From Candidatus Hermodarchaeota archaeon (GTDB lineage Archaea; Asgardarchaeota; Lokiarchaeia; Sigyniarchaeales; SOKP01): a stretch of 64,000 nucleotides of DNA. Below, in pieces: positions 1-64,000 of the stretch. Location of the stretch: positions 59,413 to 123,412 of the forward strand of contig JBHLLP010000004.1 in assembly GCA_048885525.1 (NCBI GenBank), written 5' to 3'. Within the stretch, counting starts at the first letter, position 1; each line of letters starts with the position of its first letter. The notes under the pieces are model-generated. The model saw only the letters and a list, made by a program, of their open reading frames with translations, did no database searches and had not been told where the DNA came from. A program made the position numbers and the translations under genes.

Positions 1-114
1 AAATGCAACGCACGATTTACGGGAGGAGCTTATGATATAGAAACTCCCCGAGGTGTGGAATCTTTCAGAATAGCAAAACGCAAGCAACGTGAGCTAGAAA
101 TAACTGAAGAATAA
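1..114 (+). CDS. rpl37ae: 50S ribosomal protein L37ae (eL43), C-terminal part, truncated by window edge
   Basis: Manual frame-1 translation KCNARFTGGAYDIETPRG...EITEE*; C-x-x-x-FTGGAY matches the eL43 C-terminal motif; TAA overlaps the pcc1 ATG; the usual archaeal exosome-superoperon context. Confidence 0.85.
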   Translation, partial: KCNARFTGGAYDIETPRGVESFRIAKRKQRELEITEE

Positions 115-386
115 TGAGCAATAATAAATATTTTTCAATAAATTCATCAATAGAATTTAAATTTGAATCTTCTAAAATAAGAGATATTTCATACAACTCA
201 TTTTTACCAGAGTTTAAAAAATTACAAACTAAACGATCCCAAATTTCTATGGAAAAAATGAATGATAAGCGCATAGTATTTGTGATAATAAGCAATGATA
301 TCACTGCTTTTCGTGCTTCTGTCAATGAAATCATTAGCTTTGGGAAAGTGATAACGAATTCGTTGAAAATAGTTGATAATTCATAG
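114..386 (+). CDS. pcc1: KEOPS complex subunit Pcc1
   Basis: 90 aa with RS...I.S.DITAFRAS.N pattern typical of Pcc1; lies between rpl37ae and prefoldin beta. Confidence 0.8.
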   Translation: MSNNKYFSINSSIEFKFESSKIRDISYNSFLPEFKKLQTKRSQISMEKMNDKRIVFVIISNDITAFRASVNEIISFGKVITNSLKIVDNS

Positions 387-453
387 AAAAGAATATATTA
401 TTTGTAATATGAAATACAATATTAAAGAACATACCTAAATTGATAGAATTATT

Positions 454-807
454 ATGACAATCAATCTCGATAATTTGAACGAAGAACAAAAAAATAAATT
501 AATAAATCTTAACAATTTACAGCAATCTTTTGAATTTATTACATCTCAAAGATTACAAGTTGAGAGTACGTTAAGAGAAACTGAGTTAGCAATTGAGGAA
601 TTAGAGAAAATAAATTCTGAAGAAGCTGTTTATAAAGCTATCGGAGGAATCTTGGTAAAAAGTGAAAAAAATAAGCTTTTAGATGAGAAGAAATCTCTTA
701 AAGTTACACTTGAGATGCGTTTAAAGACTTTAAAACAAAAGGAAGAACGAGTTAAATCCCAAATTGAAACTATGAGGAAATCCCTTCAAGCAGATTTTCA
801 AAAATAA
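454..807 (+). CDS. pfdB: Prefoldin subunit beta
   Basis: Coiled coils flanking a VYKAIGGILVK beta-hairpin. Confidence 0.93.
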   Translation: MTINLDNLNEEQKNKLINLNNLQQSFEFITSQRLQVESTLRETELAIEELEKINSEEAVYKAIGGILVKSEKNKLLDEKKSLKVTLEMRLKTLKQKEERVKSQIETMRKSLQADFQK

Positions 808-824
808 AATTCAAAGAAAGTTTT

Positions 825-1832
825 ATGTTGAAATACAGATTTGATAATTTTTTAGCTTTCTTAAATAATAAAAATATCATAATTATAACTCATGATTTAG
901 TAGATATTGATGGTTTAGTCTCTTGTTTTACCTTAAGATATTTTTTAAAACAATACTTTAAAAAACAGAAGATAACTATATATTTTTCAGAATTCACTAA
1001 ATCAGCAAAAAATTATTTTTATAAGATAACTGAAAAGTTTCCTGAATTCGATTTTTCTTATGATAAAACCTTCCCTATTTCTAGTAATGACGTTGTATTA
1101 ATATTGGATACAAATAATCCAAACCAAATTGAATTAAATACTAATTTGAATATCTTCAACTTAAATATTCCTCTTATATATATTGATCATCATTATCTAG
1201 GGGAAAAATCAGAAAACGATAGTTTCGAAACATCAAGTCTAATATTTGAAAATTATTCCTCAACATCAGAGATAATATTAGACCTTTATGACCTTTACAA
1301 CGTACCACTCACCATTCCTTTAAAAATCCTTATGATTACAGCAATAATAACTGATTCAGGCTTTTTTAAACACGGAAGCAATAAAACGATTCAAAATGTA
1401 AGTAAACTAATTGGTGAGGACATAAACATTCAAGATGTTTTTTTATTATTAAAAAATGAAACGGATATATCAGAAAAAATCGCTAAAATTAAAGGTATGC
1501 AGAGAGTAAAGTTAATAAGAGAGCAAGATTTTTTAATTGGAATTACAAATGTCAGCAGTTATGGGGCAAGCGTAGCCACTATGTTAATTAAATTGGGATT
1601 TGACATTGCGATTGTTCTCTCAAAAGAAGTAGATCAATATAGAATTAACACACGCGCCAAAAAAGTAATTTGTTTAAATACAGGATTACACTTAGGAAAA
1701 GTTTTAGAAGAAATCTCAAAAAATTGCAATGGAAATGGTGGTGGACATAATGGTGCAGCATCTATAACCATAAATAAGGAACCAGATACAATAATCAATT
1801 ACATTATTGAAAAAATTAAGAATTATATTTAA
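825..1832 (+). CDS. DHH/DHHA1 family phosphoesterase
   Basis: TH..DID, LDT, IDHH, TDSG and GGGH motifs; conserved position after prefoldin beta. Confidence 0.9.
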   Translation: MLKYRFDNFLAFLNNKNIIIITHDLVDIDGLVSCFTLRYFLKQYFKKQKITIYFSEFTKSAKNYFYKITEKFPEFDFSYDKTFPISSNDVVLILDTNNPNQIELNTNLNIFNLNIPLIYIDHHYLGEKSENDSFETSSLIFENYSSTSEIILDLYDLYNVPLTIPLKILMITAIITDSGFFKHGSNKTIQNVSKLIGEDINIQDVFLLLKNETDISEKIAKIKGMQRVKLIREQDFLIGITNVSSYGASVATMLIKLGFDIAIVLSKEVDQYRINTRAKKVICLNTGLHLGKVLEEISKNCNGNGGGHNGAASITINKEPDTIINYIIEKIKNYI

Positions 1833-1894
1833 TCTAAGTTTTAAATAATCAATCATTATAAGAGAACAAAATCTGTAATGAATTAAATCTCACC

Positions 1895-2734
1895 ATGGAT
1901 TTGGCAAGATTTGAGAGTTTTTATTTTCGTTATAAAGGAAATGAAGAATATGCTCTAAATAATATTAATTTAAAAATTGAAAATAATGACTCTAAATTTA
2001 TTTTATTAGCCGGTGAAACTGGTTCCGGGAAAACTTCATTAATTAGATGTATGAATGGTTTAATTCCGCAATTTTATAGTGGTTTTTATAGAGGGAAAGT
2101 AGAGATACAAGGAAAAAATACGACTGAAACACCTATAGCAGATTTATCTACTGACGTAGGAATAGTATTTCAAAATCCAGAAAATCAATTAATATCTATG
2201 AATGTTGAACATGAAATTGCTTTTGGATTAGAGAATTTAGGCTTTCCATCAAAAGAGATTTCAAATCGAATAAATGAAACTGCTTCATTAACCGAAATTG
2301 AACATATTCTAGATAAAGCTCCTTTTGAGTTGAGTGGTGGTGAACAACAACGAGTTGCAATAGCATCGATTTTAGTATTAGAACCTAAAATTTTAATTCT
2401 AGATGAACCCACTGCTTTACTCGACCCTTATATGGCCAAAAAAATAATAAATTTGCTTCAAGAGATTCGAAGAGAGAAAAAAATAACAATTATAATAAGC
2501 GAACATCGTCTTGATTTAATTTTACCTTTCACAGAACAAATAATTTTAATGAAGAAAGGCAGTATTATTAGACACGATTCTTGCGAAAAAGTCATAAATG
2601 GAGATGATTTTCAAAGATTAAGATTAAATAAACCTGTTATTTTCTCAATCTTTCATCAGCTCAAAAAAGAAAATTTATTTAATAAAAATATCCCCATTTC
2701 CATTTCAGAAGCAATAAAATCTTTAAAATCTTAA
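1895..2734 (+). CDS. ecfA: ECF transporter ATPase (EcfA)
   Basis: GETGSGKT, FQNPENQL, LSGGEQQR, LDEPT. Confidence 0.92.
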   Translation: MDLARFESFYFRYKGNEEYALNNINLKIENNDSKFILLAGETGSGKTSLIRCMNGLIPQFYSGFYRGKVEIQGKNTTETPIADLSTDVGIVFQNPENQLISMNVEHEIAFGLENLGFPSKEISNRINETASLTEIEHILDKAPFELSGGEQQRVAIASILVLEPKILILDEPTALLDPYMAKKIINLLQEIRREKKITIIISEHRLDLILPFTEQIILMKKGSIIRHDSCEKVINGDDFQRLRLNKPVIFSIFHQLKKENLFNKNIPISISEAIKSLKS

Positions 2735-2745
2735 TTATTAATTGG

Positions 2746-3612
2746 TTGATTACAAAAATGGTCATAGATAATCCTTTGATTATGATGAGAGAAATTGGAT
2801 ATAGATATCCAAATGGAACTAAGGCTTTAAAAAATATAAATTTAAATATCTTTAGAGGAGAGCTAATTGGAATAATGGGAAAAAATGGAGCTGGTAAAAC
2901 AAGTCTCATTCGAACCTTAAATGGCTTAATTAGGCCAATACAAGGTAATATTTATATTAAAAACGAAAATATTAATTCTAAAAGTATAGCAACTTTATCT
3001 AAAATAGTAGGAATTATTTTTCAAAATCCGTTCCATCAACTTTTTGCAAATTCAGTTGAAGAAGAAATCAACTTTTCTTTAAGAAGCTTAAATCTAAATA
3101 AAGAAGAAATTCAAAAAAAAATTGATCAAATCCTCCATGAATTTGATCTTGAGAAGTATAGAAAGCGATCTCCTCTCAACTTATCTGGAGGAGAGTCTAA
3201 AAAGCTTGCAATTGCTTCAATAATTTGTAGAGATCCTGAAATTCTGATTTTCGATGAACCCACATTAGGTCAAGATGCGAAAGAAATTGAATTTTTTATT
3301 AACTTAATTAATAATGAAAGAAAAAAAGATAAAACTATAATCATAATTACTCATAATATTGAATTTGCTTATGAATACATACCTCGGACAATTCTAATGA
3401 CGGAAGGTCACATTATTGCAGATGGACCGACAAAAGAAGTATTGAATAACAGTCTTTTAATAGAAAAAACATCACTAATTTTACCTCAAATTTGTCAATT
3501 CAATTTAGCATTACAACAGTTAAACTTGCAGTTAGATAATAAAATTTCTTCAAAGAATGATATGATCGATTATCTAAGGAATCTAATAAAAAATAAATCT
3601 TTAAAAATTTAA
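2746..3612 (+). CDS. ecfA2: ECF transporter ATPase (EcfA')
   Basis: GKNGAGKT, FQNP, LSGGE, FDEPTLGQD; ATG at 2758 is an alternative start. Confidence 0.92.
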   Translation: MITKMVIDNPLIMMREIGYRYPNGTKALKNINLNIFRGELIGIMGKNGAGKTSLIRTLNGLIRPIQGNIYIKNENINSKSIATLSKIVGIIFQNPFHQLFANSVEEEINFSLRSLNLNKEEIQKKIDQILHEFDLEKYRKRSPLNLSGGESKKLAIASIICRDPEILIFDEPTLGQDAKEIEFFINLINNERKKDKTIIIITHNIEFAYEYIPRTILMTEGHIIADGPTKEVLNNSLLIEKTSLILPQICQFNLALQQLNLQLDNKISSKNDMIDYLRNLIKNKSLKI

Positions 3613-3627
3613 GAGGAATATAAATAA

Positions 3628-4395
3628 ATGTCATTGGAATTTTTAAATGCTTTTAAATTCATGAAAAAGGCAAGCTTCCTACATAATTTAGACCCACGAG
3701 CAAAATTAATATTCTCGATTATATATACGATAAGTGCGTTATTATTCACACAAATTATACCGTTAATTTTTATTTTTTTGAGTTTAATTCCATTGGTTCT
3801 TGTAGGAAAATTATTTAGGCAATGGGTTAAAAGCATCCGAGGTTTATCATTCTTGGTTCTTTTCATAATTATTTTAAATACCTTATTCATTTCCTTGTCA
3901 TTTGCTATAGCAATGATATTAAGAATATATATCATGGTGTCGGCTTTTTCAATCTTTTTTTTAACTGTCGATCCAAATGATTTAGCACTATCCTTGATTT
4001 CAATGAAATTACCATATGAATTTGCTTTTTCATTCTCATTAGCTTTTAGATTTGTCCCCACTATCGCAATTGAGGCTCAAAATATATTGGAAGCTCAACA
4101 AAGTAGGGGATATGAAATGCAAAAGAAAGGTCTTATTAATCAAATAAAAAATCTTTTTCCACTTTTAATTCCATTGATAATCAATTCAATTAAAAGAGCA
4201 TTTAACGTTGCTGAAGCTCTTGAATCAAGAGCCTTTGGCAGTAGAAAAGAACGCACCTATTATTATAGTATAAGATATTCTTTCAAAGACTATATTTTTA
4301 CTCTTTATTTATTAGCATTTCTAATAATTGTAATTATTGTTAGAGTTCAATTTAATTCGATGCCTGATTTTCTAATGTGGAGTTTACCGGTTTGA
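3628..4395 (+). CDS. ecfT: ECF transporter transmembrane subunit EcfT
   Basis: LDPRAKL, RFVP, AQQSRG and ALESRAF motifs; hydrophobic. Confidence 0.92.
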   Translation: MSLEFLNAFKFMKKASFLHNLDPRAKLIFSIIYTISALLFTQIIPLIFIFLSLIPLVLVGKLFRQWVKSIRGLSFLVLFIIILNTLFISLSFAIAMILRIYIMVSAFSIFFLTVDPNDLALSLISMKLPYEFAFSFSLAFRFVPTIAIEAQNILEAQQSRGYEMQKKGLINQIKNLFPLLIPLIINSIKRAFNVAEALESRAFGSRKERTYYYSIRYSFKDYIFTLYLLAFLIIVIIVRVQFNSMPDFLMWSLPV

Positions 4396-5078
4396 TAGTT
4401 AAAGAATTTAATATTGAAGCTTTAAATTTGCACTTTTTTGTTGGGATTAATCAAATTAAAATAAATTTTGATGAGTTTTTAGATTTTTATAATATTGATA
4501 ATGAAAAAGAGATTTTAAATCGATTTTTTAAGCTTATTGATGAAATCCAAAACAAAAATAAAAATTCTGTAATACAATTTATTAAAGATAAATACATCTT
4601 GAATTATAATCATATTTTTATGGCATGCTACAATTTACAGAAAGCATTTCAACAAAATATTAACATTTCAAGCAAAAAAAAGATCGAGTTATTATTATAT
4701 TTAGCAACCAATAGACAAATCAATAAGAGTATTGAAGCTTTTGGAATTGATTATTCTGATTTAAATAAACAGAGTTGCACTTTCTGTATTATCTCTCCAA
4801 TTGATAATCTAAATAGTATTAATGATGAGTTATTACAAATCCTCAGAGCAAATAATGCAGAGTTAACTCTGAATAATCAATCACCAAAAAAGTTTGATAA
4901 AGTTAAACAGTTTTTTAAAATTTCCGAAGAAAAAATTGAAATAATATTAAAATCTTATGGGATAGAAATCAACAAAAAAGAAATTAATTTAAATTTTAAA
5001 TATTCTGCTTTAAATGATTTAATTTTCGAAAAAATGGCTCTAATGAGTTTGGAACAAGTTAAAATCAAGATTGATTAA
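4377..5078 (+). CDS. cgi121: KEOPS complex subunit Cgi121
   Basis: H...A...A...NIS.K..IELLLYLATNRQI.K.IE.FG motif and terminal EKMAL; TTG at 4392 is a likely start. Confidence 0.8.
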   Translation: MEFTGLIVKEFNIEALNLHFFVGINQIKINFDEFLDFYNIDNEKEILNRFFKLIDEIQNKNKNSVIQFIKDKYILNYNHIFMACYNLQKAFQQNINISSKKKIELLLYLATNRQINKSIEAFGIDYSDLNKQSCTFCIISPIDNLNSINDELLQILRANNAELTLNNQSPKKFDKVKQFFKISEEKIEIILKSYGIEINKKEINLNFKYSALNDLIFEKMALMSLEQVKIKID

Positions 5079-5599
5079 TATTTTATCTTATTTATCTTAA
5101 CGATCTCATTTTTTCTCAAAAAAGATATTCCACTAATATTTCCTAAGATTTCTATTCTAATTACCTTATCTGGATTTTCAAGATCAACCTTGTAATCAAT
5201 CTTACTGGCTATATCATCAATAAAACTCTTTCTTTCAATTTTTTCATGATGTCTTCGTTTTAAAATTATTTTAAAAGACTCCCCATTAGTAAAAAAATTT
5301 TTATGATGTTCTTGGATAACATTTTTTATGGTTTTTGTATCTGTTTCGCAAGTAAAATCAATTGGTACAATTTTTAAAATAAATTGTAAAAAATTATAAT
5401 TTTTTTTTTGAAATTTTTTTATTTTTGAAATAACATATTTTGAATTCAAATTAGTTAAAGCTGTAATTAATCCTGGAAATTGAATTCCAGAGATGATTGG
5501 ATAAGTATCACCACACATTAATAAAATGAACCATAATTCCGACTTTGCATTTATTTCATTAAATCGAGAAGTTGAGACTAAAAGATTAAAATTTTTCAT
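5075..5599 (-). CDS. THUMP-domain RNA-binding protein
   Basis: LK.VPID, SFKI.LKRR, KVDLENPDKVIRIEI. Confidence 0.85.
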   Translation of the reverse strand: MKNFNLLVSTSRFNEINAKSELWFILLMCGDTYPIISGIQFPGLITALTNLNSKYVISKIKKFQKKNYNFLQFILKIVPIDFTCETDTKTIKNVIQEHHKNFFTNGESFKIILKRRHHEKIERKSFIDDIASKIDYKVDLENPDKVIRIEILGNISGISFLRKNEIVKINKIKY

Positions 5600-5613
5600 T
5601 TATATCACTCATA

Positions 5614-6273
5614 TCATTCTAATAAATATTGTATAATATCTTCTTCAGAAATCTCCCCAATTCGTAAAAACTTTATCTTTTGAGAAGTACAATCAGCAAT
5701 GGTGGTAGGAAGTCTCGATTTTGACTTCCCTCCATCAATAATAAAATCTATAGGACTTAATATTTTTTTAGTTACTTCTTCTCCACTAATTGAGGGAGGT
5801 TCTCCAGAATAATTAGCTGAGGTTCCTATAATCCCCCCAAAATGTCCTCTTGACTTTAAAAGCCTCAAAATATTTAGTATTATTTCATTTTCAGGAACAC
5901 GTAAGCCTATAGTATCTTGAAAGGCAGTTACTTCTGGAGGGATAATACAAGGGTCTGTTTTTTTTAGTATTAAGGTCAATTGACCTGGCCAATATTTTAT
6001 TGCAAGTTTTTTGGCGATATCATTGAATTTAGCTATTTTAGTAGCTTCTTCATAATCTGAAACTAATAATAATAATCCTTTTGATCTATCTCTAAATTTA
6101 ATATCATAAATTCTATTAATTACATCTAAATTTTGAGGATCGCCTCCAATCCCATAAACAGAATCGGTAGGAAAGGCAATTATTTCACCTTCAACTATTT
6201 TATCTACTGCAATATCAAGATAAAATTCAATATCTTTTAATTTCTTACCAACTAATTTAATTAAAAATCCCAT
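5614..6273 (-). CDS. tsaC: Threonylcarbamoyl-AMP synthase (TsaC/YrdC type, no C-terminal SUA5 domain)
   Basis: FPTDSVYG, K.R, WPGQLT, GLRVP, TSANYSG; 219 aa. Confidence 0.92.
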   Translation of the reverse strand: MGFLIKLVGKKLKDIEFYLDIAVDKIVEGEIIAFPTDSVYGIGGDPQNLDVINRIYDIKFRDRSKGLLLLVSDYEEATKIAKFNDIAKKLAIKYWPGQLTLILKKTDPCIIPPEVTAFQDTIGLRVPENEIILNILRLLKSRGHFGGIIGTSANYSGEPPSISGEEVTKKILSPIDFIIDGGKSKSRLPTTIADCTSQKIKFLRIGEISEEDIIQYLLE

Positions 6274-6334
6274 ATGATCTCTTCTTTGATTTAAAAACTA
6301 TAATTAACAAATGAGAGAAATATTAATATAAAGA

Positions 6335-7276
6335 TTATTTTGGATATTGATCTTGACAATTTAAATCAGCTTCTAACCGTTTCCAAGTATGATCTAAATA
6401 TTCTTGGAGTTCAATTAAGTCCTTTTCTGAAATACTAGCAAATCTTTTTTGTTTGGAAAGATAATCTATTAGTGGAGTCCTCTTAGATGGATCTAGTAGC
6501 GGTCTACTTGCTTTTGATAATGTCATGATTCCATTTTCTACTTCATATAGAATCCATGAACCTGTTTTCACAGCTAATCGAGCAATTTCAATTGTATCTT
6601 CAGAATTAAATCCCCATCCTGTACAACAAGGTGCCATAATATGGATATATCTACAGCCTTTAATCGATTTGGCCTTTTTAAATTTATCATACAAGTCAAG
6701 TGGTTCGCTTATAGAACAAGTTGCTACATAAGGCATGTCATGAGCTGCCATAATTGCGGGAAGATTCTTTTTAAAGCGATCTTTTCCCTTCGTGGTTGTA
6801 CTTGTCCATGCACCATGGGGTGTACTTGAAGACCTTTGAATTCCTGTATTCATATATGCTTCATTATCGTAGCATACATAAATTTGGTCTGAATTTCTTT
6901 CTGCTGCTCCACTTAGACCTTGAATTCCTATATCTGCAGTACCACCATCTCCTGCAAATGTAATTGTAGTCATCTCATCCCAACCCTTACCGGGAAATCT
7001 ATATGCTTTCGCTTTGAAAGCAGCAGACATACCAGTTGCAGCAGCTGCACCCGCAGCAAAAGCCATGTTCGTAAATGGGAAATTTGGGGCTGTTTTAGGC
7101 CATAAACCTACTACTACATTTAAGCAGGACGCGGGAGTTACAAGAGCCGTATTTGGTCCTAATGCCTTAATTGCCCATCGAAGAGCGATTTCTAAACCAC
7201 ATCCAGCACAACAAGAATTCCCTGGAAGGAAATATTCTTCTTGGCAAGATTCTAAAACTTCCTTTAATTTTACCAT
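6335..7276 (-). CDS. porB: Pyruvate/2-ketoisovalerate:ferredoxin oxidoreductase beta subunit
   Basis: CAGCG, GDGG..DIG, DNEAYMNTGIQRS, PC..GW; ATG at 7276 avoids overlap with porA. Confidence 0.93.
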   Translation of the reverse strand: MVKLKEVLESCQEEYFLPGNSCCAGCGLEIALRWAIKALGPNTALVTPASCLNVVVGLWPKTAPNFPFTNMAFAAGAAAATGMSAAFKAKAYRFPGKGWDEMTTITFAGDGGTADIGIQGLSGAAERNSDQIYVCYDNEAYMNTGIQRSSSTPHGAWTSTTTKGKDRFKKNLPAIMAAHDMPYVATCSISEPLDLYDKFKKAKSIKGCRYIHIMAPCCTGWGFNSEDTIEIARLAVKTGSWILYEVENGIMTLSKASRPLLDPSKRTPLIDYLSKQKRFASISEKDLIELQEYLDHTWKRLEADLNCQDQYPK

Positions 7277-7280
7277 TTCT

Positions 7281-8537
7281 TTATTCGACCTCCAATAAAC
7301 CATCCCAGAGAGTCCCATGTATCACATCTTTTGGAAGTTCTCCAGTCTCATTATATTTTACTAGCTTACGTATTTGATTTTTTTGTTGTTCGAGAGTGAC
7401 TTCTCTCCCTCCTAATCCATTAATAATCGGTAATACTGTTGCAGTTCCTTTCGTTTCATTTAGAGCACCTTTAACTTCACAACTTACAGCTCCTCCAGTC
7501 TGAGAACCAAATGCAGTAGCTCGATCAATTACTCCAAGAATTTTCACTTTTTTAGCAACTTCAACAATATTTTCTGTTGGAAAAGGTCTAAAATGGCGAA
7601 GCTTTACCATGCCAACTTTATAACCTTCTTCTCTTAAATCTTCTATAGCTTGTTCCATTTGTAGTGCTAAATCTCCATATATAATTACTCCTACATTCGC
7701 ATCATCCATTTTGTATTCTTGAATTAATCCATTACCATAATTTCTCCCAAATGTTTTCTCAAATTCCTTAGCGACGTTTACAATTTTCTCCTTAGCTCTA
7801 ATGAGAGCATCATGAATTTTCAATCTAAATTCATAGTAAAAACTTGAAGGCATGATAAGATTGCCAAACATCATTGGTCTTTTTGGATCCATCCAGATAT
7901 GAGGCCAACCCTCCTCACCTGGTAATTCTGGTAAAAATTTATCTACAAGATCTTGATCTTCGAGAATAACTGGTTTTGACGTATGGGAAAGAATAAACCC
8001 TCCATAAGAAACAAATTTTGGTAAAAGAATATCATGATCCTCACAAACCTTATATGACATTAAAATTTCATCATATATTTCTTGATGTTCGGCACAAAAA
8101 CAACTCATCCATCCTGTGTCACGTTGACTTATCACATCTGTAAAATCCGCCCAAATATTCCAAGGAGGTGCTGGTCCTCGAGATGCAATAGCAACAACTA
8201 TAGGTAATCTTGCTCCTGCTGCCCAATGAATCATTTCATGGGCATAGAAAATGCCTTGACCAGATGTAGCGGTAAATGTACGAGCTCCTGCTTTACTTGC
8301 ACCAATTACAGCAGCAAAAACGCTATGTTCAGATTCCATTTTTAAATATTCTGTTCCTGGCATTTCTCCATTATCCACAAATTCAGAAAGTTTTTCAACT
8401 ACTGTAGTTTGTGGAGTTATTGGATATGCACTAATTACTTGAACTCGTGCTGATTTCGCAGCATAAGCTGCTGCTTCATTTCCTTTAATTATGATAGATT
8501 CTCTCTTTTGGATAAAATCTTTCTGGGATTCAACCAT
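7281..8537 (-). CDS. porA: Pyruvate/2-ketoisovalerate:ferredoxin oxidoreductase alpha subunit
   Basis: GNEA, AYPITPQT, ESEHS, TATS.QG, FRPFP, GLGGRE. Confidence 0.94.
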   Translation of the reverse strand: MVESQKDFIQKRESIIIKGNEAAAYAAKSARVQVISAYPITPQTTVVEKLSEFVDNGEMPGTEYLKMESEHSVFAAVIGASKAGARTFTATSGQGIFYAHEMIHWAAGARLPIVVAIASRGPAPPWNIWADFTDVISQRDTGWMSCFCAEHQEIYDEILMSYKVCEDHDILLPKFVSYGGFILSHTSKPVILEDQDLVDKFLPELPGEEGWPHIWMDPKRPMMFGNLIMPSSFYYEFRLKIHDALIRAKEKIVNVAKEFEKTFGRNYGNGLIQEYKMDDANVGVIIYGDLALQMEQAIEDLREEGYKVGMVKLRHFRPFPTENIVEVAKKVKILGVIDRATAFGSQTGGAVSCEVKGALNETKGTATVLPIINGLGGREVTLEQQKNQIRKLVKYNETGELPKDVIHGTLWDGLLEVE

Positions 8538-8877
8538 CTTTTATATCACTCTCTCTAACCATTTCTATGTTATTTGTTGGACATTCTTTAGCACATATTC
8601 CACAACCTTTACAGTATCGTAAATCAATTCGAAATGTACCATCTTCCATCTTTTTAATAACACCTTCTGGACAATACATCCAGCATATTCCACATTTGTT
8701 ACATTCTTCTTTAATAATTGGTCTAAAAGTTCTCCAATCACCCGTTGGTCCAATATTTCCATCAATTGGTAATGAAATTGGAATTGGGGATAATTCCTTC
8801 CAGTTTTTATATTCTTGAACTTTAGGACGTTCTTTTACTGATTTATTAATTTTTTTCCACTTTTTTGATTCTGACAT
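8530..8877 (-). CDS. porD: 2-oxoacid:ferredoxin oxidoreductase delta subunit (2x[4Fe-4S])
   Basis: TGDWRTFRP; CxxCxxCxxxCP twice. Confidence 0.93.
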   Translation of the reverse strand: MSESKKWKKINKSVKERPKVQEYKNWKELSPIPISLPIDGNIGPTGDWRTFRPIIKEECNKCGICWMYCPEGVIKKMEDGTFRIDLRYCKGCGICAKECPTNNIEMVRESDIKDG

Positions 8878-8879
8878 AA

Positions 8880-9470
8880 TTAAATCTCTCTTACTGATTC
8901 ATATGCGTCTCTTGCAACGCTCATATTTTTTTCTAATCTAGCCTCTCCAAATTCTTTTCTAATTACTTTTTCCATTGTTTCGAGGTTATAATAGCCAGTA
9001 ATCTTTCCAAACGCTCCTAACATAGGTATGTTCAGAATTGGCCCACTCGCATGCATGAAATCCCTTTTTATACATATACCTGTTGCATCTACGAGGTATA
9101 TTTTTATTTTATTAGGAAGATCTCTTTTATCTATCGGATCAGCACTATTAATTATAAGATTTGTACCATCCTTTATTGTTGCTTTTATAGTAGGGATCTC
9201 TAATAAAGAAGTATCAAACATAAGTATGTAATCTGGATTTACTACACTATCATATGTTTTAATCGATTTATTCTTAGAAACTTTTGTAAATGATTGTATT
9301 GGAGCACCTCTACGCTCAGCGCCTATTATTGGGATAGCTATTGTGTCTTGGAATCCTTCTTCAAATGCCATTTCAGCTAATAACTGACTTGCTGTGATAC
9401 AAGTTTGGCCACCTCGGCAATGCATTGATATTTCTATAATTTTTTCATGACTCGACAATTTATTTAACAA
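8880..9470 (-). CDS. porC: 2-oxoacid:ferredoxin oxidoreductase gamma subunit
   Basis: H.RGGQ, GAERRGAP, N..MLGA; exact TTG start uncertain. Confidence 0.9.
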   Translation of the reverse strand: MLNKLSSHEKIIEISMHCRGGQTCITASQLLAEMAFEEGFQDTIAIPIIGAERRGAPIQSFTKVSKNKSIKTYDSVVNPDYILMFDTSLLEIPTIKATIKDGTNLIINSADPIDKRDLPNKIKIYLVDATGICIKRDFMHASGPILNIPMLGAFGKITGYYNLETMEKVIRKEFGEARLEKNMSVARDAYESVREI

Positions 9471-9695
9471 CCTTTTTTTCTATTGATCGCAATATGTCCA
9501 ATAAAGGCACAACCAATAAAAGTACTATTAATTTTACTTATATAATTACAATATGAAACAATTATAAAGAATTTATAATAATAATTGTTATAATTATTAA
9601 TTTATTTTGAAAAATGTCCTGTTCTAAATCCATCTTACGATTTAACGTAAACTTTTCATTCAATTATATAAAGGTTTAAGCTAGGAAATAATAAT

Positions 9696-10265
9696 ATGGC
9701 TTATGAAAAAAGTAGTAACGATATAGTATATTCCTTTAAATGTCCTTCATGCCGAGAAGGAACAATTAATATAGTTAAAAATATTTATGATCTTCCCGAT
9801 GGGGACAAGATGCTTATATTAAAATTTGTATGTAATGCGTGCAATTTTCATAAAAATGATATTATCCCTCTAACTACTGATATGGCTCCTGGAATTATGA
9901 CTTTACAAATTTTAGACGAAAATGACCTTAAATCTAAGATTTATCGTTCACCTACTGGTAAATTAGAGATTCCCGAACTTGAATTAATAGTAGAACCAGG
10001 TCCAAGAGCCGATTTCTATTATACTAACATACAAGGGATCTTATTTAGATTCGAATATGCTGTTTCAATTTATAGAAATAATCTCAAAGAAAATGATCCA
10101 GAAGTAAACGAAATTGATGAGCTTATGTGTAATTTAAAACAGGCTATAGATGGAAAATTTAAGTTTACTTTAAAAATCACCGACCCACAGGGAGGAAGTT
10201 ATATTGTTCCACAAGATAAATCAAGATATACTTTTGAAAAAATTAAGAAAGACGATTTAGAATAA
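9696..10265 (+). CDS. ZPR1-type zinc finger protein
   Basis: CPSC...CNAC, IYRS....IPELEL.VEPG, TNI.G.L, L.I.DP.G.S. Confidence 0.88.
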   Translation: MAYEKSSNDIVYSFKCPSCREGTINIVKNIYDLPDGDKMLILKFVCNACNFHKNDIIPLTTDMAPGIMTLQILDENDLKSKIYRSPTGKLEIPELELIVEPGPRADFYYTNIQGILFRFEYAVSIYRNNLKENDPEVNEIDELMCNLKQAIDGKFKFTLKITDPQGGSYIVPQDKSRYTFEKIKKDDLE

Positions 10266-10342
10266 ATATAAAATATGAAATATTCATAATTGTTTATTAT
10301 AATAAATTTTTTAACTTCACGAACACCGAAGTGTGAAATAAA

Positions 10343-11497
10343 ATGGGAGATCAGATTAAAAAAGTTGGGATTTTAACTGGAGGAGGAGATTGTCCTGGTT
10401 TAAATTCTGTACTCTATGGAATTATGTTAAAAGCATATGATGCTGGTATTGAGTGTGTAGGAATTCTTAAGGGATGGAAAGGTTTTATAGAAAACCAAAC
10501 AATTCCACTTAATATAGCAGAACATGATGACTTACATACCGTCGGTGGAACAATCCTATATACCAGTAGAACTAATCCATTTAAAGGGTTTGATTCAAAG
10601 GAAGAAAGAGCCAAAGAATTAAGTAACAAATTTGAGGAATTAGGAATTGATGCTTTAATTGCCATAGGTGGAGATGATACATTAGGAGTAGCTGATGCAA
10701 TGTATAAATTTGCCAATGCAAAAGTAATTGGTTGCCCTAAAACAATAGATAATGACTTAGCTGGAACTCATTATACATTTGGGTTTTGGAGTGCTGTACA
10801 ATTAGCCTCAAATACTCTTGATAATCTTACTACCACTGCTCGTTCTCATCAGAGAGTTTTTGTAGTAGAAGTTATGGGAAGAGATGCTGGTTTCTTAACC
10901 ATGTATAGTGGAATATCCGCAGGCGCAGACATAATTTTAATTCCAGAGACTCCATTTGATTTAGAAAAAGATATAATTGAAGTTTTAAAGAAAAGAGTTA
11001 ATGCAGGTTATAAATATCATATAATAGCTACTTCAGAAGGGGCATATCCTAATTTAGAATCATTAAAAAAAGACTTTAAAACTATATCAAAAGAAACAAT
11101 AGATAAATTACCTAAAGATACATTTGGTAACCCGTTATTAGTAAAATTGAATATGTCTCAAATAATTGTTGATGAATTAAATCAAAGAGATGATTTAAAG
11201 CAAGAATTTCAAAAGAATGGAGTAGATTTTGAATGTAGAAGTGTGGTTCTCGGTCATACTATGCGAGCTGGTCCACCAAATTCATTTGATAGAATATTAG
11301 GATTAAGATTTGGCTTAGCTGCAATTAAACTTGTTATAGAAGGCAAGTTTGGTAATATGGTATCACTCCAAGGAAATAAAATAAAAATAGTTCCTTTATC
11401 AGAAGGTATTAAAAAGAAATACCTTACCCCTGAAAATGATAAAATGGAATTGTGTGACTTGCTTGTTAAAATTCGGTATTTATCAAAAAAAAAATGA
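10343..11497 (+). CDS. pfp: 6-phosphofructokinase, PfkA family, PPi-dependent signature
   Basis: TGGGDCPGLN, GGT.L.TSR, GGDD, PKTIDND, EVMGR. Confidence 0.9.
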   Translation: MGDQIKKVGILTGGGDCPGLNSVLYGIMLKAYDAGIECVGILKGWKGFIENQTIPLNIAEHDDLHTVGGTILYTSRTNPFKGFDSKEERAKELSNKFEELGIDALIAIGGDDTLGVADAMYKFANAKVIGCPKTIDNDLAGTHYTFGFWSAVQLASNTLDNLTTTARSHQRVFVVEVMGRDAGFLTMYSGISAGADIILIPETPFDLEKDIIEVLKKRVNAGYKYHIIATSEGAYPNLESLKKDFKTISKETIDKLPKDTFGNPLLVKLNMSQIIVDELNQRDDLKQEFQKNGVDFECRSVVLGHTMRAGPPNSFDRILGLRFGLAAIKLVIEGKFGNMVSLQGNKIKIVPLSEGIKKKYLTPENDKMELCDLLVKIRYLSKKK

Positions 11498-11794
11498 CTT
11501 TATCAACACATTTCAAAAATAGATGAAATTAGAGAAATTCTTCTTAGTTTAATATAAGCAAAAGGAATAGAATCGGAAGATCCACGTATATTCTTAAACC
11601 CATAGATAAAAATTAAAATAGATGTTAAAAGATTAACTCCTTAGAAAGTTCTAACAGTTTTCCTAAATGAATTTTTTTTAATAACATAATGCAGCAATTT
11701 TTAAATAAGATTTAAGTAATAATAGATTCAAAAAAAAGCCTAATTTTAAATATTTTTTGTCAGTTTATTTTTTTACTAAAATTCAAAGTTCCAT

Positions 11795-11818
11795 TGTAGT
11801 TCAACAATAAAAACTATA
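11795..11818. promoter_or_regulatory. Candidate operator TGTAGTT-N10-AACTATA upstream of MFS copy 1
   Basis: Imperfect inverted repeat inside a ~45-bp block also present upstream of MFS copy 2. Confidence 0.45.
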
Positions 11819-11924
11819 AATATTCAAAATTATATATCTTACTCGCTATATAACAATTTTATGTAATTTTCGAAACCACAAATTTCTAAAATATTATCTT
11901 GAACTATTAAATTGATGATTTTTT

Positions 11925-13193
11925 ATGTTCGATAAAGTTAAAAATATATACAGAGGATATCCAAATGCTTTTTGGGTGCTAACTTTCGCTACTTTCATTG
12001 ATATGTTGGGAAGCTTTATTTTATATCCTTTTTATGCTCTGTATATCACTGGACGCTTTGGAGTAGGGATGATCGAAGTAGGGTTCTTATTTTCGATCTT
12101 CTCTATTGGAAACATATTGGGCGGTGTGATTGGAGGAGCTTTAGCTGATAAATATGGTCGTCGTGCGATCATACTTATTGGTTTAGTTGTAAGCGGAATA
12201 GGGAGTGTTTTTATGGGATTAGTTGATAATTTAAATACTTTTTATATCCTTGCTGCATTTTTGGGCTTGATTGGCAATTTTGGAGGTCCTGCAAGACAAG
12301 CAATGGTAGCAGATTTACTTCCAAATGAGAAGCAAACAAAAGGATTTGGGATCATACGAGTGGCATTTAATATTTCAGCAGTGATAGGTCCTCTTCTTGG
12401 CGGATTGATTGCAACTCGATCCTTTATGTTGCTATTTATTGCTGATGCTGTGAGTAGTTTAATTACTGCTTTTATAGTCTATGTTGTGATTCCGGAGACC
12501 AAACCTCAAATGATAGATAATAAATCTCAAGAAACAGTAATCAAGACTCTTATTGGATATAAAACAGTGATAAAGGATTGGAAATTTATGTTATTTCTAG
12601 GTGTATCTGCTATAACAGTATTGGTATATATGCAAATGAACAGTACGTTATCAGTTTTTTTAAGGGATGTTCATGGATTCCCTGAGTCAAGTTTTGGTTA
12701 TTTGTTAAGTATGAATGCAGCTATGGTAGTTCTCTTTCAATTTTGGATAACTAAAAAGATTTCAAAGTATGCTCCTATGAAAATGATGGCTTTTGGGACT
12801 CTTTTTCTTATGATCGGTTTTGGGATGTATGGTTTTATTTCTGAGCCATATCTGTTTTTTGTTGCTATGGGTATTATTACAATAGGGGAATGTATTGTAT
12901 ATCCTCTTGGACAAAGTACAGCCGCATCTTTCGCTCCCGAAGATAAACGAGGAAGATATATGGCGGTTTATGCATTTCAATGGGGGATCCCCAACTTATT
13001 CGGAGTTTTAGCTGCTGGTTTAATTTGGGTGAGTATTGGACCAAATTGGGTATGGTATTTAGCTGGGATTCTTTCTCTGATTTCAACTATTGGATTTTGG
13101 TTAATGCACGGAATTAATAAGGAACTTTTATTAAAAGAAGAACAGCCTATGGAAGATGAATTACTTGAATATACAGTTCCTTCAATAGAATAA
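11925..13193 (+). CDS. MFS transporter (DHA/MdtH-like), tandem copy 1
   Basis: About 12 TM segments; motif A GGALADKYGRR; APEDKRGRYM. Confidence 0.92.
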   Translation: MFDKVKNIYRGYPNAFWVLTFATFIDMLGSFILYPFYALYITGRFGVGMIEVGFLFSIFSIGNILGGVIGGALADKYGRRAIILIGLVVSGIGSVFMGLVDNLNTFYILAAFLGLIGNFGGPARQAMVADLLPNEKQTKGFGIIRVAFNISAVIGPLLGGLIATRSFMLLFIADAVSSLITAFIVYVVIPETKPQMIDNKSQETVIKTLIGYKTVIKDWKFMLFLGVSAITVLVYMQMNSTLSVFLRDVHGFPESSFGYLLSMNAAMVVLFQFWITKKISKYAPMKMMAFGTLFLMIGFGMYGFISEPYLFFVAMGIITIGECIVYPLGQSTAASFAPEDKRGRYMAVYAFQWGIPNLFGVLAAGLIWVSIGPNWVWYLAGILSLISTIGFWLMHGINKELLLKEEQPMEDELLEYTVPSIE

Positions 13194-13268
13194 GAGATAT
13201 CTCTATTATTTTCCTAATTATAATTAATTATTTAATTTTAAGTAAAGATCCTAAATTTAATATTAATG

Positions 13269-13302
13269 ATCGTGAAACACGTCTTCACGATGATTTTTTT
13301 TT
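13269..13302 (+). terminator. Hairpin ATCGTGAA-N7-TTCACGAT followed by a T-run
   Basis: 8-bp perfect stem about 75 nt after the MFS1 stop, then a run of T; could alternatively be a protein-binding palindrome. Confidence 0.4.
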
Positions 13303-13350
13303 GTTAAATTTTAAATTTTAAAGCTAGCTTTTTCAAAATTAAAGTTCTAT

Positions 13351-13374
13351 TATAGTTCAATAATTTAAACTATA
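13351..13374. promoter_or_regulatory. Candidate operator TATAGTT-N10-AACTATA upstream of MFS copy 2
   Basis: Perfect 7-bp inverted repeat in the block conserved with 11781-11825. Confidence 0.5.
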
Positions 13375-13494
13375 AATATTAAAAATCATTTCTTTAAGCA
13401 CTCCATAGCATATTTATTTATGAAAGCTTATCTATTTTTAAAAACTTCAAATTTATACTATGTACTGATAAATACTTAAGTTAATGATAAAGCC

Positions 13495-14781
13495 ATGTTC
13501 AAAAAAATTAAACTAGCATATAAAGAATATCCTAATTCATTTAAAGTGCTTACTCTTGCTACTTTCATTGATAGGTTAGGATCTTTTCTATTATTCCCTT
13601 TTTTTGCTCTATATATAACAGAGCATTTTGGAGTGGGGATGATCCAAGTGGGTTTCCTATTTTCGATCTTTTCAGCCGGGGATATATTCGGTGGTATGAT
13701 AGGAGGAGCATTAGCTGATAAATATGGTCGTCGTATGTTGATTCTTTTTGGTCTAATTGTAAGTGGGATAGGAAGTATCTTAATGGGATTAGTTAATGAT
13801 TTGCATATATTTTTTATTCTTGCGTTATTTTTAGGTTTGATAGGCAATTTTGGAGGTCCAGCACGACAGGCAATGGTAGCGGATATTCTTCCAAAAGATA
13901 AACAAGCAGAAGGATTTGGAATTTTACGAGTGGCACTTAATCTTTCAGCTGTGATTGGTCCAATCCTAGGTGGAATTTTGGCCGCTCGATCTTATATGTT
14001 GTTATTTGTTGCGGATGCTGTGAGTAGTATAATTACGGCGATTATTGTATTTGGTGTAATTCCAGAAACAAAACCTCAAAAGCAGGATGAAAAACCAGAA
14101 GAATCTGTAATACAAACCATTATAGGATATAAAGAAGTGTTAAAAGATTGGGTATATATGGTATTTCTTGGGGTTTCAGCCTTAACGGTATTAGTGTATA
14201 TACAAATGAATAGCACACTTTCAGTATTCTTACGAGACGTTCATGGGTTCCCGGTGCAGAGTTTTGGTTTATTGTTAGCTATGAATGCGACTATGGTGGT
14301 GCTATTTCAATTATGGATAACAAAAAAGATTTCAAAATATGCTCCCATGAAGATGATGACCCTTGGAACTCTGTTTTATTTAATTGGTTTTGGTATGTAT
14401 GGGTTTATTTCTGAGGTATATCTATTTTTCATCGCTATGGTAATTATCACAGTAGGGGAGATGATTGTGATACCAGTTTCCCAAGCTGCTGCAGCATTTT
14501 TTGCTCCTGAAGATAAACGAGGTAGGTATATGGCAATGTTTGGTTTCCATTGGGCAATCCCAAATTTGTTTGCAGTTTTAATTGCTGGAGTAATTATGGA
14601 AAATATTGGACCATATTGGGTGTGGTATTTTGCTGGGATTCTGTCTTTTACGGCAATGATAGGGTTTTGGTCACTTCATGGTGTTACCAAACATCGCTTT
14701 CTAAAAGAAATAAAACCTATGGAAGATAAAGAAGAATTTATTACTCGATCTCAAACACAATCTTCAGATATTCATATTTAG
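13495..14781 (+). CDS. MFS transporter (DHA/MdtH-like), tandem copy 2
   Basis: Aligns end-to-end by eye with 11925-13193; 3' end overlaps the convergent gene by 41 bp. Confidence 0.92.
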   Translation: MFKKIKLAYKEYPNSFKVLTLATFIDRLGSFLLFPFFALYITEHFGVGMIQVGFLFSIFSAGDIFGGMIGGALADKYGRRMLILFGLIVSGIGSILMGLVNDLHIFFILALFLGLIGNFGGPARQAMVADILPKDKQAEGFGILRVALNLSAVIGPILGGILAARSYMLLFVADAVSSIITAIIVFGVIPETKPQKQDEKPEESVIQTIIGYKEVLKDWVYMVFLGVSALTVLVYIQMNSTLSVFLRDVHGFPVQSFGLLLAMNATMVVLFQLWITKKISKYAPMKMMTLGTLFYLIGFGMYGFISEVYLFFIAMVIITVGEMIVIPVSQAAAAFFAPEDKRGRYMAMFGFHWAIPNLFAVLIAGVIMENIGPYWVWYFAGILSFTAMIGFWSLHGVTKHRFLKEIKPMEDKEEFITRSQTQSSDIHI

Positions 14782-15889
14782 AATTAAGCAATTTCAAAAC
14801 TTTCCCCGAAAAATTCCTTAGATTATTAGCATGAGTCTTCTTTTCTTCTATCTGTTCAATTAAAAAGTCATCTATCATATTTCTAGTATTATCAGGTCCG
14901 TTTTGTTCTAAATATTTCATCCAATGAATAGACATTCTACAGATTTTTCTTATATTTTCATTTGTATACTCATTTTTATCGAAGACTTTATCATGATATT
15001 TATTAATTGCATTACTTACCCTTTCCAAATAATCTGCCGTTCCCAATGAGTATCTGCATAAACTAATTAAATTTGAAGTAACTCTAGAATTTCTAGTGTT
15101 AGTTGCTGCTTCAAAGGAAACCCAAACTTCATTCCATTCTTCCCTACTTATACCAACTAAACCATCATTGTGTAAAACAACATTCATAATATCACTAAGA
15201 TCGACATCATGACCTCTTTTTAACTTTTTATTAAAGATTTCTTTAAGCTTAGTTCCTTCAAGATAACTCCCAGCACCAAAATCAAGTAATTGATTCAAAT
15301 TATTTGCAGCACAGAGTGCTTCATATCTTACTTCTCCGGTATCAGGATTAGTCCATTCAACTTGTTTCTCAAACTCCCCAGTTTCTTTATTTTTAATCCA
15401 ACCCATTTTTCTTAATACATGGTCTAATAAATGGACTTTAAAAACCCAAAAATCAATATCATCTGTAAATCTTTTCCTTCTCCAATCTCTTGATGTATAT
15501 TTCCCTAAATATAGTTTCAGAGTTCCACGAATCAAGTTGAATTTTCCCTCTTTTAACGTTTCACATGCATCCCTATAATAAACGTTATCTGGGTCATTAG
15601 AAATTTCAACTATTTTATTGATTATTTTTCTTGCTTCCCCAGCAACAATATCACATGGAATCCTGCCATCAGATGGATATTCTCTTGATCCTCCATCTAA
15701 AAATTTTTTAAACAATTCCAAATCATTATCAGGTATATTATACCATGGATTTTTAAACATTTTTTTACTGAAAATATAATGGGTAAAACCATTTTCATCC
15801 ACTTTTGTTTTATCATGTAAAGGAGAGACATCTCTTAATTTATCTCCTTTTTTAACAGCATCAGTTTTAATATCCCAAATCATACTCAT
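14741..15889 (-). CDS. Hypothetical protein with AbiEii-like nucleotidyltransferase motifs
   Basis: LIRGT...R-F-T-D-D-I-D-F and KLKR...D..DI resemble the GGT...RxSxDxD and KL...DxxD motifs of Pol-beta-superfamily AbiEii NTases. Confidence 0.5.
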   Translation of the reverse strand: MSMIWDIKTDAVKKGDKLRDVSPLHDKTKVDENGFTHYIFSKKMFKNPWYNIPDNDLELFKKFLDGGSREYPSDGRIPCDIVAGEARKIINKIVEISNDPDNVYYRDACETLKEGKFNLIRGTLKLYLGKYTSRDWRRKRFTDDIDFWVFKVHLLDHVLRKMGWIKNKETGEFEKQVEWTNPDTGEVRYEALCAANNLNQLLDFGAGSYLEGTKLKEIFNKKLKRGHDVDLSDIMNVVLHNDGLVGISREEWNEVWVSFEAATNTRNSRVTSNLISLCRYSLGTADYLERVSNAINKYHDKVFDKNEYTNENIRKICRMSIHWMKYLEQNGPDNTRNMIDDFLIEQIEEKKTHANNLRNFSGKVLKLLNSKYEYLKIVFEIE

Positions 15890-15977
15890 ACAGAAAATGA
15901 TATTGAATGCAAATTTTAAATATTTTCAATTATATAAAATAAGAGATTTTTTTATTAATTAACTCTATAGATATTAT

Positions 15978-16658
15978 ATGCGTTTAGAGTATTATAATAT
16001 ATTTACATTAACGCCCTGGGACAATCTTGAAACCAATAAATTAACCCAAATACGAGTTTTATCCTTAAAAAGTGTTTTTAAAAGATTTCCCGTGATAGAA
16101 CCCGTCTTTTTTGAAGATCTTAGTTCAAAAGTGAATACTAATTATCAATACTCGTGGATTGAAAGTATAAAAAGAGTAACCGGACCAAAAAATGAAGATT
16201 ATGATACGACACATTTTAACTTTTTATGGGCATTTGATGTTCAAAATCGAATGTTTCAATTTTTATTTCAAAAAGAAGATACTCAAGGAATTTTAGCTGG
16301 TCTTGCTCCACCAGAATTAGCTAAATTATTTACTAAGTATGGGAAAGAAGCGATATTACGCACACTCTCTTTATTAAATGATCCTTCGAAAATAAAATTT
16401 TTAATGATTCTTGCCGCTAAAGGAAAGTCTATTGCTCAAGAGAGACAATTATTCCAATTGAATAAAAAGCAATATAACAAAATAAAATTTATCGATACAC
16501 TAAAAAGCCAACCAAATATTTCAGGAATTTGGTATCCCTCATATGAACCAAGATGTCCAATTTGTAATGAATTATTAATGGATTTATCTGGGTTAGACTT
16601 TAGGGTTGCATTACGGCAATTAATTTGTCCTCGTTGTGGATATAAAAAGAATGCATAA
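15978..16658 (+). CDS. Hypothetical protein with C-terminal CxxC...CxxC zinc finger
   Basis: 226-aa ORF; CPIC...CPRCGY. Confidence 0.7.
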   Translation: MRLEYYNIFTLTPWDNLETNKLTQIRVLSLKSVFKRFPVIEPVFFEDLSSKVNTNYQYSWIESIKRVTGPKNEDYDTTHFNFLWAFDVQNRMFQFLFQKEDTQGILAGLAPPELAKLFTKYGKEAILRTLSLLNDPSKIKFLMILAAKGKSIAQERQLFQLNKKQYNKIKFIDTLKSQPNISGIWYPSYEPRCPICNELLMDLSGLDFRVALRQLICPRCGYKKNA

Positions 16659-16743
16659 TCTTAAAATCTCAACAATGAACTTTATAAAGATTTATAACAT
16701 TAAATTTAATAATAAAAATCAATAATTAAGATTTTAAAAAGAT

Positions 16744-18267
16744 ATGTTTGTTGCAGCTTTAGATTTAGGAACAACAGGTTGTAGAACTTTCATTTTTGAT
16801 TTATCTGGGTCCATAATTGCAAGTGATTATCAAGAATGGCAGAGTTATTATCCTTCACCCTCATTTGTTGAACAAGATGCTAATATTTGGTGGGATTCAA
16901 TTAAAACAACGATAGAACGAGCAATTAAAAAAAGTGGAATTGATAAAACTGAGATTGTAAGCCTTTCAGTTACTAATCAAAGAGAAACGATAGTACCAGT
17001 AGATAAAGATGGAAATCCTCTGCATAATGCCTTAGTCTGGCAAGATAGAAGGACAATAAATCAAGTAGAATTCATTAAATCAAAAATTGGTTTAAGTAAA
17101 ATTTATGAAACTACGGGACTAACTATAGATCCATATTTTTCTGCGACAAAAATTCTTTGGTTTAAAGATGAAAAACCAGAGATTTATCAAAAAACTCATA
17201 AATTTTTACTTGTATCTGATTTCATTATTCAAAAGTTAACAGGTAAGTTCTGTACAGATTATTCAAATGCCTCACGAACAATGCTATTTGATATCAATGA
17301 ATTAAAATATTCTGAAGAAATTGCATCTGAAATGGAGATAGATTTAGATAAAATGCCAGAAACCCTTGAAAGCGGAGTTGATATTGGAGAAATTGTTACC
17401 CACGAAACTTTATTTGACAAGAAAACCTTAGTAGTAACTGGCGCAGGGGATCAACAATCAGCCGCTTTAGGCGTTGGAGTAGTATCCCCTGGTGAAATTA
17501 AATGCACAACAGGAACAGGAAGTTTTATTTTAGCCTATTTATCACAACCAAAATTCGATCCTGAAAAGCGTGTTTTATGTAGTTGTCATGCTGTTCCAGG
17601 TAGTTGGGTTCAAGAAGCTAGTATATTTACAACTGGAGCAGTGCTCAGATGGTTTCGTGATCAAATAGGACATGCTGAATGCGCAGCAGCTCAAGAAGGC
17701 CAAGATCCTTATGATTTAATTACTGCAGAAGCGGAAAAATCTTCCATTGGAGCAAATGGGTTAATTATAATTCCTCATTTTGTTGGTTCCGGAGCCCCAC
17801 ATTGGAACCCCTTTGCCAGAGGTCTTATTTTTGGCTTAGCTTTGGGTCATGAACGTAAAGATCTCTATAGAGCAGTACTTGAGAGTGTAGCTTATGAATT
17901 AAGAAAAAATGTTGAAGTTTTTAAGGAATTAGGAATAGAACCAAAAGAATTAATGTTAACTGGTGGAGGTTCTCGTTCTGATTTTTGGAATCAGATTTAT
18001 GCTGATGTACTAGGAATCACATGTGTTAGGAATGTTATAGAAGAATCAACTTCGTTAGGAGCTGCCATTTTAGCTGCATCAGGAGCGGGAATTTTTCCTG
18101 ACATTGCAAAAGCAGCTGAAAATTTATGTAAAATAGATAAAAAATGGATTCCTAATAATGATCGGCATAAACTCTATGAGAAATATTATATTTTCTCATA
18201 TGAAATGTATGAAAATATACTGAGCAAAAATCTCTATAAAAAATTCAATAATATTCTTTTAAAATAA
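16744..18267 (+). CDS. FGGY-family carbohydrate kinase (xylulokinase/glycerol kinase-like)
   Basis: DLGTT, TNQRET, WQDRR, SNASRTMLFD, GDQQSA, TGGGSRS. Confidence 0.92.
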   Translation: MFVAALDLGTTGCRTFIFDLSGSIIASDYQEWQSYYPSPSFVEQDANIWWDSIKTTIERAIKKSGIDKTEIVSLSVTNQRETIVPVDKDGNPLHNALVWQDRRTINQVEFIKSKIGLSKIYETTGLTIDPYFSATKILWFKDEKPEIYQKTHKFLLVSDFIIQKLTGKFCTDYSNASRTMLFDINELKYSEEIASEMEIDLDKMPETLESGVDIGEIVTHETLFDKKTLVVTGAGDQQSAALGVGVVSPGEIKCTTGTGSFILAYLSQPKFDPEKRVLCSCHAVPGSWVQEASIFTTGAVLRWFRDQIGHAECAAAQEGQDPYDLITAEAEKSSIGANGLIIIPHFVGSGAPHWNPFARGLIFGLALGHERKDLYRAVLESVAYELRKNVEVFKELGIEPKELMLTGGGSRSDFWNQIYADVLGITCVRNVIEESTSLGAAILAASGAGIFPDIAKAAENLCKIDKKWIPNNDRHKLYEKYYIFSYEMYENILSKNLYKKFNNILLK

Positions 18268-18275
18268 AGATTCTG

Positions 18276-18295
18276 AAGGATGACAAGACATCCTT
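18276..18295 (+). terminator. Hairpin AAGGATG-N6-CATCCTT just after the FGGY kinase stop
   Basis: Perfect 7-bp stem 8 nt after the stop. Confidence 0.3.
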
Positions 18296-18416
18296 ATAAT
18301 AATCAATTTTATATATTTTAAATGTTATTTTTTCTATAATCAAAACTTCTTGGTATTATATGGATTAAAAGTTCTTTTATAATACAGAAATAATTAGAGA
18401 AGAAAAAGTATATTGT

Positions 18417-19034
18417 GTGAAAAAAATGGAATATAATTCTTCAAGTATAGTCAAAGAATTTACTAAGAATCAAAAAACAGTAGCTTTAATATTTTACATA
18501 TTAATAGTAGGCGCTAGTGTAGTAACTATAGGAGGAGTCGTATGGACATTTGCAGATATATTTATCGGAACAACTGGAAAATGGGAATTATTCTTAGATC
18601 TTAATTTGGGATATCAAGTAGCAATTATTGGAGGACTTTTAGCAGGTTTGTTTTTCCTTTTGATTTTCTTTTTTGGGTTATTTAAGAAGACTTCAAAATC
18701 ATTGATAAACTTTATTTATAGAAAGAGGGAACTGGAGCAAAAATATAAAGATCGTATAGACGTAAAAATTGCCGCCGGAGGATTAATAATCAGTTTAATA
18801 GCAATTATTATTGGAGTTATTTTTGCGGTTATTTTAGATATATTTAGCGTTTCAGCAGGAGAATCTTCCTATCTTTTGGATTTATTAGGAAGTACAGGAC
18901 CTTGGGTTTTATTCATCGGAATTGGGCTCTTTGCAATTGTAGGAGTTTCACTCTTTATGATTTATTTTTGGAAGAATGGACATTACTTAATTCTAAGACT
19001 CATTGGAGCGATAGAGAAAGAGCAGAAAAAATGA
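18417..19034 (+). CDS. Hypothetical 4-TM membrane protein with internal two-fold repeat
   Basis: Two helical-hairpin halves, each with TM-DIF-loop-TM-(F/W)K. Confidence 0.7.
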   Translation: MKKMEYNSSSIVKEFTKNQKTVALIFYILIVGASVVTIGGVVWTFADIFIGTTGKWELFLDLNLGYQVAIIGGLLAGLFFLLIFFFGLFKKTSKSLINFIYRKRELEQKYKDRIDVKIAAGGLIISLIAIIIGVIFAVILDIFSVSAGESSYLLDLLGSTGPWVLFIGIGLFAIVGVSLFMIYFWKNGHYLILRLIGAIEKEQKK

Positions 19035-19155
19035 AACCCTTGAGACCCTTGATTAAATCAGAAATTTAATGCTCTTATATTTTTTTTATTTAAATATATT
19101 CTCTAATAAATTCAAACCATTATTTTAATCTCTTTTATTTAGTATTCTTAATAAT

Positions 19156-20682
19156 ATGGCAATTAAAGTTGGAACTGTATTTAATTACTTACAATTACCG
19201 AATGTTTCTAAATTCCCTTTTGTAATACATAAAAGACAAGATGGCACTTATATCCAAAAAGGGTTGTTTGTTTATACAAAATCTAATGAAGGATTTCTGA
19301 TTGGTGTCATTGAAGAAATTATCTTACTAAATGAATATTTCAATGACGCTTTAACAATTAAGGCATACAATAACAATAATAATCCTAACATTATTAAAGG
19401 GCTTTTTCCAAGTAAAGATTTTGAATTTGCTATTGCGATTGTAAACTGTTTAGGATTAATTAAATTCAAGGATAAAGATGTAAAACAAATCGAGAGAGTA
19501 CAACGAATGAATTACCCTGCTAGTCCTGGAGAGGGAGTTTATATTATTGAAGAAGAAATTCTTCATAAATTTCTTGGATTTGATGCTGAATTCGGTTTAA
19601 ATTTAGGTTATGTGAAAGTAACAGGTTCAAATGCCGAGATCAACATGAATAGATTGTTAAATAAGCATTTTGCTATTCTTTCTATTTCAGGAGGTGGAAA
19701 AAGTTATCTTACGTCTATTCTTATTGAAGAACTATTATCAAGAAAAGAGGATTTTGGTACTCCGGCGATTATATTATTTGATGTTCATGGTGAATATATT
19801 TATTTAAAAGATATCCCTGAATTAAAAGACAAAGTGAAGATCCAAGATATTTCTTATTTTCAAATTGGGATACCTAATTTATCAGCTTATTCCTTTAAGA
19901 AATACCAAGAACAAATTTCATATGTTCAAATAAGAGAACTCTCAAAATATATAAAAAAGTTAAATAGGGATAAAAACAAAAAAAATAAATACACAATAAA
20001 CGACATAATTACACTGATTGAAAATGAATCTGATGGAATTAGGAGTACAAGAAAAGCGTTAATTGGCTGGTTATCAGAATTAGAACGATTAACTCTATTC
20101 GGACCTCAAGAAAATCCATTATTAAATAAAGTTGTTAATAAACAGCAAATTACTATTTTTAATTTTCAAAAAGAAATAAGTATTAGAAAAAAGCAAATTA
20201 TCGTCGATTATATTTGTTATAGACTCTTTAATCTCCGAAGAATGAATAAAATTCCTCCCTATCTATTAATTGTTGAAGAAGCTCATCAATTTTGTCCTGA
20301 AGCTGCCCATGCAGAGGCTATTTCAAAACATATTATTGAGACGATTGCTAGAGAGGGAAGAAAATTTATGGCTTGCTTATGTTTAATTAGTCAAAGACCA
20401 AAAAAATTAAGCAGCACTGCTTTATCACAATGTAATTCTAAAATGGTTTTAAATATAAAAAATCCATATGATTTGAAACATCTAATGGATAGCTCAGAAG
20501 CTATAACAAAAGAATATGCAAATATGATTTCAACTTTAGGAGTGGGAGAAATGTTGTTAATGGGAAATGCAGTAAATTATCCAGTATTTATTGATATAAG
20601 ACAGAGAAAGTTTAAATCAAAAAATGAAGAGATATCTTTAGCTCAATTTTGTTTAAATTGGCAAGATAAAGAATTAAATTAG
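19156..20682 (+). CDS. HerA/FtsK-superfamily ATPase (DUF87/HerA-like)
   Basis: KHFAIL-SISGGGKS, FDVHGEY, VEEAH.F.P, IAREGRKF, SQRP..LS...LSQCN. Confidence 0.88.
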   Translation: MAIKVGTVFNYLQLPNVSKFPFVIHKRQDGTYIQKGLFVYTKSNEGFLIGVIEEIILLNEYFNDALTIKAYNNNNNPNIIKGLFPSKDFEFAIAIVNCLGLIKFKDKDVKQIERVQRMNYPASPGEGVYIIEEEILHKFLGFDAEFGLNLGYVKVTGSNAEINMNRLLNKHFAILSISGGGKSYLTSILIEELLSRKEDFGTPAIILFDVHGEYIYLKDIPELKDKVKIQDISYFQIGIPNLSAYSFKKYQEQISYVQIRELSKYIKKLNRDKNKKNKYTINDIITLIENESDGIRSTRKALIGWLSELERLTLFGPQENPLLNKVVNKQQITIFNFQKEISIRKKQIIVDYICYRLFNLRRMNKIPPYLLIVEEAHQFCPEAAHAEAISKHIIETIAREGRKFMACLCLISQRPKKLSSTALSQCNSKMVLNIKNPYDLKHLMDSSEAITKEYANMISTLGVGEMLLMGNAVNYPVFIDIRQRKFKSKNEEISLAQFCLNWQDKELN

Positions 20683-20756
20683 ATTAACGATTACCATTCT
20701 TCTCATATAAGAATATTGTATATTAATGAACTCGTCAAGAACTCTAAATCCTCTTT

Positions 20757-21029
20757 TCAAAGTTGATTGAGTATATCTTCTCTTATAGTATTACCCTTTT
20801 TATTTAAAACAACCATTTTCTTATTTTTTGAGACGCGGAATACATTTATTATGGCCATACTCTCCAACTTTAAAAACAATTCTTCTAATATTAATGAATT
20901 TATAAAAGGAAATTCCTTTTTTAGCAGTTCCTCAAGTCTCTTATCTAAAATTTCTCCCTTATTTTTAATTAAAATATCAATAATAGAATTTATTATTGGT
21001 TTCTGATTCCAACGTGCAGCCTCGATAAT
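20757..21029 (-). CDS. Small winged-helix-like protein downstream of cdc48 (missed by the ORF track; non-ATG start)
   Basis: Manual translation IIEAARWNQKPIINSIIDILIKNKGEILDKRLEELLKKEFPFINSLILEELFLKLESMAIINVFRVSKNKKMVVLNKKG...QL*; co-oriented with cdc48; GGGTGA SD-like element just upstream. Confidence 0.6.
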   Translation of the reverse strand: MIEAARWNQKPIINSIIDILIKNKGEILDKRLEELLKKEFPFINSLILEELFLKLESMAIINVFRVSKNKKMVVLNKKGNTIREDILNQL

Positions 21030-21106
21030 AATTCACCCATTTTATAAATTAAGAAACAGAGATTTAATATTTAAAATACAAGTTTTTTTAATTAATTTTA
21101 TGAATT

Positions 21107-23350
21107 CTATACAAACAATCGATCTTCTTTAGATTCTTCAATTCTTCTACTTTTCAATTTTTCACCAAATTCTTCGTACCATTTTAATACTTCTTTAGTT
21201 AATGTTGGATTAACAATGTTCCTGGCTTCTTTAAAATGCTCTAATGATACTTTACGAGCTCTAATATTTTCTCTTAACGCTATCATGGCAGCTTCCCGAC
21301 ACCAAGTTTCAATATCTGCTCCAGAAAATCCTTCTATCATACTATTCAAATTCTCTAAAGATATGTTATTTGCTAACGGCATTTCTTTAGTAAATATTTT
21401 TAGAATTTCAAACCTCCCTTTTTCATTTGGAGCAGGTACTAATAATATCCGGTCAATCCTCCCTGGTCTTATCAATGCTGGATCTAAAATATCAGGACGA
21501 TTGGTAGCTGCAATAACAACAATATCTTTCATTACTTCTAAACCATCTAATTCTGTTAAAAATTGAGATAAAACTTTTTCTGTTACACCAGAATCCGATG
21601 TATATCTACCTCTACTAGGTGCAATTGAATCAAATTCATCAAAAAAGATAATACAAGGAGAAGCCATTTTGGCTTTACGGAAGATTTCTCTTATTGCCTT
21701 CTCAGATTCTCCAACCCATTTTGACAATAGCTCTGGACCTTTTATTGATATGAAATTTGCTTTACTTTCAGTTGCTACGGCTCTTGCTAGCAATGTCTTA
21801 CCGCAACCAGGTGGACCATAAAGTAGAATTCCTTTCGGAGGTGTAATTCCCATGCGAGCAAATATATTAGGATGTGATAACGGCCATTCTACAGCTTCAA
21901 TTAGTTTTTGTTTTAAATCATCTAAACCGCCTACTTGATTCCAAGGGACATTTGGTACTTCGACAAACACTTCCCTAATTCCAGAAGGTAGTATTTCTTT
22001 TAATGCTTCCTCAAAGTCTTCTTTAGTAACTTCTATTTGCTCTAATAATTCGGGATCAATTATTTCTGATTCTAAATCGATTTTTGGTAGATAACGACGT
22101 AATGCAGACATAGCAGCTTCTCTACAAACGGCTGAAATATCTGCTCCTACAAAACCATGAGTTATTTGCGAAAATTCTTTTAAAGAAATTGTTTTATCAA
22201 GTGGCATGTTTCTAGTGTGGATTTGAAATACTTCTCTCCTCCCTTTTTCATTGGGCACTTTTATTTCAATTTCACGATCAAATCGTCCTGGACGCCTTAA
22301 TGCAGGATCTAAACTATTTGGCCTGTTAGTAGCACCAATAACAATGACTTTACCCCTTCCATGCAAACCATCCATTAAAGCTAATAGCTGGGCAACAACT
22401 CTGCGTTCAACCTCTCCAGTTACAGTTTCTCTTTTTGGAGCAATTGCATCAATTTCATCTATAAAAATTATCGATGGGCTTTTTTCTTCTGCTTCAATGA
22501 AGATTTTTCGTAACTTTTTTTCAGATTCTCCATAGAATTTACTCATCACTTCTGGTCCATTTATTGAAATAAAATGTGCTTCACTTTCATTAGCTACTGC
22601 TCTAGCTAATAGAGTCTTTCCACAACCTGGGGGCCCTCTTAAAAGAACTCCTTTTGGTGGATCAATTCCTAAACGTTTAAATAAGGACGGATGTCTTAGA
22701 GGTAATTCTACCATTTCTCTAACTCGTTGAATCTCTTTATCTAAGCCACCTACATCTTCATAAGTTATATAATGAAGCCCTCTTTCTGCTTCTTCAGTAA
22801 CTTTATCACTAATATTTAGGATAGTCTCTTGTTTGATAATGCAAACCCCCTCAGGACGCATATTAATAACTTTAAATGTGATTTCTCTACTAATACCAAT
22901 GGAGATAAAAATGTAATCTTCAATTGTAATTGGGTAGTTATTCAATTTTCTTTTTACAAAACTCTCAAATCTAGGATTGTTCTTAATTGGAAAATTAGAT
23001 GGAGCTAACACAACATTTTGAGCAACTTCAGCTTTAACTTTTCGAATTTCAACCGTATCATCAATTCTTGTTCCAGTATTTTTTTGCAATCTGGAATCTA
23101 CACGTACAATTCCTAATCCATTATCTTGTGGATAGCTTGGCCATGCAATTCCAGCACTCTCTTTCTTACCATTAACAGAAATGACATCACCAGTTTGAAT
23201 TTGTAACTTTTCCATTGTTTTTGGATCAATCCTAATAATATTACGCCCTATGTCTCTTTTTTTAGCTTTTTGAACCCTTAAGGTTACGTTAGGCATATCT
23301 TCTTCTTCTTCTTTCTCCTTTTCATTATTACCTTTCGTTGACATGCTCAA
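21107..23350 (-). CDS. cdc48: Cdc48/VAT AAA+ ATPase
   Basis: N-domain plus two AAA modules (GPPGCGKT twice, IDEID/FDEFD, RPGR). Confidence 0.97.
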   Translation of the reverse strand: MSMSTKGNNEKEKEEEEDMPNVTLRVQKAKKRDIGRNIIRIDPKTMEKLQIQTGDVISVNGKKESAGIAWPSYPQDNGLGIVRVDSRLQKNTGTRIDDTVEIRKVKAEVAQNVVLAPSNFPIKNNPRFESFVKRKLNNYPITIEDYIFISIGISREITFKVINMRPEGVCIIKQETILNISDKVTEEAERGLHYITYEDVGGLDKEIQRVREMVELPLRHPSLFKRLGIDPPKGVLLRGPPGCGKTLLARAVANESEAHFISINGPEVMSKFYGESEKKLRKIFIEAEEKSPSIIFIDEIDAIAPKRETVTGEVERRVVAQLLALMDGLHGRGKVIVIGATNRPNSLDPALRRPGRFDREIEIKVPNEKGRREVFQIHTRNMPLDKTISLKEFSQITHGFVGADISAVCREAAMSALRRYLPKIDLESEIIDPELLEQIEVTKEDFEEALKEILPSGIREVFVEVPNVPWNQVGGLDDLKQKLIEAVEWPLSHPNIFARMGITPPKGILLYGPPGCGKTLLARAVATESKANFISIKGPELLSKWVGESEKAIREIFRKAKMASPCIIFFDEFDSIAPSRGRYTSDSGVTEKVLSQFLTELDGLEVMKDIVVIAATNRPDILDPALIRPGRIDRILLVPAPNEKGRFEILKIFTKEMPLANNISLENLNSMIEGFSGADIETWCREAAMIALRENIRARKVSLEHFKEARNIVNPTLTKEVLKWYEEFGEKLKSRRIEESKEDRLFV

Positions 23351-23442
23351 TCGATTTAAAACTAAATTTATATAGATAATATTAAGAAATATTAATCTCG
23401 TAAAAATTTTTGCTTTTATTTTTTAAAAGAGGTTTTTTATTT

Positions 23443-24492
23443 TTATTTAAAAAAATCGTCTAAGGAAACTTGAACTTTGGAATCATTTAATTTTCTCAAT
23501 CTTTCTAACGCATTCTGGACTCTTTGTTTTGAAAAGTTATGTTCTTCAATAAGTAATTCTTCTAATTTTTCAAAATCAATCTTTTTTGGCTTTGGAATTT
23601 TATAATTTTCATTTACATCAGGATAAAGAAATATTTCTCTAATTTGATCTATTAATTCTAAATCCAAAAAAATCTCCTTTCCTCCTATCATGACTTTATT
23701 TTTCAATATATTCTCTAAATTTTTGTATTTTTTAATCAAGTCCAATGCTGTTTTCTGACCAATACCTTTTATTCCTGGAAAAAAATCTGTTCCAATCAAT
23801 ATTCCCATATCAATCAGTTGCTCTCGGTTTATTCCAAGATTATTTAAAAATTTAGTTAATGAAACATATTCGATATCTAAAGTAACTGTTGTATCTTTTA
23901 CTTTCTTGCTTCGACTTATAGCAAAATTCCGAAGCAATCGTTCCCCTCCAAACAATAAAGTATCATAATCTTGAGAAGCACAGGCCCACGCATCATTATT
24001 TTCAACTAAATACGCAGATTGGGCTTCTCCTTCAGAATTAGCTTGAATTATTGGAATTCCCATATGCTCAATTAATTTTTTACTCTCTTCTATCATATCA
24101 GAATCAAGTTTTGAGGTAAATTGTGCAAATTTTTTAGCTTCTTGAAAATCCTCAGCATCCTGAGCTTTAAGCATTTTTTCCTTCGCCTCTTCTTTAACTT
24201 TTTTTCTTTCTTTAATTGTATCTAATTTTAGCTCAGACGGAGTACCATCAAAAACATAAATAGGTTTAATATTATGCTCTAAGAAATTTATAGTTCGATA
24301 AAAAAGTCCAGAAAGGTGTGATGTTACATTACCTTGAAAATCCTTCAAAGGGGTCCCATCTCTTTGGCGTATAATTGCTAAAAATTGATATATAGTATTA
24401 AATGCATCTATTGCTATACTTTTTTTAAAGAGATTTTCAAACGTAATTGTTCTTTTAACTTCATTTACTAATTCATTTATTTTAACGCCCAT
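23443..24492 (-). CDS. fen: Flap endonuclease 1
   Basis: MGVKI, IDAFN.IYQFL, TSHLSGLFYR, SEGEAQ, SQDYD, C-terminal PIP box QVSLDDFF. Confidence 0.97.
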   Translation of the reverse strand: MGVKINELVNEVKRTITFENLFKKSIAIDAFNTIYQFLAIIRQRDGTPLKDFQGNVTSHLSGLFYRTINFLEHNIKPIYVFDGTPSELKLDTIKERKKVKEEAKEKMLKAQDAEDFQEAKKFAQFTSKLDSDMIEESKKLIEHMGIPIIQANSEGEAQSAYLVENNDAWACASQDYDTLLFGGERLLRNFAISRSKKVKDTTVTLDIEYVSLTKFLNNLGINREQLIDMGILIGTDFFPGIKGIGQKTALDLIKKYKNLENILKNKVMIGGKEIFLDLELIDQIREIFLYPDVNENYKIPKPKKIDFEKLEELLIEEHNFSKQRVQNALERLRKLNDSKVQVSLDDFFK

Positions 24493-24571
24493 ATTTAATT
24501 TATTCCATAATTTCTATTCTATCTTTATATAGTTATGATACAACATATATAATTTCCACTAATATATTATA

Positions 24572-25123
24572 CTATTTTTTTGGTCGTCTTCTCAATTTCG
24601 AACCACACGTTTCACAAATTCTATTTAAATCTTCAGGATGATGAATAATTTTACATTGTGGGCAATAAACTTCCCAAATTATCGTCGATTCAATCCCTTC
24701 TTTATATAACGGGGAATAAGGAATAGATAACTCAGAGCATACATTCTCAATAGAGTAATCATTAGAGTAAATCGTTACATTCTTATTTGATTTTTCCATC
24801 AATTCTAGAGTTAATGCTATTAATTCTGTATCTACATCTGATAAAGCTTTGAAATTTCCTGTTTTTTTTGATGTTTCTTTTACCTTTTTGATGTATTCAT
24901 TTTCAGGTACTTTTATTTTTAATTTTTTAGTTTCAATTGCAACGTTTATTTTATTTAAAATATTTCTATTTTTTTCAATATATCTAGGATCTTTTACCTC
25001 ATCAATTATAGAAGGCGTTGTGTAAATTTCTCCTTGAATTACATTAACATCAATTCCGGTAAGGAAAATATTAGTATCAAAAATATATAGCGGAGCTTGT
25101 TCTTTCATATATCTAATCTTCAA
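24572..25123 (-). CDS. nob1: Nob1-like PIN endonuclease with zinc ribbon
   Basis: FDTN, T.P.I..E, LS.VD...IAL, NDYS..N, CPQC...CETCGS; ATG at 25108 likely start. Confidence 0.88.
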   Translation of the reverse strand: MKIRYMKEQAPLYIFDTNIFLTGIDVNVIQGEIYTTPSIIDEVKDPRYIEKNRNILNKINVAIETKKLKIKVPENEYIKKVKETSKKTGNFKALSDVDTELIALTLELMEKSNKNVTIYSNDYSIENVCSELSIPYSPLYKEGIESTIIWEVYCPQCKIIHHPEDLNRICETCGSKLRRRPKK

Positions 25124-25168
25124 TGATAAATAATAGGAAGATATTAATTTTTACATTATTATAATTTT

Positions 25169-26068
25169 TCATTCTTCAGGAGAATCATCAATAGGCACTC
25201 TTCTCACAGTACCAATAATTTTCTTTCTTAAGCGTGTATAATAACTTCCTTTAAACCGAATAAATTGATTTTGAGAATTTGCTTTACGAATTCTAATTTT
25301 GGTATTAGGTCCAATTCCTTTTATAATTTGTTGTCCATCTATTACGATCTTAGCGTCCAATCTTGGTCTTATAAGTTGAATCTCAACTTCAGAGTCAATG
25401 GGTATTATTATCGGTTTTAAACCAGATCCCGCGAAGCTATTTAAAGGAGTTATTTGTATAGTTTCCATATTAGGATTAACAATTGCTCCCCCCGCACTTA
25501 AATTATATGCAGTGGATCCCGTAGGTGTTGATACAATTACTCCATCTAAATAGCTACGATTCAGAAAAATACCATCAATTCTAATAGATATCTGGAGAAC
25601 TTTCGAACTTTTAGAAGATATTATTAAGACTTCGTTTAATGCATTACCTAACTTGATTTCTCCAGAATTTTTAACAATATAAGCTGTTATTTTAGAACAT
25701 GATTCTAATGTGTATTCTCCATTTAAAATCTTGGATAAATCTTTAAAAATACTAGTTCCATTTGATTCATCTAAGAATCCGATGGAACCAACATTTACTC
25801 CCAAAATGGGAGGAGGTTTACGTTGAGATAATCTATTCGCAACTCTTAATATCGATCCATCTCCGCCAACAATAACTATGAATTTTATATTCTCAGCGTT
25901 CATATCACCGAGATCCATACCATTATGCGGAAAAATCTTTGGAGCGATTCTAGTCTCTAAATAAACCACTTCCCCTTTTTGAACTAAGAATTCAAAAATT
26001 CTCCTAGTTAATTTTATAGCTCTTTCAGAATCCAACCTACAAGCTAAAGCAATTGGTTTTTTTTCCAT
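25169..26068 (-). CDS. nadK: NAD kinase
   Basis: GGDGS, GVN.G.IGFL, LNE, DG.IVSTPTGSTAYNLSAGG. Confidence 0.95.
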   Translation of the reverse strand: MEKKPIALACRLDSERAIKLTRRIFEFLVQKGEVVYLETRIAPKIFPHNGMDLGDMNAENIKFIVIVGGDGSILRVANRLSQRKPPPILGVNVGSIGFLDESNGTSIFKDLSKILNGEYTLESCSKITAYIVKNSGEIKLGNALNEVLIISSKSSKVLQISIRIDGIFLNRSYLDGVIVSTPTGSTAYNLSAGGAIVNPNMETIQITPLNSFAGSGLKPIIIPIDSEVEIQLIRPRLDAKIVIDGQQIIKGIGPNTKIRIRKANSQNQFIRFKGSYYTRLRKKIIGTVRRVPIDDSPEE

Positions 26069-26144
26069 GACCCTCTGATTTTCCCTTGAAATATTCCAAA
26101 AAAATAATGGATAATTAAATTAATAGTTGGCTTGATTTCTATAT

Positions 26145-26573
26145 TTAATTGCTGAAAACTCTATTTATAAGTGTTCTACCTGCCAATTGCCAATACTCTA
26201 CTTGTGCAGTTGATATTTTTTTAGGATCCGCTTGAAGTTCTTTTAATTTATTCTTTAATTCCTCATCTTGAGGCCAGGCAACATCAAATGATTCATATGA
26301 CTCTAAATTCATGATATTGATGGAGGATTCCTCAATAAAATTAATCTGAGCATTCCCTTTGACAATCTCGGGAATTTCAACCATATGACCACTTGGTATT
26401 GTGAGTGAGCGCTTATTATTATCAAACATCCCGACACAAACAACTCTGACTTTAGCATGACCATGTTTCCCACTTTTTGATCGCTCAGTGCTTTTAATGA
26501 TACATGGTTCTTCATCCACCATTATATATTGCCCAGTTTTTAATTTTTGTATCTCTGTTCTTCTAATAGACAA
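26145..26573 (-). CDS. eif5a: Translation factor aIF5A
   Basis: Hypusine loop SKSGKHGHAK; TTG start. Confidence 0.95.
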   Translation of the reverse strand: MSIRRTEIQKLKTGQYIMVDEEPCIIKSTERSKSGKHGHAKVRVVCVGMFDNNKRSLTIPSGHMVEIPEIVKGNAQINFIEESSINIMNLESYESFDVAWPQDEELKNKLKELQADPKKISTAQVEYWQLAGRTLINRVFSN

Positions 26574-26724
26574 TTTCTAATACACCTTAATTTATTTATT
26601 CTCATCCAAAATTTTTTAATTTTGATATTTCTTTTAATTTATAATATAATTATTTATTCAAAAAAAATTATTAGTTTTTAAGAACTTATTTAAGTAGGTT
26701 TAAAAAATCTAAAATTGCGTAGTA

Positions 26725-28098
26725 ATGGTATTAGAGAAATTAGGAAGGTCACTAGATACAGCTATTAGAAAGATTAGACGTCTTCCATCCGTGGATAAAG
26801 ATGCAATTAATGCTCTTATTCAAGAATTACAGAGAGCTTTACTAGGTTCAGATGTAAAAGTTGAACTCGTATTTGAAATGACGGAGAATATCCGAAAACA
26901 AGCTATGAATACTAAACTTCAGAAGGTGAGACGTAGAGATTTTGTAATTAAATTAGTACACGATGAACTTATTAACCTCCTAGGTGGAAAACCCACTCCA
27001 ATAAGAATAAAACATGGCAAAAAGAATGTAATTTTACTTGTTGGTATCCAAGGTTCGGGGAAAACTACTACAATAGCAAAATTGGCAAAATATTACAAAA
27101 GTAAAGGTTATAAAGTTGCTACATTGACAACTGATACTTGGCGCCCTGGAGCTTATGAACAATTAGTGCAGTTATCTGAACAAGTAGGTGTGAAATGTTA
27201 TGGAAATCCTAATGAAAAAAATGCTCTAAAAATTGCAATTCAAGAAACCAAAAAAGCGATAAATGATGGAAATGACATTATTATTACAGATACAGCTGGA
27301 CGGCATAAGGAAGAAAAAGAATTGATGAAAGAAATGGCAATTCTAGAACAGAAATTAAAACCAAACGAAATAATTCTTGTAATCGATGGAACTCTTGGTC
27401 AACAAGCATTCAATCAAGCAGAAGCTTTTGCTCAGACAACTAATTTGGGTTCTATTATTGTCACTAAATTAGATGGGACAGCTAAAGGTGGTGGTGCCTT
27501 GTCCGCTTGTGCAGCAGCTAATATTGGAATTAGATTCATAGGTGTAGGTGAAAAAATAGATGATTTTGAAGAATTTGAACCATCCACATTCGTAGGCACT
27601 TTACTGGGTATTCCTGATATTGAGTCATTGGTTCAAAAAGTTCAAGAAGCAGAAGTAGATCTTGAACCAGAAGTTGTCAGGCGGATGGTTCATGGGAAAT
27701 TTACTCTTGAAGATTTATATCTACAATTGAAAAGTATCAAAAAAGTAGGAAAATTTAAGCAGATATTAGCAATGATGGGTGGTGGGAATATTCCAGATGC
27801 TTTAAAGGAAGATGCTGAAGCAAACCTGGCAAAATGGGAAGTAGTTCTTAACTCTATGACAAAAGATGAAAAAGAGAATCCTAAAATTATTAAAAAAACT
27901 CGAAAAAGGCGAATTGCTATTGGAAGTGGAACAGAATACTCTATAATAAACAAAATGTTAGATCAATATAGTAGCATGAAAAAGTTCATGAAAAGATTTC
28001 TTCAAATGCAGAAAAAAGGTAAAGGTATGCCTGGAATACCCGGATTTCCCGGTGGAAAAGCTGCTGCTGATTTTATGAAGAAGTTAGGTAAATTTTAA
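26725..28098 (+). CDS. srp54: Signal recognition particle protein SRP54
   Basis: GIQGSGKTT, DTAGRH, TKLDGTAKGGG, M-domain SMT..E...RIA.GSG. Confidence 0.97.
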   Translation: MVLEKLGRSLDTAIRKIRRLPSVDKDAINALIQELQRALLGSDVKVELVFEMTENIRKQAMNTKLQKVRRRDFVIKLVHDELINLLGGKPTPIRIKHGKKNVILLVGIQGSGKTTTIAKLAKYYKSKGYKVATLTTDTWRPGAYEQLVQLSEQVGVKCYGNPNEKNALKIAIQETKKAINDGNDIIITDTAGRHKEEKELMKEMAILEQKLKPNEIILVIDGTLGQQAFNQAEAFAQTTNLGSIIVTKLDGTAKGGGALSACAAANIGIRFIGVGEKIDDFEEFEPSTFVGTLLGIPDIESLVQKVQEAEVDLEPEVVRRMVHGKFTLEDLYLQLKSIKKVGKFKQILAMMGGGNIPDALKEDAEANLAKWEVVLNSMTKDEKENPKIIKKTRKRRIAIGSGTEYSIINKMLDQYSSMKKFMKRFLQMQKKGKGMPGIPGFPGGKAAADFMKKLGKF

Positions 28099-28129
28099 AT
28101 TTTATTAATACCCACCATATCTGATTCCA

Positions 28130-28792
28130 TTGGTTAATTTCTTATTATTTATACAAAAAATTTCGCACTATTCTAAATATGATATTGATAGTGGAAAAAC
28201 TCCTTTAGAAATATATAAATTATGTTCATGCATAAGAGAAACCTTCTGTTTATCTTATGCAATAAGAAAAAATAATATTTTATATCTATATTTTCAAGAA
28301 GAGTTTATTTTAATCAAATTTGAAGGAAGTAATCTACGTTATCTAGGTCCTAATGAAAGATCTCTAGCCTTACTTTTACTGAAAGCTTTAAATAAAGCAA
28401 AAAATAGCCAGTCTAACTATAGGGATCAATGGGAGAAATCGACTCCAGGAATTTATGTTAGAACTTTCTTTGATATATTCTCTTTTATGGAGTTCCTTAC
28501 TTCAATTTTAAAGGGAACTAACTTTCTGATTGTAGATTATCAGCAAGTTGTTAAAGAAAAAGGCGAAAATTTCACTTTAAATAAAAATCTTAAAATTATT
28601 AAGGAGGATGATTTTTTTATTATTCCAACCTATATTATATCAAAACAAGATTCTAAAATTATAAAAAAATTCAAAGAACTGAAAAGTATAAAATTAATAT
28701 CTCTCTCAAAAATTAATGGTGTTGAGAATAAAATTCTCTATATTAATTTTTTAAAAGACCAACAAGCAATTCTCCGAATAACATTAAGATGA
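28130..28792 (+). CDS. trmY: TrmY-like SPOUT protein (tRNA pseudouridine-54 N1-methyltransferase family), divergent C-terminus
   Basis: LS..IR, F.G..LRYL.P.ERS...L.KAL, STPGIYV; follows srp54 as in many archaea. Confidence 0.65.
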   Translation: MVNFLLFIQKISHYSKYDIDSGKTPLEIYKLCSCIRETFCLSYAIRKNNILYLYFQEEFILIKFEGSNLRYLGPNERSLALLLLKALNKAKNSQSNYRDQWEKSTPGIYVRTFFDIFSFMEFLTSILKGTNFLIVDYQQVVKEKGENFTLNKNLKIIKEDDFFIIPTYIISKQDSKIIKKFKELKSIKLISLSKINGVENKILYINFLKDQQAILRITLR

Positions 28793-30183
28793 TACTAAAA
28801 AACGCTAAAATTTATTCTAAAGGATTGATACGTAAAGGAATTATTCTTATCGAGAATGGTAAAATAAGGAAAATCATATTTAATCCTAAGGATAAAAGTT
28901 TAACAAAACTAATTAGGAGGAACCAAGATAAAAAGATAATAGACTGTAAAAACAAATTAATTTTACCTGGTATAATAGATATTCATTCTCACTTGCGAGA
29001 TATGGATCAAAGCGAAAAAGAAACATTTTTTACTGGAACTAAGGCGGCTGCTTTTTCAGGTATTACAACTGTTTTTAATATGCCAAATACTATCCCGCCA
29101 GCAATTACTTCTAATCAAATTAAATTATGGATGGGAAAAGCAGAAAATAATATCAATGTAGATGTTGGATTCATTGCAGGAGTCCCTGAAGATATAAATA
29201 AAATTGAGGTTGAAAATATCATTGATTTAGGTATTATAGGTTTCAAAATATATACTCTTAATTCTATTAATGAAATTGATTGGAAAGATCCTAAGAATAT
29301 CCTAGCAATTCTAGATATCTCTTCTAAATATCAAATTCCAATTTTTATACATGCTTCATATCCATTATCTGATAAAGAAAAAGAACAAATTAGAAAAGAA
29401 TTTAATTCAAGTTTAGGGAATGTTTTAGAATATCACAATAAGTTTGATCCTGTTAAAGCAGAGGAAAAATATGTAAAACTTGTTATTAAACATTATAAAG
29501 AATATATTAACGTTAATCATTTAAATCCTAGACGTTATCCGAGAATTCATTTTTGTCATATAAGTTGTATTGAAAGTTATCTAGCAATCAAAAGAGAACA
29601 GACTTCAAATGAAGATTTTAAAATTACATTTGAAGTTACTCCACACCATCTACTTTTATCTAATAAAAAAATTTTAAGTAATGAGAATTATGGTAAAGTT
29701 TTGCCTCCTTTAAGAGGAGAAGAGCATTCGAACTTTCTATTTAATGAATTAAAGGAGGGGTATATAAAATTAATAGGAACGGATCACGCACCCCATACCC
29801 GAGAAGAAAAATCTCAAGATTATTTCAATGCACCTTCAGGATTCCCCGGTTTTGAAACATATCCCTTATTAATGCTAAATAAAGTATTTAACTACGAACT
29901 TTCTCTAGAAAGATTTGTTGAGATAACTTCAGAAAATCCTGCTAAAATCTTTAATCTAAAGAAAAAAGGTTTTATTAGAGAAGGATATGATGCTGACTTA
30001 TTAATCGTTGATAAAGTTCCAGAATTTACGATTAATTCTCAAAATTTTAAAACAAAAGCAAAGTTTACTCCATTTGAGAATTTTAAAACAAATGTTCAAA
30101 TATGGAAAGTTTTTTTAAGAGGAATTGAAGTCAATACTGAAGATTCTATTCCATTTGGTAGAATTATCAAAGAAATGATATAA
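28789..30183 (+). CDS. pyrC: Dihydroorotase (amidohydrolase family)
   Basis: PG.IDIHSHLR, MPNT.P, HFCHIS, EVTPHHL, K..PPLR, GTDHAPH. Confidence 0.88.
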   Translation: MILKNAKIYSKGLIRKGIILIENGKIRKIIFNPKDKSLTKLIRRNQDKKIIDCKNKLILPGIIDIHSHLRDMDQSEKETFFTGTKAAAFSGITTVFNMPNTIPPAITSNQIKLWMGKAENNINVDVGFIAGVPEDINKIEVENIIDLGIIGFKIYTLNSINEIDWKDPKNILAILDISSKYQIPIFIHASYPLSDKEKEQIRKEFNSSLGNVLEYHNKFDPVKAEEKYVKLVIKHYKEYINVNHLNPRRYPRIHFCHISCIESYLAIKREQTSNEDFKITFEVTPHHLLLSNKKILSNENYGKVLPPLRGEEHSNFLFNELKEGYIKLIGTDHAPHTREEKSQDYFNAPSGFPGFETYPLLMLNKVFNYELSLERFVEITSENPAKIFNLKKKGFIREGYDADLLIVDKVPEFTINSQNFKTKAKFTPFENFKTNVQIWKVFLRGIEVNTEDSIPFGRIIKEMI

Positions 30184-30242
30184 AATATAAATGTTTGAAC
30201 AGTATAATAATACATAAAATAGTAAGTTATAGGATCTTTATA

Positions 30243-30875
30243 ATGCCTGAAAAAGAAGAATTTAGCTTAGAACAAGGTAGAATGTTAATAAAATTTGCAC
30301 GCGATAATATAGAATTCTTTTTAAAAAATAATCGACGTATTCCTATTCCAGATGTTTTAAAAGAAAAATTCTCGGATAAGTATGGTGCTTTTGTTACCCT
30401 AAATAAATATAATGTATTTGGCAACCCTCTAAGGGGTTGTATTGGTTATATTGAACCCACTTACTCACTATACGAGGTAATCCACAGAGTATCAATAAGT
30501 TCAGCAGTTGAAGATCCACGATTCCCTTCAGTATCTTTGGATGAGATGGATAATATTGTAATTGAGTTATCTATATTAACTCCTCCCGAATTGCTTAAAG
30601 TAAATGATCCAAAAGAATATCTTGATAAAATTGTTATTGGAAGAGATGGACTCATAGCTGAAAAAGGTATGAGAAGAGGGCTACTCCTTCCTCAAGTACC
30701 TGTGGAACATGAGAGAAATTGGGATGTTGAAACATTTCTCTCTCAAACATGCTCTAAAGCTTGGCTTGATAGTAACGCATGGAAAGAAAAAAGTACTAAA
30801 ATATATTCTTTTCAAGCGATTCTCTTTGAGGAAAAAGAACCTCGTGGTGAAGTAAAACGTAAATATCTGAATTAA
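30243..30875 (+). CDS. AMMECR1-domain protein
   Basis: FVTL...LRGCIG, DPRF, ELSILT, GLLLPQV; ATG at 30243 preferred to TTG at 30195. Confidence 0.92.
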   Translation: MPEKEEFSLEQGRMLIKFARDNIEFFLKNNRRIPIPDVLKEKFSDKYGAFVTLNKYNVFGNPLRGCIGYIEPTYSLYEVIHRVSISSAVEDPRFPSVSLDEMDNIVIELSILTPPELLKVNDPKEYLDKIVIGRDGLIAEKGMRRGLLLPQVPVEHERNWDVETFLSQTCSKAWLDSNAWKEKSTKIYSFQAILFEEKEPRGEVKRKYLN

Positions 30876-30955
30876 AAGATATATTTTACTTAAATATCTT
30901 ATTGTATTGTTTTATGAATTTAAAAATTAAAAAAATAATAGAGAAACAATTATAT

Positions 30956-32461
30956 ATGGGAAGCTCTGATAAAATACTCTCGATTGATATATCTTCAAAC
31001 AATGTTAAAGTAGGGATTGTTTCTGATAAATTGGAGTTAGAATCTGTTTTAATTCAAAAATATGATGTTATTGATGAAGATATTGATGGCTTTGCAAAAC
31101 GATTTGATATGGATGATATGTGGAAAAAAGTTAGATTAGGGATACAGAAAGTAATAAAAAAAAATAAACCTAAAAATATCCTTGGCATATCTTCATGCGG
31201 CCAAAGAATGGCTACAGTTTTTTTAAATAAAAAGGGAAAAGAGATTTATGGTGGACCTAATACTGATATGAGAGGTATTGATTCCGCTTATCTTATTGAA
31301 GATGAATTTTCTGATGAAGATTTATTCAAGATAACTGCACATAGCCCATTCTTAATGTTTACATTAGCTCGCTTGTTATGGTTCAAAGAGGAGAAAGAAG
31401 ATCAATATAACGATATTGGAAAATTGTTAATGCTTGATGATTGGCTTGTTTATAAATTTACCGGAGAATTTTATGCAGATTATACTTCTTTAGGAGAATC
31501 TTTACTTTTTGATATTAATAAAAAAAAATGGAGTATGGAAATTATCGAAGCTTTTGACATAAATCCTGATATCCTCCCTGAAATCGTTGAATCAGGCACA
31601 CTTGTGGGAGAATTAAAAATGAATCTAATGAAAGAATTCGGCATAAACCAACATTCACTTCCTGTTTTAAAAGGATGTGGTGATACACAAGCTAATTTAT
31701 TAGGTATGGGTGCAATTGAAGATGGAAATATTGGAATTACTTTAGGAACAACAGCACCAGTTCATTTAGTTATTGATAAACCAATAATAGATCCTGAACT
31801 AAATTTTTGGACTGACTGTCATGTGATTAAGAATAAATGGTTGCTTGAAGCTAATACTGGAGGTACAGGTAGGGTTTATGATTGGTTCAAAAGTGCATTT
31901 ATTTCAGATCCAGAGAGAAATGCAAATGAAATAATGGATGATATTTTGAACAGAGTAATACCCGGTGCTGGGTCTACTTTTGCCTTTCTAGGTCCGGAAC
32001 TCATGGCGATAAAAGATCAAACATCAATCAAAAGAGGTGTTTTTATATTTCCCCCTCCTAGTATGATTGGAGAGGATTTACCTAAATTACAAAACTTTGC
32101 TCGAAGTATGATTGAAGGAATTTGTTTTGGGATTCTTGAGAACTTCCAAGCTTTAAAAAAATTCACACAATCAGAAATAAAAACGTTTTGTGCCGGAGGA
32201 ATGGCTAAATCTTATGAATTTTGTAAAATTCTTGCGAATATATTAAACCAAAAAATAAATGTTTGTCAATACAAGGATTCTGCTTTTATTGGATGTGCAA
32301 TGAATACCTTGATAGGCTTAAATTTATATCAAGACTATAGGAGTATTGTTGATAATTTGATAGAATTCGAAAAATTTTCAGTTGAACTGCCCATCTCAAA
32401 TGAATATAGGAAAATATTTCGGGAGTGGAAATATTTAAAGAATAAGTTAAGTAAATTATAG
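30956..32461 (+). CDS. FGGY-family carbohydrate kinase (LsrK/xylulokinase-like), divergent
   Basis: SIDISS, QR, LARLLWFKE, GDTQ, GTT, AGG motifs; ATG at 30956 likely start. Confidence 0.82.
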   Translation: MGSSDKILSIDISSNNVKVGIVSDKLELESVLIQKYDVIDEDIDGFAKRFDMDDMWKKVRLGIQKVIKKNKPKNILGISSCGQRMATVFLNKKGKEIYGGPNTDMRGIDSAYLIEDEFSDEDLFKITAHSPFLMFTLARLLWFKEEKEDQYNDIGKLLMLDDWLVYKFTGEFYADYTSLGESLLFDINKKKWSMEIIEAFDINPDILPEIVESGTLVGELKMNLMKEFGINQHSLPVLKGCGDTQANLLGMGAIEDGNIGITLGTTAPVHLVIDKPIIDPELNFWTDCHVIKNKWLLEANTGGTGRVYDWFKSAFISDPERNANEIMDDILNRVIPGAGSTFAFLGPELMAIKDQTSIKRGVFIFPPPSMIGEDLPKLQNFARSMIEGICFGILENFQALKKFTQSEIKTFCAGGMAKSYEFCKILANILNQKINVCQYKDSAFIGCAMNTLIGLNLYQDYRSIVDNLIEFEKFSVELPISNEYRKIFREWKYLKNKLSKL

Positions 32462-32478
32462 CAATTTAATCTAAATGT

Positions 32479-33267
32479 TTATAAAGTTCTCTTCTTGATA
32501 ATAGATTCAATATTGGCTCCTTCTTTCCAATACCAGTCAAATAATTCTTTTGACCAGTTTATAAAAATCTCACTATCATCAAATAGACATTCACTATAAT
32601 CAATTTTTCCCTCTCTACTCAAAAATAGTATAGCTCCCTTATCAGTAACTAAAAGAGAGAACAAAATTTGTTTTAATATACGAATATTCTGTGAAATGTT
32701 TACCTTTTGATAAAATGCATGGCGGTCATCAAGCTTTTCGTATCCCTTTGAGGCTAACACATTTTCATCCACTAAAGCTTTTATCTTAATAGACATATTA
32801 TTAATTTTTCGCTCTACTGCTGGTAAAATTGAATCTTGAAATTGATCTGAGATTGCTAAAATAAATTTTTCTGATTTTTTAATAATCTCTGACCATAACT
32901 CTATATTTTGCATTGTGCCACTCTTAAGTCTCATAGTTTTTAAATTCCCTAATTGTAAAATTAAATTTAGAGGGAAATAGTTAATATTATGTTTATTAAA
33001 AAAAGTCTCAAACTTTAATGATACTTCAAACAGCTCTAAAATATCCATGAACATCTTGCCGATGTTAGTACTTTCATATTTATTATCCATTGTTTTTTTA
33101 ACTAAATTTTTATCGATAAGTCTTTTTAGATGACGTGAAATTTCAGAACCTCTTATATCCAATTCTTTTTCTAATTGACTATGTCTTTTTTTTCCCATAT
33201 ATAAACTTTTAAAGACTTCAAATCGACCTTCATTGGAAAATTCAAAAAATAAATCATTAATTCTCAA
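32479..33267 (-). CDS. ArsR-like winged-HTH transcriptional regulator with C-terminal (DUF1724-like) domain
   Basis: LFFE.SNE.R, EISRHLKRL, C-terminal W..ELF.WYW. Confidence 0.8.
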   Translation of the reverse strand: MRINDLFFEFSNEGRFEVFKSLYMGKKRHSQLEKELDIRGSEISRHLKRLIDKNLVKKTMDNKYESTNIGKMFMDILELFEVSLKFETFFNKHNINYFPLNLILQLGNLKTMRLKSGTMQNIELWSEIIKKSEKFILAISDQFQDSILPAVERKINNMSIKIKALVDENVLASKGYEKLDDRHAFYQKVNISQNIRILKQILFSLLVTDKGAILFLSREGKIDYSECLFDDSEIFINWSKELFDWYWKEGANIESIIKKRTL

Positions 33268-33349
33268 GTTAACTCAGCATATTTTACAATTTTAAAAATT
33301 TTATTTGAATCCTTTGATAATATATGAATTTAGATCAATTAAAAATTGT

Positions 33350-33383
33350 TTTTATCAATCAAAATTTTTTTCTATTGATAAAA
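33350..33383. promoter_or_regulatory. Candidate operator TTTTATCAAT-N14-ATTGATAAAA
   Basis: Perfect 10-bp inverted repeat in the divergent intergenic region between the regulator and the SCP2/dehydrogenase genes. Confidence 0.45.
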
Positions 33384-33493
33384 TTATTTTTAAAGAGATT
33401 ATAGGGATTCTTTATTACATTTTTATATCTTTTTATACATAACATTATAATTATTAAATCTATTTTAATCCGAAAAAATAAAAACATAAAAAA

Positions 33494-33844
33494 ATGACAG
33501 AATTCAAAGAAATTACAGATTGTTTAGAAGAAATAAAGAATCGATATATTAATGACGAAAAAATAAGAAAAAAATTAGCTAAATATGATGAGCCTATCCA
33601 AATAAAATTTTTAGATACAGATAGAAAAGTTTTACTATTAATTAATAGAGATGAAGGAATTGAAGTAAAAGATCACAGTGGAGACGACACAGCCACGGTA
33701 AAAATTGAATTTACAGGAGAAAACGTGATAATTGATCTATTTAACAAAGAATTAGGTGCTATTAAAGCCTATTCTGATGGAAAAATAAAAATAGTAGAAG
33801 GAAATATAAGAAATTTAATGAAACTTCGAAGTTTAATGTTTTAA
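33494..33844 (+). CDS. SCP2 (sterol carrier protein 2) domain lipid-binding protein
   Basis: IQIKF.D, A.V.I, DLF..EL....AY..GKIKI.EG....LMKL pattern. Confidence 0.72.
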   Translation: MTEFKEITDCLEEIKNRYINDEKIRKKLAKYDEPIQIKFLDTDRKVLLLINRDEGIEVKDHSGDDTATVKIEFTGENVIIDLFNKELGAIKAYSDGKIKIVEGNIRNLMKLRSLMF

Positions 33845-33915
33845 CTAAGTTCTTTTTATTTAATTTAATAAATAATTTATGATATAATACCTAATTATAA
33901 AAGAGAGTATAAATA

Positions 33916-35598
33916 ATGAAAACTCTAATAACAGCAAAGATTACTGACGATTGTTTAAACGAATTAGAAAAATTGATGGAAATTTCATATGAACCATGGA
34001 GAGAAACAGGAATAATTTATTTTGATGTGAATGAGCTTGTCGAAAAACTAAAGGATTATGACATTTTTATAACAGAAGCAGATGATTTAAAGAAGGAAGA
34101 TCTATTTGAAAAAACTAATATAAAACTTATTGTTTCATGTAGAGGCGATCCGTTTAATGTTAATCTAAAAGCCGCAACTAAAAAGAATATTCCAGTACTT
34201 TATACTCCACTAAGAAACGTTGACGCGGTCGCAGAATTGACTATAGGCTTGATGTTAATGTTAGCCCGAAAATTGCATATTGTTGATCGAATAATTCATT
34301 CTGATGAATTTGAAGTAATTGAATTTGAAGATTTTATTGAATATTTAAATAAATTTCAAGGAATTGAATTAAAACATAAGACAATTGGGATAATAGGTTT
34401 AGGGCAAATTGGTAGAAGAGTCGCAAATATGCTTAAATCCTTTGAAGTTGAATTTCTTATATATGATCCTTATATAGACGAAGAAATCATTAACCAGTAT
34501 GGTAAAAAAGTTGAGATTGATTATCTAATGAAAAATTCTGATTTTATAACAATACATAGTATAGCAACTGATGAAAATGAGAAACTTATTAATGAAGAGC
34601 GAATTAATATGATGAAAAAATCAGCATTTCTAATTAACACTGCAAAAGGGAGCATAGTTGATTATGATGCTTTACAAAGAGCTCTAAAAGAGGAAAAGAT
34701 AAGTGGTTCAGCTTTAGATGTTTTTCCTCTTGAACCTATTGATGAAGATAATGAATTTATTGAATTAAAAAATGCAATCATCACCCCTCATATTGGGGGA
34801 GATACAGAGGAAGTAATAAAAAGGCAATCAGTAATTTTATTACATGATATAAAAGCGTGGTTAAAGGGTGAAAGACCTAAGCATGTTATGAATCCAGAAG
34901 TATTTAAAGAAGGAGAAATAAAGACTTCCTTAAATGATGATAAGTTTTACAGATTAAAAGAGGAAATAGTAAATTTATGTAAAGAATTACTAAAAGAAAA
35001 ACACGTGATTGGTTCAGCTGGCAATGTCAGCCTAAGAGTAAAAGAACAAGGGAAACAATTTGTACTAATAACTCCTAGTAATGTTCTGTATACTGAGATG
35101 GTGCCAGAAGATATTCTTATTCTTGATATAGAAGGAAAAGTAATAGAAGGAGAGAGAAATCCTTCAGTTGAGAAAAAAATGCACTTAAGTATATATCATG
35201 AAAGAAAAGATGTGAATGCAATAATTCATGCACATAGTATTTATTCTACTATTCTTAGTACTTTAAAACTAACAATACCTCCTATTTTTGAAGAATTTGT
35301 ACCATATATAGGTGGTGAAGTTTTATGTGCAGATTATGGAGAAGCCGGTACTGAAGAATTAGCAGATGGAGTACTAGCATTCTTAGAAGAAAGAAATGCC
35401 GTTTTACTAGCAAATCATGGAAATTTATGTTGTGGTAGTCATTTAGATGGAGCTTATACTGTATTAAAATATCTTGAGAGGGGAGCAAAGATCTACTTTT
35501 TAGCTAAACTTATAAAAGAGCCAAATTTATTACCTGAAGATACAATAGACTATGAAATGGATATCTTTGATATTTTTAAAGATTCTAAAAAAATATAA
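33916..35598 (+). CDS. Fusion: D-2-hydroxyacid dehydrogenase (SerA-like) + class II aldolase (FucA-like)
   Basis: N-part RGDP.NV, AVAELT, GLGQIG, YDPY, INTAKG, LDVF..EP, TPHIGG; C-part GNVS.R, ITPS, PSVE..MH, IIHAH, LANHG. Confidence 0.9.
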   Translation: MKTLITAKITDDCLNELEKLMEISYEPWRETGIIYFDVNELVEKLKDYDIFITEADDLKKEDLFEKTNIKLIVSCRGDPFNVNLKAATKKNIPVLYTPLRNVDAVAELTIGLMLMLARKLHIVDRIIHSDEFEVIEFEDFIEYLNKFQGIELKHKTIGIIGLGQIGRRVANMLKSFEVEFLIYDPYIDEEIINQYGKKVEIDYLMKNSDFITIHSIATDENEKLINEERINMMKKSAFLINTAKGSIVDYDALQRALKEEKISGSALDVFPLEPIDEDNEFIELKNAIITPHIGGDTEEVIKRQSVILLHDIKAWLKGERPKHVMNPEVFKEGEIKTSLNDDKFYRLKEEIVNLCKELLKEKHVIGSAGNVSLRVKEQGKQFVLITPSNVLYTEMVPEDILILDIEGKVIEGERNPSVEKKMHLSIYHERKDVNAIIHAHSIYSTILSTLKLTIPPIFEEFVPYIGGEVLCADYGEAGTEELADGVLAFLEERNAVLLANHGNLCCGSHLDGAYTVLKYLERGAKIYFLAKLIKEPNLLPEDTIDYEMDIFDIFKDSKKI

Positions 35599-35628
35599 AA
35601 GATTCTGAAGTAAAAATAATCACTGTCT

Positions 35629-36348
35629 TTACTTTCTATATAGTGATTTTAATGCAATTTCGGTTGATTCTTTTGCTTGTTGTTTTGTAACCATTCCAAT
35701 TGTCACAGCACTTATATTATGATTTTTGATATATTGGAATGCTAAATCTGGTTCAATCGATCCTGCTGCTAGAGTTTTCATACCTATAAAATAATAATTC
35801 TTCGTACTATCAACAAGTTCTTCTAATTCTTTTGGATTTCCCATTAAAAACCCATTCACATTAAAGGGTATCAAAAATACTTTCACATTTAAAGAATTTT
35901 CTATACAATATTGAATCGTTGGAATTGGGTCATGCGTTGCGACACCTGGAATAATTCCATATCCAGAAATATCATCTAAAAGCTTTATCAAATTTGTTCC
36001 TTTATTATCAGAAACCATTCCATGTACGAATATTAACTTTGCTCCCTTTTCGATTAATAGGTTAACTTTGGAATCTACTCCCGGATAGGTGGAACCTGTG
36101 ATTACATAATCGGTATACTTTTCACTCATCATCTGAGCTGCTTCTAATATTTTTCCACTAGGTATCACTTGGATACCGCGTGCTCCTCTTATATAACTAG
36201 CGTCTAATATCTCAAATATTGCTTTAGGGTGGTTTAAAAATTTCCTACGCCATTCAAATGCCTTAAATCCAAATTGTCCAGCACCGATGAATGGTGAAGT
36301 TCCTACAGAAACGAGTGGAATATTTATATTATCAATCTTACAAAAAAT
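35629..36348 (-). CDS. Aldo-keto-reductase-like TIM-barrel protein (N-terminus extended to ATT at 36348)
   Basis: Frame is open upstream of the track start and encodes IPLVSVGTSPFIGAGQFG...; C-terminal GVATH.P, PFN..G..M, MKTLAAG.I.P..A. Confidence 0.65.
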   Translation of the reverse strand: MFCKIDNINIPLVSVGTSPFIGAGQFGFKAFEWRRKFLNHPKAIFEILDASYIRGARGIQVIPSGKILEAAQMMSEKYTDYVITGSTYPGVDSKVNLLIEKGAKLIFVHGMVSDNKGTNLIKLLDDISGYGIIPGVATHDPIPTIQYCIENSLNVKVFLIPFNVNGFLMGNPKELEELVDSTKNYYFIGMKTLAAGSIEPDLAFQYIKNHNISAVTIGMVTKQQAKESTEIALKSLYRK

Positions 36349-36513
36349 TTTTACCCCTTCCTTAACTTTTAGTAAAATTAATTTAAATTTTCTAGGTGAT
36401 TATTATTAACCGAATTATAAAATTTTAAGTTACAAATCATATAAATACATAAACAATATTACTCATAAAATATAATACGAATTCAAGCTTCTTACATTGA
36501 AGAGGAGATAAGG

Positions 36514-38592
36514 ATATCACAAATTAATGGGATTATCTGTAATACTTTAACTTTTTATAATCAAGAATCTCAAATTATTAAAAGTCTTAACTCACTTCTT
36601 ATCCGCCATATTCTCACAAATGAAATAGATAGTCTTTTGCTTTTTGGCAGTATGGATTATACAAGTCTTTTTTCTCCTACAGAAAAAATAAGACTAATAG
36701 AACTTGTATTGCAAATCACGGAGAAAAAAAATCCTCTTCTTGTTGGAATCTATGGTGATCAGGTTGATATTATAATAAATCAGATAGAAAATTTAGGTAA
36801 GAAATTTGAAGATCTAAAATTTATGATTACCCCTCCTACTTCTGAAAAGAAATCAATAGACTTTTTAAAATCTTATTTTGAAAATATTTTAGGCTCTCTT
36901 ACATCTAAAAATCAGATCTTTTTAATTAATAATCCTCCATTGTTCGCGGGAAATGAGATTGAACCAAAACTCCTAAAAAGCTTATTAGAATTTTCAAATC
37001 TAAAAGGATTAAATGATTCTTTTTATAATATTAAGAACTGTAAAGCCTATATTCAAAATCTAAGCAATCATTTCACTGTTATATGCGGAATGGAAGCAAA
37101 TTCCCAAACTTTTCTTCAGCTAATTCCATTGAACATGAGAAAATATAGTGGGATTCTTTCTTCTCTTAGTAATATAGGCAACATGTATTCAAAGCTATAT
37201 AATTATGCAATAGAAGACAATCTCTTGGAACTTCTGCAATTGCAAGAACAAATAAATGATATTAGAAATAAACTTTATGAAGTTAAACCTAATGAAATTA
37301 ATGAGAATATTGGATTAAAATATGCTTTTTTACATCTATATAAGGATTTAATTTCAAGAAGTAATACAGATATAAATTATATTTATGAAGAATTGCTGAC
37401 TCAAATTGATCCAATAAGTAAAGAACGAATTGAGGCTACAGTTAATTTCTTGTTAAATCATAAGCAAATCTATAAATTATACTTTCTTGGAAAAAAAGAT
37501 CTTTACCAATTTGATGAAATCATCAAAACTTTTTCAAAAATTGATGTCTTAGTTAAGCAAGGGAAGGTAAAAAAAATAAAAGGACCTTATATCGTTAATA
37601 TTAATACGCTCTATAGAGTGAACTTTGAAAACAGTCATTTAGTCTTCAGATTTCGTACAAGTCAATCTCCCCAATCTGAAGATTTAATAAAAGAGAAACT
37701 TTTGTATCCTTTTTTAGATAAAACTTTAAATCCTACTGATATTGATTTAAGCAAAAAAGTGAAAGAAATCATTGCTACTAAGACTGGATCATATATATTC
37801 AATAAAAAAAATCCCCCTATAATCCCAGTCTACAATTTGATTTATTATGATGAGACTAAGGATATTGTTCCTTATATTTTTTCTGTGCAAGAATATATTA
37901 GAGGAAAACCTTTATTTCAACTCTTCAACCGGTATATCGGTGAAGGGAAAAGTCTTTATGTGAAAAAATTTTTAGATTTATTTTATAATTTAGGTGAACA
38001 ATTAGGGCATTTGCACGAAGTAAAATTTAATTCATTTTTCAAAAACGTTAACAATATTGGTAAAAAGGAAAAAATCCTTTATTCAGAATATTTTAAAAAT
38101 GAATTAGAAGAAAGACTCCAAGAAGCAAAAAAGAATAAAATAAATTTCTGTGATGACATTAGAGACTATTATCGAGATAATTTCTCGTTAATCGAAGATG
38201 AAACTGAATTTGTTCTTTTACATAATGATTTTAAAAGCCAAAATATTGTTGTTAAAGAGGAATTAGGTACTATAAAAATTAATGGTATTGTAGATTTTGA
38301 TCAATGGTGTATTGGAAGTCGAGCTCAAGATTTTATTAAAATAGATTATTGGATTTTAAAACCTTTAAATAATACTTCATTTTATAACTCATTTTACAAA
38401 GCATATTCTTCATTTTACAAAATAGATTCAGATTTTAAGAAAAAAGTAGAATTATACAAACTACTTTGGCTTTTAAATGAATATAATTTTGAATCAGAAA
38501 TATTAAAAAAATCAGATCAAATGGATATTACTGGTATACCATCAACATCATTAAGTAATTATTTATTCGAAATTAAAGCTATAATTCGATAA
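36514..38592 (+). CDS. Fusion: degenerate DHDPS/NAL-type TIM barrel + APH/choline-kinase-like phosphotransferase (N-terminus extended to ATA at 36514)
   Basis: N-terminal GIICNTLTFY...LLLFGS...EK..L, ITPP, INNP, GLNDS; C-terminal QEYIRG, LHNDFKSQNI, IVDFD. Confidence 0.75.
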   Translation: MSQINGIICNTLTFYNQESQIIKSLNSLLIRHILTNEIDSLLLFGSMDYTSLFSPTEKIRLIELVLQITEKKNPLLVGIYGDQVDIIINQIENLGKKFEDLKFMITPPTSEKKSIDFLKSYFENILGSLTSKNQIFLINNPPLFAGNEIEPKLLKSLLEFSNLKGLNDSFYNIKNCKAYIQNLSNHFTVICGMEANSQTFLQLIPLNMRKYSGILSSLSNIGNMYSKLYNYAIEDNLLELLQLQEQINDIRNKLYEVKPNEINENIGLKYAFLHLYKDLISRSNTDINYIYEELLTQIDPISKERIEATVNFLLNHKQIYKLYFLGKKDLYQFDEIIKTFSKIDVLVKQGKVKKIKGPYIVNINTLYRVNFENSHLVFRFRTSQSPQSEDLIKEKLLYPFLDKTLNPTDIDLSKKVKEIIATKTGSYIFNKKNPPIIPVYNLIYYDETKDIVPYIFSVQEYIRGKPLFQLFNRYIGEGKSLYVKKFLDLFYNLGEQLGHLHEVKFNSFFKNVNNIGKKEKILYSEYFKNELEERLQEAKKNKINFCDDIRDYYRDNFSLIEDETEFVLLHNDFKSQNIVVKEELGTIKINGIVDFDQWCIGSRAQDFIKIDYWILKPLNNTSFYNSFYKAYSSFYKIDSDFKKKVELYKLLWLLNEYNFESEILKKSDQMDITGIPSTSLSNYLFEIKAIIR

Positions 38593-38683
38593 CCTTTTTC
38601 TTGAATTATCACTTTCCAATTAAAGAAAAAGAAATTATTTAAATCATTTTAATTTTAATTCTTTACAATAGTTTAAGAACTTC

Positions 38684-39601
38684 ATGTTGAAAACTAAAAC
38701 TAAATTAAAATTAGCTGTTGAAGTCGTCCGTAAAGCTACAGAAATTACGGAATGGTTTAGAAAAAAGGGATTTGAATCCTTCTTGAAGTTAGATCAATCA
38801 CCTGTTACCTTAGCAGATTTTGCATCTCAAATTTATATCGTCTCACAGTTAAAACATTACTTCCCAAATGATGAAATAATTGCAGAAGAAGAAAATATTG
38901 ATTTTATAGATTTTAAGGCAGAAAAGCTGATTAAGAAATGTTTTAATGAATTAAATATTGAAGAATTAAAAAAAATTAAAGAAAATATTGGAATTCGAGG
39001 TCCATCTTCTGAATGTCAATGGACAGTAGACCCAATTGATGGGACGATTGGATATCAAAAGGGACTGCCTTATGCTGTAGGTGTTGGATTTATGATAAAT
39101 TCAATCCCCAAATTATGTGCGATTGCAGTACCAAATTATAATAATAATTCGTTAGCTGTCTTCTCAGCAGAGGAAGGTAAAGGAGCTCAAGTCTCATATG
39201 ATAATGAGAATTTTAAACCAATTTTAGTCAATAAAAATAAAGAAATACAAAATATACGATTATGCCATTCATTACATTATGATCAACCTTGGGTTCTTAA
39301 TTTTGCAAAGAAAATTGGTATTAAGAACTTCATTCAAATCGATAGTATGGTAAAATTTTGTATGGTAGCTGAAGGAACTGCTGATCTTTATATTAAACCC
39401 CTAGATGAAGAACATTCATTTACATGGGATTTTGTGCCAGGAGATTTAATAGTAAGGGAAGCAAGAGGAAACGTTACAGATCTAAATGGTGAGCGTTTAA
39501 TATTTAAAAATAAAAAATGTATATGGACAACTCCTGGTATTATTGCTTCTAATGGTTTCTTACATAGAAAGATTTTAGAATTATACCAAAAGAATCAATA
39601 A
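38684..39601 (+). CDS. Inositol monophosphatase family, HAL2/SAL1-like 3'(2'),5'-bisphosphate nucleotidase
   Basis: K.D.SPVTLADF.SQ, IAEE, W.VDPIDGT, DS..K, WD...G.LIV.EA.G.VTD. Confidence 0.85.
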   Translation: MLKTKTKLKLAVEVVRKATEITEWFRKKGFESFLKLDQSPVTLADFASQIYIVSQLKHYFPNDEIIAEEENIDFIDFKAEKLIKKCFNELNIEELKKIKENIGIRGPSSECQWTVDPIDGTIGYQKGLPYAVGVGFMINSIPKLCAIAVPNYNNNSLAVFSAEEGKGAQVSYDNENFKPILVNKNKEIQNIRLCHSLHYDQPWVLNFAKKIGIKNFIQIDSMVKFCMVAEGTADLYIKPLDEEHSFTWDFVPGDLIVREARGNVTDLNGERLIFKNKKCIWTTPGIIASNGFLHRKILELYQKNQ

Positions 39602-39633
39602 AAATTTTTATTTAATTTAAACAGAAAAAAGAC

Positions 39634-40146
39634 TTATTTTTTAAATTTCTCTAGTGAATCTTCAAGCCATTTTAAATACCAATCCTTAGAAGTTAGGTCT
39701 TTTTTTTCTAATCCACCATAATCTGATAACTTATCTATCCATATTTTCCCTACTTCTGGTCCAGAAATAATCAACCAATTGCGAATAGCCCATCCCTGAT
39801 GACAAATAGGAATCGCGCCATTAATCGCTTTCCAATACTCATCTTGAACCGCTAGATAATCTTTTTCAAATTCTTTTTTATCATCGTAATTTTCCTAATT
39901 AGGAAAGTTAGATTTATTATTCCAATCTGATGTATATGGAAATGGCTTAGATAGGACTCCAACAAAACCATCATTCTCTTTCCAGGCACTTTCATCATAT
40001 TCACCTAAGGGAAATCCTCCATAATAAGGACCGGTACCTCCATTTCCAATTTCCATCAAAAATGTCATATAATCTAACGGTAACTTTATTTTATGTCTAG
40101 TCTCAAATTTAATTATTACCTCTTCTGAGAGAGTAAATCCTCTAAT
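39634..40146 (-). pseudogene. SMI1/KNR4 (SUKH) family immunity protein pseudogene
   Basis: Manual translation LSEE.I.KFE.RHKIKLPLDY..FL.EIGNGG.GPYYG...KPFP...*...NGAIPICHQG...LIISG...GKIW...WY.KWLE; in-frame TAG at 39895-39897; no start codon. Confidence 0.8.
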
Positions 40147-40221
40147 TTAGATAAAATATCATTTAAATCCATCAATCTTTAAACCATCTTTATTATTAAT
40201 GATAATTATATGATTATTTAA

Positions 40222-41310
40222 TTAAATTCTAGCAAACTCTAATAAATTTGTCTGTTTTACTTTTAAATTCTTATTAAAATTAGATAACTTAATTCCTAAT
40301 AATCTTACCTTTTTTTTATTACCTATAAACTCTTTATATAAATCTAGTACTGTCTTTATTGTGATCTTTTGATCCTGAATTGGTAGATCATATGATTTTG
40401 AGCGAGTATAAGTTTCAAATCCACTTAATCGAATTTTTAGGGTTATAGTTCTATAAGAAATATGATGTTTAATAGCAGATTTGTGAATCTTCTCATTAAT
40501 ATCCTCTAACTTTTCCATTATAACAGAAAAATCATTGGTATCTTCATAAAAAGTTCTTTCTGCACTTATAGATTTTCTATCTTCAACAAATTCTTTTACT
40601 TTACGATTATCTAAACCATTAGCTACATTCCAGATCCATCTCCCATGTTTTCCAAATAACTCAATCATCTTAGGTAATTTTGTATTAATTATGTCGCCAA
40701 TCGTGTTAATTCCTTTTTTATTGAAATTTACTTTTGTTTTCTTACCTATGCCTGGGATACGAGTAATTTCCATATCTTTTACAAGGTCATGAATATTTTC
40801 AGGTTTTACTACAGTAATACCATTAGGTTTATTTTCATCAGATGCAATCTTAGCTAATGATTTTGTAGGGGCGATGCCTATTGAGATAGTAATTCCAATC
40901 TTTTCAGAAATTTCTTTTTGAATTTCTTTTGCAATTTCTTCTGCTTTTTCATAATCGCTTGTTATATTTGTTAATTCTAGATATGCTTCATCTGTCCCAA
41001 CTCTCTGAAATTCATCACTAAAAGTTTCAAGGATATTCATCACTTGTTTTGATACTTCATAATATTTTTCTCCATTCGCTCTTAAATAAATTCCATGAGG
41101 ACATCTTTTATAAGCTTGAGATATTGGCATAGCTGAATGTAATCCATATTTTCTTGCTTCATAATTACAAGTTGCTATAACTCCTCGCCCTTGACCTTCT
41201 TTTGGATCCGCTCCTATTATAACTGGTTTATTTTTATATTGTGGGTTGTCTCTTATTTCTACAGCAGCAAAAAAACAATCAAGATCACAGTGTAAAATAA
41301 CACGATTCAT
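40222..41310 (-). CDS. dinB: DNA polymerase IV (DinB, Y family)
   Basis: HCDLDCFFAAVE, CNYEAR..G..SAM, DEAY, K.LAKIASD..KPNG, C-terminal QTNLLEF PIP-like motif. Confidence 0.95.
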   Translation of the reverse strand: MNRVILHCDLDCFFAAVEIRDNPQYKNKPVIIGADPKEGQGRGVIATCNYEARKYGLHSAMPISQAYKRCPHGIYLRANGEKYYEVSKQVMNILETFSDEFQRVGTDEAYLELTNITSDYEKAEEIAKEIQKEISEKIGITISIGIAPTKSLAKIASDENKPNGITVVKPENIHDLVKDMEITRIPGIGKKTKVNFNKKGINTIGDIINTKLPKMIELFGKHGRWIWNVANGLDNRKVKEFVEDRKSISAERTFYEDTNDFSVIMEKLEDINEKIHKSAIKHHISYRTITLKIRLSGFETYTRSKSYDLPIQDQKITIKTVLDLYKEFIGNKKKVRLLGIKLSNFNKNLKVKQTNLLEFARI

Positions 41311-41491
41311 TATATAACAAAGGAGAGTTATCATTACTAAAATATAGTTTTCATTTTTGATATTCATAAATATTATTTAAAAATACAGACTTCCAAGAAT
41401 TATTAGAAATATCACATTTATGAGTTTTATATCGCTTTAGTGAATATTATTATCAAAATATATTTTTAATTGAATCTTAATTATTTAAATT

Positions 41492-42172
41492 ATGGCATTG
41501 AATAAAGAAGATCAAATTCGTATTGAAGTTGTAAAGGGAGCAAAAGCAATTTTCTCAAAGGGATTAGTGGAAGCTGGAGAAGGTAATGTAAGTGTGAGAT
41601 ATGATAAAAAAGAAGAATTATTTATCACACCTTCATTTAATCAATATGAATCTCTAAAAAAAGATGAAATCGTGCATCTAAATTTTGAAGGGACAGCTTT
41701 AAGCGCTGGAAAATTACCCTCAACTGAAGCAAAGATGCATATCGCGATATATAAATCGAGACCAAAAGTTCAAGCAGTAATCCATACACATTCCCCCTAT
41801 GCGACTATGCTCTCAATTGTCCGAAAAAATATTCCATTAATAATGGAAGAGATGTTTATCTTTTTAGGTGGTTCTGTTGATGTTTCTGAATTTGGAGAAG
41901 CCCATACTATAGAGATTGGGGAAGTAGCTCTAAATGCATTAGGTATTAAAAATGCTGCCCTTTTAGCAAATCACGGTGTTATTGTCTGCGGAAAATCATT
42001 AGATCAGGCTATTAAATTTGCTGAATTAGTTGAAAAGCTCGCTAAAATATATTGGGGTGCCTTACAAATTGGTAAGCCTAACATAATTTCTCAAGAACAT
42101 CTAGAACGATTTCAAAAACTCTTTGAAAGTCTTTTTGCCAATTATCCAAGAAGCATGCGAAAAAAAATATGA
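41492..42172 (+). CDS. Class II aldolase (L-fuculose-1-phosphate aldolase-like)
   Basis: GNVSVR, ITPS, PSTE..MH, IHTH, LANHG. Confidence 0.9.
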   Translation: MALNKEDQIRIEVVKGAKAIFSKGLVEAGEGNVSVRYDKKEELFITPSFNQYESLKKDEIVHLNFEGTALSAGKLPSTEAKMHIAIYKSRPKVQAVIHTHSPYATMLSIVRKNIPLIMEEMFIFLGGSVDVSEFGEAHTIEIGEVALNALGIKNAALLANHGVIVCGKSLDQAIKFAELVEKLAKIYWGALQIGKPNIISQEHLERFQKLFESLFANYPRSMRKKI

Positions 42173-42199
42173 ATAAATCATGGTGGATGAGTAAATTTT

Positions 42200-43030
42200 A
42201 TGAAATTAGGTATTAGTACCTTAGGGCATGTAATTGATTTAGCCCTTAAAGGAAATTTTAAAGATCTTAAAGAATTACAATTTAAAGCTTCAGTAGAATG
42301 CTTAAATTTTGCTGAGCAAAGTGGAATAGAATTTGTTGAATTAGTAATAGATCTTCCTGAAGTTTTTGATAATGAAAATAGGCAGGAATTCATAAAAAAT
42401 GTGAATTCTTACAGTTTAAAAAAACAAATTCATGGACCTTATGTTGATTTGAGTTTATGTTCTTATAATAATCATATAAGAGAGGCATCAATAGAATCAT
42501 GTAAAGAAACAGCAAAGATATGTTATCAAATTGATGTTGAAACAATGACAATACATCCTGGTTATGCAAACTTTATGTTAGGCTCTATTCGAGAAATTAA
42601 TAAGGAGCAATTAAAACGGTCTATTCATACATTACTAGACTCTATAAATCATAATAAATTAAAGATTTGTTTAGAAAATATGCCTCAAGATGCCTATATT
42701 ATGACAGATACCAATAATATCGAAGAAATATTTAAAGTAATTAATCGAAATGATCTATTTATCACTTATGATACTAGCCATTTTTACACGTGTGATGGTG
42801 ATCTGAGACTTTTATGGGCAAAATTTCACAGTATTATAAAAAATGTTCATATTGTTGATAATTTCACAAAAATTTCTGATACACACCCAACTTTAGGTAC
42901 TGGAAAGATTGATTTTAAAGAAATTATTGATGTAATGAAAAATTATAATTATAATGGACCTTTAATTATTGAGTTATCTTCTGTGAAATCATTAAATCAA
43001 AGTATTAATTTTATTAACAAGTTCTTATAA
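42200..43030 (+). CDS. Sugar phosphate isomerase/epimerase (xylose isomerase-like TIM barrel)
   Basis: IHGP, IHPG, LENM, YDTSH, HIVDN...DTH...G.G.IDF, IIE. Confidence 0.88.
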   Translation: MKLGISTLGHVIDLALKGNFKDLKELQFKASVECLNFAEQSGIEFVELVIDLPEVFDNENRQEFIKNVNSYSLKKQIHGPYVDLSLCSYNNHIREASIESCKETAKICYQIDVETMTIHPGYANFMLGSIREINKEQLKRSIHTLLDSINHNKLKICLENMPQDAYIMTDTNNIEEIFKVINRNDLFITYDTSHFYTCDGDLRLLWAKFHSIIKNVHIVDNFTKISDTHPTLGTGKIDFKEIIDVMKNYNYNGPLIIELSSVKSLNQSINFINKFL

Positions 43031-43074
43031 CTAATTTATAGTATCAAACATAATTTCAATAATATAAACTTAAA

Positions 43075-43467
43075 ATGCCAATAATATCTTTGCAAGTAAG
43101 TGACGATTTATTAGAAAGATTTGAAAAGGTACGAAGTCTTAGTGGATTTACTTCAAAAAGTGAAGCTTTGAGGGGTTCCATAATAAATTTCATTGAAAAA
43201 CATGAAAAACTTGAAAATCTCGAAGGATATAAATTAATGACCGTGAGTCTAGTATATCCTTTTAAAGAAATAATTGTTGATCAAATAACCGAATTATATT
43301 CTCGATATCACCAAATTATAAAAACAGTAACAGATTGGCGGATTGCAGAAAAAAAAATAGAGTTACTTTTATTAGTAGGTGAATTTGGAACAATTAAAGA
43401 TTTTTATAAAGAATTAGCTAAAATAAAGGAAATCATCTGTTCCATTCGGGAAATTATCATTGACTAA
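43075..43467 (+). CDS. NikR/CopG-like ribbon-helix-helix regulator
   Basis: IISL.V...LL..F......GF.SKSEALR N-terminus plus ACT-like C-terminus. Confidence 0.8.
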   Translation: MPIISLQVSDDLLERFEKVRSLSGFTSKSEALRGSIINFIEKHEKLENLEGYKLMTVSLVYPFKEIIVDQITELYSRYHQIIKTVTDWRIAEKKIELLLLVGEFGTIKDFYKELAKIKEIICSIREIIID

Positions 43468-43476
43468 TAATTGAAT

Positions 43477-44340
43477 TTAATCAAAACGAAGTGAAAAATC
43501 TACTTGCTCCGAAGGAAATTGAGTTATTGACCCAGAACTTATCACATCAGGTTCAGAAAGTAAATAATCAACAATGTTATTTTTTGTTATCCCACCAGAG
43601 ATTTCTACTATAACTTTATCTCTAAGATTATGCTTCTTTAATAAATTAATTGCATCTTCCACTTGGTTTGGGTCCATATTATCTAACATCACAATATCTG
43701 CTCCATTCTTTGCTGCAATCAATATATCATCCACTTTTTCGATTTCTATCTCAATTTTTTTCGAAAAGCTGTTAATTGACTTCACTTCTTTTAATAATTT
43801 TTCAATATCTCCATTGAAGTATCTTAAATGAGTATCTTTTAATAATACCATATCATCAAGAGAGAACCTATGCGAATCTGCGTGTCCTAGTTCTACCGCC
43901 TTTTTTTCAAAAATACGAATTCCTGGTGTTGTCTTTCGAGTACAAGCAATCTTAACATTTTTTCCTGAATCCTTAATTAATTTAACATATTTTCTTGCTG
44001 TAGTTGTTATAGCACTCATATGTGCAATCAGATTCAATCCTGTTCTCTCTCCTAACAGAATGTCTCTTGTGTTTCCTCTTAATTCAACAATAATATCTCC
44101 TTTATTTACTTCTTCTCCATCTTTTATTTTAAAAGTCGTAGAAACATTTAACATATTATAAAGTATCTTTAATTCTTCTAATCCTGAAATGTATCCAGCA
44201 CTTTTTGCTAAAATCTTTGCCGATGTGATTGCATTCTCTGGAATAACTTTAGAACTTACATCAGCAAACCTACAATCTTCTAGCAAAAACTCTCTAATTT
44301 TCTGTTCAATCACAATTCTATTGTAACTCATATTTCGCAC
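43477..44340 (-). CDS. nadC: Nicotinate-nucleotide pyrophosphorylase (carboxylating)
   Basis: ER..LN, TRKTTPG, HRF.L.D.VLLKD.H, EIE, MLDN, SGGI. Confidence 0.95.
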   Translation of the reverse strand: MRNMSYNRIVIEQKIREFLLEDCRFADVSSKVIPENAITSAKILAKSAGYISGLEELKILYNMLNVSTTFKIKDGEEVNKGDIIVELRGNTRDILLGERTGLNLIAHMSAITTTARKYVKLIKDSGKNVKIACTRKTTPGIRIFEKKAVELGHADSHRFSLDDMVLLKDTHLRYFNGDIEKLLKEVKSINSFSKKIEIEIEKVDDILIAAKNGADIVMLDNMDPNQVEDAINLLKKHNLRDKVIVEISGGITKNNIVDYLLSEPDVISSGSITQFPSEQVDFSLRFD

Positions 44341-44386
44341 ATTCTAATATAGTATTATTATTATAGATAAAAAATTAATTAAAATT

Positions 44387-45025
44387 ATGGTAGGAAAAGA
44401 ATTATTATTTATTAAAAATAATGAGATAGAACTTGAGGCTGAATATTTTCATTCAAACAGAAATAAAGATTTTCCGGCAGTTTTAATTTCTCACCCTCAT
44501 CCTCAATATGGTGGAAATATGTATAATAATGTTGTGTCTGGAGTGTTTAATAAATTAACAAGTAATAATATTTCATGTTTAAGGTTTAACTTTAGGGGTG
44601 TAGGAAAATCAACTGGAAATCATTCTGGAGGATCAGGAGAATTGAGTGATGTAAAAGCCTGTATTGACTTTTTAATAAATAAGAAAAAATGTGAAAGGAT
44701 TATATTATGTGGTTATTCCTATGGTGCTGCAATTGGATGTTCTGCGATTAATCACTCTGATAAGATTATTGGTTATATAGCTATATCATTTCCCTTTGAT
44801 TTCATGGGATCGAAATATAGAGATCTTTCTCAGTCTACCAAACCAAAATTATTCATACAAGGTAATCAAGATACAGTTGCCTTTTATGAAAGATTTGAGG
44901 AAAATTATAACTTCTATAATGATCCAAAGAGAAATAAAATTATTAAAGGAGCAGATCATTTCTATTGGAGTTATGAAGAAGAGGTAGCTAACGAAACTTT
45001 AAGATTTTATAATGATTTAATCTAA
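44387..45025 (+). CDS. Alpha/beta hydrolase
   Basis: HPHPQYGGNM.N.VV, RFNFRGVG.S.G, GYSYG, G..D, ADHF. Confidence 0.92.
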   Translation: MVGKELLFIKNNEIELEAEYFHSNRNKDFPAVLISHPHPQYGGNMYNNVVSGVFNKLTSNNISCLRFNFRGVGKSTGNHSGGSGELSDVKACIDFLINKKKCERIILCGYSYGAAIGCSAINHSDKIIGYIAISFPFDFMGSKYRDLSQSTKPKLFIQGNQDTVAFYERFEENYNFYNDPKRNKIIKGADHFYWSYEEEVANETLRFYNDLI

Positions 45026-45082
45026 AAACTCATCGATTTTATCGATTAAATTAGGAAAAAAGAAGAAGTAAGAAACGAATGA

Positions 45083-45493
45083 TTATAAACTTGAAAGCTT
45101 TTCCAAATCTGCTTGGGAATTTTCAACAGCCCAATCAAGGAGTTGGTCAAGATATCGTTCTACATCCTCACTTTCAGGAGATTTTGTTAAAATTGCTAAT
45201 AGAAATTGATTTTTATTATCAGGCATGATAATATTTCTCATGATAATATAATCGTGCTTGTATTTAATTTTCATACTCTGAATATCAGAAAGTTCTAATT
45301 CCTCTGCAGCTTTATAAGCAGAATCACTTAATAATGAACCCATGGCTGCAATTACACGTTCATCTATATTTTCTTCTTTTTGGGATGCTAAAACTAGACC
45401 TGTTGAGGTTGCAAAAAGTGATGCGCGAAGATTCCCATTTTCATTAAGTTCTTTAAGTACCAACTCAAGTCGACTTACCAAATCTATACACAC
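45083..45493 (-). CDS. Roadblock/LC7 domain protein
   Basis: L..L.....LRASLFAT.TGLVLAS......DE..IAAMGS.L...A. Confidence 0.82.
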   Translation of the reverse strand: MCIDLVSRLELVLKELNENGNLRASLFATSTGLVLASQKEENIDERVIAAMGSLLSDSAYKAAEELELSDIQSMKIKYKHDYIIMRNIIMPDNKNQFLLAILTKSPESEDVERYLDQLLDWAVENSQADLEKLSSL

Positions 45494-45736
45494 TCTATAA
45501 AGATTATTTTATTACTATCTTAGATAAAAATAAAAAAATTTTACTTCAATATATTTTTAATATAATAATCTTGCATAAAATTTGCTTGTATAAATAATAT
45601 GAGTTATTTAATATTTAAAATTATTCTATGTAGATTTTAGATTATTTGAAAATGGTTTAGTAATAACGAAAAATGATTTTTATTAAAAAATATCTTCATG
45701 ATATTAAATAAAATAACTCAATTAAAATTCCAGAGA

Positions 45737-46255
45737 TTAGGTTTTTAAGGTAATAATAAAGGTTGATAAAATATCATTTTCATCAATATTTAAAGTAATA
45801 ACACTTGGTCTTGCTAAAGGTTTTAAGAATCCTGTTTTTTCGGGAGGTGCTTTTGGTTTTGTTGGAGAACCTGGATTTAAAAGAAGGACATTAAAATTTG
45901 TTCCTTTAATCAGTGGTTGATGAGTATGTCCAAATATAAGAATTTGTAAATTATGTTCTTTAACAAAATCTTCAAGATTATCTGGTAAAATATGAATTAC
46001 TCCAATATTATACTGCCCGATAGAAAACTCAATAAAAGAATCTAAGTTTTTAATATTATCAAGATTCCCTTTAACACATTTAGTTTCTGCTATTCCTTTA
46101 ATTTTATTTAGGAAAAATTCTTCACATACATCTCCTGCATGGATAATCTCATCGACGTCTTTAAATACATTTTTAAGCTGATCAATCAGAAAACTAATTT
46201 TCTCTTTAGTATCATTATTAGTGATATGTGTATCAGAAAGAATCCCCAACTTCAT
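45737..46255 (-). CDS. YfcE/MJ0936 (Vps29-like fold) metallophosphoesterase
   Basis: SDTH, HAGD, GN.D, GHTH, NPGS. Confidence 0.9.
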   Translation of the reverse strand: MKLGILSDTHITNNDTKEKISFLIDQLKNVFKDVDEIIHAGDVCEEFFLNKIKGIAETKCVKGNLDNIKNLDSFIEFSIGQYNIGVIHILPDNLEDFVKEHNLQILIFGHTHQPLIKGTNFNVLLLNPGSPTKPKAPPEKTGFLKPLARPSVITLNIDENDILSTFIITLKT

Positions 46256-46270
46256 TAATACAATACTCCT

Positions 46271-47344
46271 CTATATCGCGATCATAAAACCCATTAAAAA
46301 AATAAATAATCCTATAAAAAGATCAAAGAAAATCCTAAAAATAACATCTCCTTTTGTTCTTTCACTAGTTTCATCGGGTTTAAAATACGTTTTTAACATT
46401 TTAAATCCAATTGAAAGGCTGTCTTTTATCAGAGAATAATACCAGACAATCAAACCACATCCAATAATAAACAATGGATAATATAAATAAAGAGCTACTA
46501 CAATAAAATTACTGCCTTGCCAAAAACTCCAAACTACCTGGGCAGAGATTAAATTATTTAATGTATGAGCTATAATTACGGGGATTAGCCATTTTCGTCT
46601 TATTACAACTAAGGAAAGAATTATCCCAATCACAAATGCTTGTAAAAACCAAATAAATGGATACCAAGGAGGAAATGATCTACTTATAGGATCGAGGAAA
46701 TAAGCAAAATGACCTAATGCCCAATAAAACGATGCTATTATCACTGCAGAAATCCCAAAAAAATGTTCACTTCCTCTTTTAGTTAAAAAACCTCTTGAAA
46801 TAGTTTCTTCAGCTATAGCTACTGAAAACTGAATCACGATTGCTGATATTAAAAATATAAAATAATTTCCAGATAAGAAATATGCTCCTGTTGCCTTAAG
46901 ACTAAGGGTAAGAGCTTGGTATTCAATCATTTGAGGTATAAGAAGATAATTAAAGAAATCAATAGGTAAGAAAACTAGAAAGAAAATCAAGATCCCATAT
47001 AGAATTTGATATTTATAATTCTTTTTGGTTATTTTATATAATTTTAAGTGTCCTATTGCTGGCGAAATATCTTCCTCCATTATTATATTACGTTTTTGTG
47101 ATTCAAATATTAAATTGGCAAGAGGATACACTAGTGGTACTCCGATTAATACAAAAATTGCTCTTAATAAATAGAAAAGTACACCATACAGGGGAGATGT
47201 TTCATCTATGATTAATGGAACTAAGAAAAGTGGAATTAATAAAAATATAAAAATTAAAATAAACACCCAGACAATTTCTTGATAAAAAAATCTAAATCTT
47301 TTTAGAGCTATGTTTCTCTTTCTTTGTTCACCCAGTTTTACCAT
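46271..47344 (-). CDS. CPBP (type II CAAX/Rce1-like) intramembrane metalloprotease
   Basis: EE...RG, W...H, H...N motifs in a multi-TM protein. Confidence 0.82.
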   Translation of the reverse strand: MVKLGEQRKRNIALKRFRFFYQEIVWVFILIFIFLLIPLFLVPLIIDETSPLYGVLFYLLRAIFVLIGVPLVYPLANLIFESQKRNIIMEEDISPAIGHLKLYKITKKNYKYQILYGILIFFLVFLPIDFFNYLLIPQMIEYQALTLSLKATGAYFLSGNYFIFLISAIVIQFSVAIAEETISRGFLTKRGSEHFFGISAVIIASFYWALGHFAYFLDPISRSFPPWYPFIWFLQAFVIGIILSLVVIRRKWLIPVIIAHTLNNLISAQVVWSFWQGSNFIVVALYLYYPLFIIGCGLIVWYYSLIKDSLSIGFKMLKTYFKPDETSERTKGDVIFRIFFDLFIGLFIFLMGFMIAI

Positions 47345-47413
47345 TCATAATCACTTAACTTTTTAGATAAAAAAGTATTGAATCAAAAAATTATAAATTT
47401 TTTTGTTTAAATC

Positions 47414-48367
47414 TTAGGATGACAGTGTTAACTCATCGGCAGTTGGAATACCACTTCTAGCTCCTAATTCTTGGATGCATTTTCCTGCTATCATATTTCC
47501 AATAATGACATTGGATTTGAGATCTTCAAATTTAAAGCTAAAATTTCTAATAAACCCATATATAAATCCAGCAGAAAACGCATCTCCCGCTCCTGTTGTG
47601 TCAATAACATGTTCTACTTTAATTGGTTTAATTAATTCAAATTGTTCTGAATTGAAAATTAAAGCTCCTTTTTTCCCCATTGTTAGTATTATAACTTTAA
47701 TTCCCAATTCGAAAAGATTTTTAACTTTTATTTCTATTAACTGCTCATTTAGTTTATTATCTTCTAGTTGAAACAGATTTTGGAATTCTTTTTTTGATAT
47801 TATTAAAATTTCAACTAGCGCAAATAATTTTTTTATTTTTTCAAAACCTTGTTCAATAATTAGCATTCCGGGATTTAATATAACTGGTATCTTATTTTTT
47901 TTACCGATTTTAGCTGCTTTTTCAAATGGATCTAAATTTCTTAAACTACTTAAGTAAATTGCTTTTGCTTTGATTAAATCCTCAGAATTAATGTCATTCG
48001 CGGAAAGTAAATTTGCAGCTCCACTATATGCATAAATTCTTCGCTCTCCATCTTTATTTATTGCCACATACGCCGATCCTGTACCCTGTTCTTTCGAATA
48101 TTTAATTAAGGTTGTATCCAGCGACACTTCCTTAAAATCTTTAACGATTTTAATTCCAAAATCATCATTATGTCCCAATTTTCCAATAAAAGCGACGTTT
48201 AATCCTAGCTTTGCACATGCATATGCAGTGTTTGCTGCTGCCCCTCCTGATAATAAATGCAAATTCGATACAAAAACTTCATCATCTTCTATAGGATGCC
48301 TTTCAATTTTAGCGATTATATCAACAAGAGCTGCCCCAATACAAATGACATCTAATTCTTTTACCAT
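47414..48367 (-). CDS. PfkB/ribokinase family carbohydrate kinase
   Basis: GGAAANTA, T.G..G, DTTGAGDAF.AG. Confidence 0.93.
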   Translation of the reverse strand: MVKELDVICIGAALVDIIAKIERHPIEDDEVFVSNLHLLSGGAAANTAYACAKLGLNVAFIGKLGHNDDFGIKIVKDFKEVSLDTTLIKYSKEQGTGSAYVAINKDGERRIYAYSGAANLLSANDINSEDLIKAKAIYLSSLRNLDPFEKAAKIGKKNKIPVILNPGMLIIEQGFEKIKKLFALVEILIISKKEFQNLFQLEDNKLNEQLIEIKVKNLFELGIKVIILTMGKKGALIFNSEQFELIKPIKVEHVIDTTGAGDAFSAGFIYGFIRNFSFKFEDLKSNVIIGNMIAGKCIQELGARSGIPTADELTLSS

Positions 48368-48379
48368 TTACAAAAACCC

Positions 48380-49561
48380 CTAATTGTAAGTAAAAGAACC
48401 AAACTCTGATTTAATTTCCAGTATATTTTTATTTTTTTTTGGAGATTTCTCACAATATCCAATTATCTTAGAATCAAGCTTATACTTTTTTGTGATTTTA
48501 ATTATTTCTGGTGCTATAGATTCATTACATAATAATTCCATTCTATGCCCCATATTAAAAACACTATACATTTCTTTCCATTGAGTTTCAGATGATCTTT
48601 GAATTAATTCAAAAATTTTTGGGATTCTAAAAAGATTATTTTTAACGAATTTTAAGTTTTTACCAAATTTTAGAATTTTAGTTTGTCCTCCACCAGTATT
48701 ATGTATGATCCCATGAATCTCTTTTCTATATTTTTTTAAAATGTCTATAATGACTGGAGCATAAGTTCTTGTTGGTGATAGTAGAGCCTTTCCTATATTT
48801 AAATTAAGCTCTTCAATCATATCTGTTAATTTGAATCTACCAAAGAAAATAAGATGCTCATCAAGGTTTTGATCGTAACATTCAGGGTATTTTTTATAAT
48901 ATTCATGAGAAAGTAAGCCATGTCTAGCTAATGTTAACCCATTACTTCCAATGCCGCTATTATATTCTTCCTCATAAGAAGTTTTTCCATAACTAGCTAA
49001 ACCTATGATAATATCATCAGTTTTTATATTACTAGCATCAATTATATCTTCTTTTTTCATTGTTGTGAAAGCAGAAGCATCAACGACAATAGTTTTAACT
49101 AAATCCCCAATATCAGCAGTTTCACCCCCACACATCTTAACGCTTAAACCTAGAGAAGTTAATTTTTCACTATATTCATAATATTCTTTAATAATTGTTT
49201 CAATAACATCTGCTTTTATAAAACGACTATTTCTTCCAAGGTTATTCGAAAAGTAAATATTCCCAGTTGCTCCTATACATAAAAAATCATCTAGATTCAT
49301 AACCATAGCATCTCTAACTATACCTTTAAAAATTGAAATATCACCTGTTTCTCTATAATACATATAAGCTAAACTAGCTTTTGTCCCCGCTCCATCAGCA
49401 TGAAATACCGAACAAAACTCTTTTCTATCATCAATATCTTCAATTATTTTACAGAATGCTCCTGGAAATAACCCTTTATCAATTGATTTTATAGCATTAT
49501 GAACCTCTTCTTTTTTGGATGAGACTCCTAACTTTTTATACAAATTATTATTTTCAGACAT
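48380..49561 (-). CDS. purM: Phosphoribosylformylglycinamidine cyclo-ligase (AIR synthase)
   Basis: Y...GV, DGAGTK, MN.DD, GGETAD, G.GSNG, H.TGGG, VFNMG. Confidence 0.88.
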   Translation of the reverse strand: MSENNNLYKKLGVSSKKEEVHNAIKSIDKGLFPGAFCKIIEDIDDRKEFCSVFHADGAGTKASLAYMYYRETGDISIFKGIVRDAMVMNLDDFLCIGATGNIYFSNNLGRNSRFIKADVIETIIKEYYEYSEKLTSLGLSVKMCGGETADIGDLVKTIVVDASAFTTMKKEDIIDASNIKTDDIIIGLASYGKTSYEEEYNSGIGSNGLTLARHGLLSHEYYKKYPECYDQNLDEHLIFFGRFKLTDMIEELNLNIGKALLSPTRTYAPVIIDILKKYRKEIHGIIHNTGGGQTKILKFGKNLKFVKNNLFRIPKIFELIQRSSETQWKEMYSVFNMGHRMELLCNESIAPEIIKITKKYKLDSKIIGYCEKSPKKNKNILEIKSEFGSFTYN

Positions 49562-49571
49562 AATTTTTAGT

Positions 49572-50930
49572 TTAAAAATTATATTTGGGCTTTAGAACCT
49601 TTAATAAATTATCAACTTGTTCAACAGCCTTGCCAATATACTTATGAGGGTCAAATAATTCCTCTAATTCTTCAATTGAAAACTTTTCTTTAATTTGAGT
49701 ATTTTCAAATAGTATATCTTTCATGTATAAATCTTCTTTTCGAGCTTTTATTGATGCTTGTCTTAGGAGTTCATGACCCTCTTGCCTTCCTATACCACGC
49801 TTGACTAATTCAACCATGACTCTTTCAGTAAGACAGGCACCTCTTGTAAGATTAAGGTTCTTTTCAATTTTTATTTCATCAAATTCTACTCCCCTTAAAT
49901 TTTGAGTTAATTGTTTGATCATATAATCTAATAATATGAAATTCTCAGCGAATATTACCCTTTCAGAGGCAGAATTTGTAATGTCTCTTTCATCCTCTAA
50001 AACTATGTTATCTAATGCTACTATAATATTAGATTTTAAAATTCTTGCTAAACTACATATCCGTTCTGATTTATGAGGATTCCTTTTATGAGGCATAGTC
50101 GAACTTCCTACTTGTTCTTTTTTAAAAGGTTCAAACATTTCAGCAATTTCATTCCGTTGAAGTATTCGATTCTCTCTTGCTATTTTAGCTAATGTTTGAC
50201 CAATTAATGAGGTTAAAAATATGACTTCTGCATGTCTATCCCTCTGAATTACTTGATTTGCTATAAGAACCGGACTTAAATCAAGCTTATTCATTACTGC
50301 TTCTTGAATTTCTATACCTTTCTCACCAAAACTAGCCATTGTTCCAACAGCACCTGACATTTTACCAAAAGATATTCGTTTCTTAATTTCAGAGATCCTT
50401 TCTAAATGTCTATTTACTTCATAGGCCCATACACCAAATCTCATACCATAAGTGGTGGGTAATGCATGTTGACCATGAGTTCTTCCTATACAAATTAGAT
50501 TTTTTTTTTCATCTGTTAATTTAATTAATATCTGTAATAAGTTTACTAAAGAATTAAAAAGGTAATCTAAAGCTTCTTTTAATTGTAAAGCAGTAGCAGT
50601 ATCCTCAATATCATAACTTGTTGCACCAAAATGAATATATTTACCTGCATCACCTTCACATTGTTCTGCTAAACTCTTAACCATTGCCATTAAATCATGA
50701 TGAATATTTTTATCAATTTCTTTCACTCTTTCTAACTTTACATGATCTAAGTTTGCTTTTTTATTAATTTCCTCTGCAGCATCTAGGGGAATATTTCCTA
50801 ATTCAGCATGAACTTGTGCTAATACAGCTTCAATCCTCAGCCAATTTTCTAATTTTTTTTCCTCAGTAAAAAAATTAGCCATTTCAGTTCGATATCTCGT
50901 TTCTATGGGATAAATAAACTTATGATCCAT
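49572..50930 (-). CDS. purB: Adenylosuccinate lyase
   Basis: H.GATS.DI, GRTHGQHA, GAVGT, GSS.MPHKRNP. Confidence 0.96.
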   Translation of the reverse strand: MDHKFIYPIETRYRTEMANFFTEEKKLENWLRIEAVLAQVHAELGNIPLDAAEEINKKANLDHVKLERVKEIDKNIHHDLMAMVKSLAEQCEGDAGKYIHFGATSYDIEDTATALQLKEALDYLFNSLVNLLQILIKLTDEKKNLICIGRTHGQHALPTTYGMRFGVWAYEVNRHLERISEIKKRISFGKMSGAVGTMASFGEKGIEIQEAVMNKLDLSPVLIANQVIQRDRHAEVIFLTSLIGQTLAKIARENRILQRNEIAEMFEPFKKEQVGSSTMPHKRNPHKSERICSLARILKSNIIVALDNIVLEDERDITNSASERVIFAENFILLDYMIKQLTQNLRGVEFDEIKIEKNLNLTRGACLTERVMVELVKRGIGRQEGHELLRQASIKARKEDLYMKDILFENTQIKEKFSIEELEELFDPHKYIGKAVEQVDNLLKVLKPKYNF

Positions 50931-51228
50931 TTTTCCTTCTCTTTTTATTTAATCTTAATTAAAATAATGCAACATCAAGAAATATATCTTATTTTATTAG
51001 AGATAAAATAATCTAATCAAATATTATTAAAATTTAAAACAATAACTTATATCTCCCAAAATTATAATTTTGGAATAAAATTAACATTTGTTTGCCTCAT
51101 TCATAATTTTTCAGTAAAAATTTTTTTATTTAATTTGTTTCGGGATGATTGAATCTAAAAAAAATAGAAATTAGAAAATCTAATAGCTATTTCAAATTAA
51201 ATTTTTTTATATTTTCATTGTTATCTAT

Positions 51229-51429
51229 ATGTTTCATGAACAGAAATTTTTCTTTTTTAGATGTTACAATTGTGGTGAATGGTATTATACAAATCGAGTT
51301 ATTAAGTCAAAAAAATGCTGGAAATGTAACCACTCCTTTTCTTTTAAAAATTCAATGAAATTTACTAAAGTTTGCTCAATAAAAGGAGCAATTTCAATTG
51401 TCAAGAAATTAAAGAACCAAAATTGTTAA
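51229..51429 (+). CDS. Small zinc-ribbon protein (DUF1922-like)
   Basis: FRCYNCG......KSKKCWKC; co-oriented upstream of tldD. Confidence 0.65.
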   Translation: MFHEQKFFFFRCYNCGEWYYTNRVIKSKKCWKCNHSFSFKNSMKFTKVCSIKGAISIVKKLKNQNC

Positions 51430-51533
51430 AAAAGAAAGATATTTAAGCAATTCTTCTATTTTTTTGGTTATAGACTGACAATCAGTATATTTTTACTAAT
51501 AAATTGGAGAACTTATATACTCAAACACTAAAA

Positions 51534-52985
51534 ATGGAAATTTCAGATCACTTAAAAGCAATTGACAATAATTTAATTAGCCAACTAAATCAGATTGGGA
51601 AAGATAAAGTCGAATATTGGGATATCAGGGCTGAAGCAAATAATGGCATTAGTATAGATTTTACTAATCAAAAGAGTAAAGAAATCTCATCTTTTGAAAT
51701 TATTAATTGTGGAATTAGAGCTTTTAAGAATGGTGGTTGGGGTTTTTCTGTTTTAAAAGACTTAAAACGTGATTCTATTAAAGTAGGTTTACAAAATGCT
51801 ATGAAATTAGCTGAGCTTTCTGAATCATTAACTAAAACAAAATTTAAGATCGCTCAAAATGACCCATTGGTTCAAAAATACAATAGCAGTAGAAAAAAGA
51901 ATTTGATAGAAATAGATATTCAAGATAAGATAAACCTTGTTAAAAATCATGAAAAAATAGCCTCAAATTATTCATCATATATAAAAAATACACATACGCT
52001 CTATATGGATGGACACTCCCAGACTTTATTTTTAAATTCTTTTGGAAGCAATATTATTCAAGACCTATCATTTTTGCGATTATTTTGTATGGTATTTGCC
52101 AATAAAAACGGAACTACCCAAACTTCTGTAAACTCTGTTGCCGGTATTGGTGGATATGAAATTGCAGAGACAGAAGAAGCTAAAAATTTAAGCAAAAAAA
52201 CAGCTAATGAGGCAATAGCTTTATTAAATGCAAAATCTCCAGTCGGTGGTAAATTTACCATTATTGCAGACTCTAAATTGACTGGAACAATGATACATGA
52301 GGCTTTTGGGCACGCTTGTGAAGCTGATCTGGTGTTAAACAATGAAAGCATATTAAACGGAATGATTGGTAAAAAAGTAGCTTCGGAAGAAGTCAATATA
52401 ATAGATAATCCATCTATGGGACAAGGGAAGCTATTCAATTTACCCTATGAGTTATTTGGTAGTTATTTCGTAGATGATGAGGGTATTCCTTCACAAAAGA
52501 CTATAATTATTGAAAATGGTATTCTCAAGAATTATTTGCATAACTTAGAGACTTCTTCTAGAATGAATGTTCTGCCTAATGGTCATGGTAGGGCATCTGT
52601 AAGTTCAGAAAGACCCCAAGTACGTATGGGTTTTACATTACTAGAACCAAAAGAATGGAAGTTAAAAGAGATGATTGAAGACACTAAAGATGGAATTCTT
52701 TGTGAGGATTTTCAATATGGGTATACTGACACATCAACTGGAAATTTTCAATTTAAATGTAGATTTTCATATAGAATTGAAGATGGCGAAAAGAAAGAAA
52801 TTATGAGAGATGTGTCTCTTAGTGGAATGATTCTTGAAGTTTTAAATAAAATCTCGGCTATTGGTAATGAAAAAACATTTAATTATTCAGTTGGTATATG
52901 CGGGAAGGGTGGTCAGCGTATCAGAGTATGTGATGGAGCACCATACATACGAATAGAAAATGTAACTGTTGGAGGACTAAATTAA
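51534..52985 (+). CDS. tldD: TldD metalloprotease
   Basis: HEAFGH..EAD, DDEG, GHGR, RM, CGKGGQ. Confidence 0.92.
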   Translation: MEISDHLKAIDNNLISQLNQIGKDKVEYWDIRAEANNGISIDFTNQKSKEISSFEIINCGIRAFKNGGWGFSVLKDLKRDSIKVGLQNAMKLAELSESLTKTKFKIAQNDPLVQKYNSSRKKNLIEIDIQDKINLVKNHEKIASNYSSYIKNTHTLYMDGHSQTLFLNSFGSNIIQDLSFLRLFCMVFANKNGTTQTSVNSVAGIGGYEIAETEEAKNLSKKTANEAIALLNAKSPVGGKFTIIADSKLTGTMIHEAFGHACEADLVLNNESILNGMIGKKVASEEVNIIDNPSMGQGKLFNLPYELFGSYFVDDEGIPSQKTIIIENGILKNYLHNLETSSRMNVLPNGHGRASVSSERPQVRMGFTLLEPKEWKLKEMIEDTKDGILCEDFQYGYTDTSTGNFQFKCRFSYRIEDGEKKEIMRDVSLSGMILEVLNKISAIGNEKTFNYSVGICGKGGQRIRVCDGAPYIRIENVTVGGLN

Positions 52986-54359
52986 ATGGATGAATTAGAT
53001 ATTCATACTTTAGCAGATTACTGTTTGAAATTAGTTGATCGTAACAATTCAGATATTAAATGCACAGATATTTACTTTGAAAAAACTAAATATATCAATA
53101 TTGAAATTGAAGAAAATTCAATAAAAAATAGTGAAATTGGAGAGGATAATGGTGTTTCGGTTAGAGTTATTCATAAAAATGGTTCTTTAGGATTTGCTTA
53201 TACTAACAAATTGGATAATGTGACTATTAATACAATTTGTAAAAATGCAATTAAAATGATGAAAGTCGGTACTCCTGATCCTGATTTTAAAAATCTCCCC
53301 CCATCATTTAAGAATTATCCCATTGTTAAGGATTTATATGATAGAAATTTAAAAAATTTGCAATTAGAAGATTCTCTAAATTATGTTAATGATTTAATTA
53401 ATGTTTGCGAAGATGATGAGATGGCAATTTCACAATCGGGAAATTTTGCGTCAGGTTACTCAAGGATATATATTTTTAATTCAAATGGTCTTAATGTCAC
53501 CAGAAAGGATACAAGTTGTTTAATCTCATCCAATATCATTGTAAAGGATAAGGTGAGTAAAGAAACATCTTCTGGCTATGAAAGTCAAATTGAAAGAAAT
53601 TTAAATAAATTAAATGCTATAAATGTAGCACAATTGGCTTTAGAAGATGCTAAACAAAATCTAAACAGGAAAAAGATAAAGAACATGAAAGTACCAGTAA
53701 TTTTAACCCCAAAAGGTACAATAAGTTTAATTTTAAGGCCAATTGCTGCGGCAATTAATGCAGAAACCTTCCAATATAAAAGGAGCTTTTTAGTAGACAG
53801 AAGAGGTGAAAGAATAGGTTCAAATTACTTGAATATTGAAGATAATGGATTAATTGATGGTGCAGCTGGATCTAAGATATTTGATGATGAGGGTGTTCCT
53901 TGCAAAAATAAAAAGATCCTAAAAAATGGAATATTTCTTAAAACAGGATTACTACACAACAGTTATACTGCCGGAAAAGAAGGTTGCGAAAATACTGGAA
54001 ATGCTACTCGAAGTTCTTATAATTCAATTCCATCAATAGGGATTACAAATTTTATTATGAAACCAGGAGACATGCCATTGGAACAAATGTTCAAAGATAT
54101 TAAGGAAGGAATTGTTTTAGATTACACAGGAGATTCCCCCAATATATCAACTGGTGACTTTTCGGGATTAATACTCCATGGTAATTTAATTAAAAACGGA
54201 GAAATAAAGGAATCTTTGAATGAAACAATGATAGGTATAAATTTAATGGATCTATATCAAAAAATCGATGTTGTTTCAAAAGAGTTTAGGGTTTATGGAG
54301 CATTTCGAGCTCCATACGTAAGATTAAAATCTGTAAACATAATTGGAGGAGCAAATTAA
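52986..54359 (+). CDS. pmbA: TldE/PmbA protein
   Basis: G.S.RV, FDDEGVP, TGNA.R, TGDFSG, AP; no HExxxH. Confidence 0.9.
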   Translation: MDELDIHTLADYCLKLVDRNNSDIKCTDIYFEKTKYINIEIEENSIKNSEIGEDNGVSVRVIHKNGSLGFAYTNKLDNVTINTICKNAIKMMKVGTPDPDFKNLPPSFKNYPIVKDLYDRNLKNLQLEDSLNYVNDLINVCEDDEMAISQSGNFASGYSRIYIFNSNGLNVTRKDTSCLISSNIIVKDKVSKETSSGYESQIERNLNKLNAINVAQLALEDAKQNLNRKKIKNMKVPVILTPKGTISLILRPIAAAINAETFQYKRSFLVDRRGERIGSNYLNIEDNGLIDGAAGSKIFDDEGVPCKNKKILKNGIFLKTGLLHNSYTAGKEGCENTGNATRSSYNSIPSIGITNFIMKPGDMPLEQMFKDIKEGIVLDYTGDSPNISTGDFSGLILHGNLIKNGEIKESLNETMIGINLMDLYQKIDVVSKEFRVYGAFRAPYVRLKSVNIIGGAN

Positions 54360-54874
54360 TTAGTGATATTTAGTCTAAGCCATAAAATATTATAAAATTC
54401 TTCAACTTCACTTTTTATTTGCCATAATTCAGTAATAATTATCTGATTATCTCCTACTACCGAAAATGATATATAATATTCTCCATAAATTCGAGTTTGT
54501 TCTGGCTTTAAAGTAAAATTTCCTATTGTAAGATATAATGTTCCATTTGAGCCAGATGAGCTCAAAACAGTATGATTATTTCCTTTTTTTATTTTAAATC
54601 TAAATGTAAAATCTCTATCTAAATGATTTTCAACAGTTAAATGAAATGAAATAGGATCATTAATAGATGCATTAGTTGGATAATTTTCTGCCTCTTGATT
54701 CCCATTTAAAATTCCAAATGTAACATAACCTGGTTCAGGTGTCAATAAATAATATATAATAAAACCTGAAACTATAATGATTCCAATAATCAGACAAATT
54801 TTGAGTAAAATTTCAAATTGCTTTTTGCTGATTGTTAAATCTTCTTTTTCCTTTTTTTTATTTATTTCATTCAT
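54356..54874 (-). CDS. DUF1616-like membrane-anchored protein
   Basis: Single TM, F.ILN....AENYP, VENH, terminal L.LN. Confidence 0.65.
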   Translation of the reverse strand: MNEINKKKEKEDLTISKKQFEILLKICLIIGIIIVSGFIIYYLLTPEPGYVTFGILNGNQEAENYPTNASINDPISFHLTVENHLDRDFTFRFKIKKGNNHTVLSSSGSNGTLYLTIGNFTLKPEQTRIYGEYYISFSVVGDNQIIITELWQIKSEVEEFYNILWLRLNITN

Positions 54875-55928
54875 TATCTTTAAACCAAGCGATAGTCTTC
54901 ATTAGTCCTTCTTCTAGAGAGGTTGTTGGCTCCCAATTTAAAATTTCTTTGGCTTTTGTAATGACAGGGCATCTATATATAGGATCATCTATAGGTAACG
55001 GTTTAAAAACTATTTTTGAATTAGAGTTGGTTAATTTTTTAATAACATGGGCTATTTCTAATATTGTATATTCTTTATTATTACCTAAATTAATAACTTC
55101 TCCAATTGCTTCATCCTTATATACCATTTTAAGGATCCCTTCGATCTCATCTACCACGTAAATAAAAGATCTCGTCTGTGAACCATCTCCAAATACAGTT
55201 ATATCTTTATCATGAAGAGCTTGATGTATGAAATTAGGGATAACTCTTCCAAACGCAGGACCATGTCTTATCCTAGGTCCTGAAGTATTAAAAATTCTTA
55301 CTATCTTTGCTCTTAACTTATGTTGAAGTTCATAGGCTTTAATAAAAGCCTCTCCAGCTCTTTTAGATTCATCATAACAACTTCTAGGTCCAACAGGATT
55401 TACATGTCCAAAATAGGTTTCTGGAGTTGGAATAGCTTCTTTTGGAGGGTTTCCATAAACTTCAGAGGTGCTTGTGTAAAAGAAAATAGCATTATGGAAC
55501 TTAGCGATTCCTAATGAATTCAATGTTCCCAGTGTATTACTTCTAAGAATAGATATTGGTTCCTCTTGGAATTCAAACGGTGATGCTCTACTTGCCATGT
55601 GCATCACGATATCAATTTTTTTGATATCTGCTATACAAATACCTAAAGGATGGTATGAAAATCCGAAGTAAATGGGATATGAAATATCATGATTAATAAA
55701 GCGAAAGTTTTCTTTCCCCATTAAATGCAATATGTTTTTAGGTTTCCCAGATGATAAATTATCTAAACAAATGCAGTATGCACCCTGTTCAACTAGAACA
55801 TCACAAACCCATGAGCCTAGAAAACCAGCACCTCCAGTTACTAATATTGTTTTACCGTCAAAAGAGATATTATCTTTTCTAAGCCGTTTTATTATCTCTT
55901 GAATATCTAGGATAATATTATAGTTCAA
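54867..55928 (-). CDS. NAD-dependent epimerase/dehydratase, UDP-glucuronate decarboxylase-like
   Basis: TGGAGFLGS, ASRASP, STSEVYG, VNPVGPRSCYDESKR, RIFNT.GP, GDGSQTRSF. Confidence 0.9.
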   Translation of the reverse strand: MNYNIILDIQEIIKRLRKDNISFDGKTILVTGGAGFLGSWVCDVLVEQGAYCICLDNLSSGKPKNILHLMGKENFRFINHDISYPIYFGFSYHPLGICIADIKKIDIVMHMASRASPFEFQEEPISILRSNTLGTLNSLGIAKFHNAIFFYTSTSEVYGNPPKEAIPTPETYFGHVNPVGPRSCYDESKRAGEAFIKAYELQHKLRAKIVRIFNTSGPRIRHGPAFGRVIPNFIHQALHDKDITVFGDGSQTRSFIYVVDEIEGILKMVYKDEAIGEVINLGNNKEYTILEIAHVIKKLTNSNSKIVFKPLPIDDPIYRCPVITKAKEILNWEPTTSLEEGLMKTIAWFKDNE

Positions 55929-56104
55929 TTTTGATGACCTTAGAATATTTTAGTATATCTTTTTCTTATTTATTGTTGTAAATAAATTTTTCTTTAAGCT
56001 AAAACCTGGAATAAAATATCTAACTATAATGATAGATAATAAAATAATGATTTTAAAAAGAAAAATAGATAACAAATATATAAAACTATAATAAAAAGAG
56101 CTAT

Positions 56105-56689
56105 CTAATTTGTCTTAGAACCACAATACTGACAGAATTTTAATTCTAACGGATAGTGCTTTCCACAATTAGTACATTTCTTCAATGATTTTTTAAGAAT
56201 TTCTCTACCCAGCATTTCAAAAGCTTTTTCAACGTTTTCTCCAGTTTTTGATGAAGTACTTAGCATTTCTCCTTGAAAATTAAATTTATCAAATAACTTT
56301 AGTGCTTTCTCTCTTTTTACCTTTCTCTTTAAATCATTCTTCGCTTCGATTAATATTTTTGTTTTAGGAGCATTAGGTACAGAAGAAATCACATTAATCC
56401 AATCATATAAATCATTAAGAGAATCTTCATTCGTAATATCATATAACATTAAAGCACCAGATGCACCAGAAACATAAGAAGGAAAGAGGAGCCGAAATTT
56501 CTTTTCACCAGCGAAATCCCAAATATTAAGCAAGATTTCAGTATCATCTACGATGACTTTTTTTGTTTCGAAGTCTACACCAATCGTAGATAACGTGGAT
56601 TTTTCAAATTTACCAGTAGCAAAACGACGAAGTAAGCTGGTTTTACCTACATTTTTAGCTCCAGCAACAACGACCTTAAATTTTATCAT
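56105..56689 (-). CDS. Rab-like small GTPase with C-terminal zinc ribbon
   Basis: GAKNVGKTS, TIGVDF, IWDFAG, AKND, TSSKTG.NV; CTNC...CQYCG. Confidence 0.9.
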   Translation of the reverse strand: MIKFKVVVAGAKNVGKTSLLRRFATGKFEKSTLSTIGVDFETKKVIVDDTEILLNIWDFAGEKKFRLLFPSYVSGASGALMLYDITNEDSLNDLYDWINVISSVPNAPKTKILIEAKNDLKRKVKREKALKLFDKFNFQGEMLSTSSKTGENVEKAFEMLGREILKKSLKKCTNCGKHYPLELKFCQYCGSKTN

Positions 56690-56825
56690 ATCCTCTCTCG
56701 CTCAATCTTTTTTGAAGTTATATCCTTACTCAATAAAATTCAATAATATTATAAATTATTATTGAAAATATAAAAAATCTTTTTTTATTCTTTAAATAAG
56801 TTAGGGATTGTGTTATTACTCGGAT

Positions 56826-59153
56826 TTATGAGTCGTTTTTATATTTATATCTGCTAATTTTATAGATTTGGTGAGCGATTTTTTTCCCAACATTCTCTAT
56901 TTTCGTTAAATCTGGAACGTCTGCTAAAAAAATATTTTGTAATGTCTTTAATTCTTTCAATAAATTTTTAGCTCGAAGTGAATTTACACCTGGTATTCCC
57001 GCAACTATATATTCTAATAAACGAGAAGTTTCAATAGGGGCTTTATCAAACCTAAGTTTTAATGAAGATTTTGTAGCTGATTGTTCCTTTTTTGTTAATT
57101 GATATAAGAATTTGGCAGTCTCAATAGAATCTTCTGTTCTATAAATTGAAATGCCTAAATTAATAATTATCGCAGTAATAGCTCCGTAAAGAGCATTCTC
57201 ACTAATATTTGTGTCTTTAAAAGGGTCACCCTCTAAAATTAATATTGGCCTAGAAAATTCTTCCCTGAGCTCGCTTAATTCAGTAAATAATCTTCCATCT
57301 ATAATAGAATCATTAAAATCTTTTGCTGATTTTCTCTCAACACCCACTCTTTCAGAAATTATATAATCTGCAACTGCTAATTGCGCTAATTTTAGTTTTA
57401 TTCCTATTAATGATAAAGTTCTTACAACAGAAGACGCAGTTTCGCGATTATCGCATATAATTTCAAAATTCTCAGCATCTTCAATTCTCTTAATCGAACT
57501 TAAATCAAGTTCAATATCTTCACTTTTTTCAGAAGAAATAAATTTTAAAAGATTCGATTGACCAGGGGTTGGTTGGATTTCAGATTTTTTAATTCGTTCT
57601 AAACTTAATTTCATATTTTTTTCTTTAGCTTTTTCTGCCCAATAATACCCTTCATCTCGAGTACCTTCTGCCATTAATATAAAAACTTTTCCCTCTTTTT
57701 TTCTCCCTGTACGACCCCGACGCTGGATAGAACGTATAGCACTGGGAACTACATCATAAAAAATGACCAAATCACATTCTTCTATATCTAAACCTTCTTC
57801 AGCGACACTAGTTCCTACTAAAGTATTATAAATTCCCTCTTTAAACTCACTAAGCAATCTTATTTGCTCTTTTTGAGTTAAACCTTTATCTGATCCCCTT
57901 GTTGCCTGTCCTACAAACTTATGAATTTTAATTGCTTTATCTTCTTTAAAATATTTTACTATATTATTTACAGAGTCTCGAAAATGACAAAAAACAAGAA
58001 TACGTGAATAAGGGTTTTCTTTAATTTGATTAGTCAGAATTTCTTTTAATTTCTCTATTTTAGGATGAACTAATCCTTTAGCATAAAGATCTTCTGTAAA
58101 TTTTTTGGCTTTTTTAAAATCATTATCAATAAATAATTCTTTTAATGATTTGTTTGCTGTATTTTGTTTAATCTTCTTTTCGTTCTTGTCAAAATAATCT
58201 TTAAGAGCGCTTATACCTTGAGTTTCTATTAACTCCGTCATATGAGATAATCTAATGGCGTTAGATGCTATTTTTTTAGCATTGAACATTTGGAACTTTT
58301 CATCATTATCTGTCGCTGTAGAAATTCTTCGATTAATTAAATTGTTTAATTTTAATAGATCTTTTCTATTGATTTTATTTATATCATAAGACCCAAGTAA
58401 ATCGTTCTCTTTAAGGACTTTATAAGATTTTTTTAATTTCTCTTCTAATATCGTTTTAACTTCTATGAATTCGGGTGGAAGCTTAATTTTAATCCATTCA
58501 TTATCTACTTTATAAATATAAGGTTTTACATCTGCATCCTTCTCTGTTCTAATTTCAATATGGTTGATAAACAAATTCTGTTTAATCTCGTTAATTTTAC
58601 CTTCAGTTGAACCAGGACTGGCAGTAAGACCTAATATTTGTGAATTCTTTGAGATATCTAGGTATTTTTTCGCTAGAAAACAATATGCATAATCACCTAC
58701 AGCTCTATGACATTCATCAAAAATCATTAAGGAAACATCTTTAATTGAATATAATTCTGAAATAATATCATTTTGAAGAACTTGTGGTGTCATGAAAGCA
58801 ACTTTAATACCTTCCCATAGACCCTTTCTTTTTTCAGGAGAAATTGAACCTGTAAGATAAATAAGAGATTCTTTGGGAAGCTTTGTTAATTCTAAAAATG
58901 ATTTAAAGTGTTGATCCACCAAAGGTTTAGTTGGTGCTAAAAGTATTACTTTCGAATTTTCGATTTCTGTTAATCTTTGTACGGTAAGCATTAATGCTAT
59001 GATAGTTTTACCTAAACCTGTAGGAATAACAACAAGACAGTTTTTTTTTAGACAATTAACAAAAATGTTCTCTTGGTATTCTCGTCGAGATATAAGATTT
59101 TGTTTAATTAACGGATGAGAAATAAAATCTTCATTTGTTGTTATAATACTCAC
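56826..59153 (-). CDS. hef: Hef (FANCM-like SF2 helicase + XPF/ERCC4 nuclease)
   Basis: REYQ, PTGLGKT, DECH, TASPG, QR.GRTGR, then D.RE...DY...ERK...DF and HhH. Confidence 0.94.
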   Translation of the reverse strand: MSIITTNEDFISHPLIKQNLISRREYQENIFVNCLKKNCLVVIPTGLGKTIIALMLTVQRLTEIENSKVILLAPTKPLVDQHFKSFLELTKLPKESLIYLTGSISPEKRKGLWEGIKVAFMTPQVLQNDIISELYSIKDVSLMIFDECHRAVGDYAYCFLAKKYLDISKNSQILGLTASPGSTEGKINEIKQNLFINHIEIRTEKDADVKPYIYKVDNEWIKIKLPPEFIEVKTILEEKLKKSYKVLKENDLLGSYDINKINRKDLLKLNNLINRRISTATDNDEKFQMFNAKKIASNAIRLSHMTELIETQGISALKDYFDKNEKKIKQNTANKSLKELFIDNDFKKAKKFTEDLYAKGLVHPKIEKLKEILTNQIKENPYSRILVFCHFRDSVNNIVKYFKEDKAIKIHKFVGQATRGSDKGLTQKEQIRLLSEFKEGIYNTLVGTSVAEEGLDIEECDLVIFYDVVPSAIRSIQRRGRTGRKKEGKVFILMAEGTRDEGYYWAEKAKEKNMKLSLERIKKSEIQPTPGQSNLLKFISSEKSEDIELDLSSIKRIEDAENFEIICDNRETASSVVRTLSLIGIKLKLAQLAVADYIISERVGVERKSAKDFNDSIIDGRLFTELSELREEFSRPILILEGDPFKDTNISENALYGAITAIIINLGISIYRTEDSIETAKFLYQLTKKEQSATKSSLKLRFDKAPIETSRLLEYIVAGIPGVNSLRAKNLLKELKTLQNIFLADVPDLTKIENVGKKIAHQIYKISRYKYKNDS

Positions 59154-59344
59154 CAGTATGTATGAGAATACTTTAGGTATTAAAGATAAAATTTAATTGA
59201 AATATTTAAACTAATAGACTTTATAAGATCATTAAAAAATACTTAAATTCTTAAATCGAATTAACAATAATTTAATAAATTAAATTGATTCAAGAGTAGA
59301 GTAATATTTAATTCGTATGGTTTACTAATTTTAATTAAAAATAA

Positions 59345-59448
59345 GCGCGGGTGGTCTAGTGGTATGACGACATAAATTTCGCATATCGCATTTAAAGCGT
59401 TAAACGCTCACACCGTGTAAATCAGGGGTTCAATTCCCCTCTCGCGCA
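59345..59448 (+). tRNA. tRNA-Val(CAC) with 32-nt intron in the 5' anticodon stem
   Basis: Acceptor GCGCGGG/CTCGCGC+A; D-arm GTCTAGTGGTATGAC; T-arm AGGGG-TTCAATT-CCCCT; removing 59372-59403 gives stem ACACG/CGTGT with loop CT-CAC-AC; 72-nt mature, CCA not encoded. Confidence 0.88.
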
Positions 59449-59560
59449 CTTATTATCCTAAAAACCATTATATAATTATTAAAAACTAAGCCGAAACCAA
59501 AAAAGTTATATGAAATTATACATTTTCAAAAGTTAAATTACTCTTTCTTTAGGTTATGTT

Positions 59561-59863
59561 ATGTCTAGTTTTTTGGAATCTCGAGATTTACGCAAGCAAT
59601 ATAAGAAAGTTAGAGAATATGTTAAGATTGGACCTATTTTTCTCACAAGATACGAAAAAGCTAGGATTGTAGGAGCAAGATCACTACAAATATCATTTGG
59701 AGCCCCTATTTTAGTAGAAAAGCCTAAAAACATGATAGATCCTATAAAGATCGCACAAATAGAGCTTAGATCAAAAATTTTACCGTTAACCATTAGGCGT
59801 GAAAATCCCAGTGGAGAATATCAAGATATTCCTATAAATAAGTTAATATTAAAAAAAGATTAA
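59561..59863 (+). CDS. rpoK: DNA-directed RNA polymerase subunit Rpo6 (K)
   Basis: LTRYEKARIVGAR.LQIS.GAP, DPI.IA..EL, PLTIRR. Confidence 0.96.
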   Translation: MSSFLESRDLRKQYKKVREYVKIGPIFLTRYEKARIVGARSLQISFGAPILVEKPKNMIDPIKIAQIELRSKILPLTIRRENPSGEYQDIPINKLILKKD

Positions 59864-59878
59864 ATCTTCATTTTATTT

Positions 59879-60295
59879 TTATTGAACCCGATATTTTCCT
59901 CGTTCAGTTAAGTAATAAACATGTTTATTTCCAACTGTTTCAGATTGGATATACCCTTTTGAAATTAAATTCTCAAGAATTTCTTCTAATTCTGCTTTTT
60001 TAAATCCAGGGATTCCTAAGGGTATTCTTGACTGGTTGGCGATTATCGCGATTCGTTCTAAAAATAATCTTTTATTCATAAAGGTTTCTAGGATTGTAAT
60101 TTCATCATTTGAAAGCCTTTCGAATTGATCATGCTCTAAATAGCGCTCTTTTAGAGTTTGTGCAAGATCTCTTGTTTCCGGGCTAATTTCTTGTTTTTTT
60201 ACTTGGACATGCTTTAATGTAACCAAATCTTTCGCAACAAGTCGCTTTTTTTCTTCGTTGTCTTTTTCGGTAGACTCATTATTTTTATTTTCCAT
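59879..60295 (-). CDS. Hypothetical protein with C-terminal winged helix
   Basis: LS..E..IL...L.NL.SKGYI...Y.LTERG. Confidence 0.65.
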   Translation of the reverse strand: MENKNNESTEKDNEEKKRLVAKDLVTLKHVQVKKQEISPETRDLAQTLKERYLEHDQFERLSNDEITILETFMNKRLFLERIAIIANQSRIPLGIPGFKKAELEEILENLISKGYIQSETVGNKHVYYLTERGKYRVQ

Positions 60296-60340
60296 ATTAT
60301 TACCATAAGGAATTTAATTATAAAAATTTATATTTAAATA

Positions 60341-60907
60341 ATGAATAAGGTCTTAGAACTAAAAACTGGAGAAACTATAATTATACGACACCTAAATAAA
60401 TCAGATATTGATGGGGTTTGGTATAATTTTAATGAAGTAATAGAAGAAGGTAATTATTTACCGGTATTTTTTCCTGTGAGATCACAATTAGAAAAAGATT
60501 CATGGTATCGTAATATTAAAAAAGAACATGAATTATGTATCGTAGCTGAAAATCCTGATCTTAAAACTCCTTTTAATATTGTTGGACAGTGTGAAGTTTT
60601 AAACTCTGAGTGGGATGCAGCTAAGCATGTTGGAGTTTTAGGAATCATTATAAGAGAAAAATATAGAGATTTAACTATTGGAAGGAATCTTATTGATTTT
60701 GCTATTCGACAATCAAAGAAGTTAAATAATAAAGAAAAAATTATTTTAAGTAGTTTTTCAACTAATAAAAGAGCAATCTATCTTTTTAAAAAATTAGGTT
60801 TTGAAGTAATTGGTATAAGAAAAAAACAATTCCTAATGGATTCAAATTACATTGATGAGATTCTAATGGAATTATGGATTGATGATTATATTATTCAAAA
60901 TCAATAA
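60341..60907 (+). CDS. GNAT family N-acetyltransferase
   Basis: GI.I...YR...IG..L, N.RAI.L.KKLGF...G. Confidence 0.9.
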   Translation: MNKVLELKTGETIIIRHLNKSDIDGVWYNFNEVIEEGNYLPVFFPVRSQLEKDSWYRNIKKEHELCIVAENPDLKTPFNIVGQCEVLNSEWDAAKHVGVLGIIIREKYRDLTIGRNLIDFAIRQSKKLNNKEKIILSSFSTNKRAIYLFKKLGFEVIGIRKKQFLMDSNYIDEILMELWIDDYIIQNQ

Positions 60908-61036
60908 AAATGTAAATGTTGATTTTAATAACTTAAAACAGCTATACATTTAGATATAAAATTTACATAGAAACCTATTAATAAGAATAAACTTTACCTT
61001 TTATTTAATGGGAATATTATTGATAGTTCTCCTTTT

Positions 61037-61645
61037 ATGCTAAAATACAAAATTTGTGTAGCAGGTTCCAAGGGCGTTGGAAAATCTTCACTGATAACTA
61101 GATATGTAGATGATATATTCAGTGAGAAAACACAACAAACGATTGGGGTAGCTTTTAAAAGAAAAGAGGTTAAGATTAAGGAAAATCTAAGTATTGAATT
61201 GAATATATGGGATTTTGGAGGTGAAGAAAAATATCGAATTCTGTTTCCTGCATATGTGAATGGCGCTGCAGCAGCATTATTACTCTACGACACTACTAAT
61301 AAGAGATCTTTGGATGAAATTAAGAATTGGGTTCAAATCATTGATAATAATTCCAACGAAATTATTAAGGTTACAATTGGTACGAAAACTGACTTAAAAG
61401 AACAACGCGAAATTTCTAAAGCTGATGCTATTAAAATTAGTACTAAATTCAACTGTTATGGAGATCCTATTGGCACTTCATCAAAAACAGGGGAAAATGT
61501 TGAAAAAGCCTTTCACAACGTAGTAGAAGGAATTATGGAACAAAATTTACAAGAATGCAAAAGTTGTAGGGAATTTTTTTCTAAAAAACTAAAATATTGC
61601 AGCTTTTGTGGAGAGGGAACAGAAATTAGTACCATCAGTTCATAA
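61037..61645 (+). CDS. Rab-like small GTPase with C-terminal zinc ribbon
   Basis: GSKGVGKSS, TIGV.F, IWDFGG, TKTD, TSSKTG.NV; CKSC...CSFCG. Confidence 0.9.
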   Translation: MLKYKICVAGSKGVGKSSLITRYVDDIFSEKTQQTIGVAFKRKEVKIKENLSIELNIWDFGGEEKYRILFPAYVNGAAAALLLYDTTNKRSLDEIKNWVQIIDNNSNEIIKVTIGTKTDLKEQREISKADAIKISTKFNCYGDPIGTSSKTGENVEKAFHNVVEGIMEQNLQECKSCREFFSKKLKYCSFCGEGTEISTISS

Positions 61646-61650
61646 AAATT

Positions 61651-62478
61651 TTATAAATCTTCTTTCTTCCTCCTATAAAGGGATGGTGGAATTTTTACAC
61701 TTTCTATTGGTTTGCTTTTAAGTCTTTGAATAAATACTTGAAGTTCCATCTTAGCATTTTCTATTGAAGATTCAATTTCTTTCTTTACATTTTCTACGCC
61801 AAGAACAAGATCTCCATGACTAGGAAAAAAACTATTAATTCGCAATGAGTTTAGAATTTGCAACGAGTTAATATACTCTGAAATTGAACCAGATTCATAA
61901 ATGTTTGTAATTGCACCTTTATATAATGTATCACCTGTGAAGATATATTGCTTATCTTGTTCATAAATACAAATACAACCAGATGTATGACCAGGGGTCT
62001 CGATAATTTTTAAAACAACATTTCCTAAATCAATTATATTTCTATCCTCAAGCCATATGTTAATTCTCAAATTAGATAAATCTACATCCCACTTTTTCCC
62101 TTTTGTTATCAATTCATCAGTATGTTGGATTTTTGTGGCAGCCCACCTATGTGCTGCAATTGGACAATGAAGATAAGCATTAGAACTAATATGATCAAAA
62201 TGTTCATGAGTATTGATCACTAAATTAATATCTTCAATTTTTAAGCCCACTTCAGTTGTAAGCAGATAATTTAGACTATTAAATTTTGTAATTATGCCAG
62301 TATCAATTAATACATTCAAATCCTCTCCAATAATTAGATAAATATGAGAACCCGCTCCCGTTGTATAAAATTGATACACATTAGGTTTAACAAGGTTTAA
62401 TGTATAACCTATTTTTCCATAGATGTCATCCTTTTTAATTAATCGCGGTTGAAACAACACAGAATTATTATTTGACAT
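61651..62478 (-). CDS. Metallo-beta-lactamase-fold hydrolase
   Basis: IDTG, THEHFDH, TPGHT, FTGD, PSHG. Confidence 0.92.
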   Translation of the reverse strand: MSNNNSVLFQPRLIKKDDIYGKIGYTLNLVKPNVYQFYTTGAGSHIYLIIGEDLNVLIDTGIITKFNSLNYLLTTEVGLKIEDINLVINTHEHFDHISSNAYLHCPIAAHRWAATKIQHTDELITKGKKWDVDLSNLRINIWLEDRNIIDLGNVVLKIIETPGHTSGCICIYEQDKQYIFTGDTLYKGAITNIYESGSISEYINSLQILNSLRINSFFPSHGDLVLGVENVKKEIESSIENAKMELQVFIQRLKSKPIESVKIPPSLYRRKKEDL

Positions 62479-62585
62479 ATAGCTTCACTATAGAAATTAG
62501 TTTATTGTGATAATATTTTTAAAAGCAAGATTCAATAATAAAATAAAAATAATATTTAGAAATAAAGATAGACTTTTTTTTAATT

Positions 62586-63989
62586 TTACAAATCTAATTC
62601 CTTAAGTTTTACTATATTTACTTTAATATCTTCTTCTTTAAGTTTATATAACCTCCAAAATATTAAGGTTCCAGAAAACATGATAATCATCGGAAAAACT
62701 GACACTTGAAATCTTAATCCGAGCAATGCTAGTTGACTAGTTGCCCCTGATTTGTATCCTGTTAAAAGATTAACTAACCAAAAAACAAAAGCATTAATAG
62801 CTATACCAAACCTTGAGAAAAAAACATGCGTACCTTGGTAAATACCTTCCTTTCTTCTTCCTGAAATAATTGTTGCATTATCTATTATACTTGAAAAAAG
62901 TGGCATTGTCATACTAATTATAGCACCATCAACAAATCCGGCGATAATGAAAATTACTATTACAAATGGTAATCCCGATGGACCTAATGGAACACCTAAT
63001 AATGGAAGTCCCATCAACCCCAATAAAATTGCCCCAATTAAAGCTACTTTTTTTATACCCAATTTAAATGAAAATTTATACCATAGATATGCTGCTCCAA
63101 TTACGGCAAATATATAAGCAAGGGTAATTAATTCTCCCAACTTAGGTAACTGCAATATATCTTGAACGAAAAAGGGAATTGAAGCCATAATAATCCCCAT
63201 AGCCGTAGTATACACTGTATAAAGTGCCATATAACCAATAAAGTTTTTATCTTTCAACGTTGTTATCAATCCACGGAAAAATGGTTCTCTCTCAACACTC
63301 ACATCAAGACGATCGCGTCTTTCTCTCATTGTCTTATCTTCCCGAACTCCCGGGACCATTAATAATACAAATACTAACGCTAACCCTGTAGCAGTTAAAG
63401 CCTGGAAAGGATAGCCCAAATCTGGACCTAATTCATCAATTGTTAATACAGGTATCAAAACACCTAATAAAATACCCAAAGTTTCTAGCACAGTTGTAAT
63501 TGCTCCACCTATTTTTCGATCTTTATCACTGCGGAATTTATCGGGGAATAATCCAATTCGATTAACATCCATCAAGGAAAAAGCAGTATCATTAACACAT
63601 TGAACTATAAGAAACCAAAAAAATACACCTAATTGACCGAATAGAACAACAGAAGGAGCAGTGTACAGAAACATAGGAATAATCGCCCAAGGGATAGCAC
63701 CCATCATAATAAAAGGAAATCTTTTACCCCAACGTTTAGTAAATCTAGATGATCTGTCACTAAGATGACCAAGTAATGGATCATTAAACATATTATAGAT
63801 CATAAAGATAATCTGAGCGATTAGGAAGTAAGTTAAATTCAAACCAATATAAGATGTGTAATAATATGTTAGTTGTTGACCATAAATTTGACTAAACATT
63901 AGTCCTACTAAATTTCCTAGTTGAAATGACGCAATTGTTCTTTTCCGATATCTTCTTATCTCCACATTTCTGCTCTCTGTATTACTCAT
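62586..63989 (-). CDS. MFS transporter, GPH/MelB (glycoside-pentoside-hexuronide) family
   Basis: NDPLLG.LSDR.....WGKR.PF, IID....G.R.EG.Y. Confidence 0.9.
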   Translation of the reverse strand: MSNTESRNVEIRRYRKRTIASFQLGNLVGLMFSQIYGQQLTYYYTSYIGLNLTYFLIAQIIFMIYNMFNDPLLGHLSDRSSRFTKRWGKRFPFIMMGAIPWAIIPMFLYTAPSVVLFGQLGVFFWFLIVQCVNDTAFSLMDVNRIGLFPDKFRSDKDRKIGGAITTVLETLGILLGVLIPVLTIDELGPDLGYPFQALTATGLALVFVLLMVPGVREDKTMRERRDRLDVSVEREPFFRGLITTLKDKNFIGYMALYTVYTTAMGIIMASIPFFVQDILQLPKLGELITLAYIFAVIGAAYLWYKFSFKLGIKKVALIGAILLGLMGLPLLGVPLGPSGLPFVIVIFIIAGFVDGAIISMTMPLFSSIIDNATIISGRRKEGIYQGTHVFFSRFGIAINAFVFWLVNLLTGYKSGATSQLALLGLRFQVSVFPMIIMFSGTLIFWRLYKLKEEDIKVNIVKLKELDL

Positions 63990-64000
63990 TTTTATTATAT

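Follow-up and report, generated by a model that had tools for sequence, protein, structure and literature searches.

Within the window (the whole stretch of 64,000 nucleotides analysed here) lies a run of kinase, dehydrogenase, aldolase and phosphatase genes that a sequence-only reading took to be one catabolic system of ~12.5 kb, raising the question of which of these genes belong together and what they do. Every gene listed in that reading was recovered at or near its proposed position (Table 1), and an uncharacterised catabolic module is indeed present. The real unit, however, is a 4.7 kb cassette (30902-35598) encoding an FGGY kinase, a winged-helix (wHTH) regulator, an SCP2 protein and a dehydrogenase-aldolase fusion; these four of the ~11 flagged genes form one module, to which the proposed logic of kinase, redox step and class II aldolase applies well, and the remainder lie outside it. 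Taken jointly with the mechanism set out below, we consider it somewhat probable that the cassette represents, in archaeal multi-gene form, a kinase-dehydrogenase-SCP2-aldolase module that is widespread yet uncharacterised and exists as one giant protein in many bacteria. No characterised member of the module was found.

Table 1. Features of the locus and of the window discussed in the text
Feature	Position	Strand	Basis
FGGY-family kinase, 'type A'	30902..32461	+	Pfam FGGY_N 1.8e-42, FGGY_C 2.3e-13
Winged-helix regulator (HVO_A0261_N / FilR1_middle / ArsR-like)	32479..33267	-	Pfam matches
Divergent promoter region, regulator/SCP2 gene	33268..33493	.	Inverted repeats I1/I4
Soluble 116-residue SCP2 (sterol-carrier-protein-2 fold) protein	33494..33844	+	Pfam SCP2 5.8e-07, full length
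560-residue 2-Hacid_dh + Aldolase_II fusion	33916..35598	+	Pfam 2-Hacid_dh_C 7.5e-53, Aldolase_II 1.6e-47
TIM-barrel gene ('AKR-like')	35629-36348	-	Moderate-confidence structure model
DHDPS + APH fusion	open 36469 to 38592	+	
Inositol_P-family (IMPase-family) phosphatase	38684-39601		Best match HAL2 model
SUKH-family pseudogene, one in-frame stop	39634-40146	-	
DinB	40222-41367	-	
Second class II aldolase	41492-42172		
AP_endonuc_2 / xylose-isomerase-like TIM barrel	42200-43030		
NikR-like RHH protein	43075-43467		
Second FGGY kinase	16744-18267		
GPH/MFS_2 porter	62586-63989		

Genome comparison shows that the cassette is present or absent as one unit. Five genomes of the same genus (G003, G012, G013, G024 and G019) keep the flanking genes, and what they lack is precisely the four cassette genes (FGGY, wHTH, SCP2 and fusion), with the SRP54-RNAmt-amidohydrolase-AMMECR1 run leading directly into the cassette-downstream genes as far as the contigs reach. 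Downstream of the empty site, DHDPS-APH is retained in 5/5 genomes and orfX in 3/5, and G003 and G012 preserve the full run to AldII/barrel/NikR. Genome-wide, these five genomes have no orthologue of the kinase, and the cassette-less genomes none of SCP2, the single match being of 29% identity (E 5e-4); the regulator has been lost along with the cassette, and a 29-residue remnant of the FGGY kinase marks the empty site in G019. The only genes common to families f2 and f4, G008 (of the window's genus) and genus g15 are those for SCP2, the fusion and an adjacent FGGY kinase. The fusion occurs in 92 of the 151 genomes of the class, never in more than one intact full-length copy per genome. Among the same 151 genomes, intact fusions of type A (that of the window) and type B were never found together, one genome having a broken copy in pieces, and a given chromosomal slot can be filled by either type. 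In family f6 the dehydrogenase and the aldolase are encoded separately, and no kinase or SCP2 was detected near them.

The regulator, which matches FilR1/ArsR/TrmB-like families and is divergent from the SCP2 gene, is a facultative member: it sits between the kinase and SCP2 genes in G005, G018, G023 and the type-B cassette of G008, and is absent from the cassettes of G022, G002, G046 and G091. The intervening promoter region contains an imperfect AT-rich palindrome (33334-33399, ATCAATTAAAAATTG...TATTGAT), a putative operator whose core is partly conserved in three orthologous loci.

The fusion joins a D-2-hydroxyacid-dehydrogenase-family domain of the RGDPxNV / PxRN subfamily (residues 1-335) to a FucA/DrdA-like class II (Zn) aldolase domain (residues ~345-560). 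Across 23 orthologues the GxGxxG motif, D184, E273 and H292 of the former are invariant, covering the catalytic His/Glu pair and NAD motif, as are G369-N370, E419, H438, H440 and H501 of the latter, covering the phosphate-binding GN, the catalytic Glu and the three Zn histidines. Such intact sites point to dehydrogenase and retro-aldol chemistry. The best PDB match of the aldolase domain is 6btd, which we take to be the 5-deoxyribulose-1-phosphate aldolase DrdA, followed by the FucA entries 4c24 and 1fua; in the alignment, read by eye, the window fusion seems to have Glu in the place of FucA Tyr113. Scores stay under the FucA, FucK and RhaB equivalog cut-offs.

The kinase has a probable ATG start at 30956 and an N-terminal DISS motif rather than DxGT. 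Among NCBIfam models it scores highest with LsrK (195 bits, cut-off 528), which is also the best-matching model for all three kinase groups, i.e. window type A, type B and bacterial fused (115-260 bits). These groups are mutually only ~25% identical and resemble one another no more than they resemble the window's unrelated second FGGY kinase; judging from these sequences, a kinase may have joined the module on more than one occasion.

The SCP2 gene lies 71 bp upstream of the fusion gene on the same strand. An SCP2 gene is likewise immediately 5' of the fusion in G128 and in 7/8 of the type-B loci first compared, the eighth having a weaker match. The AlphaFold model (pLDDT 76) matches AF1534, the human MFE-2 SCP-2L domain and alkylsulfatase C-domains (TM 0.58-0.67), all its structural matches being SCP2 structures that bind lipids or alkyl groups. 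The N-terminal part of type-B SCP2 proteins has two strongly hydrophobic segments (two predicted membrane helices) plus a linker. The four-domain bacterial fusions contain the domain, duplicated in some of them, and within the window's order the archaeal loci examined have it next to the fusion gene; shorter kinase-dehydrogenase forms lack it, and none was detected in family f6.

In many bacteria all four domains reside in one protein of 1,280-1,480 residues, cultured carriers including Bellilinea caldifistulae (GOMI-1) and Mycobacterium persicum. Seven of the eight large proteins scanned from a representative search contain two to four domains in the order FGGY + 2-Hacid_dh + SCP2 (x1-2) + Aldolase_II, with all four intact in two of them; the eighth is a 576-residue dehydrogenase-aldolase of the archaeal form. 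Related loci number at least 511 among GTDB species representatives and occur in Chloroflexota, Myxococcota, Actinomycetota, Spirochaetales, Binatia and Bacillota. Pfam annotation of every gene in the first eight bacterial contexts revealed no hopanoid biosynthesis or other substrate-specific gene. A further 53 loci, annotated for the ten commonest neighbour families, have heterogeneous neighbours, and in 24/53 the fused gene lies beside at least one gene of lipid-catabolism type (P450, KshA-like Rieske oxygenase, TetR, acyl-CoA ligase, thiolase-like or 3-beta-HSD-family).

We postulate that the module probably acts on a greasy molecule that has a polyol end, releasing a three-carbon sugar phosphate from that end. 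SCP2 would hold the hydrophobic part of an amphipathic substrate ending in a polyol, R-(CHOH)3-CH2OH, whose terminal CH2OH would be phosphorylated by the FGGY kinase. The SerA-like NAD-dependent dehydrogenase domain would then oxidise the neighbouring CHOH to a ketose-1-phosphate-type end; with no isomerase present and a dehydrogenase joined to the aldolase, oxidation of a polyol phosphate suggests itself as the source of the ketone. Cleavage by the FucA/DrdA-like zinc aldolase domain would yield dihydroxyacetone phosphate, which could enter glycolysis, and an aldehyde R-CHO, to be oxidised (by aldehyde:ferredoxin oxidoreductase or aldehyde dehydrogenase) or reduced by enzymes encoded elsewhere in the genome. 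An aldehyde product is in part borne out by adjoining genes: AFOR in three archaeal genera and five Chloroflexota loci, Aldedh in one bacterial locus and a FucO-like Fe-ADH in two archaeal loci. Against this, AFOR is ubiquitous in the class (131/151 genomes), and the genome of the window does not have it adjacent to the cassette. Circumstantial signs of a lipid-like substrate are the SCP2 domain, its type-B membrane anchor and the P450, KshA-like oxygenase, acyl-CoA ligase, thiolase and aldehyde oxidoreductase neighbours in bacteria; the hint of a hydrophobic substrate in the sequence-only reading is strengthened to that extent by the anchored orthologues and lipid-type neighbours. For this explanation as a whole, cassette and polyol-end cleavage together, with step order and substrate deduced, our confidence is moderate.

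Alternatively, the same cassette may degrade a small water-soluble compound, such as a deoxy-sugar alcohol, pentitol/hexitol, 5-deoxypentose derivative or AI-2/DPD-like diketone taken up via an MFS transporter, with SCP2 a structural or scaffolding domain that has no lipid ligand. We consider this unlikely, although several bacterial loci point to a small soluble sugar and against a lipid: in three, the gene immediately 5' of the fused gene encodes a SorC/LsrR-type regulator that has a sugar-phosphate-binding domain, three have an adjacent MFS sugar-type transporter, and LarA and a FAD-type lactate dehydrogenase flank one fused gene. The shared preference of the kinases for the model of LsrK, the AI-2 kinase, the kinship of the aldolase domain to 6btd and the FucO-like Fe-ADH at two archaeal modules fit as well. 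The LsrK matches are nevertheless far under cut-off, an SCP2 that accompanies the aldolase in the window's order and the bacterial four-domain proteins, sometimes duplicated and in type B membrane-anchored, is hard to reconcile with a soluble substrate, and in Myxococcota, Binatia and UBP10 the neighbours include P450, KshA-like, TetR, acyl-CoA ligase and thiolase genes.

It is quite improbable that the cassette serves a sugar-acid (tetronate-like) route, in which the dehydrogenase would oxidise a phosphorylated 2-hydroxy acid and the aldolase-fold domain would decarboxylate in the manner of OtnC, perhaps with the downstream aldolase and AP_endonuc_2 barrel assisting as an OtnC/OtnI pair. Class II aldolase-fold decarboxylases are documented in such pathways (PMC12994016), 2-hydroxy acids are the usual substrates of the dehydrogenase family, and the type-B and bacterial forms retain its substrate-binding Arg (NLARAS / NTARAA); in the window clade, however, this residue is Lys (NTAKG). 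OtnC is among the matches of both aldolase-fold proteins (113 and 104 bits), but its cut-off of 250 and that of OtnI (31 vs 325 bits) are missed widely and FucA models score higher. The AP_endonuc_2 gene, next after the second aldolase, is a facultative gene that occurs only in the genus and shows no linkage to the cassette, and both SCP2 and the aldehyde-oxidising neighbours would be left unexplained.

As for the rest of the region, the four-gene block can be lost or replaced on its own, while orfX, DHDPS-APH, the phosphatase, DinB, second aldolase, TIM barrel and NikR stay; together with the SUKH pseudogene, these are inherited neighbours outside the system. The neighbourhood comparison found most genes of the 12.5 kb not co-conserved, contrary to what one system predicts. 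DHDPS-APH and fusion tallies are uncoupled (g16, 8/8 vs 0/8; g13, 0/5 vs 4/5; g15, 0/7 vs 5/7), G022 has the cassette and lacks DHDPS-APH, orfX and phosphatase, families f2 and f4 have DHDPS and APH split and located on other contigs, where none of the remaining genes is close by, and at least six transcription units, on both strands, make up the region. Gene order is maintained throughout the genus, yet flanking housekeeping genes (SRP54, nadC and others) are equally syntenic, so that this order reflects shared ancestry. Even with DHDPS-APH directly 3' of the fusion on the same strand in ~15 genomes of sister genus g14, and with kinase, phosphatase and aldolases as compatible biochemical themes, the reading of 30956-43467 as a single pathway of several steps, acting on an unusual sugar, polyol or lipid head group and including DHDPS-APH, HAL2-like phosphatase, second aldolase, barrel genes and RHH regulator, is very improbable. 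Two labels also go further than the data allow. The 'AKR-like' gene is real, but its protein has no Pfam or PDB sequence match and its model is a generic TIM barrel with mixed matches (HPS, KDPG aldolase, AKR); likewise, the 'sugar-phosphate epimerase' gene exists, as the AP_endonuc_2 / xylose-isomerase-like TIM barrel at 42200-43030, with all NCBIfam matches far under cut-off (best, the CbiR phosphodiesterase model, 63 vs 105 bits), and neither identity is established. The phosphatase scores 138 bits against the HAL2 cut-off of 267. The second FGGY kinase and the GPH sugar porter are present, but a link to the system is not supported, the former being ordinary XylB/GlpK-like and the latter having no close orthologue even in cassette-carrying genomes.

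Several known systems resemble the module in part. L-fucose/L-rhamnose catabolism (FucK or RhaB, FucA or RhaD, FucO/AldA) similarly pairs an FGGY kinase with a FucA-type zinc class II aldolase giving DHAP and an aldehyde that is then oxidised or reduced, as the AFOR, Aldedh and Fe-ADH genes near some module loci would allow; unlike it, the module is without isomerase, has a 2-hydroxyacid-dehydrogenase-family domain fused to the aldolase and has SCP2 with the aldolase in the window's order and the bacterial four-domain proteins. 5-Deoxyribose disposal, or the DHAP shunt (DrdK-DrdI-DrdA; MtnK/MtnP-MtnA-Ald2), includes the aldolase's best solved relative and releases DHAP and a small aldehyde from a phosphorylated sugar. 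It uses an APH-family kinase and an MtnA-type isomerase, whereas the module has an FGGY kinase, no isomerase seen, and an added dehydrogenase and SCP2. The lsr system for AI-2 processing (LsrR, LsrK, LsrG, LsrF) shares the nearest kinase model and the SorC/LsrR-type regulator; the LsrK cut-off is not reached and the loci examined showed neither LsrG nor LsrF, LsrF being a class I aldolase-fold thiolase and not a class II aldolase. In peroxisomal multifunctional enzyme 2 and SCPx, a catabolic enzyme (dehydrogenase or thiolase) is also physically coupled to a lipid-presenting SCP2 domain, and the MFE-2 SCP-2L domain superposes with the window SCP2 model (TM 0.66), although their chemistry is CoA-thioester beta-oxidation by unrelated catalytic domains. 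Lastly, the uncharacterised four-domain proteins of B. caldifistulae and M. persicum are one polypeptide as opposed to three genes in the window, their kinase domains are only ~25% identical to the window kinase and they keep the dehydrogenase Arg that is Lys in the window clade, yet they have the same four domains, the dehydrogenase motifs RGxPxNV and PGRN, and the same aldolase Zn and Glu residues.

ORF listing and Pfam/NCBIfam scans recovered every gene of the sequence-only reading, which had proposed 30956-43467 (~12.5 kb) as a single catabolic system, although two of its labels go beyond the evidence. The window has a low G+C content (about 29%), its closest protein matches come from MAGs annotated Lokiarchaeota or Promethearchaeota, and the genes of the 12.5 kb region, which lie on both strands, fall into six or more transcription units. 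The gene described as an AKR-like barrel (orfX) shows no Aldo_ket_red domain and zero Pfam or PDB sequence matches, and membership of the aldo-keto reductases is not supported; the predicted structure is a generic TIM barrel, and its structural neighbours are mixed. For the gene labelled an epimerase, here listed as AP_endonuc_2, no NCBIfam model scores near its cut-off.

Features of the region, in window positions
Feature	Position	Strand	Remarks
FGGY kinase	30902-32461		probable ATG at 30956
wHTH regulator	32479-33267		divergent
SCP2 protein	33494-33844
2-hydroxyacid-dehydrogenase / class II aldolase fusion	33916-35598		560 residues
orfX	35629 to about 36348	minus	no family match
DHDPS-like / APH-like fusion (DHDPS-APH)	36469-38592		extent of open reading frame
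Inositol_P-family phosphatase	38684-39601
SUKH (SMI1/KNR4) gene	39634-40146	minus	single in-frame stop between 39894 and 39895; probably a pseudogene
DinB	40222-41367
AldII, stand-alone class II aldolase	41492-42172
AP_endonuc_2 TIM barrel	42200-43030
NikR-like protein	43075-43467

Three features of the non-coding sequence and gene starts were observed in passing. Across eight orthologous loci (the window, L015, L021, L022, L026, L034, L035 and L037) orfX is conserved from residues (I)FCKID onwards, and since in-frame stops lie just 3-6 codons upstream with no ATG, GTG or TTG between (region 36346-36520), its start codon is probably AUU or AUA. The divergent DHDPS-APH gene likewise requires a start ahead of its first canonical codon, as its DHDPS profile match reaches model position 2 only if the ORF is read from 36469. 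An imperfect AT-rich palindrome at 33334-33399, in the promoter region of the divergent regulator and SCP2 genes and partly conserved in three orthologous loci, is a candidate operator that could be a chance occurrence in such AT-rich sequence.

When the locus was set against 40 relatives, and afterwards against 150 genomes of its class (class counts are out of 151), a smaller unit emerged: a 4.7 kb cassette of kinase, regulator, SCP2 protein and fusion, which is a real, conserved and uncharacterised variant of a known pathway type. Within the genus, synteny extends over the entire neighbourhood, to SRP54 at one end and past nadC at the other, so gene order alone is uninformative and it is the differences that inform. 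Five genomes (G003, G012, G013, G024 and G019) are missing exactly the four cassette genes. In these, the cassette's downstream neighbours come straight after AMMECR1, up to the limit of each contig: DHDPS-APH in all five, orfX in three of the five, and in G003 and G012 the run through AldII and past it. A 29-residue kinase fragment is left at the empty site in G019, and no kinase or SCP2 orthologue was found elsewhere in any of the five. The relative G022 has the cassette but not orfX, DHDPS-APH or the phosphatase. The other genes are uncoupled from the four-gene cassette, and the proposed 12.5 kb system is not supported.

The cassette occurs in two versions, that of the window (type A) and a divergent one (type B) whose SCP2 protein has two predicted membrane helices. 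Two genomes (G008 and G128) carry type B, with a fusion 46-48% identical, in the same chromosomal slot; in G128 (L047, G128:C1:290000-309999) the membrane-anchored SCP2 protein, fusion and kinase occupy 11173-14167 of the locus, after AMMECR1, and beside them persists an SCP2 gene of the soluble type-A form (62% identical), a leftover. The type-B slot and the leftover gene of G128 suggest that one version was replaced by the other. The fusion is present in 92/151 genomes of the class, never in more than one intact full-length copy per genome, and none of the 151 holds type A and type B together as intact genes.

DHDPS-APH, found in 86/151 genomes, stands as a separate conserved unit; its two parts are fused in family f1 and split in f2 and f4 (L039-L042), where DHDPS-like and APH-like genes are separate but adjacent, on other contigs, with no other window genes nearby. 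Its distribution by genus differs from that of the fusion (8/8 vs 0/8 in g16, 0/5 vs 4/5 in g13, 0/7 vs 5/7 in g15). Because it immediately follows the fusion in about 15 genomes of the sister genus g14, we allow a small chance that it is loosely linked in function to the cassette. The Schiff-base Lys position of its DHDPS domain is Asn (GLNDS), as the sequence-only reading noted and as is visible in the translation. The pair of AldII and AP_endonuc_2 was also rejected as part of the system; the AP_endonuc_2 gene is absent from four genomes that retain AldII, and its relatives outside the genus are only distant and unlinked. The second FGGY kinase of the window (16744; 373 bits against an XylB cut-off of 380) is an ordinary XylB/GlpK-like kinase, and the GPH porter was rejected, with no close orthologue in either cassette-bearing or cassette-less relatives.

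Conservation at greater distance narrows the common core further. In eight type-B loci from three families, the only constant companions of the fusion are an SCP2 gene immediately upstream and an FGGY kinase gene alongside. A search of 1.8 billion cluster representatives returned many proteins of 1,220-1,485 residues that match both halves of the fusion and, by Pfam, have the domain order FGGY, 2-Hacid_dh, one or two SCP2, and Aldolase_II; shorter FGGY + dehydrogenase proteins were also found. The joining of all four domains in a single bacterial chain strongly indicates a common substrate. In a scan, the GTDB species representatives yielded 511 or more related loci, in Chloroflexota (including the cultured Bellilinea caldifistulae GOMI-1), Myxococcota, Mycobacterium persicum and other Actinomycetota, Spirochaetales, Binatia, Thermoleophilia and Bacillota. 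In the more distant archaeal family f6 (L043, G043:C6, 5603-10330, and L045), dehydrogenase and aldolase are separate adjacent genes, preceded at one locus by a DUF35/ChsH2-like protein, an SCP-x-type thiolase and a family III CoA-transferase; near the f6 loci neither an FGGY nor an SCP2 gene was detected.

The window kinase exceeds the Pfam gathering scores for FGGY_N (146.1 bits, cut-off 28.8) and FGGY_C (50.8 bits, cut-off 27), which assigns it to the FGGY carbohydrate kinase family. It falls below the NCBIfam equivalog cut-offs for LsrK (195 vs 528), XylB (192 vs 380), FucK (112 vs 471) and GlpK (103 vs 590), and the type-B and fused kinases likewise score under theirs. LsrK is the best model for type-A, type-B and fused kinases, each far below cut-off, and the three groups are ~25% identical pairwise (BLAST), a level uninformative on orthology.

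The N-terminal half of the fusion matches D-isomer-specific 2-hydroxyacid dehydrogenase domains at 179 and 52 bits (Pfam), with phosphoglycerate dehydrogenases and glyoxylate reductases as nearest solved relatives and scores below the equivalog cut-offs for both (PGDH 220 vs 454; glyoxylate reductase 206 vs 455). All 23 orthologues compared keep the GxGxxG NAD motif, D184 and the catalytic pair E273/H292 unchanged. At the position of the usual substrate Arg, the window clade has Lys (NTAKG), and type-B and bacterial forms have Arg. RG(D/N)PxNV and P(G)RN loops mark the subfamily and are common to the bacterial fusions and a set of stand-alone ~340-residue proteins. The aldolase domain aligns full-length with 6btd and with the FucA structures 4c24 and 1fua, the alignments including the motifs GNVS, PSVE, HAHS and NHG, and its phosphate-binding GN, catalytic Glu (FucA E73) and three zinc His are invariant in the 23 orthologues; it is thus classed, on its residues, as a class II (zinc) aldolase of FucA type. 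Its score misses the FucA equivalog cut-off (184 vs 264), so that substrate identity is not implied.

The window SCP2 protein scores 30.2 bits against a Pfam cut-off of 21.3. Its model (pLDDT 76, with a C-terminal helix of low confidence) resembles AF1534, MFE-2 SCP-2L, rabbit SCP2 and alkylsulfatase C-domains at TM 0.58-0.67, and matches lipid- or alkyl-binding SCP2 modules only. The modelled protein has the alpha/beta SCP2 sterol-carrier fold and is a putative lipid carrier. Type-B SCP2 proteins (256-314 residues) add two strongly hydrophobic N-terminal segments and a Ser/Pro/Lys-rich linker before the SCP2 domain, with 19-residue Kyte-Doolittle maxima of 2.1-3.6 versus 0.48 in the window protein. 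Complex prediction for fusion and SCP2, both given as alignments, returned a score of 0.00, which we take neither for nor against an interaction.

We infer that kinase, dehydrogenase and DHAP-type aldolase form the set needed to convert a terminal polyol into DHAP and an aldehyde. The kinase would phosphorylate C1 of a terminal 1,2,3,4-polyol, the dehydrogenase would oxidise C2 beside the phosphate, in the manner of SerA-like enzymes acting on 3-phosphoglycerate, and the aldolase would cut the C3-C4 bond to release DHAP and the aldehyde.

In three archaeal genera the module is adjoined by genes for aldehyde:ferredoxin oxidoreductase (AFOR), and in one by a FucO-like Fe-ADH gene; a class-wide search with one AFOR orthologue found AFOR to be ubiquitous and, for the most part, located away from the cassette, so the association is partial. 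The first eight bacterial contexts contain SorC-type regulators (3), MFS transporters (3), AFOR (1), aldehyde dehydrogenase (1) and SDRs (2). We then clustered the neighbours of 53 species-level bacterial loci and annotated only the ten commonest families: NAD-epimerase / 3-beta-HSD (9 loci), cytochrome P450 (8), class III aminotransferase, acyl-CoA ligase and SDR (6 each), GntR and TetR (5 each), and AFOR, thiolase-like and KshA-like Rieske oxygenase (4 each). These ten include generic lipid and steroid catabolism families, and 24/53 loci have at least one lipid-catabolism-type neighbour. The set of P450, TetR, KshA-like, ligase and thiolase genes, typical of steroid- or terpenoid-type lipid catabolism, occurs in Myxococcota, Binatia and UBP10. 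In four Chloroflexota loci (L055, L093, L108 and L111) the four-domain gene lies with a GntR/UTRA regulator, class III aminotransferase, NAD-epimerase / 3-beta-HSD and AFOR, a recurring set which hints that these bacteria may process the substrate in an amino-polyol form.

Taken together, the SCP2 domain, the type-B membrane anchor and the genes near the bacterial loci point to a hydrophobic remainder of the substrate. A soluble substrate is a serious rival, to which both the SorC and MFS contexts of bacterial loci and the LsrK-like kinase point. Among hydrophobic substrates, one specific proposal is an oxygen-independent 'polyol-tail clipping' of membrane polyol lipids such as bacteriohopanetetrol, which we regard as improbable. 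SCP2 would extract the lipid, and kinase, dehydrogenase and aldolase would take C33-C35 as DHAP to leave a C32 hopanoid aldehyde, later oxidised to the acid; Lokiarchaeia, Chloroflexota and Myxococcota would thereby perform the missing biological step from biohopanoids to the C32 hopanoic acids and hopanols that abound in sediments. Chemical periodate cleavage of bacteriohopanetetrol yields a C32 product (PMC12583986), and this lipid fits the proposed cleavage pattern. Other amphipathic ribityl or polyol compounds fit the data equally well. No hopanoid genes occur in the eight bacterial contexts for which the Pfam families of all genes were read, and our literature searches turned up no hopanoid side-chain-degrading enzymes.

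If the proposed chemistry is true, the module, which occurs in Asgard archaea and at least six bacterial phyla, would be a compact and very widespread means by which microbes, including anaerobes, gain a C3 unit for glycolysis from the polar ends of lipid-like molecules; we found no enzyme or paper for such a C3-clipping step. A large family that at present bears only the annotations 'NAD(P)-dependent oxidoreductase' or 'AI-2 kinase' would then have a function, and the coupling of an SCP2 carrier to sugar-type enzymes would be accounted for. Particular groups of microbes might also be tied to lipid biomarkers and their early diagenesis. As cultured bacteria carry the fused gene, the proposal is directly testable.

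No cassette protein reaches an NCBIfam equivalog threshold, and literature searches found no characterised member of the module and nothing on the FGGY + SCP2 + aldolase combination or on Rv0727c / Rv0728c / Rv0729. For yoaC / yoaD they gave only a 2009 annotation guess of cysteine degradation (PMC2885750). A described L-threonate 3-dehydrogenase is SDR-type, a different family from the module dehydrogenase (PMC12994016), and a Hodarchaeales microcompartment preprint mentions a class II aldolase in an unrelated operon. The tetronate pathway (OtnK-OtnC-OtnI) is not supported, with OtnC scores of 113 and 104 vs 250, OtnI 31 vs 325 and no DUF1537 domain among the ORFs scanned in the region. Nor is the DHAP shunt (Drd pathway) itself supported, which would have an MtnK/DrdK-type kinase and an MtnA/DrdI-type isomerase beside the aldolase: the nearby APH-domain gene is not co-conserved with the cassette, and no IF-2B/MtnA-family gene occurs among the ORFs scanned at 26.7-47.3 kb. 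Of known systems, the routes for fucose/rhamnose and for 5-deoxyribose (DHAP shunt) come closest, and from these the cassette differs in having a dehydrogenase in place of the isomerase and in the addition of SCP2.
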